Made by a program: the position numbers and the translations under genes
In this document: positions 1 through 64,000 of the stretch, one piece after another
Numbering within the stretch: the stretch's first letter is position 1
Layout of the letters: every line of letters begins with the position of its first letter
Notes under the pieces: model-generated
Seen by the model: only the letters and a program-made list of their open reading frames with translations
Database searches by the model: none
Told to the model about the DNA's origin: nothing
NCBI GenBank assembly: GCA_965214775.1
Contig: OZ243974.1
Location: forward strand, 352,001 to 416,000
From: Nitrosopumilus sp.
GTDB lineage: Archaea; Thermoproteota; Nitrososphaeria; Nitrososphaerales; Nitrosopumilaceae
Direction of reading: 5' to 3'
DNA length: 64,000 bases

Positions 1-3000
1 GCGCTGACGCCGACGTATGATGTGCCGGTCTGGCGCATCGGTGCCGTAAACGTCATGTACCAGTCAGTCGCCTCGCCCGTGGCTGCAGCCCGGGTTACGC
101 CGTCCCCGGCGGTGCGCACCGAGACCCAGAGGCTGTCGGAGACGGGTCCGGCGTCGATTGTTACGAGTCCGGCAGAACAGTCCCACGATATTGAGGCTAT
201 GTATGCGGGATCCACGAATTTTCCCCGGCCGGTGTGGTTGAAGTGTTGGCCTACGCTACCTTCTCCGGTACCTCCTTGATCGCCTATGGGACTCCTGTTG
301 TCGTTGCCGTCGTCGTCGTTGTCATCATCATCGCCGGCTCGGATAAGCTCGGTGAGTATGATCGGGTTGTCCGGCGATTCCTCTATCGGGTTGCCCAGTA
401 TGTCCGATACTGCGGCGGTGGAGATGTCCAGCTGCGGCGTGCCCATCGGGATCACCCGATTTAGTTGTGACTCGACAAGCGTGAGCGAAAGGGTCTCGAC
501 ATCGGCTGACGAAAAGTCCATCTCGGCACCATCAAGCAGCACGGTGTTTGTCTGGCCCTCGTCGCTGACATACAGCAACGACAGGTTGGTGGCAGAAACG
601 TCTACCGTCTCGCTGAAGGCGATAGTCATGGCGCCCGTGTTCTCATCAAGTGTAGCCGAGGAAAAGGCGGGCCTGTCGTTCTCGATGAGCGCTATCGGGT
701 TGTCCGGCGACTCATCTATCGGGATGCCCAGCAGATCCGATACTGCGCCGGTGGAGATGTCCAGCTGCGGCGTGCCCATCGGGATCACATGACGCAGCTG
801 GGAGCCGGCAAGGGTAAGGGAGAGGGTCTCGACATCGGCTGACGAAAAGTCCATCTCGGCACCATCAAGTGGGATCGTATTTGTCTGGTTCTCGTCACTA
901 ATGTACAGCAGCGACAGACCGGTTGCCGATATGTCAACGGTCTCGCTGAAGGTGACTGTCATGGCGCCCGTGTTCTCATCAAGGGTCGCCGATGTAAAGG
1001 TAAGAGGCGGTAATCTGTCGCTGACATGTACGATCCTGGTCACCTGATCCGGCTCGTTGCCTGCAGCATCTGCCGGCGCAGTATAGGTTACGGTGTATGT
1101 ATTTACCGAGTCGACGTCTACCGTGTCGCCTCCGACGGTGGCCTCGGTGGTGGAGTACGCGCGATCGTTGTCAGATACGGTGGCGCCCTGCTCGGTGTAG
1201 GTGCCTCCAAGCTCGACTGTGACGTTCTGGTCGCCTGTAAGAGTGATGACGGGTTTTGTTGTGTCGCGCACCTGAACCGTCCTGGAGGCCATGCCCTTGT
1301 TGCCCTCCCCGTCAGTGGCGCTGAAGTTTACGATATAGTCGCCTTTCACGTAGACGTCGACTGCCGTGGAATTGATGATCACTGTAGAGCCGTCGTCTGC
1401 CGTGGCGCCCGGATCCGTGTAGGGACTGTCGCCCATCTCGTGGGCCAGCGGGTTGTCGCCGTCAAGCGTGATTATAGGGGCGTTTGTATCCTGGACTATG
1501 ACGGTGCGGGTCACCGTATCGGGGACGTTGCCTGCAGCGTCCGCAGGCGCCGAGTATGTTATCGTGTAGGTGGCCACCGAACCGGTGTCGACTGCGCCGG
1601 ACGGGGTTGCGGTCCCGGCGTACAGGCGATCGTTGTCAGTCACCGTGGCGCCTTGCTCCGTGTATGTGTCGCCCTTTTCGATCGTGATGTTCTGGTCCCC
1701 GGTAATCTCGATGACCGGCTTTGTGGTGTCGCGCACCTGAACCGTCCTGGAGGCCATGCCCTTGTTGCCCTCCCCGTCAGTGGCGCTGAAGTTTACGACA
1801 TAGTCGCCGTGCACGTAGACGTCGACTGCCGTGGAATTGATGATCACTGTAGAGCCGTCGTCTGCCGTGGCGCCCGGATCCACGTACGGGGAGTCGCCCA
1901 TCTCGTGCTCAAGCGGGTTGGCGCCATTAAGGGTGATTATAGGGGCGTTTGTATCCTGGACTATGACGGTGCGGGTCACCGTATTGGGTATGTTGCCCGC
2001 GCCGTCTGCAGGCGCCGTATAGGTTACGGCGTATCTTCCCACGGAACCGGTGTCGACGGTGGCGCCCCCGACTGCCGCCTCGGTGGTCGTGTACGCCGGG
2101 TCGTTGTCAGATACCGTGGCGCCCTGCTCGGTGTACGTGCCGCCCTTTTCGATCGTGATGTTCTGGTCGCCTGTAAGAGTAATGACGGGCTTTGTGGTGT
2201 CCTGCACCTTCACGGCCCGGGTGGCCGTCGCCGTGTTGCTTGACGGATCGGTGGCAGTGTAGGTGACGGTATAGTCGCCGGACCGGCCGGCGTCCACGCC
2301 GGCAGAGTCGTTTGTCACAGTCCCGTCGTAGAGCGGATCGTTGTCGGTGGCAGTGGCGCCGGCGTCCGTGTAGTCGTCTCCCAGCTCGACTGTGGCCGGA
2401 TCATCGCCGGCTACGGAGATGACCGGCTTCGTGGTGTCGCGCACCTGCACGGTCCTGGAGGCCATGCCCTTGTTGCCCTCCCCGTCAGTGGCGCTGAAGT
2501 TTACGATATAGTCGCCTTTCACGTAGACGTCGACTGCCGTGGAATTGATGATCACTGTAGAGCCGTCGTCTGCCGTGGCGCCCGGATCCGTGTAGGGACT
2601 GTCGCCCATCTCGTGGGCCAGCGGGTTGTCGCCGTCAAGCGTGATTATAGGGGCGTTTGTATCCTGGACTATGACGGTGCGGGTCACCGTATCGGGGACG
2701 TTGCCTGCAGCGTCCGCAGGCGCCGAGTATGTTATCGTGTAGGTGGCCACCGAACCGGTGTCGACTGCGCCGGACGGGGTTGCGGTCCCGGCGTACAGGC
2801 GATCGTTGTCAGTCACCGTGGCGCCTTGCTCCGTGTATGTGTCGCCCTTTTCGATCGTGATGTTCTGGTCCCCGGTAATCTCGATGACCGGCTTTGTGGT
2901 GTCGCGCACCTGAACCGTCCTGGAGGCCATGCCCTTGTTGCCCTCCCCGTCAGTGGCGCTGAAGTTTACGACATAGTCGCCGTGCACGTAGACGTCGACT

Positions 3001-6000
3001 GCCGTGGAATTGATTGTCACGGCAGAGCCATCATCTGTAGTGGCGCCCGGATCCGTGTACGGGGAGTCGCCCATCTCGTGCTCAAGAGGGTTGTCGCCGT
3101 CAAGCGTGATTATAGGGGCGTTCGTATCCTGGACTATGACGGTTCTAGTCACAGTATCGGGGACGTTGCCCGCCTCGTCTGCCGGCGCGGTATAGGTTAC
3201 GGCGTATCTTCCCACGGAACCGGTGTCGACGGTGGCGCCCCCGACTGCCGCCTCGGTGGTCGTGTACGCCGGGTCGTTGTCAGATACCGTGGCGCCCTGC
3301 TCGGTGTACGTGCCGCCCTTTTCGATCGTGATGTTCTGGTCGCCTGTAAGAGTGATGACGGGCTTTGTGGTGTCCTGCACCTTCACGGCCCGGGTGGCCG
3401 TCGCCGTGTTGCTTGACGGATCGGTGGCAGTGTAGGTGACGGTATAGTCGCCGGACTGGTCGGCGTCCACGTTGACAGAGTCGTCTGTCACAGTCCCGTC
3501 GTAGAGCGGATCGTTGTCGGTGGCAGTGGCGCCGGCGTCCGTATAGTCGTCTCCCAGCTCGACTGTGGCCGGATCATCGCCGGCTACGGAGATAGTCGGC
3601 GGCGTCGTGTCGCGCACCTGCACGGTCCTGGAGGCCATGCCCTCGTTGCCCTCCCCGTCGGTGGCGCTGAAGTTTACGACATAGTCGCCGTGCACGTAGA
3701 CGTCGACTGCCGTGGAATTGATGATCACTGCAGAGCCATCATCTGTAGTGGCGCCCGGATCCGTGTACGGGGAGTCGCCCATCTCGTGCTCAAGAGGGTT
3801 GTCGCCATTAAGGGTGATTATAGGGGCGTTCGTATCCTGGACTATGACGGTTCTAGTCACAGTATCGGGGACGTTGCCCGCCTCGTCTGCCGGCGCGGTA
3901 TAGGTTACGGCGTATCTTCCCACGGAACCGGTGTCGACGGTGGCGCCCCCGACTGCCGCCTCGGTGGTCGTGTACGCCGGGTCGTTGTCAGATACCGTGG
4001 CGCCCTGCTCGGTGTACGTGCCGCCCTTTTCGATCGTGATGTTCTGGTCGCCTGTAAGAGTGATGACGGGCTTTGTGGTGTCCTGCACCTTCACGGCCCG
4101 GGTGGCCGTCGCCGTGTTGCTTGACGGATCGGTGGCAGTGTAGGTGACGGTATAGTCGCCGGACTGGTCGGCGTCCACGTTGACAGAGTCGTTTGTCACA
4201 GTCCCGTCGTAGAGCGGATCGTTGTCGGTGGCAGTGGCGCCGGCGTCCGTATAGTCGTCTCCCAGCTCGACTGTGGCCGGATCATCGCCGGCTACGGAGA
4301 TAGTCGGCGGCGTCGTGTCGCGCACCTGCACGGTCCTGGAGGCCATGCCCTCGTTGCCCTCCCCGTCGGTGGCGCTGAAGTTTACGACATAGTCGCCGTG
4401 CACGTAGACGTCGACTGCCGTGGAATTGATGATCACTGCAGAGCCATCATCTGTAGTGGCGCCCGGATCCGTGTACGGGGAGTCGCCCATCTCGTGCTCA
4501 AGAGGGTTGTCGCCGTCAAGCGTGATTATAGGGGCGTTCGTATCCTGGACTATGACGGTTCTAGTCACCGTATCGGGGACGTTGCCTGCAGCGTCTGCCG
4601 GCGCGGTATAGGTTACGGCGTATCTTCCCACGGAACCGGTGTCGACGGTGGCGCCCCCGACTGCCGCCTCGGTGGTCGTGTACGCCGGGTCGTTGTCAGA
4701 TACCGTGGCGCCCTGCTCGGTGTACGTGCCGCCCTTTTCGATCGTGATGTTCTGGTCGCCTGTAAGAGTGATGACGGGCTTTGTGGTGTCCTGCACCTTC
4801 ACGGCCCGGGTGGCCGTCGCCGTGTTGCTTGACGGATCGGTGGCAGTGTAGGTGACGGTATAGTCGCCGGACTGGTCGGCGTCCACGTTGACAGAGTCGT
4901 TTGTCACAGTCCCGTCGTAGAGCGGATCGTTGTCGGTGGCAGTGGCGCCGGCGTCCGTATAGTCGTCTCCCAGCTCGACTGTGGCCGGATCATCGCCGGC
5001 TACGGAGATAGTCGGCGGCGTCGTGTCGCGCACCTGCACGGTCCTGGAGGCCATGCCCTCGTTGCCCTCCCCGTCGGTGGCGCTGAAGTTTACGACATAG
5101 TCGCCGTGCACGTAGACGTCGACTGCCGTGGAATTGATGATCACTGCAGAGCCATCATCTGTAGTGGCGCCCGGATCCGTGTACGGGGAGTCGCCCATCT
5201 CGTGCTCAAGAGGGTTGTCGCCGTCAAGCGTGATTATAGGGGCGTTCGTATCCTGGACTATGACGGTTCTAGTCACCGTATCGGGGACGTTGCCTGCAGC
5301 GTCTGCCGGCGCGGTATAGGTTACGGCGTATCTTCCCACGGAACCGGTGTCGACGGTGGCGCCCCCGACTGCCGCCTCGGTGGTCGTGTACGCCGGGTCG
5401 TTGTCAGATACCGTGGCGCCCTGCTCGGTGTACGTGCCGCCCTTTTCGATCGTGATGTTCTGGTCGCCTGTAAGAGTGATGACGGGCTTTGTGGTGTCCT
5501 GCACCTTCACGGCCCGGGTGGCCGTCGCCGTGTTGCTTGACGGATCGGTGGCAGTGTAGGTGACGGTATAGTCGCCGGACTGGTCGGCGTCCACGTTGAC
5601 AGAGTCGTTTGTCACAGTCCCGTCGTAGAGCGGATCGTTGTCGGTGGCAGTGGCGCCGGCGTCCGTATAGTCGTCTCCCAGCTCGACTGTGGCCGGATCA
5701 TCGCCGGCTACGGAGATAGTCGGCGGCGTCGTGTCGCGCACCTGCACGGTCCTGGAGGCCATGCCCTCGTTGCCCTCCCCGTCGGTGGCCTTGAATGTTA
5801 CGACATAGTCGCCGTGCACGTAGACGTCGACTGCCGTGGAATTGATTGTCACGGCAGAGCCATCATCTGTAGTGGCGCCCGGATCCGTGTACGGGGAGTC
5901 GCCCAGCTCGTGGCGCAGCGGGTTGGGTGGGTTGAGGTTTATGACAGGGGCAGTCATGTCGCTGACTGTGACTGTCCTGGTAACAGAATCGGGCATGTGG

Positions 6001-9000
6001 CCTGCGGCGTCTGCCGGGGCCGTGTAGGACACGACATAGGTTCCCAGCGAGTTTACGTCGACGGTGTCGCCGCCGACTGTCGCCTCGGTGGTCGTGTACG
6101 CAGGATCGTTGTCAGACACCGTGGCGCCCTGCTCGGTGTAGGTGCCGGTGCCCAGCTCGATCGTCATGGTCGCGGCCCCGTTTAGCGTAATGACCGGCTT
6201 CGTGGTGTCCTCGACGGTCACCGTCCTGTCCACGTCATCGGGCTCGTTGTTTGCGGCGTCTGCCGGGGCCGTGTAGGTTACCGTGTAGGTGCCCGCTGCG
6301 TTTGTGTTGACCGTGTCTCCCCCGACGGTCGCCTTGGTGGTTCCGTACGCCGGGTCGTTGTCGGAGACGGCGGCGCCCTGCTCTGTATACGTACCGGTGC
6401 CCAGCTCGACTGTCATAGTCGCGTTTCCTTTTAGTGTAATGACGGGGCTCGTGGTGTCGCGCACCTCGACTGTTCTGGTGGCAGTGCCGGTGTTGCTGCT
6501 CCCGTCAGTCGCGCTGAATCTGACAGTATAGTCTCCGCTCACGTTGACGTCGACGTCGGAGTCGTCGATGGTTACGTCCGAGTTGTCGCTTGCAGTGGCG
6601 CCCGGATCCACGTACGGGGAGTCGCCCAGCTCGTGGCGCAGCGGGTTGGGTGGGTTGAGGTTTATGACAGGGGCAGTCATGTCGCTGACTGTGACTGTCC
6701 TGGTAACAGAATCGGGCATGTGGCCTGCGGCGTCTGCCGGGGCCGTGTAGGACACGACATAGGTTCCCAGCGAGTTTACGTCGACGGTGTCGCCGCCGAC
6801 TGTCGCCTCGGTGGTCGTGTACGCAGGATCGTTGTCAGACACCGTGGCGCCCTGCTCGGTGTAGGTGCCGGTGCCCAGCTCGATCGTCATGGTCGCGGCC
6901 CCGTTTAGCGTAATGACCGGCTTCGTGGTGTCCTCGACGGTCACCGTCCTAGTCACGGGAACCGGCACGTTGCCTGCCGCGTCGGCCGGCGCCGTATAGG
7001 TTACGGCATAGTCCCCCTTGACGTCTGCGTTCACCGCTCCGGTGGCGGTTGCCGTCCCGTCATACGCAGGGTCGTTGTCAGTCACCACGGCACCCGGATC
7101 CTCATACTCGTCTCCCAGCTCGTGGGCCAGCGGATCAGAACCGTTGGGCGTGATCACCGGCGGCGTCGTGTCGCGCACCAGGACCGTCCTTTCGACGATC
7201 CTGGTGTTGCCGTGCGCGTCCGTGGCCGTATACGTCACGGCATAATCGCCCCGCTTGCTGACGTCTACGTCCGAGTGGTCTATGATCACCGGCGCGTCGT
7301 ACGCGGGATCGCTGTACAGTACCGTCGCGCCCGGATCCTTATATGGAGTCCCGAGCTCATGGGTCAGCGGGTCGTCGCCGACAAGCATGATTATCGGCCT
7401 TGCGTGAACGTTGGTGACCAGCTTCCACACCTGGATCCCGTCCTCGCCGGAGGAGACCGTCACCGCGTACGCGTTGCCGCGAAGCTCAAATGCGTCCACG
7501 CCGCGGGTGTCCCGAAGTAGATCGTCCTCGCCGGCCAAAAGATCTCCCGCAAAGACAGGAATGTCCGGATTCGATATGTCGATTAGTCTCAGTCTGTCGT
7601 CAGAGCCCGACGCTATGACCCCGTATGTCGTGCCGCCTATCTCGAATATGTCCAGATCGCGGTTGTCTGCGCGTATCAGTGGGGCGATGCCGCCCTCGTA
7701 CCTCAGCTGCCCGGCAGGCTGCAGATTCCGCGGGTCGGTAATGTCGACAATCTGGAGGCCCGCGCCGAGAAGCGAGGTTATGGCCGCGTAGGTGTTGTCG
7801 CCGGACTCGAAGATGTCCACGTCACGGGTGTCCTCAAGCAGCAGTTCGTCGGTATCCGTCAGAGTTCCAAGGACCGTCGGGCTCATGGGGTCGGTGACAT
7901 CGAAGATCACGATGTCATATGTTGTAGGCTGTACGAGTATGGAGGATCTGGTAACGATCCCGTACGTGTTCTGTCCCTTCTTGTACGTATCGACCGCGAT
8001 GGGGCTGATGCCACGCCAGTCGGTCTCAGGCCCGCCCAGATGGCCTGCCGCCGTGATGTTGGCAGGGTTCGTGATGTTCAGTACCTGCAGGCCGTTCTCC
8101 TTGAATGCGGTGACTATCGCGTAGGTAAGGTCGCCTATCCTGAAGATGTCCACGGTCCTGCTGTCGGTGAGCAGCGTGGGATTGGGTTCGGTTCTGTCCT
8201 CGAAGGATCCCGCGGGCAGGGGGTCGGTGGGATCGGTGATGTCTACCAGCTGGAGGCCGTGATTCTCCATTTCGGATGCTACGGTGGCCGCATATATCCT
8301 GTCTTTCAGCATGAAGATGTCGATGTCGCGCACGCCCTCAAGCAGCAGATCTTCGTTGTCTGATATCCGGCCTGCCGGGATCGGGGCGTCCGGGTCCGTG
8401 ACGTCGACTATCTGGAGGAAGGACTCGCTGTCGGAGGTCGCTACCGCGTATGTGCCCCCGCCCGTCTCATAGGTGTCCACCGCGTAGGCGGAGCCAAGAT
8501 GCAGGCCCGGATCGGTGCTCAGACTCCCCCTGGGAATTGGGCTGGCGGGGATCGCGATGTCTACGATCTGGATGCCGTTCTCTTCCCTAGAGATCACTAT
8601 CGCGTGGACGGAGCCGTCTAGCTCGAACGTACGCACTACGTTGGCGTCTTTAAGTAGTGTGTATTCCGTGTCAGGCAGGAATCCTGCTGCGAGCGGCATC
8701 TTCGGATCGGTGATGTCGACCAGCTGGAGGCCGTGATCGCTTGAGGATGCCACGGCCGCGTAGGTGCTGCCGCCTATCTGAAACGTGTCAACGTCCGACG
8801 CACCGCCAAGCAGCAGTTCGCCGGTGTCTGCAAGCTGCCCTACAGCCGCAGGATTGTCAGGAGTGGTGACGTTGATTATCTGAAGGCGGCCCGGAGTGGA
8901 TATGGATGTCACGGCCGCGTAGGTGCTGCCGTCCGCCTCAAAGACGTTCACGCCGGTGGAGTACAGGAGAGGCACCTCGCTGGTGTGCAGCACGCGTCCG

Positions 9001-12000
9001 GCATTTTCAGGAGTATCAGGATCGGTGATGTCGACCAGCTGTAGGCCGCCTTCGTCTAAGGAGGTCACGGCCGCGTAGGTGCTGCCGCCTATCTGAAACG
9101 TGTCCACGTCCGACGCACCGCCAAGCTGCAGGTCGTCGCTGTCTGCAAGCTTGCCGGCAGCTGTAGGGCTACCCGGATCGGTGATGTCGACTATCTGGAG
9201 GCCGCCTGCTCCGAATGAGATCACGGCCGCGTAGGTGCTGCCGCCTATGGCAAATGTGTCAACGTCGACGACATCATCAAGCAGCAGGTCGTCGCTGTCT
9301 GTAAGATTGCCGGCAGCTGTAGGGCTACCCGGATCGGTGATGTCGACTATCTGGAGGCCATCTTCTTTATTGGATGTCACGGCTGCGTAAATGTTGTTGT
9401 CTATCCTGAATGTGTCGACTCCGTGCGCCTCGCCCAGCAACACGCTGTCGTCTTCTGCAAGTTGTCCTTCTATTATGGGCCTGTTCGCGTTGTTAACGTT
9501 GACAATCTGGAGGCCTCCGCTCTTGTCGGAGGTCACCGCCGCGTACTTGCCCCCTCCTGTCTCAAATACGGCAACATCCTTTGCAGACTCGAGCAGCATG
9601 AACGAGTCGTTCGTGATGTCCGCCGTCGTCACCGTGTTGAGTACCACCGTGACGGGGTTGTCAGCCGACTCGCTTATGGCGTTTCCAACGACGTCGTATA
9701 CCGCGCCGGCCCCTATGTCGATCTGCGGGGTGCCCATGCGGATCACCAGCAGGCGCTGGAGCTCGTCAAGCTCCAGCGATATCGTCTCCGGGCGGCTCTC
9801 GTCAGATACCTGGACGGCATCATCCAGCGAGACCTCGCTGTCCTGTCCCGTCTCGCTCACGTGTAGCAGGGCCAGGTCCGTCCGGGAGCCGTCCAGTGGC
9901 TCGCTGAACGTGATCGACAGCACGCCCTCGTTCTGGTCAAAAAAGGCCGACACGAACGCCGGACCCAACGTATCCCGCGCGTGCAGCTTGACAATCTGGA
10001 GGCCGCCGTCGACTCCGGATGTAACTGCCGCGTAGACGGATCCGTCCAGCTCGAACATATCCACGCGGTTTGCGCCTCCAAGCAGCGTGTCTATCGTGTC
10101 AGTCAGGACTCCTGCTGTGGCCGGCTTCCTCGGATTGCTGATGTCGACTACCCGGAGACCGTCGTCGGCGGGGGAGGTCACGACAGCGTAGACGGATCCG
10201 TCTATCCGAAACGTGTCCACGTCCTGCGCGTCGTCAAGCGACAGCGGGTCACCGTCCGCTAGGCTTCCGACGACGGCCGGACTGGCCGGGTTCGTGACAT
10301 CGATTATGACAAGGTTGTCATCGGATGCTGATACAGCTACCGCGTACGTCCTGCCATCCGCCTCAAAGATGTCCATTCCCTTGAGAACCGACAGCAGCTG
10401 GTCAGGAGTGGAGGGCGGCACCTGTCCGGCCGCTGTCGGGTTGTCAGGATCGGTGACATCAATTATCTGGAGGCCGCCTTCAGTAAGGGATGTCACGGCC
10501 GCGTATGTGTTGCTGCCTATCCGAAACGTGTCCACGTCATAGGCGCCGCCAAGCAGCAGCTCGTCCTCACCCGGCGGGTCTGTAGGCTCTGTGTCTTCAA
10601 GCTGCCCGGCCGCTGTCGGGTTGTCAGGATCGGTGACATCAATTATCTGGAGGCCGCGGCTCTCAAGGGAGATCACGGCCGCGTATGTGTTGCTGCCTAT
10701 CCGAAACGTGTCCACGTCCCACGCGCGTTCAAGATACAGGGAGCCGTCCTCTATGCTTCCGGCGGCGGCCGGACTGGCCGGGTCCGTGACGTCGACCAGC
10801 TGGAGACCGTCCTCGCCGCGCGAGGTCACCGCCGCGTACGTCCTGCCGTCGGCCTCGAAGATGTCCACACCGAGTGCGCCGCCAAGCAGGATCTGCTCGT
10901 TGTCCTGCAGGCCTCCCGCGGGTACCGGATGCGCGGGATCGGTGATGTCGACCAGCTGGAGACCGCCCTCCACGCGCGAGGTCACCGCCGCGTACGTCCT
11001 GCCGTCGGCCTCGAAGACGTCCACGTGATCGGTTTTGCGTAGCAGCAGGTCGCCGCCGTCGGCCAGGCTTCCGGATGGCTCCGGATGATCCGGGCCGACG
11101 TACGCCACGGGGTTGTCTGCCGACTCGTCTATGGCGTTTCCGGCAAGGTCCCTGACGGCACCGGTGGCTATATCGATCTGCGGTTCGGTCATGGCGATCA
11201 CGGCGCGCAGCTGCTGCTCGCCTAGCGTGACGGAGAACGATGCCGAGTCGGCGGCGTTCGGATCATGGCCCATGCCGGCCAGAGGTATCTGGTTGTCCTG
11301 TTCCGCCTCGCTGATGTACAGCATGCCGGCGTCCGTCTCCGAGGCATCCAGGATCCCATCAAAGTATATCGTCAGATCCCCCGTCTCCACGTCCAGGTAG
11401 GCGCTCTCAAATGCAGGCTTTGTGACATCCGGCACGACGTCTATCGTGTTGCCCTCGGAGGCCGTGATGTATTGCCCGTCCAGATCCGTCACAGCGCCGT
11501 CCCCGATATCGAGATGCGGCGTATCCAGCGCGATGACGTCCCGCCACTGGGACACCGTAAGCGTAAGCCTGATCGAGACTGTCTCCGAATCGTCCCCACG
11601 GTCGTAAACCGTGGCGCCTGCCAGGCTGACGCTGTCCTGTCCCGGACTGCCAATGTGCAGCCGCGACGTGTGGATCGCGTTGACGTAGACCTTCTCGTCA
11701 AACGTCACGGTCAGTACGCCCGTGTTCTCGTCGAATTCGGCTGACTCGAATTCCGGTCTGAGGGACTCTAGCTTGACGACCTGAAATCCTTCGTTGGAGG
11801 ACACGGCAACGTGCGTGTCGCCGTCGGCCTCAAAGACGGCCACGTCACGGACACGTTTAAGCAGCAGGGAGTTGCTGTCGGACAAGCTCCCTGCGGTGAA
11901 AGGGCTGTACGGATCGGTGACGTCGACAAGCTGAAGAGTGCTGCGCGTGGGGAACGCTACCACCGCGTAGGTTCTTGCGTCCACCACGGCTATTCCCACC

Positions 12001-12941
12001 CCGTACGTTTTAGCAAGCAACAGCTCGTCTGTGTCTTTTATCTGCCCGGCCGCTGTAGGGTTGTCAGGATCGGTAACGTCTATGATCTGGAGGCCGCCGC
12101 TGGCGCGGGACGTTACCGCCGCGTATGGCTTCTCCCCGATCTCAAAGATGGTCACACCCCGGGTTTTGTTAAGCAACAGATCCTCCCCACCCCCGTTTGT
12201 AGTCTCGGTGTATGCAAGATTCCCTGCGGCGGCGGGACTGTCCGGGTTTGTGATATTTATAATCTGGAGACCGTTTTCATTGATGGAGGTCACGGCCGCA
12301 TATGTGCTGCTGCCTATCTGAAACGTGTCCACGTCATGCGCGCCGCCAAGCAGCAGTGTGTCGTCATCTGCAATCTTTCCGGCGGCGTCCGGATCATAAG
12401 GATCGGTGACGTCTATGATCTGGAGGCCGCCGCTGGCGCGATTCGAGGCCACGGCCGCATAGGTGTTCTGTCCGATTGCAAACGTGTCCACGCCGAAGGC
12501 CTTGCCGAGTAGCAATCCGTCCGAGTCACCAGTATCTACCAGATGTCCTGCCGTTGACGGACTGGCCGGGTTTGTAATATTTATAATCTGGAGGCGGTGC
12601 TCCCCAAAGGAGGTCACGGCCGCGTATGTGCTGCTGCCTATCTGAAATGTGTCCACGTCACGGGTGTCATCAAGCATTGCTAGCTGGCTGACGGGGGACG
12701 GATTGCCCGGATTGGTGACATCGATCAGTTGGAGGCCGCCTTCACTAATGGATGTCACGGCCGCGTATGTTCTACTGCCTATCTCAAATGTGTCCACACC
12801 ACGGGCTTCACCAAGCAGTACTGACGGGCTCTCATCCAGCTGGCCGGCGGGCACCATCCTGATCAGCAGACTCTGCTGCGAGTATGCCTCGTGCATGTAG
12901 CCCATGCCTGCCAGGCCCGAGACGGCAGCTGCGGTTATCAC
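1..12941 (-). CDS. Giant surface/adhesin-like protein (>4300 aa, 3' end beyond window): signal peptide, LVIVD-type beta-propeller repeats, Ig-like spacers, about 27 DUF5011-like Ig repeats
   Basis: Absent from the ORF track, consistent with having no stop inside the window. The same minus frame reads sensibly at both ends (MGYMHEAYSQQSLLIR at 12905; YMTFTAPMRQTGTSYVGVS at positions 59-3). Repeats of the type LLLGGA.DVDTFE.DGRTYAAVTS...GLQLVDITDP at ~7420-12870 and DTTKPVITL.G...Y.DPGATATD...DYTVTY at ~1030-7410. Start uncertain (GTG 12941 or ATG 12905; upstream in-frame stop at 13053-13055). Confidence 0.9.
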   Translation of the reverse strand, partial: MITAAAVSGLAGMGYMHEAYSQQSLLIRMVPAGQLDESPSVLLGEARGVDTFEIGSRTYAAVTSISEGGLQLIDVTNPGNPSPVSQLAMLDDTRDVDTFQIGSSTYAAVTSFGEHRLQIINITNPASPSTAGHLVDTGDSDGLLLGKAFGVDTFAIGQNTYAAVASNRASGGLQIIDVTDPYDPDAAGKIADDDTLLLGGAHDVDTFQIGSSTYAAVTSINENGLQIINITNPDSPAAAGNLAYTETTNGGGEDLLLNKTRGVTIFEIGEKPYAAVTSRASGGLQIIDVTDPDNPTAAGQIKDTDELLLAKTYGVGIAVVDARTYAVVAFPTRSTLQLVDVTDPYSPFTAGSLSDSNSLLLKRVRDVAVFEADGDTHVAVSSNEGFQVVKLESLRPEFESAEFDENTGVLTVTFDEKVYVNAIHTSRLHIGSPGQDSVSLAGATVYDRGDDSETVSIRLTLTVSQWRDVIALDTPHLDIGDGAVTDLDGQYITASEGNTIDVVPDVTKPAFESAYLDVETGDLTIYFDGILDASETDAGMLYISEAEQDNQIPLAGMGHDPNAADSASFSVTLGEQQLRAVIAMTEPQIDIATGAVRDLAGNAIDESADNPVAYVGPDHPEPSGSLADGGDLLLRKTDHVDVFEADGRTYAAVTSRVEGGLQLVDITDPAHPVPAGGLQDNEQILLGGALGVDIFEADGRTYAAVTSRGEDGLQLVDVTDPASPAAAGSIEDGSLYLERAWDVDTFRIGSNTYAAVISLESRGLQIIDVTDPDNPTAAGQLEDTEPTDPPGEDELLLGGAYDVDTFRIGSNTYAAVTSLTEGGLQIIDVTDPDNPTAAGQVPPSTPDQLLSVLKGMDIFEADGRTYAVAVSASDDNLVIIDVTNPASPAVVGSLADGDPLSLDDAQDVDTFRIDGSVYAVVTSPADDGLRVVDISNPRKPATAGVLTDTIDTLLGGANRVDMFELDGSVYAAVTSGVDGGLQIVKLHARDTLGPAFVSAFFDQNEGVLSITFSEPLDGSRTDLALLHVSETGQDSEVSLDDAVQVSDESRPETISLELDELQRLLVIRMGTPQIDIGAGAVYDVVGNAISESADNPVTVVLNTVTTADITNDSFMLLESAKDVAVFETGGGKYAAVTSDKSGGLQIVNVNNANRPIIEGQLAEDDSVLLGEAHGVDTFRIDNNIYAAVTSNKEDGLQIVDITDPGSPTAAGNLTDSDDLLLDDVVDVDTFAIGGSTYAAVISFGAGGLQIVDITDPGSPTAAGKLADSDDLQLGGASDVDTFQIGGSTYAAVTSLDEGGLQLVDITDPDTPENAGRVLHTSEVPLLYSTGVNVFEADGSTYAAVTSISTPGRLQIINVTTPDNPAAVGQLADTGELLLGGASDVDTFQIGGSTYAAVASSSDHGLQLVDITDPKMPLAAGFLPDTEYTLLKDANVVRTFELDGSVHAIVISREENGIQIVDIAIPASPIPRGSLSTDPGLHLGSAYAVDTYETGGGTYAVATSDSESFLQIVDVTDPDAPIPAGRISDNEDLLLEGVRDIDIFMLKDRIYAATVASEMENHGLQLVDITDPTDPLPAGSFEDRTEPNPTLLTDSRTVDIFRIGDLTYAIVTAFKENGLQVLNITNPANITAAGHLGGPETDWRGISPIAVDTYKKGQNTYGIVTRSSILVQPTTYDIVIFDVTDPMSPTVLGTLTDTDELLLEDTRDVDIFESGDNTYAAITSLLGAGLQIVDITDPRNLQPAGQLRYEGGIAPLIRADNRDLDIFEIGGTTYGVIASGSDDRLRLIDISNPDIPVFAGDLLAGEDDLLRDTRGVDAFELRGNAYAVTVSSGEDGIQVWKLVTNVHARPIIMLVGDDPLTHELGTPYKDPGATVLYSDPAYDAPVIIDHSDVDVSKRGDYAVTYTATDAHGNTRIVERTVLVRDTTPPVITPNGSDPLAHELGDEYEDPGAVVTDNDPAYDGTATATGAVNADVKGDYAVTYTAPADAAGNVPVPVTRTVTVEDTTKPVITLNGAATMTIELGTGTYTEQGATVSDNDPAYTTTEATVGGDTVDVNSLGTYVVSYTAPADAAGHMPDSVTRTVTVSDMTAPVINLNPPNPLRHELGDSPYVDPGATASDNSDVTIDDSDVDVNVSGDYTVRFSATDGSSNTGTATRTVEVRDTTSPVITLKGNATMTVELGTGTYTEQGAAVSDNDPAYGTTKATVGGDTVNTNAAGTYTVTYTAPADAANNEPDDVDRTVTVEDTTKPVITLNGAATMTIELGTGTYTEQGATVSDNDPAYTTTEATVGGDTVDVNSLGTYVVSYTAPADAAGHMPDSVTRTVTVSDMTAPVINLNPPNPLRHELGDSPYTDPGATTDDGSAVTINSTAVDVYVHGDYVVTFKATDGEGNEGMASRTVQVRDTTPPTISVAGDDPATVELGDDYTDAGATATDNDPLYDGTVTNDSVNVDADQSGDYTVTYTATDPSSNTATATRAVKVQDTTKPVITLTGDQNITIEKGGTYTEQGATVSDNDPAYTTTEAAVGGATVDTGSVGRYAVTYTAPADAAGNVPDTVTRTVIVQDTNAPIITLDGDNPLEHEMGDSPYTDPGATTDDGSAVIINSTAVDVYVHGDYVVNFSATDGEGNEGMASRTVQVRDTTPPTISVAGDDPATVELGDDYTDAGATATDNDPLYDGTVTNDSVNVDADQSGDYTVTYTATDPSSNTATATRAVKVQDTTKPVITLTGDQNITIEKGGTYTEQGATVSDNDPAYTTTEAAVGGATVDTGSVGRYAVTYTAPADAAGNVPDTVTRTVIVQDTNAPIITLDGDNPLEHEMGDSPYTDPGATTDDGSAVIINSTAVDVYVHGDYVVNFSATDGEGNEGMASRTVQVRDTTPPTISVAGDDPATVELGDDYTDAGATATDNDPLYDGTVTNDSVNVDADQSGDYTVTYTATDPSSNTATATRAVKVQDTTKPVITLTGDQNITIEKGGTYTEQGATVSDNDPAYTTTEAAVGGATVDTGSVGRYAVTYTAPADEAGNVPDTVTRTVIVQDTNAPIITLNGDNPLEHEMGDSPYTDPGATTDDGSAVIINSTAVDVYVHGDYVVNFSATDGEGNEGMASRTVQVRDTTPPTISVAGDDPATVELGDDYTDAGATATDNDPLYDGTVTDDSVNVDADQSGDYTVTYTATDPSSNTATATRAVKVQDTTKPVITLTGDQNITIEKGGTYTEQGATVSDNDPAYTTTEAAVGGATVDTGSVGRYAVTYTAPADEAGNVPDTVTRTVIVQDTNAPIITLDGDNPLEHEMGDSPYTDPGATTDDGSAVTINSTAVDVYVHGDYVVNFSATDGEGNKGMASRTVQVRDTTKPVIEITGDQNITIEKGDTYTEQGATVTDNDRLYAGTATPSGAVDTGSVATYTITYSAPADAAGNVPDTVTRTVIVQDTNAPIITLDGDNPLAHEMGDSPYTDPGATADDGSTVIINSTAVDVYVKGDYIVNFSATDGEGNKGMASRTVQVRDTTKPVISVAGDDPATVELGDDYTDAGATATDNDPLYDGTVTNDSAGVDAGRSGDYTVTYTATDPSSNTATATRAVKVQDTTKPVITLTGDQNITIEKGGTYTEQGATVSDNDPAYTTTEAAVGGATVDTGSVGRYAVTYTAPADGAGNIPNTVTRTVIVQDTNAPIITLNGANPLEHEMGDSPYVDPGATADDGSTVIINSTAVDVYVHGDYVVNFSATDGEGNKGMASRTVQVRDTTKPVIEITGDQNITIEKGDTYTEQGATVTDNDRLYAGTATPSGAVDTGSVATYTITYSAPADAAGNVPDTVTRTVIVQDTNAPIITLDGDNPLAHEMGDSPYTDPGATADDGSTVIINSTAVDVYVKGDYIVNFSATDGEGNKGMASRTVQVRDTTKPVITLTGDQNVTVELGGTYTEQGATVSDNDRAYSTTEATVGGDTVDVDSVNTYTVTYTAPADAAGNEPDQVTRIVHVSDRLPPLTFTSATLDENTGAMTVTFSETVDISATGLSLLYISDENQTNTIPLDGAEMDFSSADVETLSLTLAGSQLRHVIPMGTPQLDISTGAVSDLLGIPIDESPDNPIALIENDRPAFSSATLDENTGAMTIAFSETVDVSATNLSLLYVSDEGQTNTVLLDGAEMDFSSADVETLSLTLVESQLNRVIPMGTPQLDISTAAVSDILGNPIEESPDNPIILTELIRAGDDDDNDDDGNDNRSPIGDQGGTGEGSVGQHFNHTGRGKFVDPAYIASISWDCSAGLVTIDAGPVSDSLWVSVRTAGDGVTRAAATGEATDWYMTFTAPMRQTGTSYVGVS
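1030..7000. repeat. Near-identical coding tandem repeats (708-bp, 1173-bp and 723-bp periods) in the DUF5011 stalk
   Basis: Identical antisense ORFs recur at 2050/3223/3931/4639/5347 (offsets 1173, 708, 708, 708); the ~5900 block recurs at ~6620. Confidence 0.92.
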
Positions 12942-13445
12942 CAGGCACAGGGCTGCAGTTCCTGCCGGCCCGGGCGGGTGCTGCCGTACCGCTGCTATGG
13001 CAGGCCACCTCCGGACACGTGGGCGCCAGACACCGCCATGTGCGGCCCTTTCTCACGCGGCTCGACCCGCCGTCCTGCAAAGAGGACTGCCTGCCGCGGG
13101 CCGTACGGGTGTCGTCCGCGCCGCGCACCAACCCTTGTGCAGCAAGGATTCGGATCACATGCTAATGCATAGCAGCTACTCGGAGATGGCCGTCCTGTGC
13201 CCCGATGACGTGGCGGAATCCATCCACCCCCCCCCCGTCGCCAGCGATCGCCGGATGGATCATCTGGCTAATCACTCCCAAAGAGCAGGGCAAGCTTGGG
13301 TCGCCGCGCCCCCCCCCCCGTCGCCGATGATCACCAAGGCTTTGGCATGGATGCCCTGTTGCACGGAAGCATGCAAGACGTTCATTTTGATATTTATACT
13401 AAAATATGGCGTATTATTAAGAGTGTGGCTTGATCATAGTCTTCC

Positions 13446-13588
13446 CAGAGAGCTGGTTCGAGATTAGCAGACTTTGATTATTTGTGAACTGATTTGTATA
13501 AAAGAGCTCAAAACGTCAGCAAAATACGAATCATCCGTGGGATCACTTGAAAAACTCGCGCGGCTTCTGGTTTCGGATCACCTCTCTG
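13446..13588. mobile_element. 143-bp MITE, family A, copy 1
   Basis: Ends CAGAGAGCTGGTTCGAGATTAG / CTGGTTTCGGATCACCTCTCTG; colinear with and the same length as 19531-19673. Confidence 0.75.
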
Positions 13589-13789
13589 AGGAGAAGGCTT
13601 TTCTCGGAAGGAACGTCGTGGGTTCATGCCCCGCACCAACCGCTTCTTTTTTGCCCTGTTTTAATTCTTGATGGGATTCACGCATAAATCCAAGGGGGCT
13701 TAAGGGCAGGCAAACCGCAGAAGGGCTCGGGTCAGATTACAGGAGTCGGGGGCTTGCGCTACAGTAAGGCCAAGGCAGAGGTCTCATTT

Positions 13790-14300
13790 GACGGGATGCG
13801 TCGCAAAGTGGCTTCGAACTGGCAAAAGAGCGCAAGGCGCCGGATGTGAAAGCTGCGTTCAGAAGGATCTTCAAAAAAAGCCAGATTCCTCGGTTTTGAG
13901 ACATGCGGGAGAGCCCGCACGGATTTCGGCTGCCAGACACCGGGAGAGCTTGAAAGATCCAGGAGAGGCGATTCCAAACCAGAAGCCGTGCGAACTCGAG
14001 TGATCTTGCAGGCAGTCTGCATTTTGCCGATGTTTTGGCACGACGTCTTGCTGCATGACTCTGCCTGTTCTGCTGCCACCGCCACCCCGTGCGCAAGCCT
14101 AGCCAGGTGCCCAAGGTATCGCCGGCTACCTGGCGTCGAAGGGCTGGGCAAATCCGGTTACGTGCGGCTTTCCAGCCCGGCTTGCTTTCGGCAGCTTCTG
14201 CCGCGCTTGCTTGTGAGGATGCCAGAGTTGCGGCACTGCGCATGGCGCCTCGCACGAAAGAACGGTCCAGGGGAACTGCCTGAAATATATTCGGCGTGAC
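13790..14300 (+). pseudogene. Possible heavily degraded IS6-like transposase remnant
   Basis: Frame-broken fragments ELAKERKAPDVKAAFRRIF and RHCAWRLARKNGPGELPEI loosely resemble archaeal IS6-type DDE transposases. Confidence 0.25.
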
Positions 14301-14323
14301 TTTTACTACAGGAATTGACGCGG

Positions 14324-15202
14324 ATGCTGAAAAAGGCACTGGAAAATGTGCTCTCCCCGGAGGAAGGCAGGGAGCTGATATCGGCGTTCGATCAGATCGG
14401 CGGCATCATCATCGTCAGAATCCCGGACTCGCTGCTGCCAAAGAAAAAAATTATCGGCGAGACCCTCCTGGAGAAAGTCAAGGTTGCCCGCAGCGTCTTT
14501 TACCAGGCCTCTGAAGTAAAAGGCGATTTCAGGACCAGGAACCTGGAGATTCTGGCAGGCGAGGACAGCACGGAGACGGAGTACAGGGAGTCCGGATGCA
14601 GATTCGCAGTAGACGTACAAAACGCGTTCTTTTCTCCCAGGCTGTCAACTGAGCGGGAGAGAATATCAAACCTTGTCCGGGACGGGGAGGTGGTAACCAA
14701 CATGTTTGCCGGGGTCGGCATGTTCTCCATAATGGCCGCAAAGCAGAAGAGATGCACCGTGTACAGCCTGGACATCAATCCCGCAGCATCAAGGCTGTGT
14801 GAAAAAAACATCAGGCAAAACAAGCTGAAGGGAGACGTCATATCAATCAACGGAGATGCATCCCGGATCATCAGGGAGATACTGCAGGACAAATCAGACA
14901 GGACGTTAATGCTGCTGCCGGAAAGATCAGACGAGTTTTTAGAGTCGGCAATAAATGCCACGAAAAACGGGGGGACAATCCACTACTATTTGCACGTCCA
15001 TGCAGACAAGAAAGCAGACGCGGCAAGGCTCTCTGAGGAGCACTATCTGCAGCAGGCAACAGCTGCTTCTGCTACTGCTGCTGTTACCGACATCCGGTCG
15101 GAGATTCTCGGCTCAAAGGTCGTCAGGGCAGTCGGGCCAAGGTACTACCAGACAGTCGTGGACGTCAGAATCTCAAAGCAGTCAGCCATCAGAGGTCACT
15201 GA
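14324..15202 (+). CDS. Trm5/Taw-type (Met-10+) SAM-dependent tRNA methyltransferase
   Basis: FDQIGGIII, FFSPRLSTERERI, NMFAGVGMFSI, LDINP motifs. Confidence 0.9.
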   Translation: MLKKALENVLSPEEGRELISAFDQIGGIIIVRIPDSLLPKKKIIGETLLEKVKVARSVFYQASEVKGDFRTRNLEILAGEDSTETEYRESGCRFAVDVQNAFFSPRLSTERERISNLVRDGEVVTNMFAGVGMFSIMAAKQKRCTVYSLDINPAASRLCEKNIRQNKLKGDVISINGDASRIIREILQDKSDRTLMLLPERSDEFLESAINATKNGGTIHYYLHVHADKKADAARLSEEHYLQQATAASATAAVTDIRSEILGSKVVRAVGPRYYQTVVDVRISKQSAIRGH

Positions 15203-15400
15203 TGCTGACGACGGTCTTGTCGTTGCCATGACATATCCGATCCACGCGACCACCCCCAGGATGCCCCCGGCAATCATCAGGACAGACAGCTGCAAAACGA
15301 TGGGACTCCATTCAGAAAGCATCAGCAGGTACGCATAAAGGAAAAAGCCACCTATGCACAAGACAAAGATGGTAACTCCCACCCCCTTGCGCCTGTCCAT
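15182..15400 (-). CDS. Conserved thaumarchaeal small membrane protein (2 TM)
   Basis: 72 aa with two hydrophobic segments and WIGYVMATT; lies downstream of rimI. Confidence 0.75.
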   Translation of the reverse strand: MDRRKGVGVTIFVLCIGGFFLYAYLLMLSEWSPIVLQLSVLMIAGGILGVVAWIGYVMATTRPSSASVTSDG

Positions 15401-15461
15401 GGCAAAAAGTTTTCTGCTAGTTATTTATTGGCTTCCTTGGCCATGTCTGCATGTCTGTCTG

Positions 15462-15962
15462 TCATATCTCTATGGCCATGAGATACGCGTCCTCGCCGTC
15501 ACGGTAATACGCGTTAAGCTGCTGTCTTATGACAAATCCAAGCTTCTCGTACAGCCTGACTGCCTCGTTGTTGCTGCAGCGCACCTCTAGATAAAACTCG
15601 TCGCATTTCCGCGATCTTATACCCTTTACGGACTCCTCTACAAGCGCCCTTCCGATCCCCTTATTCCTGAACTCGTCTAGGACTGCCACCGACACGACAT
15701 GGCCCTTTTTTACAAAGCCCAGCTTCTTAAAGTTTGAGAACCCGTGCTCGGTCTTGCACATTATATACCCGACGACATGACTGCCGCCGATCTCGGCTAC
15801 GATGAACGCCTCGGGAAGCTCTGCAAGCAGGCTCTCGTAAAAATAGTCAGAATAGTGCTCCGGAAGGGTCTTCAGGTTTATCTCCATGACGGGAATGATG
15901 TCGCTTGTCTGTGCCCTTCTGATGTTGCAGTCACCGCCCAGCTCTCGAAGAATCACCTGCAT
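15462..15962 (-). CDS. rimI: RimI/Ard1 N-terminal acetyltransferase
   Basis: INLKTLPEHY, GHVVSVAV..FRNKGIG, LEVRCSN, YYRDGEDAYLM. Confidence 0.92.
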   Translation of the reverse strand: MQVILRELGGDCNIRRAQTSDIIPVMEINLKTLPEHYSDYFYESLLAELPEAFIVAEIGGSHVVGYIMCKTEHGFSNFKKLGFVKKGHVVSVAVLDEFRNKGIGRALVEESVKGIRSRKCDEFYLEVRCSNNEAVRLYEKLGFVIRQQLNAYYRDGEDAYLMAIEI

Positions 15963-16045
15963 GCCTGATATCTGTTGCAGGCATCGATATTTAATTTTAT
16001 TAAACCAAAAGACCATTAATGGATAAAATCAGCCCATAACAGAAG

Positions 16046-17164
16046 ATGGATGAATACTCGCAGGATGACATTATCTCCCTTGTAAACTCGATATTCGATG
16101 TTACGGACTTTGCCAGATCAGAGTTCTCCCTGGAGTTTGAGATTGGTAATGCTGATTTCAAGTCAAGGTTCGAGGAGCTTGCCAGACGGCTGGAGGGCAA
16201 CCAGTATGCATGCAGACTGGAAGAAGGTACAGATGGCAAAAGGCGCCGCATCATCGTTCAGAAGTTTTCCATCAAAAGGCAGGGAAGGATAATGAGGTCG
16301 CCATGGACTCCAAGGATCCTGTTTGGAATAGTAGTCGGATTCATTTTGCTTGACGGATACGTCAGGACAAAGTGGGCAAACACGGTCATAGAGTTCGGGG
16401 ATCCGGCCCAGACGGCAGTCATCTATGCGGTTGCCTTGATGGGAATACTGGGAACCCACGAGGCAGGCCACATCGTCGCATCCAAGATCCACAGGCTAAA
16501 GACCACGTGGCCCTATTTTCTGCCGGGAATCCCTGTATACGGAATTCCGACCTTCGGGGCGTTCATCCAGTCCAGGGGACTGACAATAAACAGGGAGATA
16601 CTGTTTGACGTGGCAATTGCAGGACCGGTTGCGGGGCTGATCATCGCAGTCGTTGTCTCGTTTTATGGCGCATACGAGGCCCCGGTTTTGGAGCACGACA
16701 GGATAGGGGAGACAATAGGGGATCTGCAGCTAAGGGAGTTTGAGTTCGGACAGCCGCTGTTTATGATATTTACTTTGGGAGTGTTTGAAAAGGGCCCCAT
16801 ATACGACATCCCCGTCTACCAGACTCCGTTGATGTTTGCAGCCTGGATAGGATTTCTGATCACGTTTCTGAATTTGATGCCCGCATGGCAGCTGGACGGG
16901 GGGCACATGGCAAGAACCCTGTTCGGGGCAAAAATTCACAGACTTGCAACATATGGCAGCCTGGGAGTTCTGGTCCTGCTGAACTTTTGGCCCATGGCAG
17001 TGCTGATCATGGTGATGAGCTCAAAGAACATGAGCGCGACGCCGCTAGACGACGTATCGCCGGTTTCTGCCAGCAGAAAAATCTCGTATGTCGGGGTGGC
17101 AGTCCTGGCTGTCTTGTGCGCGCCGCTGCCGTCCCAGGCAGTGTCTGCGCTTTTGTCATCGTAG
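16046..17164 (+). CDS. Site-2 protease (peptidase M50)
   Basis: HEAGH zinc motif, IAGP, NLMPAWQLDGGH, multiple TM segments. Confidence 0.93.
   Translation: MDEYSQDDIISLVNSIFDVTDFARSEFSLEFEIGNADFKSRFEELARRLEGNQYACRLEEGTDGKRRRIIVQKFSIKRQGRIMRSPWTPRILFGIVVGFILLDGYVRTKWANTVIEFGDPAQTAVIYAVALMGILGTHEAGHIVASKIHRLKTTWPYFLPGIPVYGIPTFGAFIQSRGLTINREILFDVAIAGPVAGLIIAVVVSFYGAYEAPVLEHDRIGETIGDLQLREFEFGQPLFMIFTLGVFEKGPIYDIPVYQTPLMFAAWIGFLITFLNLMPAWQLDGGHMARTLFGAKIHRLATYGSLGVLVLLNFWPMAVLIMVMSSKNMSATPLDDVSPVSASRKISYVGVAVLAVLCAPLPSQAVSALLSS
17129..17161. repeat. Left direct repeat of a 2.8-kb islet (partner 19964-19996)
   Basis: CCGTCCCAGGCAGTGTCTGCGCTTTT(G/C)TCATCG, 32/33 identical between the copies. Confidence 0.85.
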
Positions 17165-17719
17165 CAGCAGCAAGAGCCGCGCAGAATATCTTTCCTTGAG
17201 GTTTGCCGCAAAATCCGTTGCTGCAAAAACGCCGTTCCCAGACGTGGAATGCTCGGGCAGCAGCTTGCCCGGATCGCCCTTTACTGCCGCAGCGCATCTC
17301 TTTTTGTGTACGTTTACTCCTGCGTTGATCACGTTGTCACCTCATCTTTTTTGATCAAAATGCCTGATCCGGGCCGAATCTCCCATTCACCGTCTTCTGC
17401 GCGGCATGATGTGTTGCCTGTCTGTCTGCTGTTGTTAGTCAGTCCGCTGCTGAGCACCCTTGTACATGGCAAGTTCCGATCGACTCTCAGGCCAAATAGC
17501 AATGTCATATTACGAGATACGAATAAGATTTCATGTATAGCAACGAGCAGAAATAATTGAGGTTTTTTACGTGTAGTTATGACCTACTTTGACCCAAAGA
17601 CTTCTGCCCGTTGCCATAGTGCCTGCTGATATGGCCGTCTGCGCCACCACGAGATAGGCACGTTTGGGAAAACTGCCTAAAAATCCATGTTTATTAGTCC
17701 CCGGGTTGATTATAATTGA

Positions 17720-18514
17720 ATGGTAGTTGAAGAGCTTCCCGGAATGCTTTCCTTGCAGCTTGGTGCAGGAGCATCAGCAAGCGAATCAGCTAACGAGTTG
17801 TTTTTAAAAAATACCTCAACTCCCACATTTCCATTCTTGAATGTCAAAATGATACCAGACGATAAACAGGAAGACAGTGTCGTTGAAATTAAAGTGAACA
17901 AGCAGGTTTATGAATTCATAAAAAGTACAGGACAAAGTGACGATCTGGTATTTTTTCTTAACAACTATAATGGTTGTTTAACCCAGTGGGGCTACGACAT
18001 GATCGTTGCGATGAAAGTACTCTCAAAGATGAATGTTTTTGTTGACTTTGAATCTTGGATCAATGATGCAAGGAAGAGTTTGAGTCTTTTCCTAACGAAC
18101 AAAAAAGTTGACGCGACATTTGATCAACAAGATGCACTAAAAAATTCCCGAGAACTACTAAGCGCCATAGGGATTCTAGAGGAAGTTGACAAAAACCAAA
18201 CAATAGTATCGGCTGCAAGAGAGGTACTCAGAGAGAGAAAAATGGATGGAGGAACTTTGATATATCGTTTAGCGATGGCGATCTATCATTCCAACAGAGA
18301 GGGCAGAAGCGAATCAATTCTTGCAATAATGGATGATCCTGGATCTGCATACCTTAAACTAGCAGACAGTCCGACATTTAAAAAATGGGAGAGTGAATTC
18401 TCCGAAATGATGGACGTACACCTGGAATCAAGAATAAAAATCATGAAAGTGTTGATAGCATTTACAGTTTCGTCTTATGTGTACAACAAACTGCAAGGTG
18501 ATAAGAACGAGTAG
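17720..18514 (+). CDS. Hypothetical protein, gene 1 of AT-rich three-gene cassette
   Basis: 264-aa ORF, AT-rich, overlaps the next gene. Confidence 0.75.
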   Translation: MVVEELPGMLSLQLGAGASASESANELFLKNTSTPTFPFLNVKMIPDDKQEDSVVEIKVNKQVYEFIKSTGQSDDLVFFLNNYNGCLTQWGYDMIVAMKVLSKMNVFVDFESWINDARKSLSLFLTNKKVDATFDQQDALKNSRELLSAIGILEEVDKNQTIVSAAREVLRERKMDGGTLIYRLAMAIYHSNREGRSESILAIMDDPGSAYLKLADSPTFKKWESEFSEMMDVHLESRIKIMKVLIAFTVSSYVYNKLQGDKNE

Positions 18515-19181
18515 CAAAGGCAAGATAGAGCACGGATTCAAATCAAAAACAACGATGCAAACAAGACATTATATTCCAATGCATGCACGTATGACTGATC
18601 GAATGGCCATGGCAGACCTTTCTCCGGATGCCATGGCAGACACAGTAGGCTATGCTGAGGCAAATGGCACGCCACGAATATCCAAATCGTGGCTGGAACA
18701 AGCACATCATGAAACCAACATTACAGTAGATCAAGAGTATGAAATTAAAAAAATATTCAACAAGCAGTTTGCAGAAAATACTCCAATACTTGAAAAATTT
18801 GTAGAATATATAGTTGATCGGAAATTACACTCTATGAACGCAGCATCCCAATCACATGATATTCAGGACCGGCTTGAACCTGCAAAAAAGAACACATTGC
18901 CAGAAATCGATATAATAAAGAGGCTAATCCGTGAGCTGTTCAATAAAATCGAGCCTGTCAGAACGATCTCATACAGGCAAAGCGGTAACAAGCTGATTTT
19001 GGTAATAGTGTATGATAACCAGGATCATGAGAGCATGTTTGATCAAATAGAGGATGAACTGATTAGATTAGAAAACGTTCTGCCAGAATACGAGTTTGAG
19101 CCCTGGATCCTACACAACTCAGAATTAGAAGAGAGACATTTGCACGGCGCAAAAACCATACTGCAAAAACCCCGAATATGA
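18477..19181 (+). CDS. Hypothetical protein, C-terminus possibly degenerate MNT-like
   Basis: C-terminal alpha/beta segment (VRTISYRQSGNKLILVIVYD...YEFEPWILH); ATGA overlap with the HEPN gene; start uncertain. Confidence 0.65.
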   Translation: MCTTNCKVIRTSSKGKIEHGFKSKTTMQTRHYIPMHARMTDRMAMADLSPDAMADTVGYAEANGTPRISKSWLEQAHHETNITVDQEYEIKKIFNKQFAENTPILEKFVEYIVDRKLHSMNAASQSHDIQDRLEPAKKNTLPEIDIIKRLIRELFNKIEPVRTISYRQSGNKLILVIVYDNQDHESMFDQIEDELIRLENVLPEYEFEPWILHNSELEERHLHGAKTILQKPRI

Positions 19182-19525
19182 CATCAAACTGGCACGCAGT
19201 GCAAAGCATTCACAACAAAGACGCGTCGGATTTTCTTAATACGAAAACACCTGCCTATGTCGATTGGGAAATCACAAGTTTGTTTTATTCTGCATTGCAT
19301 CTAGTGGATGCATACTGTGCCAAAAATCAGGCAGAACAACAACTATCCAATCATCGTGAGCGGAGCAAGTTTGTAAGAGAAAATCTTTCATCATGATATG
19401 AATCCTATAAAAAACTCTATGATCCAAGTATAAAATCAAGGTATCTCAAGGGGGGGAAAATCAATCCCTCGTGGTTAAACATTGCAAAAAATAACTATGA
19501 TGCGCTCAAATCCAGCCTGCCATAA
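19178..19525 (+). pseudogene. HEPN-domain protein with in-frame TGA at 19394-19396
   Basis: DWEITSLFYSALHLVDAY..NHRER; the frame continues past the TGA as YESYKKLYDPSIKSRYL...SLP* (HEPN-type S..SRY). Confidence 0.75.
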
Positions 19526-19530
19526 TCATC

Positions 19531-19673
19531 CTGAGAGTTGATTCGAAATTAGCAGATTCGGATTATTTGTGGACGAATTTGCATGAAACGGCTCAAAACA
19601 CCAACAAAATGCAGGTTATCTGTTAAATTACTTGAGAAATTCGTACGGTTTCTAATTTCGGATCACCTCTCAG
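19531..19673. mobile_element. 143-bp MITE, family A, copy 2
   Basis: TIRs CTGAGAGTTGATTCGAAATTAG / CTAATTTCGGATCACCTCTCAG. A solo end occurs at ~21397-21413. Confidence 0.8.
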
Positions 19674-19820
19674 GGGCCTGGGGCTGACAGGCAACATGAC
19701 AAACGATTACGCGTTTACCACAAGGGTCTCCGGCCTAGGGGAACACGGCATAACTGATGCGATACTTGACGAGCTATGTGTGTATGGCGCCGAGCTGTCG
19801 GCCTGGTAGGTGCGGCGCAA

Positions 19821-19903
19821 GAGTTTATCCCTCAGGCTACACTACTGACTAGAGTCTTCATGATCACGCCTGCCACGCCGTATCTCAGGTGAGGGGTAAA
19901 CCC
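19821..19903. repeat. 83-bp IR-bounded dispersed repeat/MITE, family B
   Basis: GAGTTTATCCCTCA...TGAGGGGTAAACCC; homologous to 63387-63470, 63486-63567 and 28015-28090. Confidence 0.75.
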
Positions 19904-19963
19904 GTACGATCCGCGTGGCATCTCAATGTTTTTCAGGAATTCTGATGAATTAGGCGACAACCC

Positions 19964-19996
19964 CCGTCCCAGGCAGTGTCTGCGCTTTTCTCATCG
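19964..19996. repeat. Right direct repeat of the islet
   Basis: Matches 17129-17161. Confidence 0.85.
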
Positions 19997-21079
19997 CAAC
20001 AAAAGCCGCGCGCCGTCAGAGACGACTGCGACTTTTTGCCTCGTTCCCTGGGTCTTCAAAATGTAATCCATGGAATGCTTGATTCCAGGCAGGGAGACCA
20101 TGCCTAGCTTTTTTGCATAGAACTCGGGCAATATCGAGACCAGGCAGACTTGGAGATCTTTTTGAATCTCAGATAAGAACAATAGATCCTCCATTCCGCT
20201 GACGTACCTTGAGGGGTTTTTGAGCTGGTTCAGGGCCAGCCTGTCCTCGATAAAATGCTGCATGGCATCTGAGCCCAGTCCGGCCCCGCACTCTGCAACC
20301 AGTATTGCCAGACCGTCTTTTTTGACGGCGTTTGCGCAGTTCCAGAGCGAGGAGAGGGATCTTCCCAGGGTATCGCTGCTTGCTGCCTTGCCGGTGCTGA
20401 TTATCATTGTTTTATGACGCTGATCAGCGTCCCTGATGGAGTTGTTTTCCAAGATCCTGGCAGAAGAAGAGACCGTCTCAGACGGGTGCCCGATGAAAAA
20501 GTCAACTATTCCATGCGAGTTTGCGACTATTTCGATTCCCCGAATTTCAAAATTGTTTGAGAATTTTTTGGCTTCTTCCAGGCTTTCAGGATACTGCCCG
20601 GGGGCCGGAAGGTTTCCCTGTCGCTTTGCGTATGCGCCCAGCATGTACTCCTCGCCGAATTTCTTGGTCAGCCTGGTGGCAATCGTCTCGTATCCAAAGA
20701 GGCCGTCAAACTCCATTTCTGCCATGAAGACTAGGTTCGAGTTTGGGATTTCTGAGCTGTCAAACTCGTTGATCGAGCTTCCTTCAGGCAGGCCCGCCTT
20801 TACCTGGCCGATGATCTTTTTCTCGGCCAGTATTTTTGGGAATGGCCGCGACTTTTGCTCGCACATTGCAAACAGCAAAGAGATGATTTTTTGGATTGAT
20901 CTGGAGCTGTGCAACACCACAAGTTCTGTCTGTTTTGACAGATCGATCTGGTTGAGTTTTTCGTTGATCGCCGAATCGTCAAGTGTTTTTCCTTCAGAGT
21001 CGATTTTTTGTTCCAGGTTTTCAGCCTTTATGTCCAAGACCACGTCTGCAATACCGTAATTCAGCCAGATTTCAGGCAT
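19991..21079 (-). CDS. Conserved thaumarchaeal LarA (lactate racemase)-like fold protein
   Basis: MPEIWLNYG start, ILVAECGAGLGS, C-terminal VAVVSDGARLLLR. Confidence 0.75.
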   Translation of the reverse strand: MPEIWLNYGIADVVLDIKAENLEQKIDSEGKTLDDSAINEKLNQIDLSKQTELVVLHSSRSIQKIISLLFAMCEQKSRPFPKILAEKKIIGQVKAGLPEGSSINEFDSSEIPNSNLVFMAEMEFDGLFGYETIATRLTKKFGEEYMLGAYAKRQGNLPAPGQYPESLEEAKKFSNNFEIRGIEIVANSHGIVDFFIGHPSETVSSSARILENNSIRDADQRHKTMIISTGKAASSDTLGRSLSSLWNCANAVKKDGLAILVAECGAGLGSDAMQHFIEDRLALNQLKNPSRYVSGMEDLLFLSEIQKDLQVCLVSILPEFYAKKLGMVSLPGIKHSMDYILKTQGTRQKVAVVSDGARLLLR

Positions 21080-21537
21080 GATTCATACGTGGAATAGTCC
21101 AAGATAAACCAAGCGTAATGGCGAATCCCGGTACGGGGCATGCAGAATTACCGGCAGTCATTTTGCAGTACAGTACGGGATCCCTTGCAAAATCAGGCGC
21201 GAACGGCAAGTTTGAACGGATGTCTTACGCTAGAAGGTTTGGGGGCATGATGTCGCATCTATCTACAATGGTTTTGGCGGCTCAGACAAATGCCTTTCCA
21301 TCATCGTTTCAGATATAACTCTGATTCTTCATTGCAGCCAGTAGTTTTTTGGTTTGCCTGTTTTAAAACTAATGGGAGCGATGATGGGCGCCTGGTTTCT
21401 AATTTCGGATCAGTTTAGGCTGCCGGCACACATACGACGCAGGGCCGGAACACACGCACCAACCAACACACATGATCCCCGCCGATGCGTCGATCAGCGT
21501 CACGCTTATGAATGGTATTGCAGAACGGTATTCATTC

Positions 21538-24500
21538 ATGATTGTTCTGCATGCCGGCGTGGCTGACAACGGAATGGTGTTCTGGGGCGAGATCACAGCA
21601 GGCGACGACGGCAAGACTCGCAGGCCCGCAAGGGGCAGGAAGGCCAAGGTCATCAGGCATCCGTACTCTGCAACCGCGCAGGAGATCAACGACAGTTTTG
21701 CGGCGCAAAGGGGCATAAAGGTCAGGGGACGCTCCGTCGTTGCAAGCGTATGGCTTCCAAGTACAGTGGGCGGTCCGCTCCCTTCTTTGGGCGTGGGCGG
21801 CAGCATACAGCACGGATCCGTCGGGGGGGAGATCAGCATCGTTCGGTGGAGGATCAAGGCAGTGACGCTCTCGTGGATGGACTCCATACGGGTGCTCGCA
21901 GAGGTGGTACGCAACAAAAGCACGATAGCCGGAATGGCCGTAGGTCCTGACCTTGCATACTGGGCCGACGTCCTACGCCTTGCCGCATCGATAGTGGCAC
22001 GCCAAAAGTTCACGCCGGATCTGTCGACGTATGGCAACTCGTGTGAGGCATATTGGATCCCCCTGACCACGGGCAGGGAGCAGGAGCGGATTGACGCCCT
22101 GGCAGCCTGCATGCCGCCGGCCGCCCGCGCGCTTGATCACGCCAAGAAGACAGAACCCATGGAGCCGCCAGTCACGGTGCTCAGCGGTGCCCTGGCCAGC
22201 CTAGTTGACGGCATCGTGCGCGCCAGGGCGATGACAGATGTGCCGCGAGGATACTCTAGGCGGATGCGCTTTGACAGTACGGATGACGGCTGGCTTCACT
22301 CCCTGAGGACAGAGAACCCCGTCACAGGTAACAGGCAGGACGTCGCCATGCATGAGAAAAGCGTACGCAGATGGCAGTACGCGCTCAACGCCCTAGACGA
22401 CCCGCTTCTAAAGATGTGTCTCCGGCTCGAGGATCCCCAGGAAGGCGCGGCAGATGAATCCGGCCTGTACTGGCCCATCAGGTATTTCGTACAGTCCCGC
22501 AGGGATCCCGGCCTCATGGTTCCTGCCGACGAGATATGGAGTAAAAAGACTGCCATTCCGGGGATCAACGGCGCGTATGCAAGGGGATTCATGGCGACAA
22601 TGCTTGGGAACGCCGCCAGGATAGTAGCCGGAATGTCCGCAGGCATCGAAAAGTACGGGATGGCAGGATATGCCGTCGGTACCGCCGAGGCCCACAGGTT
22701 CCTGCGCGAGGAGGCGCCGATCCTAGAGCAGTTCGGATACGGCGTCATGCTGCCCTCGTGGTGGGCCGGCGGCCGCGCGGGAGCCGGACTGAGGGCGCGT
22801 GCCAGCGTGACATCCAGAATGAAGACGGGCAGGATGCTGGACATGAACTCCCTGGTCAGCTTCGACTGGAAGCTCGCCCTCGGAGATCAGAACATCACGC
22901 TAGATGAGTTGCGGGAACTTGCCGATGAAAAGGCGCCGCTGGTCAACATGCACGGCAGGTGGATCGAGACGGGGTCAGAGGAGATCCGGCGCACAGTAGA
23001 CTTTGTGACAGAAAACGAGACTGCTACTGTCCGCGACGCGGTGATGATGAAGATCGGCGCAGGCACCGCGCCTGAGTGGGCGGATCTTGAGATCTCCGGC
23101 AGCAGTGACGACAACAGGATTGCCGGCATGATGGGAATGCTCAGGGGGGACGACGCGGTAATGGATCAGCTGCCGCAGCCCGAAGGATTCAAAGGCACGC
23201 TGCGCCCGTACCAGCTGTATGGATACTCGTGGCTGTCGTTCCTGCAGGGGATCGGCATGGGCGGGTGCCTGGCCGACGACATGGGGTTGGGCAAGACCGT
23301 CCAGGTACTGGCTCTGATCCAGCAGTACATGCTGGAGGGCGGCAGGCAGCCAATACTCCTCGTCTGCCCGACATCGGTGATGGACAACTGGAAGAGGGAG
23401 GCAGCCAGGTTTGCCCCAGGCATCTCGGTGGCAATCCACCACGGAGCAGACAGGAAGAGTGGCGACGCGTTTGCAAAAGAGGCCGCAGGGTACGACATGA
23501 TGGTCTCCAGTTATGGCCTGGTACAGCGCGACATCGATTCGATCGGCAAGGTAATGTGGGGAGGCGTGGTACTTGACGAGGCACAGAACATCAAGAACGC
23601 CGACACTAGGCAGGCGCGTGCAGTCAGGACGCTGGATGCCGGGTTTCGCTTTGCGCTGACGGGCACGCCCGTCGAGAACAACGTCGGCGACATCTGGTCG
23701 ATAATGGAATTTCTCAACCCCGGGCTGCTCGGAACCCGTGCAGAGTTCAAGCGTAACTTTTTTGCGCCCATACAGACGAGGCGGGATGCCACGGCAACTG
23801 AGACGCTCAGGCGCATAGTAAGCCCGTTCATGCTGCGCAGGCTCAAGACGGACAGGTCGGTGATCTCCGACCTGCCAGAAAAGATGGAGACTAACACCTA
23901 CTGCTCGCTGACCCGCGAGCAGGCATCCCTGTATGCCGCCGTGCTCAAGGATCTCGAGGAGAGGATCAGTTCTGCCGAAGGCATACAGCGAAAGGGGCTC
24001 ATACTGGCAGCACTGACCAAGCTCAAGCAGATCTGCAACCATCCGGCGCACTTTCTCAAGGACGGCTCGGCCATACCGGACAGGTCCGGCAAGCTGTCAA
24101 GGCTGACTGAAATGCTCGAGGAGGCAACAGAGTCCGGCGACCAGGCGCTGATATTCACCCAGTTCGTCGAGATGGGCGAGATACTCAGGCAGCACATACG
24201 CAAGACGACCGGCCGCGAGGTGCCGTTCCTGCACGGCGGGACGTCAAGAGGGCAGCGCGAGGCGATGGTAGAGGGGTTTCAGGACGGCAGATCAGGGGTG
24301 CTTGTCGTCTCGCTCAAGGCAGGAGGTACAGGCCTAAACCTGACGGCTGCAAACCATGTGTTTCACTTTGACCGCTGGTGGAACCCGGCAGTCGAGGACC
24401 AGGCCACCGACAGGGCGTTTCGCATAGGGCAGGAGCGCAACGTCCAGGTGCACAAGATGGTATGCTCCGGTACGCTAGAAGAAAGGATAGACGAGATGAT

Positions 24501-24621
24501 ACGCCGCAAAAAGGAGATATCTGATGAGGTGATCGGCACCGGCGAGGGCTGGCTGACGAGCCTTTCTGATGATGACATCCGCAAGGTGCTGTCGCTGAGC
24601 AGGGAGGCCATCCAGATATGA
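21538..24621 (+). CDS. SNF2-family helicase/ATPase with DUF3670-like N-region
   Basis: LRPYQ, LADDMGLGKT, LDEAQ, ALTGTPVEN, SLKAGGTGLNL, WNPAVEDQATDRAFRIGQ. Confidence 0.95.
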   Translation: MIVLHAGVADNGMVFWGEITAGDDGKTRRPARGRKAKVIRHPYSATAQEINDSFAAQRGIKVRGRSVVASVWLPSTVGGPLPSLGVGGSIQHGSVGGEISIVRWRIKAVTLSWMDSIRVLAEVVRNKSTIAGMAVGPDLAYWADVLRLAASIVARQKFTPDLSTYGNSCEAYWIPLTTGREQERIDALAACMPPAARALDHAKKTEPMEPPVTVLSGALASLVDGIVRARAMTDVPRGYSRRMRFDSTDDGWLHSLRTENPVTGNRQDVAMHEKSVRRWQYALNALDDPLLKMCLRLEDPQEGAADESGLYWPIRYFVQSRRDPGLMVPADEIWSKKTAIPGINGAYARGFMATMLGNAARIVAGMSAGIEKYGMAGYAVGTAEAHRFLREEAPILEQFGYGVMLPSWWAGGRAGAGLRARASVTSRMKTGRMLDMNSLVSFDWKLALGDQNITLDELRELADEKAPLVNMHGRWIETGSEEIRRTVDFVTENETATVRDAVMMKIGAGTAPEWADLEISGSSDDNRIAGMMGMLRGDDAVMDQLPQPEGFKGTLRPYQLYGYSWLSFLQGIGMGGCLADDMGLGKTVQVLALIQQYMLEGGRQPILLVCPTSVMDNWKREAARFAPGISVAIHHGADRKSGDAFAKEAAGYDMMVSSYGLVQRDIDSIGKVMWGGVVLDEAQNIKNADTRQARAVRTLDAGFRFALTGTPVENNVGDIWSIMEFLNPGLLGTRAEFKRNFFAPIQTRRDATATETLRRIVSPFMLRRLKTDRSVISDLPEKMETNTYCSLTREQASLYAAVLKDLEERISSAEGIQRKGLILAALTKLKQICNHPAHFLKDGSAIPDRSGKLSRLTEMLEEATESGDQALIFTQFVEMGEILRQHIRKTTGREVPFLHGGTSRGQREAMVEGFQDGRSGVLVVSLKAGGTGLNLTAANHVFHFDRWWNPAVEDQATDRAFRIGQERNVQVHKMVCSGTLEERIDEMIRRKKEISDEVIGTGEGWLTSLSDDDIRKVLSLSREAIQI

Positions 24622-25622
24622 CACGATACGACCGGCACGACTCGATCGGCATGATCAAATGGGGCATCAAGATGAAGGCAGGCTCGTACTGGCCGCAAAG
24701 CAGGCCTATCCGCGAATGGATGCAGATGCTGGACGCATCATGCGCCGTTGAAGGCAGGGATCTGCGCCACTACGATGACAGGAAACTTCCAGGTCTCGAG
24801 ATTCTGGAGGCTGCAGAGACTGACATAACCACGGATTTTGGCAGGAAACTTGCAGAGAAAATCTTTGCGAGTGTCAAATCCGCTGTAGAGGCCCACACAG
24901 CCACGACGGATCTAGGCAGGATGCGTGCGCAAAGCGGACGAGTGACATCAATGGAGATGCACCTCGGACAGGTCAGTGCGTGGGTGCAGGAACCCGGAGA
25001 ATTCTCATGCAGGGTGGACATATGGATCGACGTAATTGGCATGCCTGCATGGAAGAGGTTGGCAGAGTTGCTGTCCACGCGGCCGGACATAGCCTCAGAA
25101 ATTCTTGCAAGAAGGATGCCTGACAACATAGAGCATTTATTCGAGTCAGCCGGCCAGCACCTCTTTCCTACAAGGGACGAGATCAAGGTAAGGTGCATGT
25201 GCAATGAAGAGGGCAAACTGTGCATGCATGCCATGGCCGTCTTTTTCGTGCTTGCCCAGGAGTGCGAACGCAATCCCTTTCTGATGCCGGTACTGCGCGG
25301 ATGCGTCATATCGGATCTGTTGGAGACGGCAGGTCTCGCACCTGCACCAGAGGAGGCGCCGGAGATCAGCGGCAAGCCAGACGAGCCGGCATCCGAGCCC
25401 CTGCCCGCGGATCCGGACGCCTTCTGGGGACGGAATACAGACGCATACGATCACGAGGACGCGTTTATTCCTGCCACAAACGCCGTGGTACCCAAGATGC
25501 TCGGGGAGCTCCCGCTCTGGCGGGGCAGCGACGACCTTGCCCCGATGATGGAGAAGATATACCGCGAGGCGTCCCAGGACGGCATGAGGCTGTTCCGGGG
25601 GGAGCCGCGCGACGGCATCTAA
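24618..25622 (+). CDS. SWIM zinc-finger protein, partner of SNF2
   Basis: LFPTRDEIKVRCMC...LCMH (CxC..CxH), NPFL..LRG; ATGA overlap with SNF2. Confidence 0.88.
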   Translation: MTRYDRHDSIGMIKWGIKMKAGSYWPQSRPIREWMQMLDASCAVEGRDLRHYDDRKLPGLEILEAAETDITTDFGRKLAEKIFASVKSAVEAHTATTDLGRMRAQSGRVTSMEMHLGQVSAWVQEPGEFSCRVDIWIDVIGMPAWKRLAELLSTRPDIASEILARRMPDNIEHLFESAGQHLFPTRDEIKVRCMCNEEGKLCMHAMAVFFVLAQECERNPFLMPVLRGCVISDLLETAGLAPAPEEAPEISGKPDEPASEPLPADPDAFWGRNTDAYDHEDAFIPATNAVVPKMLGELPLWRGSDDLAPMMEKIYREASQDGMRLFRGEPRDGI

Positions 25623-25851
25623 CTGAGGCAAGAACAGCCATCAGAGACGAGATTACACGATCCCGTCGCCGCCTAGTCTGTTGCATAACTTCATGTCCAG
25701 TCAAAAGACACCCGGTTTTGATCACAGTTAGATCCGAAATCGACTGCGGTTCTTATCTGGATTTATCACTTGGGACGAATTCAGGCAGAAAAAAATAGAG
25801 TTGGCAACAGGCTACACCAACGCAGGCATTAAGATGGCAGTCGCGTTGTGA

Positions 25852-26604
25852 TCAAGGCATATCGTCGTCGTCATACTGGAATGGGTCATACTTTTTCACC
25901 CCTTTGTCATTTAAGACATACGCCCTTCCAAGCGTCGTATTTTTGACGGTATCATACACGGACAGTATGTCCTTTTTTGTCCGATAGTTATGCATCGGGT
26001 TGCTAAAGTTATAGTCGCTTGTAAATATCAACACCTGCGAGACGTTCTTTGCAAGAAGATCCACTATGAGCGGCCCGTACTTTAGTCCCCAGCGCCCAAA
26101 GCCCTCTATTATCAACGGCAGGTCAATCCTGTATCTCTTGATTATTGCCACCAGCAGTGCATAATACGCGATGGTCGCCTCTGCTGCAGAAAGTGACTTT
26201 GGGACCATGATATGGTTCTTTTCTATCTTCAGAAAGTCAAGCCCGCCGCCATTCTTGTGCTCCTGGGTTATCCTGTTGAATATGTCATTTGCGTTGCCGG
26301 AAATTTCTGAAAACTCGCCTGTAAACTTCATTCCTGCAAAGTAGTCAAGAAGGTCATAATAGTCCAGATACTCTTCTACGAACATGAATCTTGCGTCATA
26401 GCCCCTCTCTTCGATCAGGTCAAGCTCCATGCTTCCGTCACGTCCAAGTAGAAAATACGACTGCATCTTCTCAAACAGCGCATGTCCCAGATCGGTATTG
26501 CAGATTACAAAATTGAGATTTCTGGTCTTACTGGTGGATAGCTTGATCTCGTATTTTTCATAGATGTTCCGGATTGTCTTGATTTTCAACTGCTTCCCTC
26601 CCAA
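25852..26604 (-). CDS. Degenerate DndD/SMC-like ABC-ATPase C-terminal fragment
   Basis: SLSAAEATIAYYALL..LPLIIEGFGR resembles the DndD signature/Walker B region (LSAGE...LPLIIDTPLGRLD); SQVLIFTSD. Confidence 0.5.
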   Translation of the reverse strand: MGGKQLKIKTIRNIYEKYEIKLSTSKTRNLNFVICNTDLGHALFEKMQSYFLLGRDGSMELDLIEERGYDARFMFVEEYLDYYDLLDYFAGMKFTGEFSEISGNANDIFNRITQEHKNGGGLDFLKIEKNHIMVPKSLSAAEATIAYYALLVAIIKRYRIDLPLIIEGFGRWGLKYGPLIVDLLAKNVSQVLIFTSDYNFSNPMHNYRTKKDILSVYDTVKNTTLGRAYVLNDKGVKKYDPFQYDDDDMP

Positions 26605-26852
26605 AGTATGAGGCGCTCAGGGCCATGGATGTCGTTAATCCCTGCAGGCAGCGCCATTGTGCCACGGTTAAAGTATGCGCGAGTCATCCTGTCAATATAC
26701 AACTCCGGATCCGGCCCGTCACGGTGCAACCGTTGGACCAACAGTGCTGCAAACATGGCATCACATCTGCCAAACAGAGCCAAGGGACGAGTCCCCGAAC
26801 CGTTCTCACCGAGCTCTTCTGGTTTTGGGGGAGGCGGATCGTTTAGTGACAT
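26586..26852 (-). pseudogene. DndE-like protein, 5'-truncated by an IS end
   Basis: SLNDPPPP..LFG..DAMFAALLVQRLHRDG.DPE....RAYFNRG fits the DndE pattern; an IS end starts at 26858. Confidence 0.6.
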
Positions 26853-26857
26853 GTATG

Positions 26858-26951
26858 GTACAACGTCAGGTTCTATTTATACGGGCAGGCAAAACATTTC
26901 TGGACCATCCCATGATCAGGCGCCCTTGCAGACATGGCTGGGCAGCAGACA
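26858..26951 (+). mobile_element. Solo IS66-like end (GTACAAC family)
   Basis: Reverse-complement homolog of 46778-46879; same TIR family as MITE 46663-46744. Confidence 0.7.
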
Positions 26952-27104
26952 TTATGACATCATCATCATTATTATTATCATCGCAGGTTTGGAGTTTACG
27001 GGGCAGTACAGCACCGGCATCCGGGCCAAAAAAAAAATTTTTTGTTTGCTTATTTTTTATCTTTGTTTTTTTAGTCTCATCCTCAGATTTGATAATAAAT
27101 CAGG

Positions 27105-27178
27105 TGGGCCCGAAGGGCTTCGATCCCTTGGCTCACCGGTTATGAGCCGGTTACTCTACCAGGCTGAGTTACGGGCCC
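27105..27178 (-). tRNA. tRNA with CAT anticodon, probably tRNA-Ile2
   Basis: GGGCCCGTAACTCAGCCTGGTAGAGTAACCGG-CTCATAA-CCGGT...CGGGCCCA; a GGGCCC acceptor stem is typical of archaeal tRNA-Ile. Confidence 0.9.
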
Positions 27179-27219
27179 CAAGCACATGAGCTTGCCCTCG
27201 GGTATAAAATGTTATGAGG

Positions 27220-27870
27220 CTAGCGGCAGTACCTGTCATAACAGCCGTCAAGCAACAGATTTTGCGCAGAGATCGACTTGTCTGCAATCCCTACCAGGTA
27301 GTGGCAGTTGTCCTCCGAGTCGGCTGCTGCGGATTCCTCAAGAATGCTTCTCCATGATGCAGCATGCCTGATGTCGGCCTCCGTGTGCAGTTTAAAGTAT
27401 TCCGTGGATTCCTCGTTTGTCATTCCGTAAAATTCTGCCAATCCATCAAGCTTGGTCTGGCTGATTTTTGGAATCTCCTTCTCAAGTGCATACATGGCAC
27501 ATGCCCCGCCCTCAAAGGTATGCATCAGTTTGCCAAGATCCGAGACGGCCTTCTGTGTTTTTGCCAGTCCCCAATATGAGACCAGTTCCTCCTCTGAGAT
27601 TCCCAGCTGGCCGGCAAACGAGATCCAGGGTTTTATGTGATCAGACTCCTCCTGCCGGTTTTCTTCTAGTTGGCCAACGGCAGAGCCCGGGGCCTTTTCG
27701 ATTATAGGAGTCATGAAAGACGGAATCGCCCTTACCAGTTGAAAGTATTCCCTTGAATATCCTGCCAGCGATTCTTTTGTCAGATTTCCGTCAGACCACA
27801 TCTGATAGAACGGGTGCTTGAGCAGGCTTCTTTCTTCAATCATTTCGTCGATTTTTTTTGTCAGATTCAT
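27220..27870 (-). CDS. PqqC/TenA/CADD-like diiron protein
   Basis: LLKHPFYQMW, EEXXH (EESDH), YFKLHTEADIRH. Confidence 0.88.
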   Translation of the reverse strand: MNLTKKIDEMIEERSLLKHPFYQMWSDGNLTKESLAGYSREYFQLVRAIPSFMTPIIEKAPGSAVGQLEENRQEESDHIKPWISFAGQLGISEEELVSYWGLAKTQKAVSDLGKLMHTFEGGACAMYALEKEIPKISQTKLDGLAEFYGMTNEESTEYFKLHTEADIRHAASWRSILEESAAADSEDNCHYLVGIADKSISAQNLLLDGCYDRYCR

Positions 27871-27920
27871 GTCAGAACTGGCCTTTAGCCGATAAAAAAA
27901 TCTTTGCGGCTTCTTCGTAA

Positions 27921-28017
27921 GAGTATAAGGCAACGGAATGTCTAGCAAATACGTCTGACTGAGAAGCGCACACTCGCAGTGGCCCGTGCAGGGAATCAGC
28001 ATAATTTGATATCGGAG
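27921..28017 (+). mobile_element. Solo 3' end of an IS110 element
   Basis: Encodes EYKATECLANTSD*; homologous to 63293-63389. Confidence 0.8.
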
Positions 28018-28146
28018 TTTACCCCACCACTCCCTAGGCTGCACTGCCGGCCAAGATCCTGATCAACATATACCTCACGCCGCATCCTAGGGCGCGCCAG
28101 TTCACTGCTCAGGCCTATGGTCTTACCGCACCCCGGCAGATGCGGG

Positions 28147-28632
28147 TCATATCTGCAGTTTTGACTTTATCTTGGTTATGTCGTTTTCTATCCTCTCGAA
28201 CCGAGAGTCAAGCATCTCGTGGATGTTGGATGAAAGATCTCGGATCTCCGTTATGGTCTGATCCTGCTTGTCCAGCATCTGTCTCTGCCCTGCGGCAATG
28301 TCATTCAGGTACATGGCCTCGGTAGCAAAGCCCTCGACAATCTCGCTTTCCATGTTTCCTGCCACTATCCTGAATGTCTTGAACCTTCCGGTACCCTCTG
28401 AGTACTGCACGTCGATGTCGTCTACCTGCACCGGCTCTTTGCTGTCCCTTATTGAGGCGACAAGCCCCTCAATGTCCTCCCTTTTGCCCTCGCACTCTAT
28501 CATGACCGTGCCGTCATCAAGGTTCTCGACGTGTCCGGTGATTCTCCGGCGGCCTGCCTCGCTCCTTACCCGGTAGCGAAAACCGACGCCTTGGACGATT
28601 CCGCTTGCGTGTATCCGTGCAGCATGTCGCAT
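28147..28632 (-). CDS. Acylphosphatase with C-terminal coiled-coil extension
   Basis: SGIVQGVGFRY, GHVENLDDGTV. Confidence 0.9.
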   Translation of the reverse strand: MRHAARIHASGIVQGVGFRYRVRSEAGRRRITGHVENLDDGTVMIECEGKREDIEGLVASIRDSKEPVQVDDIDVQYSEGTGRFKTFRIVAGNMESEIVEGFATEAMYLNDIAAGQRQMLDKQDQTITEIRDLSSNIHEMLDSRFERIENDITKIKSKLQI

Positions 28633-28924
28633 GTTCTCATGTGTGGTACGTCGTTATTATATTTTAGACGCAGGGCGGGGGCAAACTCTTGCCCGGCCGG
28701 CAGTGCCATAGTGCGTGCAGTTGAAAATCGAATATTTTTTTGGCAAAACAGGCACGATGTGACAAAATTATATTCCATTTTTTGATGTTGGTACTACGCC
28801 TGAGGGGTAAACTCTTTCTTCTTGTTGTTATCGTCGTCGTTCTTGCTCCTCCTGCTCCTCCTGCTCCTCCTCTTCTTCCTCTTCTTACAAAAGATTTTAT
28901 GGTCAAAATACGGAATTTTGTTGG

Positions 28925-29018
28925 GTTCCAGTGGTGTAGACCGGTCAAGCATACTGCCCTTTCAAGGCAGTGATCCCGGGTTCAAAATCCGTTGATGAAA
29001 GTCCCGGCTGGAGCACCA
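28925..29018 (+). tRNA. tRNA-Glu(TTC) with 15-nt non-canonical T-loop intron (~28987-29001)
   Basis: Acceptor GTTCCAG/CTGGAGC, anticodon arm CTGCC-CTTTCAA-GGCAG, T-loop expanded to 22 nt with a bulge-helix-bulge; CCA encoded. Confidence 0.92.
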
Positions 29019-29032
29019 AGATTTAATTACCA

Positions 29033-29920
29033 ATGGCAGAGTTTTTTGATCAGGTCGCCGTCTTGGACAACAACAAAAACATCGAGATCAATCCGTTGCT
29101 TGAAACCTATGGCCAGTACATCACAAAGATAGACCGGGCCCTCAAAAGAGAGCTGGACCTGTACTCAGAATCAGAGTTCATCGAGCCACTAAAGTACTCC
29201 CTGGAGGGAGGCAAGCGCATTCGCCCGATAATTTTGGCACTGGCAGCAGAAAGCGTAGGCAAGGTTGACGATGACACGCTGGCAGCATCCTGCTGTGCCG
29301 TAGAGTTCCTGCACATGGAGTCAATCATTCATGACGACATCATCGACAATGAAACCATGAGAAGGCACAAGGATCCGTTTCACATCAAATACGGGTACAA
29401 CACCAGCGTGCTTACCGGGGATTTTGTCTTGGGCCTGATCCTGGCAATTTCATCCAGGCTTGACAACGCCAGAATCACAAAGGATCTGGCAACAACTGCA
29501 ATGCTGATGAGCGAGGGCGAGATGATCGAGGGCAGGCTGGAGGCAAGCCAGGACGTCACCTTTGATGATTATCTCAAGGTTATCGAGTACAAGACTGCAA
29601 CTGCGTTTGAGGTTGCTGCCAGGACAGGGGCAGTAATTGCAAAAGGCACAGAAGAGCAGGTGGAGGCACTGACAGAATACGGGAAAAACATCGGCATTGC
29701 GTATCAGATCAGGGACGACCTGCTGGATTGGAAAAACGAAGACAAGCTGTTCAATTTGCTGATTAAAAAGAGCGCAGATCCCAGGGACGTCTTTGACAGA
29801 ATGGAGGAGCTGCTAAAGGAATACTCGGAAAAGGCAAGGGCCGGACTGAGAAAGATTCCGGATAACAACGCCAAGGGCAACCTGGATAACCTAATCAAGT
29901 TTACCTCGTTTAAGGCATGA
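29033..29920 (+). CDS. Polyprenyl (geranylgeranyl) diphosphate synthase
   Basis: GGKRIRP, HDDIID, YKTA, YQIRDDLLD. Confidence 0.93.
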   Translation: MAEFFDQVAVLDNNKNIEINPLLETYGQYITKIDRALKRELDLYSESEFIEPLKYSLEGGKRIRPIILALAAESVGKVDDDTLAASCCAVEFLHMESIIHDDIIDNETMRRHKDPFHIKYGYNTSVLTGDFVLGLILAISSRLDNARITKDLATTAMLMSEGEMIEGRLEASQDVTFDDYLKVIEYKTATAFEVAARTGAVIAKGTEEQVEALTEYGKNIGIAYQIRDDLLDWKNEDKLFNLLIKKSADPRDVFDRMEELLKEYSEKARAGLRKIPDNNAKGNLDNLIKFTSFKA

Positions 29921-31397
29921 GGCCCAAGCCGAGAGCAGGCGTTGCAAACTCTACAAACTGCAGAACCGGCTCCGGATAGACGCCAAATCCCACCAGGAAC
30001 GCAATTGAGAATATCATTACGCCAATTACTGATTTTGGTTCTCTGACCCTCCTTTCTTTCTCCCCCTCAAAGTACATCTTTCTTGTGATCCAGCCATAGT
30101 ATGCAAGCGATAGTGCACTGTTAAGAACGCCGGCAATTGCCAGCCACGGGGCCCATTGCAGCGTGGCGCCTGCGTCAAGTGCGCCTCCAAACAGCATGAT
30201 CTTGCTCCAAAAGCCCGCAAGAGGCGGAACTCCTGCCAGTGCAAACAGCGAGATGACCATTCCAAGAGAAGTGATCGGCATTCGCCTTCCAAGGCCCTTG
30301 AGCTTGTCAATGTGGGTTACTGCCAGAGTTGTCACGATTCCCGCAATTGCAATGAATGCCGCACCCTTCATTACTGCGTGATTCAGAATCTGGTAAAGCG
30401 AGCCCTGCAGGCCCAGGGAGCTGTGGGGGGCAACTGCAAGTCCGATCAGTATGTATCCCGCATGCGCGATGCTGGAATAGGCCAGCATTCTGGATATGCT
30501 CTTTTGCATGATTGCCGCAACGTTTCCAACAGTCATCGTCATGACGGCAAGAATGCCAAGGGCCAGGGTCCAGTCAACGTTTAGGACCGCCATTCCAAGG
30601 ACGACAATCCTGATTGTCGCTGCAAATCCCGCCTTTTTTGTTGCGGCAGCCAGCAATGCGGCAATTGTAGGGGGTGCCCCCTCATAGGTGTCCGGCAGCC
30701 ACTGGTGGAAGGGCACAAGGCCCATCTTGAATCCGAATCCCGCGATAAACATTCCGACAGACAGCAGTGCCAGCGGATACAGCGAGGGATCAAGCGTCGC
30801 ATATCCCCTGATTACCTCGCCGATGTTCGTAGATCCGGTCAGGCCATAGGACAGCGAGATGCCATAGACGATTATTGCAGAAGACAGGGCGCCAAACAAA
30901 AAGTACTTGAGGGCCGCCTCGTTGGAACTGGGATTTCTCTTCATAAATCCGACCATGACATATGTCGGAATGCTCATGAGTTCCCAGGCAACAAACAGCA
31001 TTACAAGGTCCGTCGAGTAGGCAACAAGAACCATGCCGATTGTCGAAAGAAGGATCAGCGAATAGTAGACGGCAGGAGAAGAGCCTTGTTTTCTCATATA
31101 GTTCAAGGAGCCAACAGTAGTAAAGACGGCCACAATCAGCAGTGCAATTGCAAAGAACCCGCCAAACGCATCATCTGCAAGTACGTCCTCAGAGAACAGG
31201 ACAGACGGCACTATGTGCTCGCTTACAAACTGGTATCCCACATAGCCCATTGAGACGGCAAGCGCTGCAAACGCAATTACCGCATAAAACGAGTTGGAGC
31301 CCCTCTCCTTTCTTGCAATGCTTATGATTGGAAGGGCAACGCCTACGGTTCCCAGTATTGCAATGAGTATCAATGGGGTGGAGGTAATTTCTAGCAT
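29910..31397 (-). CDS. nuoN: NADH-quinone oxidoreductase subunit N
   Basis: EAALKYF, FKMGLVPFHQWLPDTYEGAP. Confidence 0.95.
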   Translation of the reverse strand: MLEITSTPLILIAILGTVGVALPIISIARKERGSNSFYAVIAFAALAVSMGYVGYQFVSEHIVPSVLFSEDVLADDAFGGFFAIALLIVAVFTTVGSLNYMRKQGSSPAVYYSLILLSTIGMVLVAYSTDLVMLFVAWELMSIPTYVMVGFMKRNPSSNEAALKYFLFGALSSAIIVYGISLSYGLTGSTNIGEVIRGYATLDPSLYPLALLSVGMFIAGFGFKMGLVPFHQWLPDTYEGAPPTIAALLAAATKKAGFAATIRIVVLGMAVLNVDWTLALGILAVMTMTVGNVAAIMQKSISRMLAYSSIAHAGYILIGLAVAPHSSLGLQGSLYQILNHAVMKGAAFIAIAGIVTTLAVTHIDKLKGLGRRMPITSLGMVISLFALAGVPPLAGFWSKIMLFGGALDAGATLQWAPWLAIAGVLNSALSLAYYGWITRKMYFEGEKERRVREPKSVIGVMIFSIAFLVGFGVYPEPVLQFVEFATPALGLGLMP

Positions 31398-31412
31398 CTC
31401 AAATCAGCACCC

Positions 31413-33494
31413 CTACATCAACAATATCAAGACTACGAACAATAGTCCTGCTCCAAATACGAATAGGTATGACTGCGAGACGCCGGTCTGGGTTCCCTGC
31501 ACGACTCGGGCCCCCCAGGAAGCTGCCTTTTGGAACCCGTCGTTCATGCCGTAATCCATTGCGGTCCTTTCAAAGTATCTGAACACGCCCCTTGCCAGCC
31601 ACAGCGGCGCCACGACAAAGCACCAGTAGATAATCGCGTTGAGATACCACCTGTTTAGGACGACTTTGTGAACTGCGTAAAAGAGGATGTTTGAGTTTAC
31701 AAACCTGACAGGATCAACCCATCTGCCGATGTAGAATATGTAGCCCAGTCCGATTCCCGTGGCAAACGCCACAAGCGAGGCGCCAAGTGCCGTCGGGTTG
31801 ATACCGCTCAAAAAGTCCGGCAGTATAGAGGATTCAGCCTTTGCGTATTCACTGCTGTGAATGCCAAATGAATCTTCAAGGTATACCTCGAACATGTGAT
31901 GCAGTCCGTGCTCCGTTGATAGTCCGATCAGCCCGATTCCAATAGTAAGGACTGCAAGGATTCCGTACGGGACCCACATTGACAGTGATGCCTCGTGGAT
32001 GTGATGCCCTTCCTGCTCCATCTTTTGGATGTGCCTGCTCTTGTCTCCAAAGAAGACCATCCCAATCATTCTCGTAGTATAAAACGCAGTAATTATCGCA
32101 GTCAGCACCGCGACTGCAAACAGTGGCAGCGCCCATTCGCTTCCCGACGTATGCACCGATGCGAAGATCGCATCCTTGCTCCAAAAGCCCGTGGTGATAA
32201 ATGGCGCCCCCATCAGGCCAAGGCCTGCAGCCCACATGAATGCGTAGGTCTTCCTCATCTGCTTTCTCAGGCCTCCCATGTCGGTCATAAACCTAGAGCC
32301 GACAACATGCAGCAGCGAGCCTGCTGCCATGAACAGCGAGGCCTTGAACATTGCGTGGGAGATCAGGTGGAAGAATCCCGCAGTATAGCCGTCAACGTAC
32401 TGGTGGGACAGTCCTGCAACGCCTAGTGCCATCATCATGTAGCCAATCTGGGAGCCGGTAGAATAGGCAAGGACCTTCTTGATTTCCGGATTTACCATCC
32501 CCTGCGTTGCAAGCAACAGGGCAGTTATGGCGCCAACCCATGCGACAATCTCAAAGAACTGGTTTGCCATGATTCCGGCAGCCCCCAATGCAAAGACGAT
32601 GGGGCCGATTCTTGCAACCAGGAATACGCCTGCCTTGACCATTGTGGCAGCATGGATAAGGGCAGAGACTGCAGTCGGGCCGGTCATGGCCTCCAGGAGC
32701 CACTCGTTGAGCGGGAACTGCGCTGATTTGCCCACAGCGCCGCCAAACAGCAGTACAAACGCAGGAACAAGCATGCCTTCTGCATTCATTGCTATTGCCC
32801 ATTCGGTTCCTCCCATGAGTTCCTTGAAGCCAAATGTTCCGGCATACAGGAATATCAAGAGCATGCCTGCAATCATCATCACGTCGCCGACCTTGGTCAT
32901 GATGAAGGCCTTCATGCCTGCATGTGTCGGCGCATAGTAGTCCAGCAGGCCAAGCGCAGTGCGTCCCTCCTGTCCTACATGATCCCTCTTTTTGTCACGG
33001 TACCAAAAGCTGATCAGCATGTACGATGCAAGACCGACGCCCTCCCAGCCAAAGAAGACCTGCAGCAGGTTGTCAGACAGTACGATCAACTGCATCGAAC
33101 CAATAAAGAACATCATCCAGAACCAGAATCTCATAATGTCCCTGTCGCCTTTCATGTAGCCGGTGCTGTAAATCATGATGAGAAACGAGATCCAGCCGAC
33201 TACATTTGCCATGATTACTGACAGCGGGTCGGCCAGTACGCCGCCCTTTAGCCCGATTGCCTCAATCCACATAATCTGTTTGTGAATCTCAGAGCCCTCG
33301 ACTGCAATCGGCAGCAACGATGCGGCAGATAACGCGCTCATTAATGCAAATCCGACTGCAACGTATCCCGTTGCCTGCCTGGACAGTCTTCCAACGCCCG
33401 GCATGATCATCGCGGCTGCAAACGGCAGAATCCAGACCAGCCATGCCGCAGCTGACGTTGCTTCAAACGGTAATCCGACAGATTCAGTTGCCAT
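31413..33494 (-). CDS. nuoL: NADH-quinone oxidoreductase subunit L
   Basis: GKSAQFPL..WL.EAMTGPTAVSALIHAATMV, HAMFKA. Confidence 0.96.
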   Translation of the reverse strand: MATESVGLPFEATSAAAWLVWILPFAAAMIMPGVGRLSRQATGYVAVGFALMSALSAASLLPIAVEGSEIHKQIMWIEAIGLKGGVLADPLSVIMANVVGWISFLIMIYSTGYMKGDRDIMRFWFWMMFFIGSMQLIVLSDNLLQVFFGWEGVGLASYMLISFWYRDKKRDHVGQEGRTALGLLDYYAPTHAGMKAFIMTKVGDVMMIAGMLLIFLYAGTFGFKELMGGTEWAIAMNAEGMLVPAFVLLFGGAVGKSAQFPLNEWLLEAMTGPTAVSALIHAATMVKAGVFLVARIGPIVFALGAAGIMANQFFEIVAWVGAITALLLATQGMVNPEIKKVLAYSTGSQIGYMMMALGVAGLSHQYVDGYTAGFFHLISHAMFKASLFMAAGSLLHVVGSRFMTDMGGLRKQMRKTYAFMWAAGLGLMGAPFITTGFWSKDAIFASVHTSGSEWALPLFAVAVLTAIITAFYTTRMIGMVFFGDKSRHIQKMEQEGHHIHEASLSMWVPYGILAVLTIGIGLIGLSTEHGLHHMFEVYLEDSFGIHSSEYAKAESSILPDFLSGINPTALGASLVAFATGIGLGYIFYIGRWVDPVRFVNSNILFYAVHKVVLNRWYLNAIIYWCFVVAPLWLARGVFRYFERTAMDYGMNDGFQKAASWGARVVQGTQTGVSQSYLFVFGAGLLFVVLILLM

Positions 33495-33497
33495 AAC

Positions 33498-35101
33498 CTA
33501 CACTCCCAGCACTCCGCTCATGTAGCCCATGATGGTCTTCAGGAAGATGTCAGGATAAATCCCCAGGACAACCGTGAATCCTGCCAACACCATCATCGGT
33601 GCAGTCATGTACCAGCTGCCGCCTTCCCTGAGATTCTCAAGATGCTCGGCGTTTTGCCAAAGAATACGCGCTTTAGCATCCATAGCATGTAGGACATTGT
33701 CAGGGCCGTTGCGACCAGTCCGAGGCCAAATGTCACTGCCCGAAGTGTCGAGCCCTCTGCAACTGCGGTTTCCAATGCCCCGTAAAACAGAATCCATTCG
33801 CCCATAAATCCGCTGGTTGGCGGAATGCCCATTATTGTAAGTGCGCCAATTACCGCACATACGGCGGTGATCGGCATCTTTCCTGCAATGCCGCCAAGCT
33901 TTGAGATGCTTCTGGTGCCGGCTTTGACGATGATTATTCCTGCCATCATGAAGAGTATGCCTTTTCCAAGTCCGTGGGTGATATACATCATCTCGGCTCC
34001 TGCCATGCCCATTACAGACATCGAGCCTATGCCAAACAGCAGGTACCCCATCTGGCTGATGCTAGAATATGCCAAGAGCCGCTTGATGTCGTCTTGCATC
34101 AGGGCCATTGCGCCGCCATAAATCATGGTGACAAGCCCCCAGACATGGAACCAGATCGAGAGTTCTGAAAATGTTGCAGGCAGGAACTCGACAATCAGCC
34201 TAAAGATCCCATAGGCACCGATTCCGATCATTGCCGGTGACAGCAAGGCACTGATCGGGGTGGGGGCCGAGCCGTGAACGTAAGGCAGCCAGATGTGGAA
34301 CATAAAGACTGCAAGCTTGACGCCCAATCCCACTGCAATTGCAATCGCGGAGATCAGCACGACGTCTGGCGGGATCTCAGATTCCCGGATGTCTGCAAAG
34401 TCAAAACTGCCAATAGTCAGGCCTATCATCAGAAAGCCCAGGAGCAAAACGACTGCGCCGGCATGGGTCCAGAACAGGAACATCAGGCCAATCTTTCTTC
34501 TTGGGCCGTCTCCCCACAGTGCAACAAGGAAGAAACCGGGAATCAGCATCACCTCAAAGAAGATGTAAAATTCAATCAGGTTGGTTGCAAGTACCGTGCC
34601 AAGCATTCCCATTGCAAAGACAAGATAAAGTGCAAAGTACAGGCCGGACTTTGCATTCACGTAATTAGAAAGTGCAGGTGACTCAACAACCAGGCTTGTT
34701 CCAGAAGGGGTGGCAGTAGTAGAGATAGTAGCAGAGGAGGAAGCAGAGGAGGCAGAAGCAGTATTCTCTTTTTGTTCCTCCTCAAACTGCTCATGGAACT
34801 TGTGAATCATGTATGGTTTTGAGTACAGAACCAGGATTGTTGACAATACATAGATGATTATTGCAAATGGCGATGCAAGGCCGTCCAGCAGGAATCCAAA
34901 CTCGCCAAACTGCCCGGTCCACGGATAGTGCTCCTCGACTGTTCCAGACAGCGCCGCGTTTATGATGATAACTGTGGCGTAAAGCAGGACTGCAAACGTA
35001 AACCACATTGCCAGGGTAGGTCCTGCCCTGCGTCCCAGAACATAGGCAATCGGAGACAACAGTAAAGGCAAGAAGACTGCCTGCAATAACGCGTATTCCA
35101 T
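33498..35101 (-). CDS. nuoM: NADH-quinone oxidoreductase subunit M (1-bp frameshift at ~33648, probably artefact)
   Basis: FHIWLPYVH, LLAYSSISQMG; the C-terminus (EHLENLREGG...LGIYP) is in an adjacent frame. Confidence 0.9.
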
Positions 35102-35406
35102 TATCCCTTCAAGCTCCTAAAGTTGGCAATATCGACGTTCTGGTACATGCGATATGCCACGATGATAAGTGACAGTCCGACGCCGACTTCTGCGGCGGCA
35201 ATTGCAATGGAGAACAGTGCCAGGGACTCGCCGGCTGCATGAGACAGGTATCTTCCAAACGCGACGATGTTGAGGTTTGCAGCATTGATGATGATCTCGA
35301 CTGCAAAAAGCATCCTGATGAAGTTGCGTTTTACTGCTAGTCCGTAGATTCCAATGCCCAGCAGTGCCACGGAGACCAGCGTGAAATCAACTAGTTCGTT
35401 GGTCAT
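35101..35406 (-). CDS. nuoK: NADH-quinone oxidoreductase subunit K
   Basis: RMLFAVEII.NA, IAAAEVGVGL. Confidence 0.93.
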   Translation of the reverse strand: MTNELVDFTLVSVALLGIGIYGLAVKRNFIRMLFAVEIIINAANLNIVAFGRYLSHAAGESLALFSIAIAAAEVGVGLSLIIVAYRMYQNVDIANFRSLKG

Positions 35407-35944
35407 TCTCCACATCCTCCTCCTTCTCCTTCTCCTTCTTCTCATCCTCTTCTTCCTCCTCTTCGCGTCTGGCCAGAACCAGGGCCCCCGTAACTGAGCC
35501 TGCCAAAATCAGGGCCATCAGAATTAATGCCGGCCAGTAATAGGTAACAAAACTCATGCCAATGTCCCTAAACTCGGCTGCCGGCTCGTCAGTCGTGATT
35601 GTCTTGATTCCCGAGTCCAGGAAAACTGCACCCAGTGCAACCATGACTACCAGCATAAGCCCGATGCCTGCAAACTTTCTTCTCCTATCCTCAATCTTCT
35701 TGAAGATGAGTTCCCTCTTTACGAGCATCACGGTAAAGAGAATCAGTACTGCAATAGAGCCGACGTATACTGCCAGCTGGAACAGCGCGACAAACGGCGC
35801 GTCTAACAAAAAGAAGAATCCCGCAATACCCCCAAGGGTTCCCATTAATGCAATGGAGCCATAAACCAGGGATCTTAGCTCAAGTGCGGCAATTGCAGAG
35901 CCGATTGTAATTACGGTTAATGCCAAAAATGCCGCATCAGCCAT
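35387..35944 (-). CDS. nuoJ: NADH-quinone oxidoreductase subunit J
   Basis: FQLAVYVGSIAVLILFTVML; acidic C-terminal tail. Confidence 0.93.
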   Translation of the reverse strand: MADAAFLALTVITIGSAIAALELRSLVYGSIALMGTLGGIAGFFFLLDAPFVALFQLAVYVGSIAVLILFTVMLVKRELIFKKIEDRRRKFAGIGLMLVVMVALGAVFLDSGIKTITTDEPAAEFRDIGMSFVTYYWPALILMALILAGSVTGALVLARREEEEEEDEKKEKEKEEDVENDQRTS

Positions 35945-36434
35945 GTGTTGCGCCTCTGTCAGTAATTTGGATTTCACTGTCTTGCCGAACGTACGGCTTG
36001 ACTGCAAGCTGTGCAGGAGTGTAAATCAGCCCCTCCTTGCTAAAGGAGGACAGTTCATAGTCATTAGTCATGTAAAGTGCATAAAACGGACATGCATCGA
36101 CACACAGCCCGCAAAAGACGCATTTTCCGTAGTCAATCTGCGGCATGATGGATTTCTTGTTCTGTGTCTGGTTGTCTGGAACCTTGACCATTGCAATGGC
36201 TTCTGCAACGCCCTCGCATGCAATCGAGCACAGCTGGCATCCGGTACAATGATCATGAAACAGCATGTGCCGTCCCTTGATTCCCGCGATTCCCACCCCG
36301 GTGGAGGGATCAAACTGATAGCCGTCCCCGGCAAACTTTAGCTTTTCTTCGGGATAGCGCAGGGTGAATCGCTTGACTGCAATGTGCTTGATTCCGGAGT
36401 TTAGCGCTTTGATGATGCCTGTTGCAGTTCCCAT
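35937..36434 (-). CDS. nuoI: NADH-quinone oxidoreductase subunit I
   Basis: Two CxxCxxCxxxC ferredoxin motifs. Confidence 0.95.
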   Translation of the reverse strand: MGTATGIIKALNSGIKHIAVKRFTLRYPEEKLKFAGDGYQFDPSTGVGIAGIKGRHMLFHDHCTGCQLCSIACEGVAEAIAMVKVPDNQTQNKKSIMPQIDYGKCVFCGLCVDACPFYALYMTNDYELSSFSKEGLIYTPAQLAVKPYVRQDSEIQITDRGATHG

Positions 36435-37735
36435 TATTGCAAGCCTCCCGGTCCTAGCACTCCGGCGTAAAGCAGGGCCAGAGCAACAAAGATGTTGACG
36501 AATGCAAGCCCGATGAGCTTGGTCCATCCAAGACTCAGCAACATGTCGATTCTGATTCTCGGAAAGACGCCCCTTGGCAGCAGTATGAAGAATATCACCC
36601 CGACAGTCTTGATAACAAACCAGAGGGTTCCATTCAGCATTGCCTGATCAAACAACGGCAGTCCGGGGAACGGTCCGACTTTGACAGGCCCCATCTCGAC
36701 TCCTACAAGAAGCTCCTCGGGGAACGGAGGTACGATCATCGGGCCGTTCCATCCGCCCAGGAACAGCACCACAAACAGGGCTGCAAACGCATAAAGTTTC
36801 AGATAGGTTCCCAGCTGAACCAGGCCGTACATCATTCCCGAGAATTCAGTCAGCCATCCGGCCACGATCTCGCTTTCGGCTTCAGGCAAATCAAACGGAA
36901 TTCTTTCAAGCTCGGCCAGCATCGTAATGAAGAACACGATCGCCCCAACAGGCAGGAATACAATCCACGGGAAGAATGACTGGCTTGCCGAGATTTCTGA
37001 CAGGTTGAGGGTTCCCGTGACTATTACGACTCCCAGCAGCGACAGAATCAACGGAATTTCAAATGAGACCATTTGGAAGAGGGCCCTGATTCCCCCAATG
37101 AAGGGGAACTTGCTGTTTGCAGACCATGCAGAAAGAATGGTGATGATTGGGAAGAATCCAATCACTGCAAAGACGCCAAGCAGTCCCATGTCCACGTCTG
37201 CGACAACCCAGCCGCCAGGCGCCACCGGAATCAGTGCGACAAATGCAGCTGCGGCCCCCACAAACAGGACAGGTGCCGCCCAGAAGATCGGCTTGTCGGC
37301 TTTTGCAGGAATGATTATCTCCTTGGAGATCAGCTTTAGTCCGTCGCCCATCAGCTGTAAGATTCCCTCAATCTTTCCACAGTAAAAGGGGCCGACCCTG
37401 AGTTGTAATTTTGCCAGCATCTTTCTTTCGACAAAGATGGTTCCTGCAGCAAGCAGTGCGGCAAAGCCAAATCCGGGAAAGGCCGCAATTCTGAAAAGGT
37501 CTGTTGCCATCAGGGCATGAATGACCGGAAGAAGCCTGGTCGGGTCTGCCAGCCAGGTAAATGCAAGGAACGGGGTAAGCAGTTCGCCATAGATTACAGG
37601 CATTTCAATGTAGAACAGGGCGATCTGGACTGCCGGAATTCCAACAATTGTCATCAGCAACAGAACCCAGAAGATATTGTCAAGCAGGGACTTGACAAAT
37701 TCGCTTAGTTTGAACTTTGGCGCAATTACCGACAT
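36434..37735 (-). CDS. nuoH: NADH-quinone oxidoreductase subunit H
   Basis: ERKMLAKLQLRVGP, RIPFDLPEAESE. Confidence 0.96.
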   Translation of the reverse strand: MSVIAPKFKLSEFVKSLLDNIFWVLLLMTIVGIPAVQIALFYIEMPVIYGELLTPFLAFTWLADPTRLLPVIHALMATDLFRIAAFPGFGFAALLAAGTIFVERKMLAKLQLRVGPFYCGKIEGILQLMGDGLKLISKEIIIPAKADKPIFWAAPVLFVGAAAAFVALIPVAPGGWVVADVDMGLLGVFAVIGFFPIITILSAWSANSKFPFIGGIRALFQMVSFEIPLILSLLGVVIVTGTLNLSEISASQSFFPWIVFLPVGAIVFFITMLAELERIPFDLPEAESEIVAGWLTEFSGMMYGLVQLGTYLKLYAFAALFVVLFLGGWNGPMIVPPFPEELLVGVEMGPVKVGPFPGLPLFDQAMLNGTLWFVIKTVGVIFFILLPRGVFPRIRIDMLLSLGWTKLIGLAFVNIFVALALLYAGVLGPGGLQ

Positions 37736-38871
37736 TATCTATCTGCCTCCACCGGCCAGTAATTAAGACTCCAGTAGACGGAGGGCATGTTTCCAAGCTT
37801 TTCGCCTTTTAGCAGATATGGCAGTGCAATCAGGTTTCTAAAGGAACCGACGCTCATCTTTACCCTGTAGGGTTCTGGCTTTCCATCAGATACGATGTAG
37901 CAACCCAGGGAGCCCCTGCCTGATTCTACGCGCTTGTATACAGTCTCTGGGCCCTTGGTTTTTGGATTTGGTTTTAGTTTTTTTCTGACCGAGCCGGACT
38001 TTGGCATCTTTTGTAATGCCTGCCTGATGATGTTGCAGCTTTCCATCATGTCAAGCCACGGAACCCTGGATCTTGCATAAGAGTCGCCTTCCTTCATCAC
38101 ACTGGTATGAACGTCTAGTTCGTCATAGACGTCGTACGGTTCCTTTACGCGAAGATCGTAATCAACGCCGCTTGCCCTCAGGACAGAGCCGGTGGTTCCC
38201 AGTCTGATTGCATCCTGCCTTGACAGAACGCCGGTATCCCTTGTTCTGGAAATCAGAATCGGGTTGTCATAAAATATTGCGGCATATTCTTTGATTCTTT
38301 TTTCAAAGTAGTTTACCTGACGCAAACACACATCCTCAAAGTTGGGAGGAAGATCGTTTCTTACGCCGCCTGGAACAAAATGCGCATGTGTGACTCTTGC
38401 ACCGGTCATTTTTTCCATAAGATCAATCAAGAGCTCGCGATCACCGGCAGGCCACATGAACATCGTAGAGTGTCCCAGGAAGATGCCGTAAATTGCAAGC
38501 CAGTACATCGTATAGATGCAACGGTTAAGCTCCGAGGCAACAACCCGGACATACTTTGCGCGCTCTGGAACCTCAATTCCTAAAATTTCTTCAGCTCCCA
38601 AGACATACGGATAAAGGACGTTGCAAGAGTCGTGAATTACCGGCCTTTCCAAGTGCGGAATGTTTGTGACATAGTTTCTGTATTCTGCCATTTTCTCTTC
38701 TCCGCGATGTACATAGCCGGGATCAGGGTCACATGCGACAATATAGTCGCCGTCAATCTGTACAACAATTCTCATGTGGCCAGAGCCCGGATGCTGCGGT
38801 CCGACGTTGAGAGTCATTATCCTCTCATCTGCTTTTTGGAGTGCTAATCCCGGAGGCAGTTCTGCTGTCAT
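37735..38871 (-). CDS. nuoD: NADH-quinone oxidoreductase subunit D
   Basis: NVGPQHP, GYVHRGEEK, C-terminal EADR. Confidence 0.96.
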   Translation of the reverse strand: MTAELPPGLALQKADERIMTLNVGPQHPGSGHMRIVVQIDGDYIVACDPDPGYVHRGEEKMAEYRNYVTNIPHLERPVIHDSCNVLYPYVLGAEEILGIEVPERAKYVRVVASELNRCIYTMYWLAIYGIFLGHSTMFMWPAGDRELLIDLMEKMTGARVTHAHFVPGGVRNDLPPNFEDVCLRQVNYFEKRIKEYAAIFYDNPILISRTRDTGVLSRQDAIRLGTTGSVLRASGVDYDLRVKEPYDVYDELDVHTSVMKEGDSYARSRVPWLDMMESCNIIRQALQKMPKSGSVRKKLKPNPKTKGPETVYKRVESGRGSLGCYIVSDGKPEPYRVKMSVGSFRNLIALPYLLKGEKLGNMPSVYWSLNYWPVEADR

Positions 38872-38872
38872 T

Positions 38873-39601
38873 TTATCTTCCCTTTATTGCAAAGTCCTTT
38901 CTAAGCGGCGGCAGGTCTGCCCAGTCCTCAGGCAGGAGCAAGCGTCTGTTGTCTGGATGGCCCTCAAAGTAAACTCCCAACATTTCAAAGACCTCCCTTT
39001 CGCCAAACTCAACACTGTAAAAGACGTCTCTAAGGCTCGGTAGTTTTGTGGAATCCTTTCCCGGGATTGGATCTTCCTCTCTTGGGGCCCTTGTTGCCAA
39101 GACAAGAATCTGTCTTGCCAACGAGGAATCGGTGTAGGAGCCAATATGATAAACAACCTCGATTTCGTTATCGGCAGGAAAATCTACGCCCGTGACAGAT
39201 TCGACATGATCATAGTTTAGGCCATCACGGACAAATTCAGCGACTTTATGGACGTTTTCTTTACTTGTGTTGATTCTGACCCGGTCTTCTTTAACAAAAC
39301 CGACTTTTACCTTATCTCCAAACTTTTCAACTAGTTTGTCAGATATTCCTTTTTCAAATGCAGGCAATTCAACGGGTTTTTCTTCAGGTTTCTTTGGTGC
39401 GGGTTTTGCCGGGGCCGGTTTTGCATCTGGTGCGGGTTTTGCCGGGGCCGGTTTTGCATCTGGTGCGGGTTTTGCATCTGGTGCGGGTTTTGCATCTGGT
39501 GCGGGTTTTGCATCTGGTGCGGGTTTTGCATCTGGTGCGGGTTTTGCCGGGGCCGGTTTTGCATCTGGTGCGGGTTTTTCAGAATCACTACTACTCATCA
39601 T
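38873..39601 (-). CDS. nuoC: NADH-quinone oxidoreductase subunit C with N-terminal PAPDAK repeats
   Basis: EREVFEMLGVYFEGHPD.RRLL, PLRKDF. Confidence 0.94.
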   Translation of the reverse strand: MMSSSDSEKPAPDAKPAPAKPAPDAKPAPDAKPAPDAKPAPDAKPAPDAKPAPAKPAPDAKPAPAKPAPKKPEEKPVELPAFEKGISDKLVEKFGDKVKVGFVKEDRVRINTSKENVHKVAEFVRDGLNYDHVESVTGVDFPADNEIEVVYHIGSYTDSSLARQILVLATRAPREEDPIPGKDSTKLPSLRDVFYSVEFGEREVFEMLGVYFEGHPDNRRLLLPEDWADLPPLRKDFAIKGR

Positions 39602-40122
39602 ACAAACTTCCTGGCCTTCATTCTCTTGATTTTTTCTTGTAACAACATGCATCCTTGGATGAGAGTCTCAGGTCTGGGCGGGCAACCTGGAACATAGACA
39701 TCGACTGGAATTACCCCGTCAATTCCCGGAAGAACGTTGTAAGAGTCAAAATACAATCCCCCAGTAATTGCACATGCTCCCATGGCAATTACATACTTTG
39801 GTTCTGGCATTTGATCATAAACTAATCTGAGACGCGGTGCCATTTTTCTAGTGATCGTTCCCTGAACAACAATCAGATCACACTGTCTGAGTGATCCAAA
39901 CGCTTCAATGATACCGAATCTTTCAACATCGTATCTCGGACTTGATGCTGCGCCAAATTCAACACTGCAGCAGGCCGTTTCAATGTGCACAGGCCAGAGT
40001 GACCAAATTCTGCCCCAGTTTATGGCGTAGCCCAGCGGTTTGTCGATTGCTTTTTCTAAAATATCGCCCAACTTTCCAACAAAGACATTTGCGTTTTCTG
40101 GCGTAACCAAGTCCTTTAGCAA
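39598..40122 (-). CDS. nuoB: NADH-quinone oxidoreductase subunit B
   Basis: TACCSVE, AMGACA, VPGCPPRPE. Confidence 0.96.
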   Translation of the reverse strand: MLKDLVTPENANVFVGKLGDILEKAIDKPLGYAINWGRIWSLWPVHIETACCSVEFGAASSPRYDVERFGIIEAFGSLRQCDLIVVQGTITRKMAPRLRLVYDQMPEPKYVIAMGACAITGGLYFDSYNVLPGIDGVIPVDVYVPGCPPRPETLIQGCMLLQEKIKRMKARKFV

Positions 40123-40165
40123 TCTTATCCCCTATCCTCCTCGTAAATGTAATTTGTATAAATAA

Positions 40166-40540
40166 CTACCAAATCTTTCGTCTCCCTGATTGATACAATG
40201 CAAATGCCATTGCTCCAAACATTATTGCCAGGAATCCTATCATCGGCAAGGTTGCGACTTTGGGAATTTCCAATATTGCACTTCCCCATGCATAAAGGAA
40301 GATTGCCATTACGTCAAATACTACAAACATCAGAATGTACGGGTAATACTGCATCATAAAATGAGTACGTCCCTCACCACTCGGAACTTGGCCACATTCC
40401 ATCGGCAAAAATTTGACAGGATTGCTTCGTTTACGGGGCGAAACCATTCTAGAAATTATCAGTGCAGGTGCCATAGCTGCGCATGCAAACCCAAACATAA
40501 GTACCACGGTACTGTAACTGCCTGCTAATTCCCCGACCAA
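40166..40540 (-). CDS. nuoA: NADH-quinone oxidoreductase subunit A
   Basis: PMECG, MFVVFDV; start uncertain. Confidence 0.92.
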   Translation of the reverse strand: MVGELAGSYSTVVLMFGFACAAMAPALIISRMVSPRKRSNPVKFLPMECGQVPSGEGRTHFMMQYYPYILMFVVFDVMAIFLYAWGSAILEIPKVATLPMIGFLAIMFGAMAFALYQSGRRKIW

Positions 40541-40712
40541 TTTAGCTTTTGACCCTGATTTTTGTATAAAAAGGTATGCCTCCAATTTTCAAGATGCAGA
40601 ATCCCATAATTGATTCCTCCTGACAAAACATTTGCAAAATCGATCTTTTTCAAATGCGTAATTCATAAAACAAACTTTTTGATCCATCTGTCTGTATGTA
40701 TGTCTGCTTGTA

Positions 40713-40867
40713 GTCTGTCCATCCTCTGTCTGTCCATCCTCTGTCTGTCCATCCTCTGTCTGTCCATCCTCTGTCTGTCCATCCTCTGTCTGTCCATCCT
40801 CTGTCTGTCCATCCTCTGTCTGTCCATCCTCTGTCTGTCCATCCTCTGTCTGTCCATCCTCTGTCTG
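40713..40867. repeat. 15-bp tandem repeat (GTCTGTCCATCCTCT) x10
   Basis: Ten exact units without spacers. Confidence 0.95.
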
Positions 40868-41717
40868 CCTGCCTGCTTGCCTGTCGTCTGCCCGTCTGCC
40901 CACACGTCTTTGCTTTCGTTTGACAATGTGTTTTTCCCTTGGCCTGTTCATCAATACGTGCTATTTGGTTTCTTCTTTGGATGAATTGAAGGCATTCCAC
41001 GCTTGTTCACAATGCTGTACATTGTATTGTGCGGCACGTTGATTTTTTTCCAAACATCCAGTTCTCAAAGCAGCGTAGATGTCTTGTGCAGGTATCTTTG
41101 GTTCCATCAGTAATTGATTTGAGACATGTCTGTTTGTCTGTATGTATTTCTGTATTTCTGTCTGTTTGTCTGTTTTTGCTGTCACTTTCACAAAGTTGGT
41201 TTCCGGGGTATGCCACGCTAGAATTTCAGAAAATTGTCGTACAGAATTGGGCAAATCAGTTCTAATTTCTTTTGCCATTTCAATTTTCTTGCCAATTGAG
41301 GTTGTAAAGGAAACTGCATCTAGAACTGCTTTCAAAGTATTTTTCTTCTTCTTCTTATTCATATGCGGCGCTCATTTGCAAATCGGTTTGGCGTAATGGA
41401 TCGGCCTGTCTTGGCGGCAGTTGTCAGGCACAAAAAAACGCCTGTGCGACAAAATTTGTGCCTGCAGTACGCCAAGGTGGCTTTTTGACTGCTTGTTGCC
41501 GTGTAACTGCAAAAAAGACCTATAGTTCAAATTCTTGGCGGCATTTCTCGCATTTGCCTCTCTCTTCTCCCGGAGGGCCCAAGAGAAACACCTTGCCAAT
41601 CGTGTTACACACAGGGCACCTTCCCGTGGTTGCATTTTTAGGACCGGTGCGTATGATTTTTTGAGTTTTTCTTCGTCCCATCGGCAGAACTTTGCGTTTT
41701 GGCCTATTAAGGTTTAA

Positions 41718-41804
41718 TGGCGCGGGGAGGGGGATTTGAACCCCCGTGTCCTTGCGGACATGGGATTAGCAATCCCACGCCCTACCAGGCTAGGCGATCC
41801 CCGC
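41718..41804 (-). tRNA. tRNA-Ser(GCT)
   Basis: GCGGGGA acceptor, TGGGA-TTGCTAA-TCCCA anticodon arm, long variable arm, GGTTCAAATCC, CCA. Confidence 0.95.
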
Positions 41805-41837
41805 ACAAGGAGGGTCAGAATTAGTCTGTAAATAAAT

Positions 41838-42584
41838 TCAATCGTCGTGAAACCGGCTATAATTCTCAACAATCTCACGCATGGGCAGCCTTTTGCCGCC
41901 TACAATCTTAAGATCTACGTGAACCTTGCCATCAGAAATTGTCAGGATGTTGTAAGTGTTCTCAAACAATCCCCTCGCACGTTCAGAGGTCGCGGTTCCG
42001 GCATTTACTACGTGGAGCTTGCCAAAATTCCATACCCACGGCCTGTGTTTATGGCCGCAAAGGACAACATCCACGTTTGTCCCCAATACTGTTCGCAAGA
42101 CGTCACCTGCATCAACAACTGTCAGTTGATCAGAGCCAGTGTCAGGAATTGCAATCAGATGATGATGCATTGCAACAATCTTTACCTTGTCTTTGTATTT
42201 TCTCATGGTTCTTTCCAGCCAGAGATTTTGTCGATAGCCGACCTCTCCCTCATTCCTGTCAGGTCTTGCAGTTCCAACAGTCACCAAAGCCACATCATCG
42301 CCAAGTTCGTTGATTGCTTCAAACGGGAAGTATCTTTTGAATAACAGGTATCCCGTATTTCTATAATCATGATTTCCGCTAATTGCAATGATTTTTTTTG
42401 TGTTAAACCGGGTCAAAAGTTCCTTGCACCTCTCATATTCCTTCATCAATCCCTCGTTTGTAAGATCACCCGTAATGACAATTACCTCAGGATTCAGATC
42501 ATTGACTTCCCTGACCAGCGTATCAAATTTCTCTTGTAAAAATTGTGAGCCGATGTGTAGATCGGAGATTTGAACTATCTGCAA
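41838..42584 (-). CDS. Calcineurin-like metallophosphoesterase
   Basis: SDLH, TGDL, GNHD, GHKH. Confidence 0.93.
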   Translation of the reverse strand: MQIVQISDLHIGSQFLQEKFDTLVREVNDLNPEVIVITGDLTNEGLMKEYERCKELLTRFNTKKIIAISGNHDYRNTGYLLFKRYFPFEAINELGDDVALVTVGTARPDRNEGEVGYRQNLWLERTMRKYKDKVKIVAMHHHLIAIPDTGSDQLTVVDAGDVLRTVLGTNVDVVLCGHKHRPWVWNFGKLHVVNAGTATSERARGLFENTYNILTISDGKVHVDLKIVGGKRLPMREIVENYSRFHDD

Positions 42585-42703
42585 TGAATTAATTTTATGA
42601 AGCTGGGTATTAAAAACATCCCCATGGAGGAGGAGGAAGTCACGAAGTTTTTGTCGCCCATCAAGGTAGAATTAAATAATAATCGGCTCAAAAACCTCCG
42701 GTT

Positions 42704-43735
42704 TTGAGCAAAAAAGCTGCCGTAATAAGGGGGGACGGAATCGGGCCCGAAGTTGTAGACTCGATGCTTAAAGTTCTAAGAGAATGCAGCCTTCAATCAG
42801 AACTTGTCTTGTGTGAGGCAGGCTCAGAGCAGTGGGACAAAAATGGCAGAAAAGACGCGTCCTACATTCCCGATGCAACGATGAAGATTCTAGAAGAGTC
42901 TGACTGTTGTTTTAAGGGCCCGACAACTACGATTCCGGTTCCAGGTGCGCCCAGAAGTGTGGCAGTAACACTAAGACAGAAATTTGATCTTTATGCAAAC
43001 ATCAGGCCCACCAGGACATATGACAGGCTAACGCCTGACAGAAAGCTTGATTGCGTCTGTTTTAGAGAGGCCACCGAAGGGCTCTATACGGGAGTAGAGG
43101 CAAAAATTACAGATGATGCGGCAATCGCGATTAGAAAGATTACAAGACGTGGAAGTCGAAGGCTGGTTGATTCGGCCGTAGATTGGGCAAACAAATTCAA
43201 CATGAGGAAGATGGTTGCAGTTACAAAAAGAAACATCCTAAAGCAGACTGACGGGATTTTTTGGGATGAAACACAAAAGGCTGTCAGGGGAACAGGAATC
43301 GAGTTATCTGAAATTTACATAGACAACATGGCCCAGCAGATGGTCATTGCAACTGAGCAATTCAACGGCTCAGTACTGGTAAGCACAAACCTGTTTATGG
43401 ACATTATTTCCGAACTGGCATCGGCGCTTGTGGGATCGATCGGATTGATTTACTCTGCAAATATCGGAGACAGATATGCAATGTTTGAAGCAGCACATGG
43501 AAGTGCACCGCAATTTGCAGGACAGAACAAAGTAAATCCGACTGCCACTGTGCTGTCTGGAGCTTGGATGGCAGACTATCTTGGCGAAGGGGAGATCAGG
43601 GATGCAATTTTTGATGCAACAGACAAGGTAATCAACGAAGGAAGAGCAGTCACGTGGGACATCGGAGGCAGTGCATCAACTACGCAGATGACTGATGCAA
43701 TCATACGACACGCAAAAGAAAATCTAAGAAAATAA
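42704..43735 (+). CDS. Isocitrate/isopropylmalate dehydrogenase family protein
   Basis: GDGIGPEV, NLFMDIISE, FEAAHGSAP, NPTA. Confidence 0.93.
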   Translation: MSKKAAVIRGDGIGPEVVDSMLKVLRECSLQSELVLCEAGSEQWDKNGRKDASYIPDATMKILEESDCCFKGPTTTIPVPGAPRSVAVTLRQKFDLYANIRPTRTYDRLTPDRKLDCVCFREATEGLYTGVEAKITDDAAIAIRKITRRGSRRLVDSAVDWANKFNMRKMVAVTKRNILKQTDGIFWDETQKAVRGTGIELSEIYIDNMAQQMVIATEQFNGSVLVSTNLFMDIISELASALVGSIGLIYSANIGDRYAMFEAAHGSAPQFAGQNKVNPTATVLSGAWMADYLGEGEIRDAIFDATDKVINEGRAVTWDIGGSASTTQMTDAIIRHAKENLRK

Positions 43736-44278
43736 TGATCGTTTTTCTGCCTTTACCAGAATCAGCTCTTCAAAGAACATCCTTTTTTTGGCGATGATCC
43801 CGGTTTTCAGGCCCAATTTTTGTGCGTAACTGACTAGTTTTTGATGGTTTGAAAGCGAGGATGTAACAAACACGAATTTCCCATCATATCTAATGAGAGG
43901 AACGACAGAATCAAGGATCATTTTTGGAATCTCAAAGCCTTCGGCGCCTCCATCAGTGGCAACATCCAATATTTCATCAGTTGCCAGATAGGGCAGGTTA
44001 CACACCACAAAATCAAATTGAATGTTTAGCGCATCAGAACCGTTACAGCATACCAAGTTTGATGTCTTGTAGGCAGTCTGATTTTTCAGTACTTTGAAAT
44101 TAATATCGGTTCCAACAACAAACTTGAAATTTTCAGTCAACAGCTTTGTCAGATAGCCAGAACCGCTTCCAACATCCAAGGCACAGTCCCCTTTTTCATT
44201 CCCAATGTTATCTGCGATGAAAAAGGTATCCTCGGAAGGAGGATATTCATCATTTTTGTATTTGTTTTGCAAGTTCAA
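43724..44278 (-). CDS. HemK2/MTQ2-type methyltransferase
   Basis: YPPSEDTF, DVGSGSG, NLPYL. Confidence 0.88.
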   Translation of the reverse strand: MNLQNKYKNDEYPPSEDTFFIADNIGNEKGDCALDVGSGSGYLTKLLTENFKFVVGTDINFKVLKNQTAYKTSNLVCCNGSDALNIQFDFVVCNLPYLATDEILDVATDGGAEGFEIPKMILDSVVPLIRYDGKFVFVTSSLSNHQKLVSYAQKLGLKTGIIAKKRMFFEELILVKAEKRSLFS

Positions 44279-44960
44279 TTAGCTCGTCTCCCGAGAGATC
44301 GTCTACCCGCTTGTCACTTTTGGAATCCACCCCAAACTGACTGAGGACGTTTTTTACAGTTTTTCTCCTGTACGAGAAGATTTTGTTGATTGTCTGGATT
44401 GTCTTTTTGTCGAGATTTGCCCTTTGCTTGATTTTCAGTGCGACAGAATCGATTTTTGGAGGCGGTAAAAAATTATTTTTGCCTACTTTGAGCACGGGTT
44501 CGATTGAAAAGCAGTGTCCTGCAATCACAGAAATTGCTTTTCTTTGCCCAGACGCCTCTTTTTTCACAAGTTTTTCTGCAAACTCCTTTTGGACCATTAT
44601 CACGCCATGAGAAAAGCTGGTTTGGGCCAGCCACTCTATTGCATCCCTGCTTTTAGAATAAGGCAAATTTGAGACAAAAATCGTAAAAGGGTCTTTATTT
44701 TTTTCAAGGCCGTCCCCCGTCCTGAGTACGAGGTTTTCAATTTGGGAGAATCTTGATTTTGCATCCCTTATCAGCTGTTTGTCTGCGTCTACGGAAATTA
44801 CTTTGGATGCCCTTTTGCAAAGTAACGGAGTCAGGATGCCCTTTCCGGTTCCAATCTCAAATACGACGTCATTTTTGGTGATTTTGGCCTCGGAAACTAT
44901 CTTTTGTGCAAGGATTTCAGAGCTGAGAAAGTGCTGTCCCAGGCGTTTTCGCTTTATCAT
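44250..44960 (-). CDS. rsmA: 16S rRNA adenine dimethyltransferase
   Basis: LGQHFL, EIGTGKG, SNLPY, QKEFA. Confidence 0.93.
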   Translation of the reverse strand: MIKRKRLGQHFLSSEILAQKIVSEAKITKNDVVFEIGTGKGILTPLLCKRASKVISVDADKQLIRDAKSRFSQIENLVLRTGDGLEKNKDPFTIFVSNLPYSKSRDAIEWLAQTSFSHGVIMVQKEFAEKLVKKEASGQRKAISVIAGHCFSIEPVLKVGKNNFLPPPKIDSVALKIKQRANLDKKTIQTINKIFSYRRKTVKNVLSQFGVDSKSDKRVDDLSGDELIELAKQIQK

Positions 44961-45526
44961 CTCTTAACGAAGAGATTCATCCTGCTTTGGCCGGTGATTT
45001 CGTCAATGATTCGATCTGAGATGTGTTTGATTGGTTCTTTGAATCCAACTCTTTGTTGCAGGTCTTCATAGCTTGTAAATTTTTGTTTTTCGCGTTCCTC
45101 AAGCATTGTTTTCATGTACGTCTTGCCAATTCCCGGGATTAGTTCAAGTGCATGTATCCTTGGCGTTAACGGTCTGGCATTGTTCAGATATTCAACAAAT
45201 TTTTCTTCGTTTGCAGTTACAATGCTTTCAACTACAGCCGGAAGTTCGGTTTGAGCCGTAGGAGAGATTTTTTCATATTCCATTTTTCCCAGAACAGACA
45301 TTACTTTTGTTCTTCCTTCTTTTCCAATGTAGATTTTCTCTCCCGCCTCAAAAGTGGAGTTTTCCACTCCAAGAATTTCCAATAGTGTGAGTCTGTCCTC
45401 CCCAATAGCAGTTACAATGACTCCCTCTCTTCCCCTAACGGCAGTGGATTTGCCACGCGGGGTAAAATCAAGAACGTATGCATGTTCCTCATATTTCCTA
45501 GATGGCGGGTTGTTTGCCCTGTACAA
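44957..45526 (-). CDS. DUF655 putative RNA-binding protein
   Basis: YEEHAYVLDF, HALELIPGIGK; conserved rpoF-rsmA context. Confidence 0.9.
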   Translation of the reverse strand: MYRANNPPSRKYEEHAYVLDFTPRGKSTAVRGREGVIVTAIGEDRLTLLEILGVENSTFEAGEKIYIGKEGRTKVMSVLGKMEYEKISPTAQTELPAVVESIVTANEEKFVEYLNNARPLTPRIHALELIPGIGKTYMKTMLEEREKQKFTSYEDLQQRVGFKEPIKHISDRIIDEITGQSRMNLFVKR

Positions 45527-45548
45527 GATAAAATTCGCCCCTGAAAGA

Positions 45549-45875
45549 CTAGGAATTCTCCTTGATGATTTTGAGCATTTTTTCTAGAGTTTCTGCAAGA
45601 ATCAGTTTCTTCCAACCAAACGTAAAGGAACGTAACTCTGCCAGGCTGGTTGGTCTAATGTTAACAATTTCAACGGCTTCCTCCTCTGTCAATTCACATT
45701 CTTTGATGAGTCGTTTTTTCATATTTTTTGCGTCCTTTGGCTCAATTGATACAAACTTGGAAACATAATCATGGGTCCAACGTTGAATTTGGTCCATCTC
45801 TTCAGGATCAACCTTGCTCAGAATTTCTTTTACCTCTGAAAGAGAAGTTGCCTGTTTCTTTTTTATTTCTTCCAT
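45549..45875 (-). CDS. rpoF: RNA polymerase subunit F (Rpo4)
   Basis: AVEIVNIRPTSLAELR; lies between rpl21e and DUF655. Confidence 0.9.
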   Translation of the reverse strand: MEEIKKKQATSLSEVKEILSKVDPEEMDQIQRWTHDYVSKFVSIEPKDAKNMKKRLIKECELTEEEAVEIVNIRPTSLAELRSFTFGWKKLILAETLEKMLKIIKENS

Positions 45876-45879
45876 CTCT

Positions 45880-46179
45880 CTATACACCGAATGGTTTTAT
45901 ATGATCCAACCTAGTGATTAAGGTTTTCGATTTATCGCCTAATTTCACGTCAAGAGTGATGGCACGTCTTCCAATGTCGGTAATTACGCCAACTTTGCCG
46001 TGATATCGCCTGTGTGGCAACCCCTTGTGCTGTCTTGGATCAAGGATGACAAGTGCCTGCTGGCCTTTTTGGTATTCACGCAACAGGAATGAGACGCCTC
46101 TTGGAGCCTTTTTCTTCATTACAGATCGGGATTTGTGCCTAAATCCGTGTGAGCGGCCATGAGACTTTTTAGTTGCCAT
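45880..46179 (-). CDS. rpl21e: 50S ribosomal protein L21e
   Basis: KGLPHRRYHGKVG, RLDHIKP. Confidence 0.95.
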   Translation of the reverse strand: MATKKSHGRSHGFRHKSRSVMKKKAPRGVSFLLREYQKGQQALVILDPRQHKGLPHRRYHGKVGVITDIGRRAITLDVKLGDKSKTLITRLDHIKPFGV

Positions 46180-46247
46180 GTAGTGTTGAGCCTTCCAACG
46201 CCCTATTTTAACACTTAGGACAAAAATAGTCTGTTGCATAACTCCGA

Positions 46248-46640
46248 CTAGAGCCAAGTCAGTCCGCCCGGATCACTACCGGCACCAGGTTCCCACATGG
46301 CAGCCACCACCGCCTCTGCGATCCACTTGTTGTACAGCCATATCCTCAGCTTTACCTCATATTCAGCAAATTGTTCATGTGCGTATCCATCTTGTTGTAC
46401 AGCCATATCCTCAGCTTTACCTCCTGCACCACATTGGACCACTTGAGGGCCATTACGCCCTCGCCGAACATGCGCTTTATGGACGATATTACGATCTCGA
46501 CTATCCATCTGCTACCAAAGCCGACAGTGCTCTTCGAGTACCGCAGGTTCTCCTGTCTTTCCTCCTTTGAGAGGTTGCCCACCGACACCTCGGGGCCGCC
46601 CCCGAGCTGCCACCGTACAAGCATGCCCCACTTGTCGCCT
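46248..46640 (-). pseudogene. IS5-family transposase C-terminal remnant with internal duplication
   Basis: GFGSRWIVEIVISSIKRMFGE...EVKLRIWLYNK; a ~38-bp segment is duplicated at ~46321 and ~46386. Confidence 0.7.
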
Positions 46641-46662
46641 GTGCCCTTGCTCTAGTAAATTC

Positions 46663-46744
46663 GTACAACTTCAGGTCCTATTTAAACCGCCTAGGAATCT
46701 AGGAAGTATTTGCTTGCCAGTATAAATGGGACCTGAAGTTGTAC
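46663..46744. mobile_element. 82-bp MITE, IS66-like ends, 8-bp TSD GTAAATTC
   Basis: TIRs GTACAACTTCAGGTCC / GGACCTGAAGTTGTAC; TSD at 46655-46662 and 46745-46752. Confidence 0.85.
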
Positions 46745-46777
46745 GTAAATTCCAAGCCTGCAATGACTGGCCACAGA

Positions 46778-46879
46778 TGTTTGATGCCCAACTATGTCTG
46801 CAATGGAGCCTGATCATAAGATGCCGCCCAGAAAATGTAAAATGTTTGCAGCCAGTATAAATAGAACCTGACGTTGTAC
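46778..46879 (-). mobile_element. Solo IS66-like end
   Basis: Inverted homolog of 26858-26951. Confidence 0.7.
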
Positions 46880-46903
46880 ATAAAATATATATTTTATGTA
46901 TAC

Positions 46904-47746
46904 ATGCTGCCTTTGAAAGATAGGATGGTTACATATAATATAAGACTCGGGCCACAGGAGACCAAGCTTTTGTTCAGTCTGGAAGAGAATGGAGTAAGCG
47001 TCTTTACTACAGAAGATGCCAAAAAAATACTTGCTTCAGGATCAGCATCGACTTGGTCGGTAGTTAGCGGCCTTAAGAAAAAAGGCCGGGTCAGGCAAAT
47101 CGAGAGGGGAAAATACCTGCTTATACCTGCAAGAGCAGGGGTGGAAGGTTACTGGGCCGAATCGCCATGGGTCATAGTCCCACACCTAATTGATGTCTAC
47201 TATGTTGGATTTTGGACGGCTATGAATTACTGGGGGATGACAGAACAAATCCCCTACACGGTTTTTGTGGCAACAACAAAAAGGAAAAAGAAAAGGATCT
47301 TAAAATTTGGAAATCAAAAATTTGAATTTGTAACTTTATCAAAGAAAAAGTTCTTCGGGTTTGTTGAACAAAAAGCAAGCAAAACAGAAACCTTCAACAT
47401 CTCTTCAAAAGAAAAAACAATAGTTGACGGCTTAACGCACTCTGAATATTGTGGTGGCATGCCTGAGGTCGCAAAGGCGATGTGGAATGCAAGGGATGAT
47501 GTAAGCTGGCCAGCAGTGTTAGAGATGTCAAAGAGATCCGGGGTTAGTGCAGTCTTGAGGAGGTTGGGATACCTTCTAAGCATTTTAGATATCGAGCAAG
47601 GAATTGCAAATGATCTAAAAAACGCCTTCAAAGGATATCACTTTCTTGATCCGAACGCGACAAAGGAAATACTGGATTATTCTAAAGAATATGGACTGAT
47701 CATCAACAGGAACAGGAATCGGCTATTGGGTTGGAGGGAATACTGA
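46904..47746 (+). CDS. Type IV TA antitoxin AbiEi-like (wHTH)
   Basis: LKKKGRVRQIERGKY, YYVGFWTAMNYWGMTEQIP, EKTIVD. Confidence 0.88.
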   Translation: MLPLKDRMVTYNIRLGPQETKLLFSLEENGVSVFTTEDAKKILASGSASTWSVVSGLKKKGRVRQIERGKYLLIPARAGVEGYWAESPWVIVPHLIDVYYVGFWTAMNYWGMTEQIPYTVFVATTKRKKKRILKFGNQKFEFVTLSKKKFFGFVEQKASKTETFNISSKEKTIVDGLTHSEYCGGMPEVAKAMWNARDDVSWPAVLEMSKRSGVSAVLRRLGYLLSILDIEQGIANDLKNAFKGYHFLDPNATKEILDYSKEYGLIINRNRNRLLGWREY

Positions 47747-48503
47747 TGGATGATAAAATGATGCGAAAATTAGCTACAAAAAAAGAGTCCCGATTGGAAC
47801 AATCGAAAAAGATTACGCAGTCACAGGTATTCTTTCCGTAATCTCAGAACTTCCGAATATTGGCAAAATGGTGTTCAAAGGCGGCACTGCGCTAAAAAAA
47901 GTCTATTTTGACGATTTTCGATTTTCAGAGGACATAGACTTTACATGCTTGGAAGACGTGTCTGAAGAATTGCATTCATTGTTAGACCGCAAAAAGGACA
48001 GTCTCGGGTTTACTCTGACTGATATTAAAAAAGAGACCACGGCAGGAAACAGCAAAAAGCTTACGGTAAAATACCGCGGATTTAACAATTATCCAAACAA
48101 CGTGAGAGTCGACTTGAGTTTAAGAGAAAAAGCACAAAACGAATCTCGTAATCTCAAAGTCTTGCACAATTACAATGCAATTCCATCTTTCAGCATCCCG
48201 TCAATGGCCGTAGAAGAAATGATGGCAGAAAAGGTCAGGGCAGTAATTTATTCTGGTGCTCCTCGACATCTTTATGATTTGAGTTATCTTTTGGCTAAAC
48301 AAATACCGTTAAATCCCGGCCTAGTCAGAATCAAAATCCGCCTTTATGGAGAAGATTTCAGTATTGAGAGATTCCGCAGAAGCATAGAAGCAATGGAGAA
48401 GGAGTGGGTTGGAGATTTGAGTCCGTTGCTACCTCAGGATCCGCCTCCGTTTAACGCAGTCTCTGGTAATGTTTTACAAAAAATATCAGAGACAATGAAA
48501 TAG
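47746..48503 (+). CDS. AbiEii nucleotidyltransferase toxin, frameshifted at an A7 tract (47778-47784)
   Basis: IEKDY, VFKGGTAL, RFSEDIDF, EKVRA, RHLYDL. The ATG at 47746 overlaps the antitoxin stop and needs a -1 shift to reach the main frame. Confidence 0.85.
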
Positions 48504-48532
48504 CATCATGACTCTAAAGTTTTGATTGTCAG

Positions 48533-48650
48533 GTAACAGGATAGCCCCTGCCCAGGCAGCAATCAGGCACGAATCTGCCTGCAGCTGTGATTTTCATGCC
48601 TGACCTGCAATGGACGTGACTCCAACTCTAGGCAGGGACTATCCTGTTAC
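48533..48650. mobile_element. 118-bp MITE
   Basis: 20-bp TIRs GTAACAGGATAG(C/T)CCCTGCC; core CAATCAGGCACGAAT...CATGCCT...GGACGTGAC shared with MITE 52424-52516. Confidence 0.75.
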
Positions 48651-48671
48651 TGTATTGTGATCGTCAGAAGG

Positions 48672-49724
48672 TGTCTTATATGGAAATTAGGTTCGCCTAA
48701 GCTTTTGAGAAAAGCCAAGGAATACTTTACCCTTTACCGATCAAGAAAAAAGATGAAAAAGACAGCACTTACAGAACGACAGATAAAGTACGCCACGAGA
48801 CAGCGCAAGAAGGGCAGGACGCTAAAGGCAATAGCAAAGGAGCTGGAAGTGACACCCCAGTACGTGGGCAGGTTGTGCTCCGAGTTTGAAAGGACCGGCG
48901 TGATACACGTGCAAAAGAGCTCCGGGAGACCCGCATCACCGCCGCCCTCCAACGACGAGATCCAGACTGTGCTTCGCCTGTACGCCGAGCAGGACATCGG
49001 CGTGGTGCGCACGGCCAGGCGTGCAAGGGAGGAACTGGATATAAGCTACGACTCTGCATACAGGATAATGAGGGAGAACAATCTGGTATCAAAGTCTGCT
49101 GCAAGATCCGCGCAGCGCAAGTGGCTGCGTTATGAGCGCAAGTACTCTAACGCAATGTGGCACGTGGGCTGGCACGATATGAAGGATCCACGCCTGAGAG
49201 GGTTCAAATTAGTCACGTTTTTGGACGATTCCTCCCGGTGTATCACGGCAGCACGGACGTTTGCCGAGGCCACATCCGAGAACGTGGTGATAACACTCAG
49301 GGAGGCCATAGGCAGATTTGGCACACCGGCTACCATACTGTCTGACAACGGCAGGTGCTTCAACGGCGGCCGTAGCAAGAAGAACATACCCAAGGGGGCA
49401 TGGAAGCCGACTGCATTTGAGGCCGAGCTGCTGGACAGGGACATCGGGCTGATAAACTCAAGACCGTACCACCCAGAGACCAACGGCAAGCTGGAACGGT
49501 TCCATGGCACCATCGAGAAGGAAATCCACCACTATGAGAGCCTGGCAGTATACGTGGAGTACTATAACGAGCGCAGGCTGCACTTTGCACTAGATATGGA
49601 CAAGTGTGAGACTCCGTTGCAGGCCTTCTCGGCAAGGGAGGCCACAGAAACGATCAGAAAAAGCGACCCAAAATGGATGGAGAGGGACATCAATGACTAA
49701 CGAACCTAATTTTCATATAACACA
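48672..49724 (+). mobile_element. IS481-family element, 24-bp TIRs, 15-bp TSD GTGATCGTCAGAAGG
   Basis: TGTCTTATATGGAAATTAGGTTCG...CGAACCTAATTTTCATATAACACA; TSD at 48657-48671 and 49725-49739. Confidence 0.92.
48753..49700 (+). CDS. IS481/rve-type DDE transposase (first catalytic Asp apparently Gly)
   Basis: N-terminal HTH, WHVGWH (expected WHxDW), LDDSSR, ILSDNG, PETNGKLER. Confidence 0.9.
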   Translation: MKKTALTERQIKYATRQRKKGRTLKAIAKELEVTPQYVGRLCSEFERTGVIHVQKSSGRPASPPPSNDEIQTVLRLYAEQDIGVVRTARRAREELDISYDSAYRIMRENNLVSKSAARSAQRKWLRYERKYSNAMWHVGWHDMKDPRLRGFKLVTFLDDSSRCITAARTFAEATSENVVITLREAIGRFGTPATILSDNGRCFNGGRSKKNIPKGAWKPTAFEAELLDRDIGLINSRPYHPETNGKLERFHGTIEKEIHHYESLAVYVEYYNERRLHFALDMDKCETPLQAFSAREATETIRKSDPKWMERDIND

Positions 49725-49768
49725 GTGATCGTCAGAAGGTATAAAAGAAAATAAACAAAAAATAACTT

Positions 49769-50389
49769 GTGGCATCTCTAGATAAAGATCTTATGATATT
49801 TAATAAGATTGATGCTGAAAAAATCAAGCAAGTCTTCGACAGGATTGATGAATCCATTGTGCGTAAACCGTTAAAAAAACAGGTGCTGGATGAGATAACA
49901 TGAGACAATTTGTCGGATATGGATGTACTTAGCATCAACCGAATATGCTTTAACTTTACAATATCCGATCAGCCATATGAGATGACCAAAACGATAGACC
50001 GTTCTGATATTGACAAAGATAAGCAAGACGTTCTTAAACAATGCTTAAGCTCGCTGAAGAGCAGGCTGTCAAAAGAGATACTAGAAACTGAGTACAACAT
50101 AATGCATTTGCACGACTTTGGTCATTCGCATATAAGGCACCTTCAAATTGCTTCCGAATTTAGGCCGATCTCAAACGATGATGGCAGGATAATCAAAATA
50201 ATCCCATCCCTGGTTTTTTCGGGACATCTTCACAACCTAGGCAGCGAGGACATAAGGCCGCTGAACTTTCATCTTGATCTGCAACACGCCAAAAGATTAA
50301 TGACGGATATACAAAACAGTATCACAAACGTGGAAAAGGAGATACGTACGTTTCGGGAAAAGTTTGGAGATGATGCAATTGCAATATGA
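49769..50389 (+). pseudogene. COMM-domain-like protein (~206 aa) with in-frame TGA at 49901-49903
   Basis: GTG 49769 is in frame with the track ORF at 49910; helical N-terminus plus C-terminal LQIASEFRPI..IIPSLVF..LNFHLDLQHAKRLMTDIQNSI. Confidence 0.55.
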
Positions 50390-51095
50390 AATAGAATATC
50401 ACGATCCAGAAAAAATTATGGATTATGGACAAGATTCCTCTGCAAAGTGGTTAAGATCATCCCATGAGAGAAATATCGCAGATTGCTACGAAAAGGAATC
50501 CGAGAGGAAGTTAATGCACGGTAGGCGTTATTGGAGAGATGAGTATTATGAGACCGTACTGGACAAAATTAGGATTCGTCTGCCACAGAAAATGTTTGAA
50601 AATGAGTCGTGTTTTATCCTTTTGCCCGAAACGAGCCATATGGAACATCTTCATAATGCTATCAATGATTTGCCATATATGGTACGAGTTTTTACTAATG
50701 CAAGTGAGGTAGACAACAAATCATCCACTGCCATGCCTATGTCTGCTAGACATGTGAAAACGTCAGAAGGCGCAAGTGAACCGACTGCACATGTCTTGGA
50801 GAATCTGGCAGATGACTGCGGACTGCCGCGCGAATATGCCTCAAAAATTAGAGACTCCTTGGAGGACGCATCACGGTTCATATCTGACAAGGGAGCCAAG
50901 TACAGCATACTGCACGAGCTGTTCACAGATCCGGAGTTTCCAGACTGGAAGATGATCAAAGTCACCTTCAAGATAGACACGGAATCATCACACGCCGCCC
51001 ATGACGAGCTCAAAGATCAGATCTATGAGATCGTCAGCTCGAAACTGACCGATCACATACTTGAAAACATAATCATAAAATTTGACAGGCCATGA
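50373..51095 (+). CDS. Hypothetical protein preceding HEPN (possible degenerate MNT-like C-terminus)
   Basis: C-terminal FTDPEFPDWKMIKVTFKID; overlaps both neighbours. Confidence 0.65.
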   Translation: MQLQYEIEYHDPEKIMDYGQDSSAKWLRSSHERNIADCYEKESERKLMHGRRYWRDEYYETVLDKIRIRLPQKMFENESCFILLPETSHMEHLHNAINDLPYMVRVFTNASEVDNKSSTAMPMSARHVKTSEGASEPTAHVLENLADDCGLPREYASKIRDSLEDASRFISDKGAKYSILHELFTDPEFPDWKMIKVTFKIDTESSHAAHDELKDQIYEIVSSKLTDHILENIIIKFDRP

Positions 51096-51559
51096 TCAAG
51101 CCCACGGAGTTCCTAGATCATGCAGAGAGGATAATCACAAATGAAAACTGCCCACAGGAGGTGGAGTTCAGATGTGCCGTGAGCAGGGCATATTATTCCC
51201 TGTATCACGAGGCGTACGCAAAGGTCTTCAAATACAAATCTGTGCTGTCTGACGTGATCTGCGAGATTCTGGACAAAAAAGGCCGACCGTATGATAAATC
51301 AAGGATCGAATCGCTAGACCAAAATTACATATTGAGAATAGGCACCAACCTTCACCAAACAATACCCAAAACATTGACAATGATGGGAGAAAAAAGGATA
51401 GGGAACGATTTTACCGCATTCAGGGATGATAGAAACGTTGCAGACTATGACATACATGATCGGTATCCCGACAACAGGGCACGCGAAAAGGTAGCGGCGA
51501 TGAAAAAATTAATTCTAGAGATAAAAAACATCAACGGTGTCAAGTGTGGTAAGTTTTGA
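51092..51559 (+). CDS. HEPN-domain protein
   Basis: RCAVSRAYYSLYH and DRNVADY (R-x4-Y). Confidence 0.85.
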   Translation: MIKPTEFLDHAERIITNENCPQEVEFRCAVSRAYYSLYHEAYAKVFKYKSVLSDVICEILDKKGRPYDKSRIESLDQNYILRIGTNLHQTIPKTLTMMGEKRIGNDFTAFRDDRNVADYDIHDRYPDNRAREKVAAMKKLILEIKNINGVKCGKF

Positions 51560-51759
51560 TAAACCGATCATCATGATTTAGCCGCAGGCCAGAACAGAAC
51601 CAGAAAACGATTCGTACTCTTGTTATTCGGCATCATACTCCCATGAGACGGAAGCGATCAGGAACCGCACAAATTGGGGGCATATTGACAAGAGTGGGCG
51701 TTCAAGTCATCTGCCTGTAACTGCCAACCGACCATTGTAGGATCTGGTATGAGGCGTGT

Positions 51760-51940
51760 ACGAGACGTTATATCAAATCTTATCTGTAGCGGACGCCATA
51801 TTATCCGTGTTGGGCCCAAGAGCCGAAGTAAACTTGCCACACATGAGGGCGTGTATGAGACTGGCTCAGAGTAGGCGGACGACGAAATGCCACATAATCG
51901 AGGGTAAATGGGAGTTTTCCGTTCAGTTGGGCACACACAC
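51760..51940 (+). ncRNA. Candidate IS110 bridge RNA
   Basis: The non-coding left end holds four segments matching the target and donor junctions in the expected order (see findings); boundaries are approximate. Confidence 0.55.
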
Positions 51941-51950
51941 TTTGATCAAA

Positions 51951-51960
51951 AAGGAGGTGA
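51951..51960 (+). promoter_or_regulatory. Shine-Dalgarno of the IS110 transposase
   Basis: AAGGAGGTGA 4 nt before the ATG at 51965. Confidence 0.75.
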
Positions 51961-51964
51961 TAAA

Positions 51965-53124
51965 ATGATCAACATAGGAATAGATGTTCATAAGAAGACA
52001 TGTATAGTAACCGTCAAGGACCAGACTGCAAAGATACTGGAGCAGACGGAGTTTTCCAACACGTCATACGGGATAAAAAAATTTGCCGTACAGATCAAAA
52101 AGAGATATGCACGACGCAAGATCCGGGCAGTCTACGAGGCAACAGGAAACTATTGGATACTGCTGCATGATATGCTTGAAGACAACAAGATAGACACAAA
52201 GCTTGCGCATCCTGCCAAGACCAAGGCCATAGCGCATGCAAAACTAAAGGACGACAGGGTGGACTCTGAAGTGCTGGCAGACCTGCTCAGGACGGACATG
52301 GCGTACGAGTCGTTCGTGCCTGACAGATACTACAGGGACCTGCGCGGCCTCTCAAGGGCCAGGATCGACGCCGTACGCCTGGGAACCGGCGAAAAGAACA
52401 AGATAACTGCCATACTTGCAAAGGTATGTGGTCACCTATCCCCGCCAATCAGGCACGAATTAGTATACACAATTATGATTTCCATGCCTAGCCAGTAAGG
52501 GGACGTGACCACATACTTGCAAAGTATGCCGCAAAGCCCCCTACAAAGGGAAGATTCACCGTACAGGGAATCCAGTGGATGCACGAGCTCTGCAGAGACG
52601 ACGGCAAAAAGAAGTACAACATCTCAGAGATGGACAAAATGATGATAAGCACAGGACTGGACAGGATTGAGATGATGCGACAGCAGGTAGTGGAATTTGA
52701 GCGCAGGATTGCAGCCATCTGCATTAACGATCCCAGAATCAAGCTCCTGATGACGGTTCCCGGAATAAGCTACGTGACCGCACTTGCCATAATATCCGAA
52801 ATAGTGGACATAAAGAGATTTGCCACAGCAGAAAAGCTTGCAGCATACGCGGGCCTGATACCGTCACATCACAACAGCGGTGAGACCATACGGGGCGGAT
52901 CCATAACTCGGACTGGTTCTGCATGGCTTCGGTACGCCATCGTAAACGCAGCCACGGTAGGGGTGCAATACGATACCAGGATGGGTGAGAGATACGACAG
53001 AATAGCCAGACGCAGGGGAAAGCAAAAGGCCAAGGTGGCAGTAGCCAGAACGCTTGCAAAGGTGATCTGGCACATGCTGACTGATGAAACGGAATACCGC
53101 ACGCAGGACAAGGAACTCACGCAA
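51965..53124 (+). pseudogene. IS110 transposase (segments 51965-52423 + 52525-53124 + 63290-63334; 367 aa reconstituted)
   Basis: IGIDVHK, YEATG, KDDRVDS, LMTVPGI, YAGLIPS..NSG, AVARTL. Confidence 0.92.
52424..52516. mobile_element. 93-bp MITE with 8-bp TSD TTGCAAAG inserted in the IS110 transposase
   Basis: TIRs GTATGTGGTCAC / GTGACCACATAC; removal restores ILAK-YAAKPP. Confidence 0.9.
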
Positions 53125-53137
53125 GGAACTGGGAAGT

Positions 53138-54286
53138 TTACGGTAGATGATTCTCCCTGGGAAATGCCGGTAGACTGGATTTTGAGGCGTTCTGAATGAT
53201 GGTCTTCCACTTGTCCTTGCCCTGAATCCTGATGCCTGCCCTGTCTGCTGGTGTATCGCCTTCCAGTCCTTGGTGGGGCCTGATGTAGTTATGGTGAATC
53301 TGCATTCCTGTGAATATGGCAGAGTCATCCTTCTTGATTCCCCTGACTACCTTTTCCCTTGCCCTCAGTGTATTTCCGTTGAAGGACTCCATCTGGTTGT
53401 TGTTCATGTCACCCGCCATGTGGATGTGACGGCGGTGCTCGGTGTCCTTGTGAAGAAAGTTCTTTGGCCTGTACTGCTCATTCCACGCATGGTGAAAGTT
53501 GGCAGCTCCGTCAGAGATCAGGGTCTTTGGGATTTTTTTGGCCTTTCTTTTGGCATCTGTAAACATCGGGGAGACATCATCATTTCCCTTATGTTCTGCC
53601 ACCATCTGGGATAGCCAGAAACGGGTCTCGCTGTCCAGCATCGCAAAGAGGTATTTTCTGTCGCCCTTGATTTTCAGGTAGAGCTCGTCTGTCCTCCATT
53701 GCTCACCTACTTGTGGAGTTATCCTGTCTAGATACTTCTCCATGAGGTTTACATATTTCTTGACCCAGTTCTGAACCGTCCTGTATGTGACGGTAATTCC
53801 AGTCAGTGTCAATGATTGTGCTGTCTTTCTTGATGATTCCCCGTTAAAGTAGAGGTTCATTGCCATTGTGATTTGGTCTGGGGTGGCACTCATGTTTTCA
53901 AATCCTAGGTTGATTGAAAACTTGCGTTTACAGTCATTACATCTGAACATCTGAACATCATGGTTCTTGTTGTGTCGTACACCCATTTTTACTATGTTTG
54001 CAGAATTGCAATACTTGCAGGAGTCAATGGTGACTTCAGGGATTACAACATCATCTTTGACTTTTTGGTGAATCTTGGCAGATATTTCAACTGCGTGGAC
54101 ATGCTTGCAGCAAGTCCTGCGGAACTGGTGATCCTCGCAGGAGCAGGCCCAGCCATATTCAGTGGAAATAACGTCATGCTGTTTGTCTCTTGATTGTGAG
54201 TTTACTTTGTAATGGCTTTCATTTATTCGTACAATTTGGTTTTGTTTTTCTGCTATCTGCTTTCCTCTGATCTCTCTTTGGTTCAT
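53138..54286 (-). CDS. IS6/IS240-type DDE transposase with N-terminal SWIM finger and zinc ribbon
   Basis: CSCED..CCKH, CKYC..CNDC, WRTDELY, LISDG, NNQMESFN, HHNYIRPH..L.G.TPA. Confidence 0.92.
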   Translation of the reverse strand: MNQREIRGKQIAEKQNQIVRINESHYKVNSQSRDKQHDVISTEYGWACSCEDHQFRRTCCKHVHAVEISAKIHQKVKDDVVIPEVTIDSCKYCNSANIVKMGVRHNKNHDVQMFRCNDCKRKFSINLGFENMSATPDQITMAMNLYFNGESSRKTAQSLTLTGITVTYRTVQNWVKKYVNLMEKYLDRITPQVGEQWRTDELYLKIKGDRKYLFAMLDSETRFWLSQMVAEHKGNDDVSPMFTDAKRKAKKIPKTLISDGAANFHHAWNEQYRPKNFLHKDTEHRRHIHMAGDMNNNQMESFNGNTLRAREKVVRGIKKDDSAIFTGMQIHHNYIRPHQGLEGDTPADRAGIRIQGKDKWKTIIQNASKSSLPAFPRENHLP

Positions 54287-54429
54287 GCGGATCGCACCTC
54301 AAAAATTAATATTGGATTGGAATCAAAGAGATTCAAGGACTCGGTGTCAACCGCGTTCTTCGTCATTGGGAGGATCATTCCCTCTGACTCTTGATTTTTC
54401 TTCATAGTCTTTCTCGCTCCTTGATTCAT
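54283..54429 (-). CDS. Possible 48-aa ORF upstream of the transposase
   Basis: ATG at 54429; its stop overlaps the transposase start (ATGA). Confidence 0.35.
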   Translation of the reverse strand: MNQGARKTMKKNQESEGMILPMTKNAVDTESLNLFDSNPILIFEVRSA

Positions 54430-54517
54430 ACCAATAAATAGTTGATATATCATATAAATCTATACCAATAATTAATTGACATAAAAACATATAATGGGAG
54501 GTTGTGTGATTCATTGT

Positions 54518-54736
54518 ATGGGGACTGTCGTATACCGCCAGCGTGGAGACAAAGAATATGTTTACTACGTCTATTATGATGAAAAGCGAAGAACAGAGGT
54601 TTATTGCGGACTGTCTTCAGATCCGGAATCTGACAAAAAAATCCTGCAATGCAAAAAAAACGATCTTACCAAACAGAAAGCCAACATTACAAAAGAACTT
54701 GAAGTAATTACAAAAAAAATCCAACGTGGAACATGA
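54518..54736 (+). CDS. Small putative DNA-binding protein with coiled coil
   Basis: RGDKEYVYYVYYDEKRRTEVYCG beta-hairpin motif; ATGA overlap with the MTase. Confidence 0.6.
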   Translation: MGTVVYRQRGDKEYVYYVYYDEKRRTEVYCGLSSDPESDKKILQCKKNDLTKQKANITKELEVITKKIQRGT

Positions 54737-55762
54737 TGTCTGCTACAAAAAACACCCCGAAAACAATGATCCCGTTCATAAACACAATCCAGTGTGGCGA
54801 CAGTGCTAGGATTCTAAAACAGATTCCAGATGATTCGATAGATTTGGTTATCACGTCACCCCCCTACTTTCGGCAACGGGAATACGCTGGCTGTGAGGTG
54901 GGTGGTGAAAAACACGTGGAAGACTATATCGATGCGGTCATGGATGTGTTCCGTGAATGTGTGAGAATTACAAAGAGGTGCGGTAGCGTTGTCTTCAACA
55001 TGGGTGACAAATATGAAAACGGTTCTTTAATGCTGATCCCTTACAAATTTGCAATCCAAGCCATGAATGTAAAAAATGTAAAACTGGTAAATGATATAAC
55101 TTGGATCAAAAAGAATCCCACACCTAGACAGTTCAAAAGGCGCCTTGTAAGCAGTACTGAGCCATTCTTCCACTTCGTAAAATCATCCGATTACTACTAT
55201 GACATAGATGCATTTCAGGTCCGTAAAGACGACGACAGCCTGCCACCCACCAAAAACACGACGATTGGTAACAGATACAGAACAATGATCAGGGATTCGG
55301 AGCTTACCGCATCCGAAAAAAGAAAGGCGGTAAGAGAGTTAAACAAGGCCGTCAAGGAAGTGAAGGACGGCACAATAACAGGATTTAGAATGAAGATACG
55401 CGGCATACACGCACCTGCATTCGGCGGACAAAATGGTGGCAGAAAGATTCAGCTTGACAAGAACGGATTTACAATAATCCGGATGTCTGGAAATCCTCTA
55501 AAGCGGGATACGATAACCAGTAGTGTAGAAAGCCTCAGATGGAACAAACATCCTGCCATATATCCAGAGGTCGTAATATCGGAGATGATCCATCTCCTCA
55601 CACCCCCCCCCCAACAAGACCATAATCCTTGATCCATACATAGGAAGCGGCACTACGGGAGTGGTTGCCAAAAAGACAGGCAGGCAGTTTATAGGCATTG
55701 ATATAAATCCCGAATTTTGTGATATGGCCGCCAAACGTATTGAATTGGTTGATGAAATATGA
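54733..55762 (+). CDS. Beta-class N4/N6 DNA methyltransferase, frameshifted in a C10 tract (55603-55612)
   Basis: TSPPY, HPAIYP; the SAM motif [11 protein letters not shown] lies in a different frame after the poly-C. Confidence 0.9.
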
Positions 55763-56862
55763 ATGTAGAACATCACCACTGTCTGAAAATATTAAAAAAG
55801 TGCCTCAAGGAGGCCGGTGTGCATGTGCCAGTATGTGGTGATGACGTAAAAAAACACCTAGATGTCATTATTTCAAACAGTGAAAAAAAGAAGGCGGTTT
55901 TGGCAGTAACAGTGACATCGCTGACAAAGAAGGCGGTAGACCCGCAACAAGACATCCGGCGTCATCAGAGTGGGCTTGATGGTGGATATTCAGGAAGAAC
56001 CCTTGATACCAAGACAGTCACCCCGTTTCTCAAGGCCAATCAGTTTCCAGCCATGTCGGAGTCCGGATGGCTTACACGATCCTTGGAACAGAATCAACCA
56101 TACACATTGGATTACAAAGGCAGTGTCACTCCACATAAACTAAAGCAGGCATTCTTGTGCACGTTGGACAGGGTGCAAAACCACGATGAATCCCCCATAG
56201 AACTGCTAACATATTTGTTGAGTGGATTAATCAAACAACGAGATGAAAATACCAAACTCAGACTAGCCAAACCCGTAGACCTGCCAATCAGGACAATCAT
56301 GTCATATCTAAATAAGCATTTCATGTCTCAGTATAGCAGTGCAGGAGGTTCCAGACTACCGGTGTTGGCGATATACGCTGCATATCAACAGATGATTTCC
56401 GAGGTGGGGCGATATAGAAAACATGTCCTAAAACAACTCGAATCACACACATCACCAGACAGGCGTTCTGGTGCAACTGGAGACATTGAGGTTGCAGACG
56501 AGCAATCCAAAATTTTTGAGGCCGTAGAGGTGAAACATCGGATTAGAATAACGCCTTCTTTGGTAAGAGAAGCACATATGAAATTCAAATCAGAGCCAAT
56601 CAAACGGTACTATCTATTGACCACGGATGAGCAGGATCAGAACAGTGAAGAGATAACTGCCGAAGTTGTAAAAATCAGTCAGATTCATGGATGTCAGGTT
56701 ATTGTAAACGGGGTCATGAACACCCTGAAATACTATCTTCGTCTATTAAAAACACCCGACGACTTTGTGCATAATTATGTGCGTCTGATAGAAAAGGATG
56801 AGTCAGTAAAGTTCGAACATAGACAACGCTGGAATGACATTGTTCAAAATCAGGGAGCGTGA
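55759..56862 (+). CDS. Putative type II restriction endonuclease
   Basis: GDIEV...FEAVEVK PD-(D/E)xK-like motif; translationally coupled to the MTase. Confidence 0.75.
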
Positions 56863-57252
56863 CACTCCAATGGGACGGATTTATCATGGCAGACCAACCA
56901 CTCACACCAACGGAAAATGTCCAAAATGCGGAGTAATTGGATTAATGGATTTGTTGGGTACCGCAACCATATTTGATCTTTTTTGCGTTCCAACAATTGA
57001 GTTTTACACGCCTGATTTAGGTATTACGCAACAATACGCGACAAGAGTCTTGCCCCCTCCGGAAGATATCGCGTGGAAGGCACGGTAGTAAAGACCCCGG
57101 CAGGCAGTGTCACCTGTGGGGCATGCCGGCAATCACAAATCCTTGAATGCCATCGACCGTTTGCAGGGGTGTCTGATCATAAAGCACTTCAAGAATTTTT
57201 ACCGGCCGGTACAAGCCCTTGCCGCAGGTCGGGCCCGCCGTGATCGCGCTGG

Positions 57253-60200
57253 CTAGCCGAGGCCTGCCGCATGCAGCAGCCGCACCTGCCGGGCCGACAG
57301 CTCGGCGCCGTACACGCGCAGCTCGTCAAGAACCGAGTCGATCCTGTCGGGATCCCACCAGGTGGTGGTCCTCACGGTGAACGCATGGTCGTTTGTCGTG
57401 CTGCCTGCCAGCCCCAGGCCCCTGCGGTATTGGCCATAGTCCCGGTGCTCGCCGTCGATATACGCATTCAGGCCCTCCTTTGCGCCCGAGCCGTCGTACG
57501 TGAATGCGATATGGTGCCAGGCCCCGTCTGACATGTTCAGGTGGTTGGGGGTGTGCACGTTTATGAACGTGGAGTTGTCGTGTATCAAAAGCAGGATCCT
57601 GTTGGGCGCCCCTCCCCATATCCACACGTACAAGCCGGTATGGCCGAACGACTCTGCCTTGGACATTATCATGGTGCTGTTGTTGACGGGCACGTCCTGC
57701 CTGAGCCAGAACGCTATGCTGAACGGGTCGGTGCGCCCAAAGTCAAAGTCGGCCTCGCCCGCAAGGGCGACGTTCGTAGAGCCGTCAAGCTGCAGCCCCC
57801 TGCCTATCCTGCCAGGCACGTACGTGACATCCCCTGCAGCCGCCGTGCCGTTGTTGTCCCCCGTTGCATCTGTCAGGCTGCCCTCAAAGGACAGGCCTGC
57901 CACGAGCTCCTCGTAGGGGGCCGTTACGGCCACGGGATCGGCGATCGTGACCCGTATGCCGCCCATCGGACTTCCGTCCCCGTCCACCAGCCCGACCCTG
58001 AACGTGCCTCCCGCCGCTGCGTCCGCGTCGTCGGCGGTCCTCAGCAGTATCGTATACTGGGAGCCGGGCGCGTTGATCGTGTGGTACCTTACGTCGTACG
58101 CGGAGCCTGCGTGGTTGTCAAGCTCCATCGTGCGGCGCCGCTGCCCCGGAAAGTCCGTGCACACCGCAGTGTCGCACCCGGAGCCCTCCGGGAATCCCCC
58201 AAAGTCGTCCACGGTAAGCGAGCTGCTGTATATGGCAAGGGCGTCGTGCTGGTGCCTTGCGCCATCAACGGTCACCGTATACTCGAAGGTCTGTCCCGGA
58301 AATATCCTGTCGGGGCCCGTGATCCTCCAGGTGGTGTCCCCGTCCGTTATCGTCCTCGTGGACGGCGGCATCACCGTTACCGGTATGCCTCCCACCTGGT
58401 TGTTGTTGCTGTCCATCATGCCGACTGTGGCCTGCGTGCCCGCCGGCGCATCGGCTGCCGGCTGCAGCAGTATGGTATGGCTGGATCTGGACTTTTTCAT
58501 CTTGTTGTGCATGGCAGTATACGGCGAGTCCTCGTCACTGGCTATCTTGTACGTGTCGTGCTTTTGCTCTGGAAACCCCGCGCATATCACGGTCTGGCAG
58601 TCCGTATCGGAATCGTGCCATCCGAGGTCCCGCTCTGTACACGGCAAGGGCCTCCTCTCGCGGCCTTGCCCCGTCCTCGAGTGTTACGGTATACTCGAAG
58701 GTCTGCCCCGCAAACACCCTGTCCGGACCCGTGACGCTCCACGTGGATCGGCCCGTGCTCACGGTCTGGGAGACGTCCAGGACGGCGTCAGAGGCGTCCA
58801 CGTGTATGACAAACCAGTCCCTCTGCGAGTTTGCAGAGCCGTCTGTCGCCGTGCATACTACCTCGGTGAATCCGGGAGCAAACGTCGATCCGGACTCGTG
58901 CGTGCACGATACTGCCACGACCCCGTCTACGAGGTCGGAGGCAGTCGGCGCATCGTAGCTGACTGCCATTCCACGGCCCGCCGGATCATCTACGTCTATG
59001 TCGCGCAGGCCGGAGATGGCAGGCGGCGTGGTGTCCCGTATCGTAACAGTCTGGGTGGCCGTCGCCGCGTTGCCTGCAGAGTCGGTGGCAGTCCACGTGA
59101 CTGTCGTGTTGCCCAACGGGAACGACTCTGGGGCGTCGTTTGTAATTGTGGGGCTGGGATCGGCAACGTCGGTAACAGTGGAAGTCCCATAGTCGCCGGC
59201 ACTCAGGACCGTCATGATGCCGGCAGCCTCGGCCGTATGATCGGCGGGTGCCATGATCCGGGGCGGCGTGGTGTCCTGTATCGTAACAGTCTGGGTTGCA
59301 GTAGCCGCGTTGCCCGCAGAATCGGTGGCAGTCCATGTCACTATGGTATCGCCAAGCGGGAACGATTCCGGTGCGTCGTTTGTGATTGCCGGATCCGGAT
59401 CCGCAATGTCGGATGCAGTGGCCTGCCCTATGGATACGGCAGTCAGCACGCCGGAAGCCTCGATTGTGACATCTGGGGGTGTGGTGATGCTCGGCAGTGT
59501 CGTGTCCTGTATCGTAACAGTCTGGGTTGCAGTAGCCGCGTTGCCCGCAGAATCGGTGGCAGTCCATGTCACTATGGTATCGCCAAGCGGGAACGATTCC
59601 GGTGCGTCGTTTGTGATTGCCGGATCCGGATCAACATCGTCTGAGGCCACGGCGTCGCCCAGACCCACGTCGGAGGCAGGGGTGAGGACGGCAGTCGCCT
59701 CGGCCGTCACGTCCTCTGGCGCCGTGATTGAAGGCGGCGTCGTGTCGCCTGCGTCACCGTCGTATATCCGAATGTCGTCAAGCTCCGCATCCTCGTTGTT
59801 TGAGCTGGAACGCGCCTCGAACCTCACCTTGAAGGAGTCCGACGCGTTTGAGAGGACATAGCTGTGGTGATGCCAGGCGCCGTCGTCGCCTGCGTTGTTT
59901 GCGGTAAAGTTTGCAAGTTGGATCCACGTGGTGCCGCCGTCACTGGAGGTGTGGACGTATATCCCCTCGTTGTTTGAGACGTCGGCCCCCGTCGCGACGA
60001 ACCTGTAAAAGCTGAGCACGGGCTGGGACATCTGCGTCAGGTCCACCACGTCTATCATCGTCATCGAGCACACGTCGTCGCAGTCCTCGGCTCCCCCCAC
60101 CTTGTTTCCGGGCTGGGATCCCGGAACTGGCTCTGTCGGGTCTGGCCTGATCGACCAGTACTCGTCATCGCCCGTGGTCAGATGCCACCTTGAGAGATCC

Positions 60201-61897
60201 ATCCCCTCAAAGTCCTCTGCAAAGGAGTCGACGGTGGCCTGCACCGGCGCATCAAGCGTCACGGTGACGCTGCTTGTGGCGGTTGCGCCGTCCCCGTTTG
60301 CCGATTCCACTGCGATGGTGTGGTTGCCGTTGTCCAGTCCGGTCAGGACCGATTCAAAGCTTGCAGTGACGTCGGATATGTGGGTCACCTCGACGGGATT
60401 CGTGGCAGGTACAATGCCGTCTACGTAGACCTTCACGTACTCTATCCCAGAGCCCTCAGGCTCGTAGACCCACCCCGATACTGCGATGTCTGGCACGGTT
60501 ACGGTGGATCCTGCTGCCGGGGCCGTGATCGTTATGACTGGCGGCGTGGGATCCTCGATGTTTACGTTCACCAGGTTCGAGGCAGGCGACAGCCCGTGCG
60601 CGTTTTTGGCAAATATCCTAAAGTACATGTCGTAGCCGGGATATCCGGTATGCTCGATGCTCGTGGTCGTTTCAGAGACGGTGTCGTGAAGGTTCCATCT
60701 CTGGGTGTCCGGCGACCTTTCTATTCTAAACGAGGTGATGTTAGAGCCCCCGTCGTCCGGGATGCTCCAGGCAAGCGTGATGTTGTTTCCCGACAGGGTG
60801 TAGGAAAGGTCGTCGACCGGGTCGGGTACGGTCTGCGTGGACGGCCCGACGATCGAGATCACCCCCTCCCTTGTGTGGCCGATTCTCTTGTCCGTGACGG
60901 TGTACCTTATGGTGTCAGATTCCGGCGTGGAGCTTGCCGGGGTGTACTCGAGCCGGATGGCCGTGCCGTTTGTGGTCGGGATCTTTTCGGTGGTGCTGGT
61001 GTGGCTCAGGCTTCCCTTTGTGGGGTGCTCTTTGAGATAAAACGTCAGATAGTCGCCGTCGGTGTCTATTGCGTTTATGTCGACTGTGACCCTGTCGTTT
61101 GTGGCCACGTCTATGTCCCTGTTCTGGACCGTGGGAACCTGGTTTCTGGTTGCGATGTTGTTGCAGTCAAGCGATGTCACGGTTCCTGCGATAAACGAGT
61201 TGCCCCGGCATTCCTTGCCGATGTACCCCTCCGAGACGGACGGCTGGGACAGGGAGGCTGAGGCGGGAAGGTTTGTCCAAGAGCCGTTCTGCCTTATCTT
61301 CATGCCGGTGAACTTGCTCATCGGAATTGACGAATAGTCGTCTGTGGCAGAGACGGTTCCCTCTATTCCAAAGTTGCCATGGTAGACATTATTTGGATTC
61401 ATGAAAAGCTGCGCCTGTGGGTACGGGATTGTCACGTCCGGGGTCGTGACATACACCTGGACGTTGCTTGTCAGGTACTTTTGTATCTTTACTGATATGT
61501 CATCGCCGGGATCAACGCGACCGTTTGATACTAGGTATTCTTGGTAAACATCAAGATCGCCTATCACATAATTAAATCCATAATAGGTGCTCAGGACGGC
61601 GACGCATCCAACGTTTAGGAAATGTCCTTTTGTAACTCCTGCCTCCACCCATTCCCCGGTATTTGCAACCAGCCAGCCGGCAGCTGCTGCGGTATTGTCG
61701 CATTCCGTCCTGTCTATCCACAGATCCGGCGAATCCAGCTGGTACTCTATGCCTTCGATTGGGGTAAGACGGCTGGTCTGCTGCCATACATGGCAACGAG
61801 GGTCAGCACAGTCAAAGATTCCAAATGCGTCCTGGCCATATGCAACAATACACAGTGCAAAGACTGCAAAAAACAAAACGGGAAACTTGGTCATCAT
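57253..61897 (-). CDS. Secreted multidomain protein (putative glutamic-peptidase-like domain, Ig, FN3, MAM-like, HYR x4, 2 unknown repeats, LamG); frameshift at ~58640
   Basis: Signal peptide; LAWSIPDDGGSNITSF (FN3); DTTPP.I.AP..VTWTATDSAGN (HYR); WHHIAFTYDG..LDELRVY (LamG). The ORFs 58535-61897 and 57253-58647 share a split repeat. Confidence 0.85.
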
Positions 61898-62889
61898 TTT
61901 ACCGCCGACAAGCTGTTAAAGACGGGCAACAGCTCATCAAGCGTGTGATAACGTGAATTTACGCCCATCGACGTATGTTCATCATGATGGAAGCTGATGC
62001 CTGCACGATAATGATTCAGGGCATTTCCGCCCTCAAATGCACTTACCGTTTTCCCGTCATGCGTCATCTCCCTGAAGCCCTCCCCGTAGTTGCCGGGCTG
62101 GGAACCAAAAACTTCTTTGATATATTCTATCTCATCTTCAATCTCGTCAAGAGGAACAACGCTATACTCGGCCCAAACCCTAAATCCCTCGGAGAACTTC
62201 AATTCATAGTTGGTCACGTTTTCGTTTAATACAAAGGTAGTTGGAACAAACTGTATCCTCAGCTTGCAGTCACCTGAAGGGTAGCAAGTATTGTCTGCAT
62301 ACAGCAACCGCTGCCCATCAGGAATGTATGTGGGCATCCAGTCCTCAATATGGAACCCTACTCTGGGGGTTATGGAGTATTTTTCATGCTGTGTTGCAGA
62401 CAGTCTTATCAGGTTGTCGGGGCCGACATCGTCGGGGGTTATGTCACTGTCCATGATATTTTCATAGTAGGGCCACGGGGGAGGGTATCTTGCAAGTGTG
62501 GATCTTTTGATCTCCCGCCCGTCATCGACGAACTCCACGGGAGACGAGGCACTCAGCACCACAAATCCGTCGACTTCTCCGGCATCGGGGCCGTCGATGT
62601 TGCTGCCGTGCCCGGCTTTTGCCGCCTCCGGCAGCTGCAGGTCATGGCGTTCTGCTGCCTGTGCTACCGGCACCCATCCCTTTTGCAGCAGTTTTTGCAC
62701 CGAGCCCTCACTGACGCAGGCAGGCGTTCCGCGCGTGGTCTCCATCAGCGTCTTTGAATCCCGGCACTGTATCTCCTCTAGCGCGATACCGCTTTGAAAT
62801 TGTTTGTAGGGAGTGTCAGTTTCTGCAAATGCAGGCATTGCAGATAATCCGATTGCCAGGAACAGTCCCAGTAGCGTCTTGTAGATCAC
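61894..62889 (-). CDS. Secreted protein with the thaumarchaeal P.KQ..SG..IQC..PACV..KL..KGW motif
   Basis: Signal peptide AMPAFA|E; ATGA overlap with the downstream gene. Confidence 0.85.
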   Translation of the reverse strand: MIYKTLLGLFLAIGLSAMPAFAETDTPYKQFQSGIALEEIQCRDSKTLMETTRGTPACVSEGSVQKLLQKGWVPVAQAAERHDLQLPEAAKAGHGSNIDGPDAGEVDGFVVLSASSPVEFVDDGREIKRSTLARYPPPWPYYENIMDSDITPDDVGPDNLIRLSATQHEKYSITPRVGFHIEDWMPTYIPDGQRLLYADNTCYPSGDCKLRIQFVPTTFVLNENVTNYELKFSEGFRVWAEYSVVPLDEIEDEIEYIKEVFGSQPGNYGEGFREMTHDGKTVSAFEGGNALNHYRAGISFHHDEHTSMGVNSRYHTLDELLPVFNSLSAVK

Positions 62890-63386
62890 TGGTTTTTCAT
62901 AAAAGGGATTCTATAAAAGTGATCCCTGCAATCTAGTCGTAAGTTATGCCCCATCAACGGATCAGATCTGGTTGTTGCGTAATTCCACTTGATTGATTTC
63001 TACAACATCAGTCTTCCCAGAAGTTACCCACAAGACGGCTCCAAACCTGAAATAACACAGATCAGACTGCCTGCAGGCCCGCATGTAGCCACCTGCACCG
63101 CCATGAGTCTGGCACATCCGGGAGACTGACTTAACAGTCCCATTCATAAAATCCCGCCAAACGACAGTGAACACGGCAAAATACCAAACGCAGATTACAC
63201 AGAACCTTGTAACTATTTTTTATTTATTAGATCTACCGACATTTCCCAAGGAGAATCATCTACCGTAAACTTCCCAGTTCCTCACGCAAAGAAAGTATAA
63301 AGCGATGGAATGTCTAGTAGATACGTCTGACTGAACAACGCACACTCGCAGCGGCCCGTGCAGGGAATCAGCATAATTTGATATGG

Positions 63387-63567
63387 GAGTTTACCCCTCA
63401 GGCGACACTGCTGGTCGGAGCCTTGATCACCGTGCCTACCACGTCGTATTTTCTGGAGGGGGTGAGATCTTACTGGCTGTGGTACAAATTTGCCCCTTGG
63501 GCAGCACTGCCAGCTATGGCCTTCAGGACCATGCCCCCGCGCCGTATCTTCCAAAGTGGGTAAATTC
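63387..63567. repeat. Two tandem degenerate copies of the 83-bp family B repeat
   Basis: GAGTTTACCCCTCAGGCGACACTG... and AAATTTGCCCCTTGGGCAGCACTG...GGGTAAATTC. Confidence 0.7.
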
Positions 63568-63684
63568 TTACTGCAGGTTCGGCCTGCCGTGATCGCGTGC
63601 AGGATGTAATACGTGCTACGGGCGTCCTATGGCAGACCGTGCCGGGCGCTACATTGCAGGAGTTGCCCTGCGGTGATCGGCAGT

Positions 63685-64000
63685 TCAGCCCCGCAGCCGT
63701 CTTGCGGCGACGATGGCGGCCACAGGAGCTGCTACATACATGCCGATATTCAGGGCAATAACCGAGGCGCCCAGCGCCAGCACCGAGGACTCTGAGCCCT
63801 CCTCTGCAAGCGACATTATCGACAGCGTCGAGATCATCGGGGATATGGCAATCCTTACGGCCTCGCGAAATACCGGGCTCTGGCGCTCCAGGTCGGCTAT
63901 CGCAGGTGAGAACGAGTAGTATACAGAGTTGAATCCGGCAACAAACGAGGAGCCCGAGTCAGTAGAGAGCAACGTACCGTCGCGTATCTCCCTGAGTGCC
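63685..64000 (-). CDS. CFI-box-CTERM domain protein (C-terminus; 5' end beyond window)
   Basis: LREIRD.TLLST.SG.SF..GFN..YYSFSP.IAD.ER.SPVFRE.V..ALNIGMYVAAP. Confidence 0.9.
   Translation of the reverse strand, partial: ALREIRDGTLLSTDSGSSFVAGFNSVYYSFSPAIADLERQSPVFREAVRIAISPMISTLSIMSLAEEGSESSVLALGASVIALNIGMYVAAPVAAIVAARRLRG

What the first reader, a model, noticed from the sequence alone, without database searches (positions are those of the whole stretch)
51640..51940. Candidate archaeal IS110 bridge RNA with all four guide segments readable
Seen: the putative left junction is CCCAT-GAG-ACGGAAGC and the right junction is GATATGG-GAG-TTTACCCCTCA. The upstream non-coding region contains, in order: CCCAAGAG (51815-51822; 7/8 match to left target+core CCCATGAG); GTAAACT (51828-51834; reverse complement of AGTTTAC, core+right target); ATGGGAG (51908-51914; identical to left donor+core); TTCCGT (51917-51922; reverse complement of right donor ACGGAA). 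Established: IS110 bridge RNAs carry LTG-RTG then LDG-RDG with this same/antisense polarity. Inference: this is a compact bridge RNA variant, with guide halves only 5 and 2 nt apart rather than hairpin-separated. The matches are short and chance is not excluded.
Basis: partly seen in the sequence, partly recalled or inferred. Interest (0 to 1): 0.82.

Follow-up and report, generated by a model that had tools for sequence, protein, structure and literature searches.

The report
Archaeal IS110 bridge RNA, remapped

Summary
Window 51765-51964 is the left-end non-coding region of a dead IS110-family element and encodes a bridge RNA. All other genome copies start at 51765, after an AG core at 51763-64, not at 51645. 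The other two are helix strands: CCCAAGAG is part of stems P1 and TBL, and TTCCGT is the basal stem of the donor loop. The real left-target guide is GTATGAG+AC at 51853-61, 3' of a hairpin. The real left-end donor guide is GACG at 51881-84. The RNA is a three-way junction carrying two hairpin-separated internal loops, as in IS621. Guides covary with each copy's own flanks: 115/156, 42/60 and 45/68 matches, and at most 1 of 20000 permutations reached any of these. Eleven of 24 base pairs show compensatory changes. Guide order in each loop is reversed relative to IS621. With a 9-bp subterminal inverted repeat and 7/3-bp terminal extensions, this matches IS1111-type elements, yet the RNA lies upstream of the transposase. 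It is a new variant of a known kind. Expression is untested.

The parts
51641..51656 (+). It is unique flanking DNA, not part of the element.
   Evidence: No other genome copy extends left of 51757. Contigs of other copies diverge at 51757/8.
51763..51764 (+). Left copy of the core dinucleotide AG. This is the true left junction: ..GTACG-AG-ACGTT..
   Evidence: all 25 copies have AG before the first element base, and the preceding base varies in C-type copies.
51765..51964 (+). Left-end non-coding region (200 nt), the bridge RNA gene. The covariance model matches 51765-51950.
   Evidence: model R1, built without A-type sequences, scores 99.4 bits, E 1.1e-23. Supported also.
51770..51778 (+). 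Left subterminal inverted repeat (ATATCAAAT), 5 nt in from the element end. Counting the core, the left extension is 7 nt.
   Evidence: 9-bp perfect inverted repeat with 63376-63384.
51814..51819 (+). Helix P1, 5' strand (GCCCAA). It pairs with 51927-51932 and closes the three-way junction.
   Evidence: GCCCAA/TTGGGC here and GCCTGA/TCAGGC in C-type copies, with 2 pairs changed on both sides.
51820..51824 (+). Target-loop basal stem, 5' strand (GAGCC). It pairs with 51863-51867.
   Evidence: GAGCC/GGCTC, GAGTC/GACTC, GAGTT/AACTC, GGGTC/GACCC, GGACT/AGTCC. Four of 5 pairs are compensatory.
51828..51834 (+). Right-target guide (GTAAACT) on the 5' strand of the target loop (51825-51835). It is antisense to core + right flank, AG+TTTAC at 63388-63394.
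   Evidence: guide vs own right flank 42/60 matches against 27.8 +/- 3.2 when permuted (1/20000). Further cases.
51836..51850 (+). Hairpin separating the two target guides (GCC..GGC).
   Evidence: GCC/GGC vs ACC/GGT, compensatory.
51853..51861 (+). Left-target guide GTATGAG (51853-59) plus a 2-nt handshake AC (51860-61), on the 3' strand of the target loop (51851-62). It has the same sense as left flank + core + first 2 element bases.
   Evidence: 115/156 matches to own flank against 59.2 +/- 7.4 when permuted (0/20000)..
51863..51867 (+). Target-loop basal stem, 3' strand (GGCTC).
   Evidence: As for 51820-51824.
51875..51879 (+). Donor-loop basal stem, 5' strand (GCGGA). It pairs with 51918-51922 (TCCGT), giving one G.U pair in this copy.
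   Evidence: a 5/5 complement in every intact lineage (ACGGA/TCCGT, GCGGA/TCCGC); 90% of cells paired. RNAalifold did not recover this stem on alignment A3.
51881..51884 (+). Left-end donor guide (GACG) on the 5' strand of the donor loop (51880-88). It is antisense to element bases 2-5 (51766-69), with one G.T wobble.
   Evidence: 45/68 matches against 33.5 +/- 2.9 when permuted (1/20000). Lineages with CACT, TGCC and TGCT ends carry AGTG, GGCA and AGCA.
51889..51905 (+). Hairpin separating the two donor guides.
   Evidence: GCC/GGC vs ACC/GGT, and ACCG/CGGT vs ACCA/TGGT.
51908..51917 (+). Right-end donor guide ATGGGAG (51908-14) plus handshake TTT (51915-17), on the 3' strand of the donor loop (51906-17). 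It has the same sense as right end + core + first right-flank bases (63383-63392).
   Evidence: ATGGGAG is conserved together with the ..ATGGG-AG right ends, so there is no covariation. The next base follows the first right-flank base: T here and A in C-type copies.
51918..51922 (+). Donor-loop basal stem, 3' strand.
51927..51932 (+). Helix P1, 3' strand (TTGGGC).
   Evidence: As for 51814-51819.
51965..52423 (+). Transposase N-terminal piece (153 codons), DEDD_Tnp_IS110 domain.
   Evidence: PF01548, E 2e-24.
52424..52524 (.). A 93-bp MITE (52424-52516) plus the second copy of its 8-bp target duplication (52517-24), interrupting the transposase gene.
   Evidence: about 50 genome copies match this segment; terminal inverted repeat and TTGCAAAG on both sides; loose ends at 52424 and 52516/8.
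52525..53124 (+). Transposase middle piece (200 codons), Transposase_20 domain.
53125..63289 (.). A 10.2-kb insertion bounded by inverted IS6-type ends (53125-63281), plus the second copy of an 8-bp duplication (63282-89; first copy at 53117-24).
   Evidence: inverted ends and TCACGCAA on both sides. IS240-type DDE transposase at 53138-54286 (-); passenger genes.
63290..63387 (+). Right end of the IS110-family element: the last 14 codons + stop (63290-63334), the right subterminal repeat (63376-84) and the 3-nt extension GGG (63385-87).
63388..63389 (+). Right copy of the core AG.
63390..63470 (+). The target: the 5' end of a repeat of about 83 bp with palindromic ends. In empty copies the repeat begins G[T/C]A[A/C]-GAG-TTTACCCC.
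   Evidence: 80-odd copies, and empty copies show GTAA/GTAC/GCAA before GAG.

Best explanation
Window 51765-63387 is one copy of an IS110-family (DEDD transposase) insertion sequence. Its native length is about 1357 bp. It inserted site-specifically into the terminal inverted repeat of a MITE-like repeat of about 83 bp, at G-T-A-x-G / AG / TTTACCCC. It was later inactivated by a 93-bp MITE and by a 10.2-kb insertion with IS6-type ends.

Its 200-nt left end encodes a bridge RNA of about 120-150 nt, transcribed in the same sense as the transposase. A long-range helix P1 closes a three-way junction with two arms. Each arm is a basal stem, an internal loop and a hairpin.

[quoted passage not shown] - Donor-loop 5' strand: pairs over only 3-4 nt with element bases 2-5.
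- Donor-loop 3' strand: matches right end + core, and continues 1-3 nt into the right target (the second handshake).

By analogy with IS621 and ISEc11, a transposase tetramer loaded with this RNA would bring the circularised element's right-end/left-end junction together with the target and exchange strands at the AG (= CT on the other strand) core.

What is shown here: the boundaries, the RNA helices (by covariation) and guide-flank covariation. What is inferred: transcription, RNA ends, protein binding and catalysis.

Read on the strand where the core is CT, the geometry is exactly that of IS621: a sense guide on the 5' strand, and an antisense guide plus handshake on the 3' strand. It follows that the RNA and transposase genes are inverted relative to the recombination site when compared with IS621. 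This is the arrangement reported for IS1111-type seekRNAs. Here, though, the RNA lies upstream of the transposase.
For: Boundaries.

Protein family: (PF01548 86.6 bits, PF02371 86.4 bits); the C-type relative aligns to ISCro4 and IS621, E about 1e-11, with the GID, E, DxxD and S positions matched in the printed ISCro4 alignment.

Structure:
- 15 sequences, 97.5% of 360 cells paired, 6 of 24 pairs changed on both sides. Slid controls gave 20-42% paired and 0-1 such pairs.
- 23 sequences, 93.6% of 550 cells paired, 11 of 24 pairs changed on both sides. Slid controls gave 24-47%.
- RNAalifold recovers P1, the target-loop stem and both hairpins on its own.
- G.U pairs (GCGGA/TCCGT, GCCTGG/TCAGGC) fit only the transposase-sense strand.

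Guides:
- left-target guide, 30 copies and 26 distinct pairs, 115/156 matches against 59.2 +/- 7.4, 0/20000 permutations as high.
- right-target guide, 14 elements with both ends and 12 distinct pairs, 42/60 against 27.8 +/- 3.2, 1/20000.
- left-end donor guide, 17 distinct pairs, 45/68 against 33.5 +/- 2.9, 1/20000.
- 16 further copies from 7 other genomes. Left flank matches guide over 8-9 nt in 9 of 16. Right flank matches in 5 of the 6 where a right end was found.

A model built without any A-type sequence finds the window copy at 99.4 bits.

Literature:
- IS621 loop order and handshake guides: PMC11208158, passages read.
- Reversed order in IS1111-type seekRNAs, 7/3-bp extensions and rare upstream non-coding regions: PMC11187229, passages read.
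Against: - No RNA evidence. No run on record as RNA holds the locus, so the transcript, its ends and its strand are inferred.
- The single-sequence fold is not more stable than shuffles: MFE -43.7 kcal/mol, z = +1.02, and 173 of 200 shuffles fold at least as well.
- No Rfam 15 family matches.
- The donor-loop basal stem was not recovered by RNAalifold on the model-fitted alignment, and only 81% of its cells pair there.
- The left-end donor guide is only 3-4 nt, lacks core pairing, and is mismatched at one position in most lineages.
- ATGGGAG is invariant, so it has conservation but no covariation.
- Some copies do not match their own flanks: 1 of 6 at G+2169387 and G+2342976; 1-2 of 5 at three nested or recombinant copies.
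- Two lineages need a 1-2-nt bulge between the right-target and core pairing.
- Copies are related, so permutation counts overstate independence.
- This window copy is dead, and it holds the only A-type transposase gene in the genome.
Confidence: 0.88

Rival explanations
1. One reading: a compact bridge RNA in which LTG (51815-22) and RTG (51828-34) lie 5 nt apart and LDG (51908-14) and RDG (51917-22) lie 2 nt apart, with no hairpins, and with the element starting at 51648.
For: The four strings exist in that order. A 6-mer match such as TTCCGT/ACGGAA after one of the 4 upstream GAG sites arises in only 415 of 5000 shuffled non-coding regions.
Against: - No other copy shares 51648-51756.
- CCCAAGAG does not change with the flank in 15 C-type copies, and its bases form compensatory pairs in P1 and the target-loop stem.
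- TTCCGT pairs with 51875-79 in all lineages.
- The segments that do covary with the left flank and the left end lie elsewhere.
Confidence: 0.02
2. The left end is only a 5' UTR/promoter with protein-binding sites. Its resemblance to flanks comes from history (nested insertions, gene conversion between copies), not from RNA guiding.
For: There is no RNA evidence. Nested and recombinant copies do exist. The region contains a TATA-like TTATAT and ends in a Shine-Dalgarno-like AGGAGG before the ATG.
Against: - Compensatory base-pair changes in 11 of 24 pairs indicate selection on an RNA fold.
- Three separate short blocks covary with three different DNA partners (left flank, right flank, own left end) in the polarity predicted by the IS621 structure, across at least 7 guide classes and 8 genomes.
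- History cannot explain an antisense match to the right flank.
Confidence: 0.05
3. The RNA is made from the opposite strand, antisense to the transposase leader, and acts as an antisense regulator or as a guide of the opposite polarity.
For: Helices are largely strand-symmetric. Reading the opposite strand would place a sense-type guide first.
Against: - G.U pairs in the donor-loop stem (3 of 7 A-type copies) and in P1 (L061, A3, B) would become A.C mismatches on the other strand.
- On the other strand, each guide would read away from the core with the handshake at its 5' end. That does not match the solved IS621 geometry.
Confidence: 0.04

Closest known systems
IS621 bridge RNA (IS110 group; Durrant et al. 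2024, PMC11208160; Hiraizumi et al. 2024, PMC11208158)
   Same: - DEDD + Tnp-domain recombinase.
- RNA encoded in the left end, upstream of and in the same sense as the transposase.
- Two internal loops, each with two guides separated by a hairpin.
- A dinucleotide core included in the pairings. AG here is CT on the other strand.
- 2-nt handshake guides 3' of the 3'-strand guides.
- One long and one short guide per loop.
- Insertion into a repeated palindromic element.
   Different: - Guide order in each loop is reversed relative to the transposase direction (right-target guide before left-target guide; left-end guide before right-end guide). The genes are therefore inverted relative to the recombination site.
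- A 9-bp subterminal inverted repeat, against 2-3 bp.
- A long-range helix P1 joins the two arms in a three-way junction.
- The donor guide on the 5' strand is only 3-4 nt and does not pair with the core.
- The protein is only distantly related (phmmer E 1.2e-11 for the C-type relative).
- The host is archaeal.
IS1111-type seekRNA elements (ISEc11, ISKpn4, ISPst6, ISPa11; Siddiquee et al. 2024, PMC11187229)
   Same: - Subterminal inverted repeats with terminal extensions of 7 bp (left, counting the core) and 3 bp (right).
- The segment complementary to the top strand precedes the segment matching it.
- Targets are repeated or structured sequences: REP, attC, transposon ends.
- No true target duplication.
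   Different: - The long non-coding region and RNA are upstream of the transposase here. In nearly all IS1111 members they are downstream. The paper mentions a few exceptions such as ISMtsp17 without analysing their RNAs.
- The repeat is 9 bp perfect, against the usual 11-13 bp.
- Whether the transposase belongs to the IS1111 clade was not resolved here.
ISEc21 seekRNA (IS110 type, upstream non-coding region; PMC11187229)
   Same: Upstream non-coding region required for movement. A short RNA carries matches to both target strands.
   Different: In ISEc21 the top-strand match lies 3' of the bottom-strand match, which is the opposite order to the element here.

Membership tests
IS110 family in the broad sense (DEDD transposase elements) | [quoted passage not shown] | tested here: met
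   86.6 and 86.4 bits, against cut-offs of 29 and 21.3, on the two ORF pieces of the window copy.
IS110 family in the broad sense (DEDD transposase elements) | Catalytic D, E, D, D and Ser residues | tested here: inconclusive
   the intact C-type relative aligns GID, E, DxxD and an S-containing motif to ISCro4. The same motifs are visible by eye in the window pieces. No residue-by-residue alignment to IS621 was made.
IS110 family in the broad sense (DEDD transposase elements) | Site- and orientation-specific insertion, with the same short core at both junctions and no longer target duplication | tested here: met
   AG at both junctions. A-type copies are always at GTAxG-AG-TTTACCCC in one orientation.
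Bridge RNA / seekRNA | Structured RNA with two internal loops in the long non-coding end | tested here: met
   five helices, with 11 of 24 pairs compensatory.
Bridge RNA / seekRNA | Loop segments covary with target flanks and with the element's own ends | tested here: met
   The right-end guide is conserved and does not covary.
Bridge RNA / seekRNA | RNA is expressed, binds the transposase and is needed for recombination | not testable with these tools
   No RNA run holds the locus.
IS110 group (IS621-like) | RNA in the left end, upstream of the transposase | tested here: met
IS110 group (IS621-like) | 5' strand of each loop is the sense (left) guide and 3' strand is the antisense (right) guide | tested here: not met
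   the order is reversed in both loops.
IS110 group (IS621-like) | Subterminal repeat absent or only 2-3 bp | tested here: not met
   a 9-bp perfect inverted repeat.
IS1111 group | Subterminal inverted repeats (7-17 bp) with terminal extensions of 7 (or 6) bp and 3 bp | tested here: met
   9 bp; AG+ACGTT on the left and GGG on the right. The same 7/3 layout holds in the C-type and other lineages.
IS1111 group | [quoted passage not shown] | tested here: met
   The definition comes from PMC11187229.
IS1111 group | Long non-coding region downstream of the transposase | tested here: not met
   200 nt upstream against about 53 nt downstream (63335-63387).
IS1111 group | Transposase clusters with IS1111 relatives over its full length | not tested
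   No labelled IS1111 reference set was available. The best plasmid relatives (37-38% identity, haloarchaea and Rhizobium) are annotated only as 'IS110 family'. One Rhizobium relative has more spacer downstream (259 nt) than upstream (139 nt), but its ends were not mapped.
Rfam families | Match to a curated covariance model | tested here: not met
   over 45000-60000 at E <= 1, the only hit was an irrelevant lncRNA model (E 0.13).

The most novel reading that the evidence does not exclude
This Nitrososphaeria lineage is a third architectural class of RNA-guided DEDD elements. It has IS1111-type recombination polarity, ends and guide order, yet the bridge RNA sits upstream of the transposase and is scaffolded as a three-way junction. 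On this reading it would be a living intermediate of the proposed move of the RNA module between element ends. It would also be a natural case showing that the polarity of the recombination site is independent of the direction of the RNA and transposase genes. The many naturally reprogrammed guide sets in one genome would make it a ready archaeal test system.
Probability: 0.3. Interest if true: 0.55.

Novelty: new variant of a known kind. Interest (0 to 1): 0.38.

Why it matters
It gives a fully mapped bridge RNA in ammonia-oxidising archaea: four guides, two handshakes and five helices. The mapping rests on covariation within a single genome, where at least 7 guide classes each match their own insertion sites.

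It combines features that the literature uses to separate the IS110 and IS1111 groups. That bears on how the RNA module moved between element ends, and on whether guide order is tied to RNA position. It also shows how these elements home into MITE ends and into other insertion sequences in a repeat-rich archaeal genome.

It does not reveal a new mechanism. The 'hairpin-less compact bridge RNA', which would have been surprising, is not there.

Tried and rejected
- Rfam scan of 45000-60000 at E <= 1: nothing relevant.
- Single-sequence folding: not more stable than shuffles, so the structure rests on covariation.
- Subfamily B (2 copies, 79% identity): truncated after about 377 nt by other insertions, so it has no right end.
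- A 5' stem-loop (left-end bases 20-45): considered and dropped. The central pair does not covary in C-type copies (my reading).
- An earlier idea that CATAATCG in the donor hairpin loop was the donor guide: dropped, because that loop is not conserved in C-type copies.
- Public runs: no RNA holder listed. The 17 holders are contigs of unknown or DNA kind.
- Laying 4 contig sets: this only confirmed repeat boundaries and copy variants. It shows nothing on expression or circles.
- Classifying the transposase as IS1111 or IS110: PDB and plasmid searches do not discriminate, and I built no tree. Two distant relatives were inspected but their ends could not be mapped from single copies.
- Supplementary files of the papers were not seen. 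Supplementary Fig. 2 of PMC11187229 and Extended Data Fig. 10 and Supplementary Table 5 of PMC11208160 may already show upstream-RNA IS1111-type or archaeal members.
- Not in print as far as my three searches go ('bridge RNA', IS110, archaea, Nitrososphaera, seekRNA, IS1111): no listed paper describes bridge RNAs of Nitrososphaeria. A 2026 preprint (10.64898/2026.10.21.760802; section 2.4 read) catalogues 32,190 bridge RNAs in 86 models and may include this type.

Rows dropped before counts:
- One search kept 30 of 284 loose seed hits, namely those with an ungapped 3'-strand block and AG at both places. L061 was missed by the seed and is not in that count.
- One search used the 14 of 30 copies that had a right end in range.
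- One search found right ends for 6 of 16 copies.
- L086 (from unpublished G132) was not analysed.

Full report
**What is at the locus**

The ORFs at 51965-52498 and 52579-53199 carry the two domains of IS110-family transposases (PF01548, PF02371). The gene is broken twice.

- A 93-bp MITE with an 8-bp duplication lies at 52424-52524. Its sequence has about 50 genome copies.
- A 10.2-kb segment lies at 53125-63281. It has inverted IS6-type ends and an 8-bp duplication (TCACGCAA at 53117-24 and 63282-89), and it carries an IS240-type DDE transposase.

The right end of the element is at 63290-63387.

**Boundaries**

The 21-mer is unique. The sequence to its right is the first part of a repeat of about 83 bp with palindromic ends and 80-odd genome copies. 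In empty copies GAGTTTACCCC is preceded by GTAA, GTAC or GCAA.

BLAST of 51560-53135 against the genome shows every other copy starting at query 198-204, which is window 51757-51763. Aligning 25 copies with their flanks shows that all start ACG[T/C]TATAT directly after AG. Contigs from four public runs break away at 51757/8. In the C subfamily the right end is ..CATATGGG, followed by AG and variable flanks, and the base before the left AG varies. The core is therefore AG.

The element has a perfect 9-bp subterminal inverted repeat (51770-78 / 63376-84). Five element bases lie outside it on the left, or seven with the core. Three lie outside it on the right.

**The RNA**

I compared three subfamilies in this genome: A (this one, 7 copies with the region), B (2 copies) and C (15 copies). 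I added relatives from other Nitrososphaeria.

Two kinds of column appear. The first kind is constant blocks that pair with compensatory changes:

- P1: GCCCAA/TTGGGC against GCCTGA/TCAGGC.
- Target-loop stem, five versions: GAGCC/GGCTC, GAGTC/GACTC, GAGTT/AACTC, GGGTC/GACCC, GGACT/AGTCC.
- Two hairpins: GCC/GGC against ACC/GGT.
- Donor-loop stem: ACGGA/TCCGT, GCGGA/TCCGC and GCGGA/TCCGT with G.U.

On the MAFFT alignment of 15 non-A sequences, 97.5% of cells pair and 6 of 24 pairs change on both sides. Slid controls gave 20-42% paired. On the model-fitted alignment of 23 sequences the figures are 93.6% and 11 of 24, with slid controls at 24-47%. That alignment leans towards the structure. RNAalifold recovers four of the five helices on its own. 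It does not recover the donor-loop basal stem, which rests. The single-sequence fold is not unusually stable (z = +1.02).

**The guides**

The second kind of column is four short variable blocks in the internal loops.

1. **51828-34, GTAAACT.** This is the reverse complement of AG+TTTAC, the core plus right flank. In C-type copies the block reads ATGATCT, GTGATCT, [T/C]GGAACT or TTAATCT, and the right flanks read ATCAT.., ATCTC.., TTCCT.. and ATTGA... Guide against own right flank gave 42/60 matches, against 27.8 +/- 3.2 after permutation (1 of 20000 as high).
2. **51853-61, GTATGAG+AC.** This equals left flank + AG + the first two element bases. In other copies it reads CTTATAGAC, TCAGTAGAC, CTTACAGAC, CAAACAGAC or TTCACAGAC, each matching its own flank. 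The count was 115/156 against 59.2 +/- 7.4 (0 of 20000). Sixteen more copies from seven other genomes behave the same way. Within-genome pairs include GCGAAAG against GCAAAAG, and CCAGTAG against TAAGTAG.
3. **51881-84, GACG.** This is complementary to element bases 2-5. Lineages whose ends read CACT, TGCC, TGCT, CGCT or CGTT carry AGTG, GGCA, AGCA, AGCA or AAC[A/G]. The count was 45/68 against 33.5 +/- 2.9 (1 of 20000). This guide is short, and in most lineages it is mismatched at one position.
4. **51908-17, ATGGGAG+TTT.** This equals right end + core + the first right-flank bases. ATGGGAG is invariant, as are the right ends. The following base tracks the first flank base: T here and in four other lineages, A in C-type, and a mismatch in the L062 lineage.

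CCCAAGAG is P1 plus the target-loop stem. TTCCGT is the donor-loop stem. Its match to ACGGAA at the false junction occurs in 415 of 5000 shuffles. The two guides of each loop are separated by hairpins, so there is no compact arrangement.

**Comparison with known systems**

In IS621 each loop is stem, left guide, stem-loop, right guide, with 2-nt handshake guides 3' of the right guides. The left guides pair with the bottom strand and the right guides with the top strand. The core is CT, and the RNA comes from the left end (PMC11208158, passages).

Here the 5' strand of each loop is the antisense guide, and the 3' strand is the sense guide plus handshake. If the DNA is read on the strand where the core is CT, the geometry becomes identical to IS621. 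The RNA and transposase genes are therefore inverted relative to the recombination site.

Siddiquee et al. (PMC11187229, passages) report exactly this reversed order for IS1111-type seekRNAs. They define IS1111 elements by subterminal repeats with 7- and 3-bp extensions, and this element has both. They and Durrant et al. (PMC11208160, section 12) place the IS1111 RNA downstream of the transposase. They note a few exceptions with an upstream non-coding region (ISMtsp17) without describing those RNAs.

The element here is thus IS1111-like in its ends and polarity, and IS110-like in RNA position. The transposase is about equally distant from IS621 and ISCro4 (E about 1e-11) and from plasmid-borne relatives (at most 38% identity). 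I did not resolve its clade.

**Distribution and state**

A covariance model built without A-type sequences finds 36 places in this genome. One is a second, degenerate copy in the window at 17350-17541 (-). The model finds matches in 9 of 151 sampled genomes of the class. All 9 are in the window's own family: the own genome plus 8 of 80 others. There were 0 matches in 70 genomes of other families. One of the nine, G132, is unpublished.

The window copy holds the only A-type transposase gene in the genome. Three C-type copies have intact ORFs. The A-type RNA genes are therefore relics, unless a related transposase can use them.

**Limits**

There is no expression, end-mapping or biochemical evidence. 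Copies are related, so the permutation counts overstate independence. Even so, at least seven distinct guide classes each match their own sites.

Noticed in passing
window 52424-52524: A 93-bp MITE with a 12-bp terminal inverted repeat and an 8-bp duplication (TTGCAAAG) interrupts the transposase gene. About 50 copies at 73-97% identity are scattered over the genome.
   Followed up: partly
window 53125-63289: A 10.2-kb unit bounded by inverted IS6-type ends with an 8-bp duplication. It has a single IS240-type transposase at one end only (53138-54286, minus strand). Its passenger genes include an N6/N4 DNA methylase (54733-55632), a ConA-like lectin-domain protein and a 1120-aa HYR/Ig-domain surface protein. 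It may be a transposon-like cargo unit or the product of an IS6 rearrangement.
   Followed up: partly
window 63388-63470 and 80-odd genome sites: A repeat of about 83 bp with palindromic ends (GAGTTTACCCCTCAGG ... CCTGAGGGGTAAACTC), often in tandem or nested pairs. It is the homing site of the A-type element. Its own origin and mobility are unknown.
   Followed up: partly
window 27920-28015: A solitary right-end remnant of the A-type element (about 95 bp) abutting another copy of the target repeat, next to a tRNA-like region at about 27100-27180.
   Followed up: no
window 17350-17541 (-): A second, degenerate bridge-RNA gene of a further subfamily (126.8 bits with model R1). Its first bases are damaged, its left-target guide block carries an insertion, and its transposase is truncated after about 55 codons.
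   Followed up: partly
G000:C1:1348576-1348670 (-) and G000:C1:2787936-2788694 (+): Two copies recombined exactly at the DNA that encodes their own left-target guide. One left end stops right after guide + AG and continues with a right-target-like TTCC.. In the other, an internally deleted copy is inserted after guide + AG of a sister copy. The guide-coding DNA mimics left target + core, so the element can hit its own RNA gene. This resembles half-match recombination, the subject of a 2026 preprint of which I saw only the listing.
   Followed up: partly
several genome sites, e.g. G000:C1:181547-182027, 2726224-2726713, 2784518-2785007: Internally deleted C-type derivatives of about 480 bp keep the whole bridge-RNA gene plus the right end but no transposase. 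They are MITE-like non-autonomous elements that carry their own guide RNA.
   Followed up: partly
window 51818/51909 (table 5): Contigs of two runs (X1, X4) join 51818 to 51909, skipping 90 nt between the P1 strand and the right-end donor guide. This is a deletion variant of the RNA gene in some copy or strain.
   Followed up: no
L062, L063, L082: In two lineages the right-target guide needs a 1-nt (GGGTT-A-CT) or 2-nt (ATGAGA-CC-CT) bulge between the flank pairing and the core pairing.
   Followed up: no
G000 genome-wide: At least eight further IS110-family transposase genes (30-38% identical to this one, seven of them in ORFs of 377-391 aa and one of 428 aa) belong to other lineages. Their RNAs were not examined.
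   Followed up: no

Follow-up and report, generated by a model that had tools for sequence, protein, structure and literature searches.

A cargo-carrying transposon with a single IS6-related transposase in Nitrosopumilus sp. and its apparent family among ammonia-oxidising-type archaea

Within the window (the whole 64,000-nt stretch of Nitrosopumilus sp. DNA that we analysed), the 10,157 bp between positions 53125 and 63281 very probably constitute one transposon, in which a single IS6-related DDE transposase acts on two 50-bp ends. The element, in an ammonia-oxidising-type archaeon, is real and belongs to a widespread, apparently undescribed family of cargo carriers; our literature search found no published description of the family. 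The features of the element and its insertion site are listed in Table 1.

Table 1. Coordinates of the element, its cargo and its insertion site in the window
Feature	Coordinates	Strand	Basis
Host IS110-type transposase gene, 5' part	51908..53124	+	frame resumes at 63290-63334
Left target-site duplication copy, TCACGCAA	53117..53124	.	site single in two uninterrupted IS110 paralogs
Left terminal inverted repeat (transposase end), 50 bp, GG tip	53125..53174	+	direct sub-repeats 53129-53147 and 53157-53174
Transposase, 382 aa	53138..54286	-	Pfam DDE_Tnp_IS240 at 1e-13; sole transposase
80-aa ORF upstream of methyltransferase, overlapping its start	54494..54736	+	profile matches weak only, above E 0.01
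DNA methyltransferase (N6_N4_Mtase), 299 aa	54733..55632	+	Pfam PF01555 at 1.6e-24
Type II restriction endonuclease candidate, 367 aa	55759..56862	+	AF2 and Foldseek; invariant D242, E257, K259
Junction of lower-GC and GC-rich blocks, built of repeated sequence	56946..57252	.	repeat and GC analysis
464-aa ORF, Laminin_G_3 domain	57253..58647	-	Pfam
1120-aa secreted/surface protein; HYR, Ig-like and Glucodextran_B domains	58535..61897	-	Pfam; signal-peptide-like N-terminus
331-aa protein, signal-peptide-like N-terminus, WING-49 domain	61894..62889	-	NCBIfam
126-bp high-copy repeat, MITE-like, complementary ends	63005..63130	.	~53-69 overlapping genome matches
Right-end module	63131..63231	.	97% common to two other solo ends in genome (1879766, 1942716)
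Right terminal inverted repeat (non-transposase end)	63232..63281	-	end alignment
Right target-site duplication copy, TCACGCAA	63282..63289	.	flank comparison, IS110 paralogs

Comparison of the ends and flanks confirmed the GG-tipped inverted repeats and perfect 8-bp duplication of the original prediction. Read inward, the left repeat and the reverse complement of the right one agree at 48 of their 50 positions, diverging immediately beyond, and TCACGCAA occupies the eight bases directly outside each end. The interruption of an IS110 gene (Pfam DEDD_Tnp_IS110 in 51908-52498 and Transposase_20 in 52579-53199) was likewise borne out: two intact paralogs in the same genome (1875168-1875279 and 2382257-2382368) carry one copy of the site, TCACGGAG or TCACGCAG, with AGAAAG immediately after it, and the two window flanks both align onto that one site with eight bases overlapping, which places the insertion exactly there. 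The host gene was already broken by a 93-bp MITE at 52424-52516. Within each terminal repeat lie two sub-repeats in direct orientation, CTGGGAAGTTTACGGTAGA and CTGGGAAATGCCGGTAGA; none of 200 shuffles scored as well. In a search at up to four errors, no further end-like site was found beside the transposase gene; the other end matches were scattered four-error ones, two of them inside the element (60490-60508 and 63109-63125). The interior from 53180 to 56940 is single-copy in its own genome, so movement there was not directly seen.

The transposase ORF runs on the minus strand and its stop codon (53138-53140) consequently lies inside the left repeat, as had been noted beforehand; Pfam scans of eight ORFs found neither a second transposase nor an integrase in the element. 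The protein consists of a SWIM-like CxCx9CxH motif (residues 48-62), a four-cysteine zinc ribbon (90-119), a helical DNA-binding region (~136-187) and a DDE domain with the predicted catalytic residues D200, D259, E311 and K318. These four residues, together with C48, C50, C60, H62, C90, C93, C116 and C119, were invariant in 26 transposase sequences at 40-80% identity, the CxCx9CxH motif being kept in all 26 sequences aligned. The predicted combination of SWIM, zinc ribbon and DDE domains is supported, the first of them as a SWIM-like motif; the SWIM profile itself (PF04434) gave a weak match below threshold (E 0.0048, 16.8 bits vs. 19.6), and a precomputed PF04434 label was present on 4 among the 120 relatives listed. 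In the same kind of scan, DDE_Tnp_IS240 (PF13610) scored 52 bits (gathering threshold, 27). The AF2 model was confident for residues 1-190 only; it showed a confident strand-strand-helix module in the SWIM-like region, for which no fold match was obtained, and a poorly folded catalytic domain (pLDDT <50 at residues 190-235 and 287-321).

Besides the transposase, the element contains at least six further ORFs. The methyltransferase and the adjoining EcoT38I-like endonuclease are predicted to form a Type II restriction-modification pair. Two Pfam scans gave no match for the 367-aa endonuclease candidate, but its AF2 model (pLDDT 89.6) matched the EcoT38I restriction endonuclease in Foldseek (7edb_A, E 7.8e-12, probability 1.00), and the invariant residues form a D, E-x-K set. 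Relatives of this protein bear a precomputed PF09566 label, which we take to be RE_SacI; the local Pfam scan did not return PF09566.

The second part of the cargo differs in composition. GC content is 0.39-0.46 over the transposase body and restriction-modification block (53500-56999) and ~0.61 in the block that follows, with a sharp step at ~56,950, making the element a compositional mosaic. The junction includes an inverted copy, at 57048-57121, of an 87-bp high-copy repeat. The large surface-protein gene is split here into the 1120-aa and 464-aa ORFs, vs. single ORFs of 1221-1763 aa in five paralogs; the 464-aa ORF, which has no signal-peptide-like N-terminus, probably represents the C-terminal portion of the large gene upstream, detached from it by a frameshift. 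A paralogous locus has the same gene pair, in which a large ORF follows one of 315-352 aa, and the segment 56946-59738, which includes the 464-aa ORF, is 84-89% identical to at least seven other chromosomal loci, none of them beside this transposase family. The secreted-protein genes are probably a copy captured from a multigene family of the host, partly decayed at this locus. Of their description as an adhesin or host-interaction cassette, secretion is supported by the signal-peptide-like N-termini, and a role in adhesion or host interaction is putative; the largest gene is probably frameshifted. A 70-aa ORF at 62962-63174 overlaps the 126-bp repeat and is probably not a gene, and the right-end module contains a relic of the other end type, GGTTCTGTGTAATCT, at 63192-63206.

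Of the 201 genomes sampled from the class, 88 contain relatives, which extends the predicted unit transposon class of Thaumarchaeota to a family. The window genome itself holds four more units with exact 8-bp duplications (6,444, 3,332, 6,348 and 2,366 bp). Among 29 loci from other genomes with 1.5-kb flanks, 26 had no partner repeat, two had 13-14-nt matches only and one had a 60-nt pair (1,970-bp span). At 20 loci from other genomes with 20-kb flanks, end pairs were present at 15 (2,557-10,824 bp), eight with exact duplications and seven without; at four of the 20, no end pair lay within the fetched flanks. Twenty further loci in named assemblies yielded pairs at 13 and no end pair within the fetched flanks at seven. 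Seven of the 13 had duplications, which were sought over tip offsets of up to 12 nt, the chance rate thereby rising to roughly 1% per locus, and six had none. With four orthologous copies taken as one, exact 8-bp duplications mark at least 17 independent insertions, namely the window element and at least 16 relatives. All bounded relatives span 1,970-10,824 bp, and none of the surveyed loci carried a compact IS of ~1.3 kb; transposases of this kind lie, as a rule, within units that bear cargo. Further end pairs with 8-bp duplications, among the checks that the original prediction had proposed, were present in its own genome and many others, and the opposite outcome it had named, homologous transposases always bounded within ~1.3 kb, was not seen.

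Bipartite ends were recognized in 12 of 17 end sequences; for each of the 12, no more than 0.5% of shuffles did as well. Family cargo ranges from one to six or more genes and up to ~10 kb, copies are multiple, and restriction-modification genes recur: in a scan of 24 distinct elements, 15 had DNA methyltransferase genes, most often with a nuclease next to them (HNH, GmrSD, BsaWI, HinP1I, MunI, MvaI/BcnI and PD-(D/E)XK types among them). Four genomes have orthologous insertions at one site whose lengths vary from 2,456 to 4,408 bp, indicating that what an element contains can be altered once it has inserted. Genome G153 has a 10,265-bp relative in two copies that are 99.96% identical end to end, unrelated outside and flanked by the duplications CAAAATTC and TTAGAAAA. 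This relative contains nested IS fragments.

Because the four orthologous insertions reveal turnover of cargo in place, a target duplication alone does not prove that the 10,157 bp moved together, and the claim that they did needed other support. When 53129-63267 was compared with locus L086 of genome G201, which is distinct at the species level, identity was 99.773% over 10,150 columns and the flanks were unrelated. Against G201, a 20-kb window piece showed 67-88% identity and a 4.1-kb flank at most 93%. The presence of a 10.15-kb unit at 99.77% identity between unrelated flanks, when other tested DNA did not exceed 93%, indicates that the entire unit is mobile. No duplication flanks the G201 copy, in which 4 nt of one tip and ~15 nt of the opposite tip are different; that copy thus looks eroded and is no proof by itself of clean transposition. 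Nevertheless, the full block stands there in the same order, so the cargo was assembled before the copies separated and at least one copy arrived as a full unit. One end pair, its own transposase, passengers and occurrence of the whole at different sites are what define a unit transposon or tIS ("transporter IS"); the window element shows all of these, and the proof of movement as one unit comes from the G201 copy and from the two differently duplicated copies in G153.

It is this same G201 block, complete, with both parts in order and 99.77% identical between other flanks, that makes it improbable that only a ~4-kb element (transposase and restriction-modification pair) entered the IS110 gene, the GC-rich surface block and repeats being added later, whether through recombination with the paralogs or through nested insertions, so that the 10,157 bp never moved whole here. 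Such a history would suit the sharp GC step, the similarity of 56946-59738 to chromosomal loci away from the transposase family, the high-copy repeats at the block borders, the variable content of the orthologous insertions and the nested IS fragments in the G153 relative. We consider it most unlikely that the element is a decayed composite transposon, in which two IS once flanked the cargo and one was reduced to its outer repeat, although canonical IS6 members move cargo in this way according to the account of composites in PMC7986276 and solo ends of the same type occur elsewhere in the genome. An IS copy or remnant with an inner end was not found on each side: the search at up to four errors gave no inner end-like site beside the transposase gene, and the right end has no transposase remnant, only the 100-bp module and the MITE-like repeat. 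In addition, the IS copies of IS6 composites are direct in that account whereas the ends here are inverted, and the smallest relative spans 1,970 bp rather than ~1.3 kb. Equally hard to credit is a genomic island that arrived by site-specific recombination or homologous exchange, with the inverted repeats and 8-bp repeat incidental. Nothing specific favors it, although a repeat-rich region could promote recombination; a 48/50 inverted repeat that exactly abuts a perfect 8-bp direct repeat, where the paralogs have the site only once, is no chance pattern, Pfam detected no integrase, and the recurrence of the same ends and 8-bp duplications around homologous transposases in many genomes contradicts it.

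A single transposon thus remains the reading we prefer, and its transposase is, by sequence profile, nearest to IS6. Among NCBIfam families, IS6 scored best (100.9 bits), followed by IS1 (43), IS481 (38) and IS3 (30), and the IS1/IS1595 Zn domain reached 26.8 bits against a cutoff of 28. The predicted "IS6-type" label is sound as the name of the nearest family and not as clean membership: PF13610 exceeded its threshold, but the NCBIfam IS6 equivalog (NF033587) fell below its cutoff of 125, and size and ends lie outside the family description. In the general characterization given by PMC7986276, IS6 members are 0.7-0.9 kb long (up to ~1.8 kb in clades h and i), contain the transposase gene only, have GG-initial terminal inverted repeats of 15-20 bp and an 8-bp duplication, transpose via cointegrates only and mobilize cargo as two-IS composites with directly repeated copies. 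The window element shares the GG tip and, with the other independent insertions, the 8-bp duplication; it differs in its 10,157 bp, its further ORFs and its 50-bp bipartite ends, and its relatives, at 1,970-10,824 bp, are likewise longer. Identical multi-copy elements and copies without duplication are compatible with cointegrate-only transposition but not diagnostic of it. PMC6807381 argues the long bacterial groups and the archaeal groups out of the IS6/IS26 family altogether. A tblastn search of plasmids matched 635 records, the best annotated matches, long IS6-family elements of Clostridia, showing 27-28% identity over residues 74/83-364 (zinc ribbon, HTH and DDE). Every annotated feature among the best 25 of the 635 was an IS6 transposase, two of the 25 having no annotation; none of the 635 records covered 80% of the query, and no plasmid match covered the first 75 residues, which hold the SWIM-like module.

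The closest likenesses are partial. The long IS6 elements of Clostridia (clade h, ISCpe7-type), as outlined in PMC7986276 and PMC6807381, share an N-terminal zinc-finger extension, GG tips and the 8-bp duplication with the window element, but they are 1.2-1.8 kb, cargo-free and bacterial, with ends of 15-20 bp, whereas ours has bipartite 50-bp ends and carries cargo in an archaeal host. With tIS it shares a single transposase between inverted ends and passengers unrelated to transposition. The one IS6-family tIS cited in PMC7986276 is ISDsp3, with one hypothetical gene and a single copy, in contrast to a whole family with cargo of up to ~10 kb, recurrent restriction-modification genes and multiple copies. 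IS26-type pseudo-compound transposons also have an 8-bp duplication, mobilize accessory genes and presumably use related transposase chemistry, but consist of two directly repeated IS and proceed by cointegrate and resolution, unlike one transposase between inverted ends. Tn3-family elements are replicative unit transposons with 38-bp ends, passenger genes and a 5-bp duplication; they resemble the window element in being unit transposons with long ends and passengers and differ from it in the duplication, and the Pfam scan of its ORFs found no Tn3-type transposase or resolvase. Restriction-modification pairs reportedly behave as selfish, mobile cassettes (Kobayashi and co-workers); here the vehicle is defined as a specific transposase family with set ends and duplications.

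We propose that the transposase, extended N-terminally by the SWIM-like zinc motif and zinc ribbon, would act on both 50-bp ends, each presenting two putative binding sites of ~18 bp, and would join them to target DNA cleaved with an 8-bp stagger. We give IS6-like copy-in chemistry an even chance against cut-and-paste or copy-out-paste-in. In copy-in, both ends would attack a target site in a different DNA molecule or in the sister chromosome, replication would double the element, and the cointegrate would be resolved by the host's homologous recombination acting on the two 10-kb copies. The restriction-modification pair may provide host defense and also stabilize the element through post-segregational killing, which would explain why no other cargo is as common in the family.

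We lean toward regarding these elements as the first DDE unit transposons with cargo to be recognized as a family in archaea. They would form a lineage next to IS6, marked by a SWIM-like and zinc-ribbon N-terminus and by bipartite 50-bp ends, and able to move at least 10 kb. The family would then be the main vehicle by which restriction-modification genes, and sometimes surface-protein genes, pass from species to species among the ocean's most abundant archaea. Should a 53.6-kb end pair whose 8-bp duplications match prove genuine, the family may even carry a conjugation-type gene cluster.

The ends predicted for the 10,157-bp element proved to be real. Read inward, positions 53125-53174 and the reverse complement of 63232-63281 were identical at 48 of 50 nucleotides, the similarity ended abruptly past position 50, and the same 8 bases, TCACGCAA, lay just outside the element on both sides. 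Pfam identified the interrupted gene as an IS110-type transposase (DEDD_Tnp_IS110 in 51908-52498 and Transposase_20 in 52579-53199), and two uninterrupted IS110 paralogs in the same genome (G000) carried a single TCACGGAG or TCACGCAG followed directly by AGAAAG. Because both window flanks fit that one paralog site and overlap by 8 bases, we consider precise insertion with an 8-bp duplication to be confirmed. Judged by their sequence, the paralogs amount to a paralogous "empty site," which bears out the claimed clean interruption of the IS110 frame. The IS110 gene had already been split into two ORFs by a small MITE.

An 8-bp duplication by itself tells us that the two ends were inserted jointly, and for the prediction that all 10,157 bp moved as one unit it speaks for the ends alone. 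Movement of the interior was upheld by a second copy, L086, in a Nitrosopumilaceae archaeon MAG (G201), which matched window positions 53129-63267 at 99.773% over 10,150 columns, with no match outside that span. Elsewhere, a 20-kb piece of the window matched G201 at ≤88% identity, and the 4.1-kb left flank of the element reached ≤93%, in repeats only. Since 99.773% compares with ≤93% elsewhere, the element must be of much more recent date than the split between these genomes, and it sits in different surroundings. The G201 copy differed at its tips, over the last 4 nt on one side and ~15 nt on the other, and lacked a duplication; it therefore seems to have eroded. No orthologous empty site could be named in G201, as the window flanks are repeats that match many places at ≤93%. 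In G000, the element is single-copy.

A decayed composite transposon would have been built from two IS copies, one of them bounded by a second end close to the transposase gene. No end-like site with ≤4 errors was found beside that gene in the element interior, where the only matches at this tolerance were two four-error ones at 60490-60508 and 63109-63125, which argues against the composite origin. Nor was a compact IS of ~1.3 kb seen among the family loci examined, and the unit-transposon claim stands. We also compared the window with contigs assembled from four sequencing runs (X1, X5, X6, and X7). The suggested search for reads spanning the empty IS110 site was unproductive, with no joint skipping 53125-63281 seen in these contigs; the only long joint (X1, side 25) ran from 52461 to 63387 and linked two small-repeat copies. 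No contig from these runs bridged either junction by 31 letters, X1 record 1 extending 28 nt into the left repeat. The interior was matched without differences (e.g., 53183-57015 and 59651-62565) by X1 and X5 contigs, which are not independent support because the two studies possibly include the source sample.

Features of the element, its surroundings, and related units in G000 (window coordinates unless marked G000)
Feature	Location	Strand	Remarks
Transposase ORF, 382 aa	53138-54286	minus	Sole transposase ORF in element; stop codon inside left repeat
80-aa ORF	Adjoins transposase		Pfam at E up to 5: nothing usable
N6_N4 DNA methyltransferase, 299 aa	After 80-aa ORF		Assigned by Pfam
367-aa ORF, candidate restriction endonuclease	After methyltransferase		No Pfam match
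331-aa protein	GC-rich part		Signal-peptide-like N-terminus, WING-49 domain; Pfam at E up to 5: nothing usable
1120-aa protein	GC-rich part		Signal-peptide-like N-terminus, HYR and Ig-like domains
464-aa Laminin_G ORF	GC-rich part		Overlaps 1120-aa ORF out of frame (58535-58647); without signal-peptide-like start
Right end			126-bp high-copy repeat, 100-bp module, 50-bp repeat
126-bp repeat	63005-63130		~53-69 overlapping matches in genome
Relic of other end type, GGTTCTGTGTAATCT	63192-63206		Inward-facing, 75 nt inside type-A right end
87-bp repeat	63387-63473		>60 matches in genome; inverted copy in element at GC step, 57048-57121
MITE, 93 bp	52424-52516		12-nt perfect terminal inverted repeats; fold z-score -6.6; ~50 copies in G000
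HYR-repeat-like matches	~3354-5567		Four matches, 708-bp spacing, 74% to HYR-repeat region of element's large gene
Type-B end pair	G000 957249-957548		Only 300 bp apart; flanks not matching
Type-A end pair (L022-L024)	G000 1942716-1996292, outside window		53.6 kb apart; matching 8-bp flank ATAATGAG
Type-B unit, 6,444 bp	G000		Duplication TGGGTTGC; beta-propeller/HYR protein
Type-B unit, 3,332 bp	G000		Duplication ACAGAACT; HNH nuclease and methyltransferase
Type-B unit, 6,348 bp	G000		Duplication AAGAAAAA; GmrSD, EcoRI-type methyltransferase, GmrSD_N-HNH
Type-B unit, 2,366 bp	G000		Duplication CTCTCTGA

The claimed restriction-modification system was corroborated on both sides. The methyltransferase was recognized by its domain, and the model of the 367-aa protein (alignment of 23 homologs) was confident (pLDDT 89.6) and matched the EcoT38I restriction endonuclease along its entire length (7edb_A, E 7.8e-12, probability 1.00); D242, E257, and K259 were invariant in its alignment. 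The fold match and these residues, with a methyltransferase next door, support the reading of the two proteins as a putative restriction-modification pair. At ~56,950 the GC content steps from about 0.41-0.46 to ~0.61. Window positions 56946-59738 are 84%-89% identical to at least seven other G000 loci, none of which adjoins this transposase family, and this portion of the cargo was apparently captured from a multigene family of the host. At five paralogous loci in G000 a single ORF of 1221-1763 aa spans the same region, so the large surface-protein gene of the element is most likely frameshifted. Contigs from other runs had 11 extra letters after 58625, which may derive from paralogs. The matches at the left of the window suggest another, tandem-repeat surface-protein gene there. 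A 70-aa ORF near the right end is probably no gene, because it overlaps the 126-bp repeat; Pfam at E up to 5 returned nothing usable for it or for several relatives' cargo ORFs. Rfam gave no match at E ≤ 0.1 over 50000-64000, the high-copy small repeats included.

The transposase scored 52 bits against DDE_Tnp_IS240 in Pfam (gathering threshold 27) and 100.9 bits against the NCBIfam IS6 equivalog (cutoff 125), covering model positions 1-199 of 202; the IS1, IS481, and IS3 models scored far below IS6. Among annotated plasmids, every annotated feature under the best 25 of 635 matching records was an IS6 transposase (two of the 25 had no annotation). The best matches were clostridial ISCpe7-type genes with 27%-28% identity over residues 74/83-364, and since none of the 635 records covers 80% of the query, residues 1-75 have no plasmid counterpart. 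The SWIM finger and DDE_Tnp_IS240 domain had been predicted together; the latter scored above threshold, whereas the SWIM profile gave only a weak match below threshold (E 0.0048), although its CxCx9CxH motif (C48, C50, C60, and H62) was invariant in an alignment of 26 family members, 40%-80% identical to the query. Also invariant in all 26 were C90, C93, C116, and C119 and the catalytic set D200, D259, E311, and K318. The zinc ribbon fell just below the model cutoff for the IS1/IS1595 zinc domain. An AF2 model (mean pLDDT 64.7) was confident for residues 1-190 and below 50 for the catalytic domain, and Foldseek found no match to it in the PDB at E ≤ 0.001. The family comprises 1,594 proteins at E ≤ 1e-10 (90% clusters) and, at E ≤ 1e-30, 308 cluster representatives at the 50% level; the few source names for relatives were "DDE-type integrase/transposase/recombinase," from Cenarchaeum sp. 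and Nitrosopumilus sp.

Further end pairs with 8-bp duplications and different cargo, which the original prediction had proposed to look for, were found both in G000 and across the class. The paralogous transposases of G000 are ~40% identical to the query and 373 aa long, and their units combine a second end type (GGTTCTGTG...; type B, the window element being type A) with exact 8-bp duplications. The closely spaced type-B pair may be a non-autonomous miniature derivative. The 100-bp module and 50-bp repeat of the window's right end recur at 1879766 and 1942716 of G000, 97% identical but next to different DNA, and the GGTTCTGTGTAATCT relic is kept in all three module copies. The converse case, a type-A-like end just within a type-B left end, occurs in the 6,444-bp element (L019). 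Cross-mobilization is one possibility for such tandem ends of two types. For the 53.6-kb type-A pair, the chance of any flank match among 25 end pairings was ~4e-4. Its left end is identical to the window's right end at 47 of 50 positions, and its right end has diverged and lies next to a transposase fragment truncated by another IS. Within it lie a VirB4/HerA/TrwB-like ATPase in a long same-strand gene cluster, a Laminin_G protein, a class I tRNA-synthetase paralog, several IS copies, and a further end at 1984496.

The transposase occurred in 88 of the 201 genomes sampled from the class (E ≤ 1e-20), a count that takes in G000 and the unpublished G132. With 1.5-kb flanks, 26 of 29 loci (one from G132) lacked a partner repeat, two had 13-14-nt matches only, and at the remaining locus a 60-nt pair spanned 1,970 bp. 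With 20-kb flanks, end pairs spanning 2,557-10,824 bp were found at 15 of 20 loci, eight of them with exact 8-bp duplications. Twenty further loci from named assemblies yielded 13 pairs and seven duplications, with a chance rate inflated by the scanning of tip offsets of up to 12 nt. No end pair was found within ~18 kb on each side for G068, G133, G050, and G078. L087, L096, L097, L106, L108, L109, and L111 likewise gave none (three of these contigs were short). Pairs at L117 (a 127-nt repeat with no GG tip) and L098 (degenerate in its outer part) were left out of the tally of family ends with a duplication. Twelve of 17 end sequences from different elements consisted of 50-60 nt with two direct sub-repeats of 18-24 nt each, at about positions 5-25 and 32-52, each match being reached by ≤0.5% of shuffles. 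Since this layout is constant between elements while the sub-repeat sequences differ, we infer two predicted transposase-binding sites per end.

Several genomes hold multiple copies. In G153, a 10,265-bp element carrying two large Ig-like surface proteins and nested IS fragments occurs twice, 99.96% identical end to end, with unrelated DNA outside and the duplications CAAAATTC and TTAGAAAA. Identical two-copy elements of 4,026, 2,825, and 2,557 bp were found in G008 and G181; inspection by eye indicated that flank exchange by inversion does not explain the G008 4,026-bp copies without duplications. Elsewhere in G153, locus L063 has ends at 8824, 16205, and 19647, i.e., two identical left-type 50-bp ends in the same orientation followed by one right end. 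The outer flanks of the left-type ends, TCTGTAAC and GTTACAGA, are mutual reverse complements, and neither a simple insertion nor a textbook inversion product fits the arrangement. L105, L126, L114, and G092 (L070/L081) share one orthologous site (flanks 70%-83% identical, duplication TTAAAAAG/TTAAAAAA) and were therefore counted as a single event. Their elements (2,456, 2,557, 3,827, and 4,408 bp) differ in cargo, with Fic/DOC in one, for example, and appear to represent an old insertion whose cargo has turned over at the site.

A DNA methyltransferase was encoded in 15 of 24 distinct elements with scanned cargo ORFs, beside or fused to a nuclease in nearly all 15. The partners were HNH nucleases in several elements, sometimes fused to the methyltransferase; GmrSD_N-HNH accompanied by an EcoRI-type methylase in three elements (transposase identity to the query 40%, 54%, and 78%); and BsaWI, HinP1I, MunI, and MvaI/BcnI types and one PD-(D/E)XK nuclease. 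The remaining nine carried surface proteins, Fic/DOC, DUF4760, or no-family ORFs, the ORFs of several being only partly scanned. The ends of L060 (G160) and L089 are almost the same (GGAACTGGTAAGTTAGCG.GGCAT...), yet their restriction-modification genes differ: one encodes a BsaWI-type endonuclease plus an N6_N4 methylase, the other a MunI-type endonuclease plus an MT-A70 methylase. This points to probable swapping of modules between closely related transposons.

According to the accessible portions of PMC7986276, IS6 elements measure 0.7-0.9 kb, have 15-20-bp ends starting with GG, create 8-bp duplications, transpose via cointegrates, and mobilize cargo solely as part of two-IS pseudo-compound transposons; zinc-finger extensions occur in clades h and i, from Clostridia, and ISDsp3 is the sole passenger-carrying member, with one gene. 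In contrast to this single case, the present family carries cargo as its normal state. Long bacterial and archaeal groups have been argued, in the accessible part of PMC6807381, not to belong in IS6/IS26. The available portion of a 2019 survey of Thaumarchaeota mobile elements describes IS-like transposons of one to two genes, states that passenger-gene DNA transposons were not detected in archaea, thaumarchaea included, and makes no mention of IS6 (PMC6563490). No description of this transposon family was found in the literature consulted in part, although the supplementary tables of that survey may list some loci as IS or cryptic elements (PMC6563490). The element is best classed with cargo-carrying unit transposons (tIS), in a lineage bordering on IS6, and the original reading of it as a real transposon was essentially right.

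Defined ends, an 8-bp staggered target, intact catalytic residues, identical multi-copy elements, and whole-unit movement are shown here. Transposition may follow an IS6-like copy-in route, in which a cointegrate would be formed and then resolved by host recombination; this fits the nearest family being IS6 and the frequent lack of a duplication (7 of 15 and 6 of 13). We regard the copy-in route and a conservative or copy-out route as about evenly matched. Restriction-modification systems act in post-segregational killing and host defense, and the cargo would plausibly stabilize the element by the former while defending the host.

Carriage of cargo as the normal state of a family detected in 88 of the 201 genomes sampled runs counter to the no-passenger statement in the available portion of the 2019 survey (PMC6563490). 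The two genomes sharing the element at 99.8% identity, against ≤93% for other tested DNA, indicate that species-level boundaries are crossed. For the study of IS6-like transposases, the family offers a new substrate architecture with two predicted binding sites at each end plus an additional zinc module. To our knowledge, the ammonia-oxidizing archaea concerned have lacked a genetic system, and a natural transposon with defined ends could seed genetic tools. The interest of the family lies in its wide occurrence in archaea of the ammonia-oxidizing type, with cargo as the norm, repeated restriction-modification carriage, and species-level crossing, and it provides a concrete means by which restriction-modification systems can spread among ammonia-oxidizing archaea.
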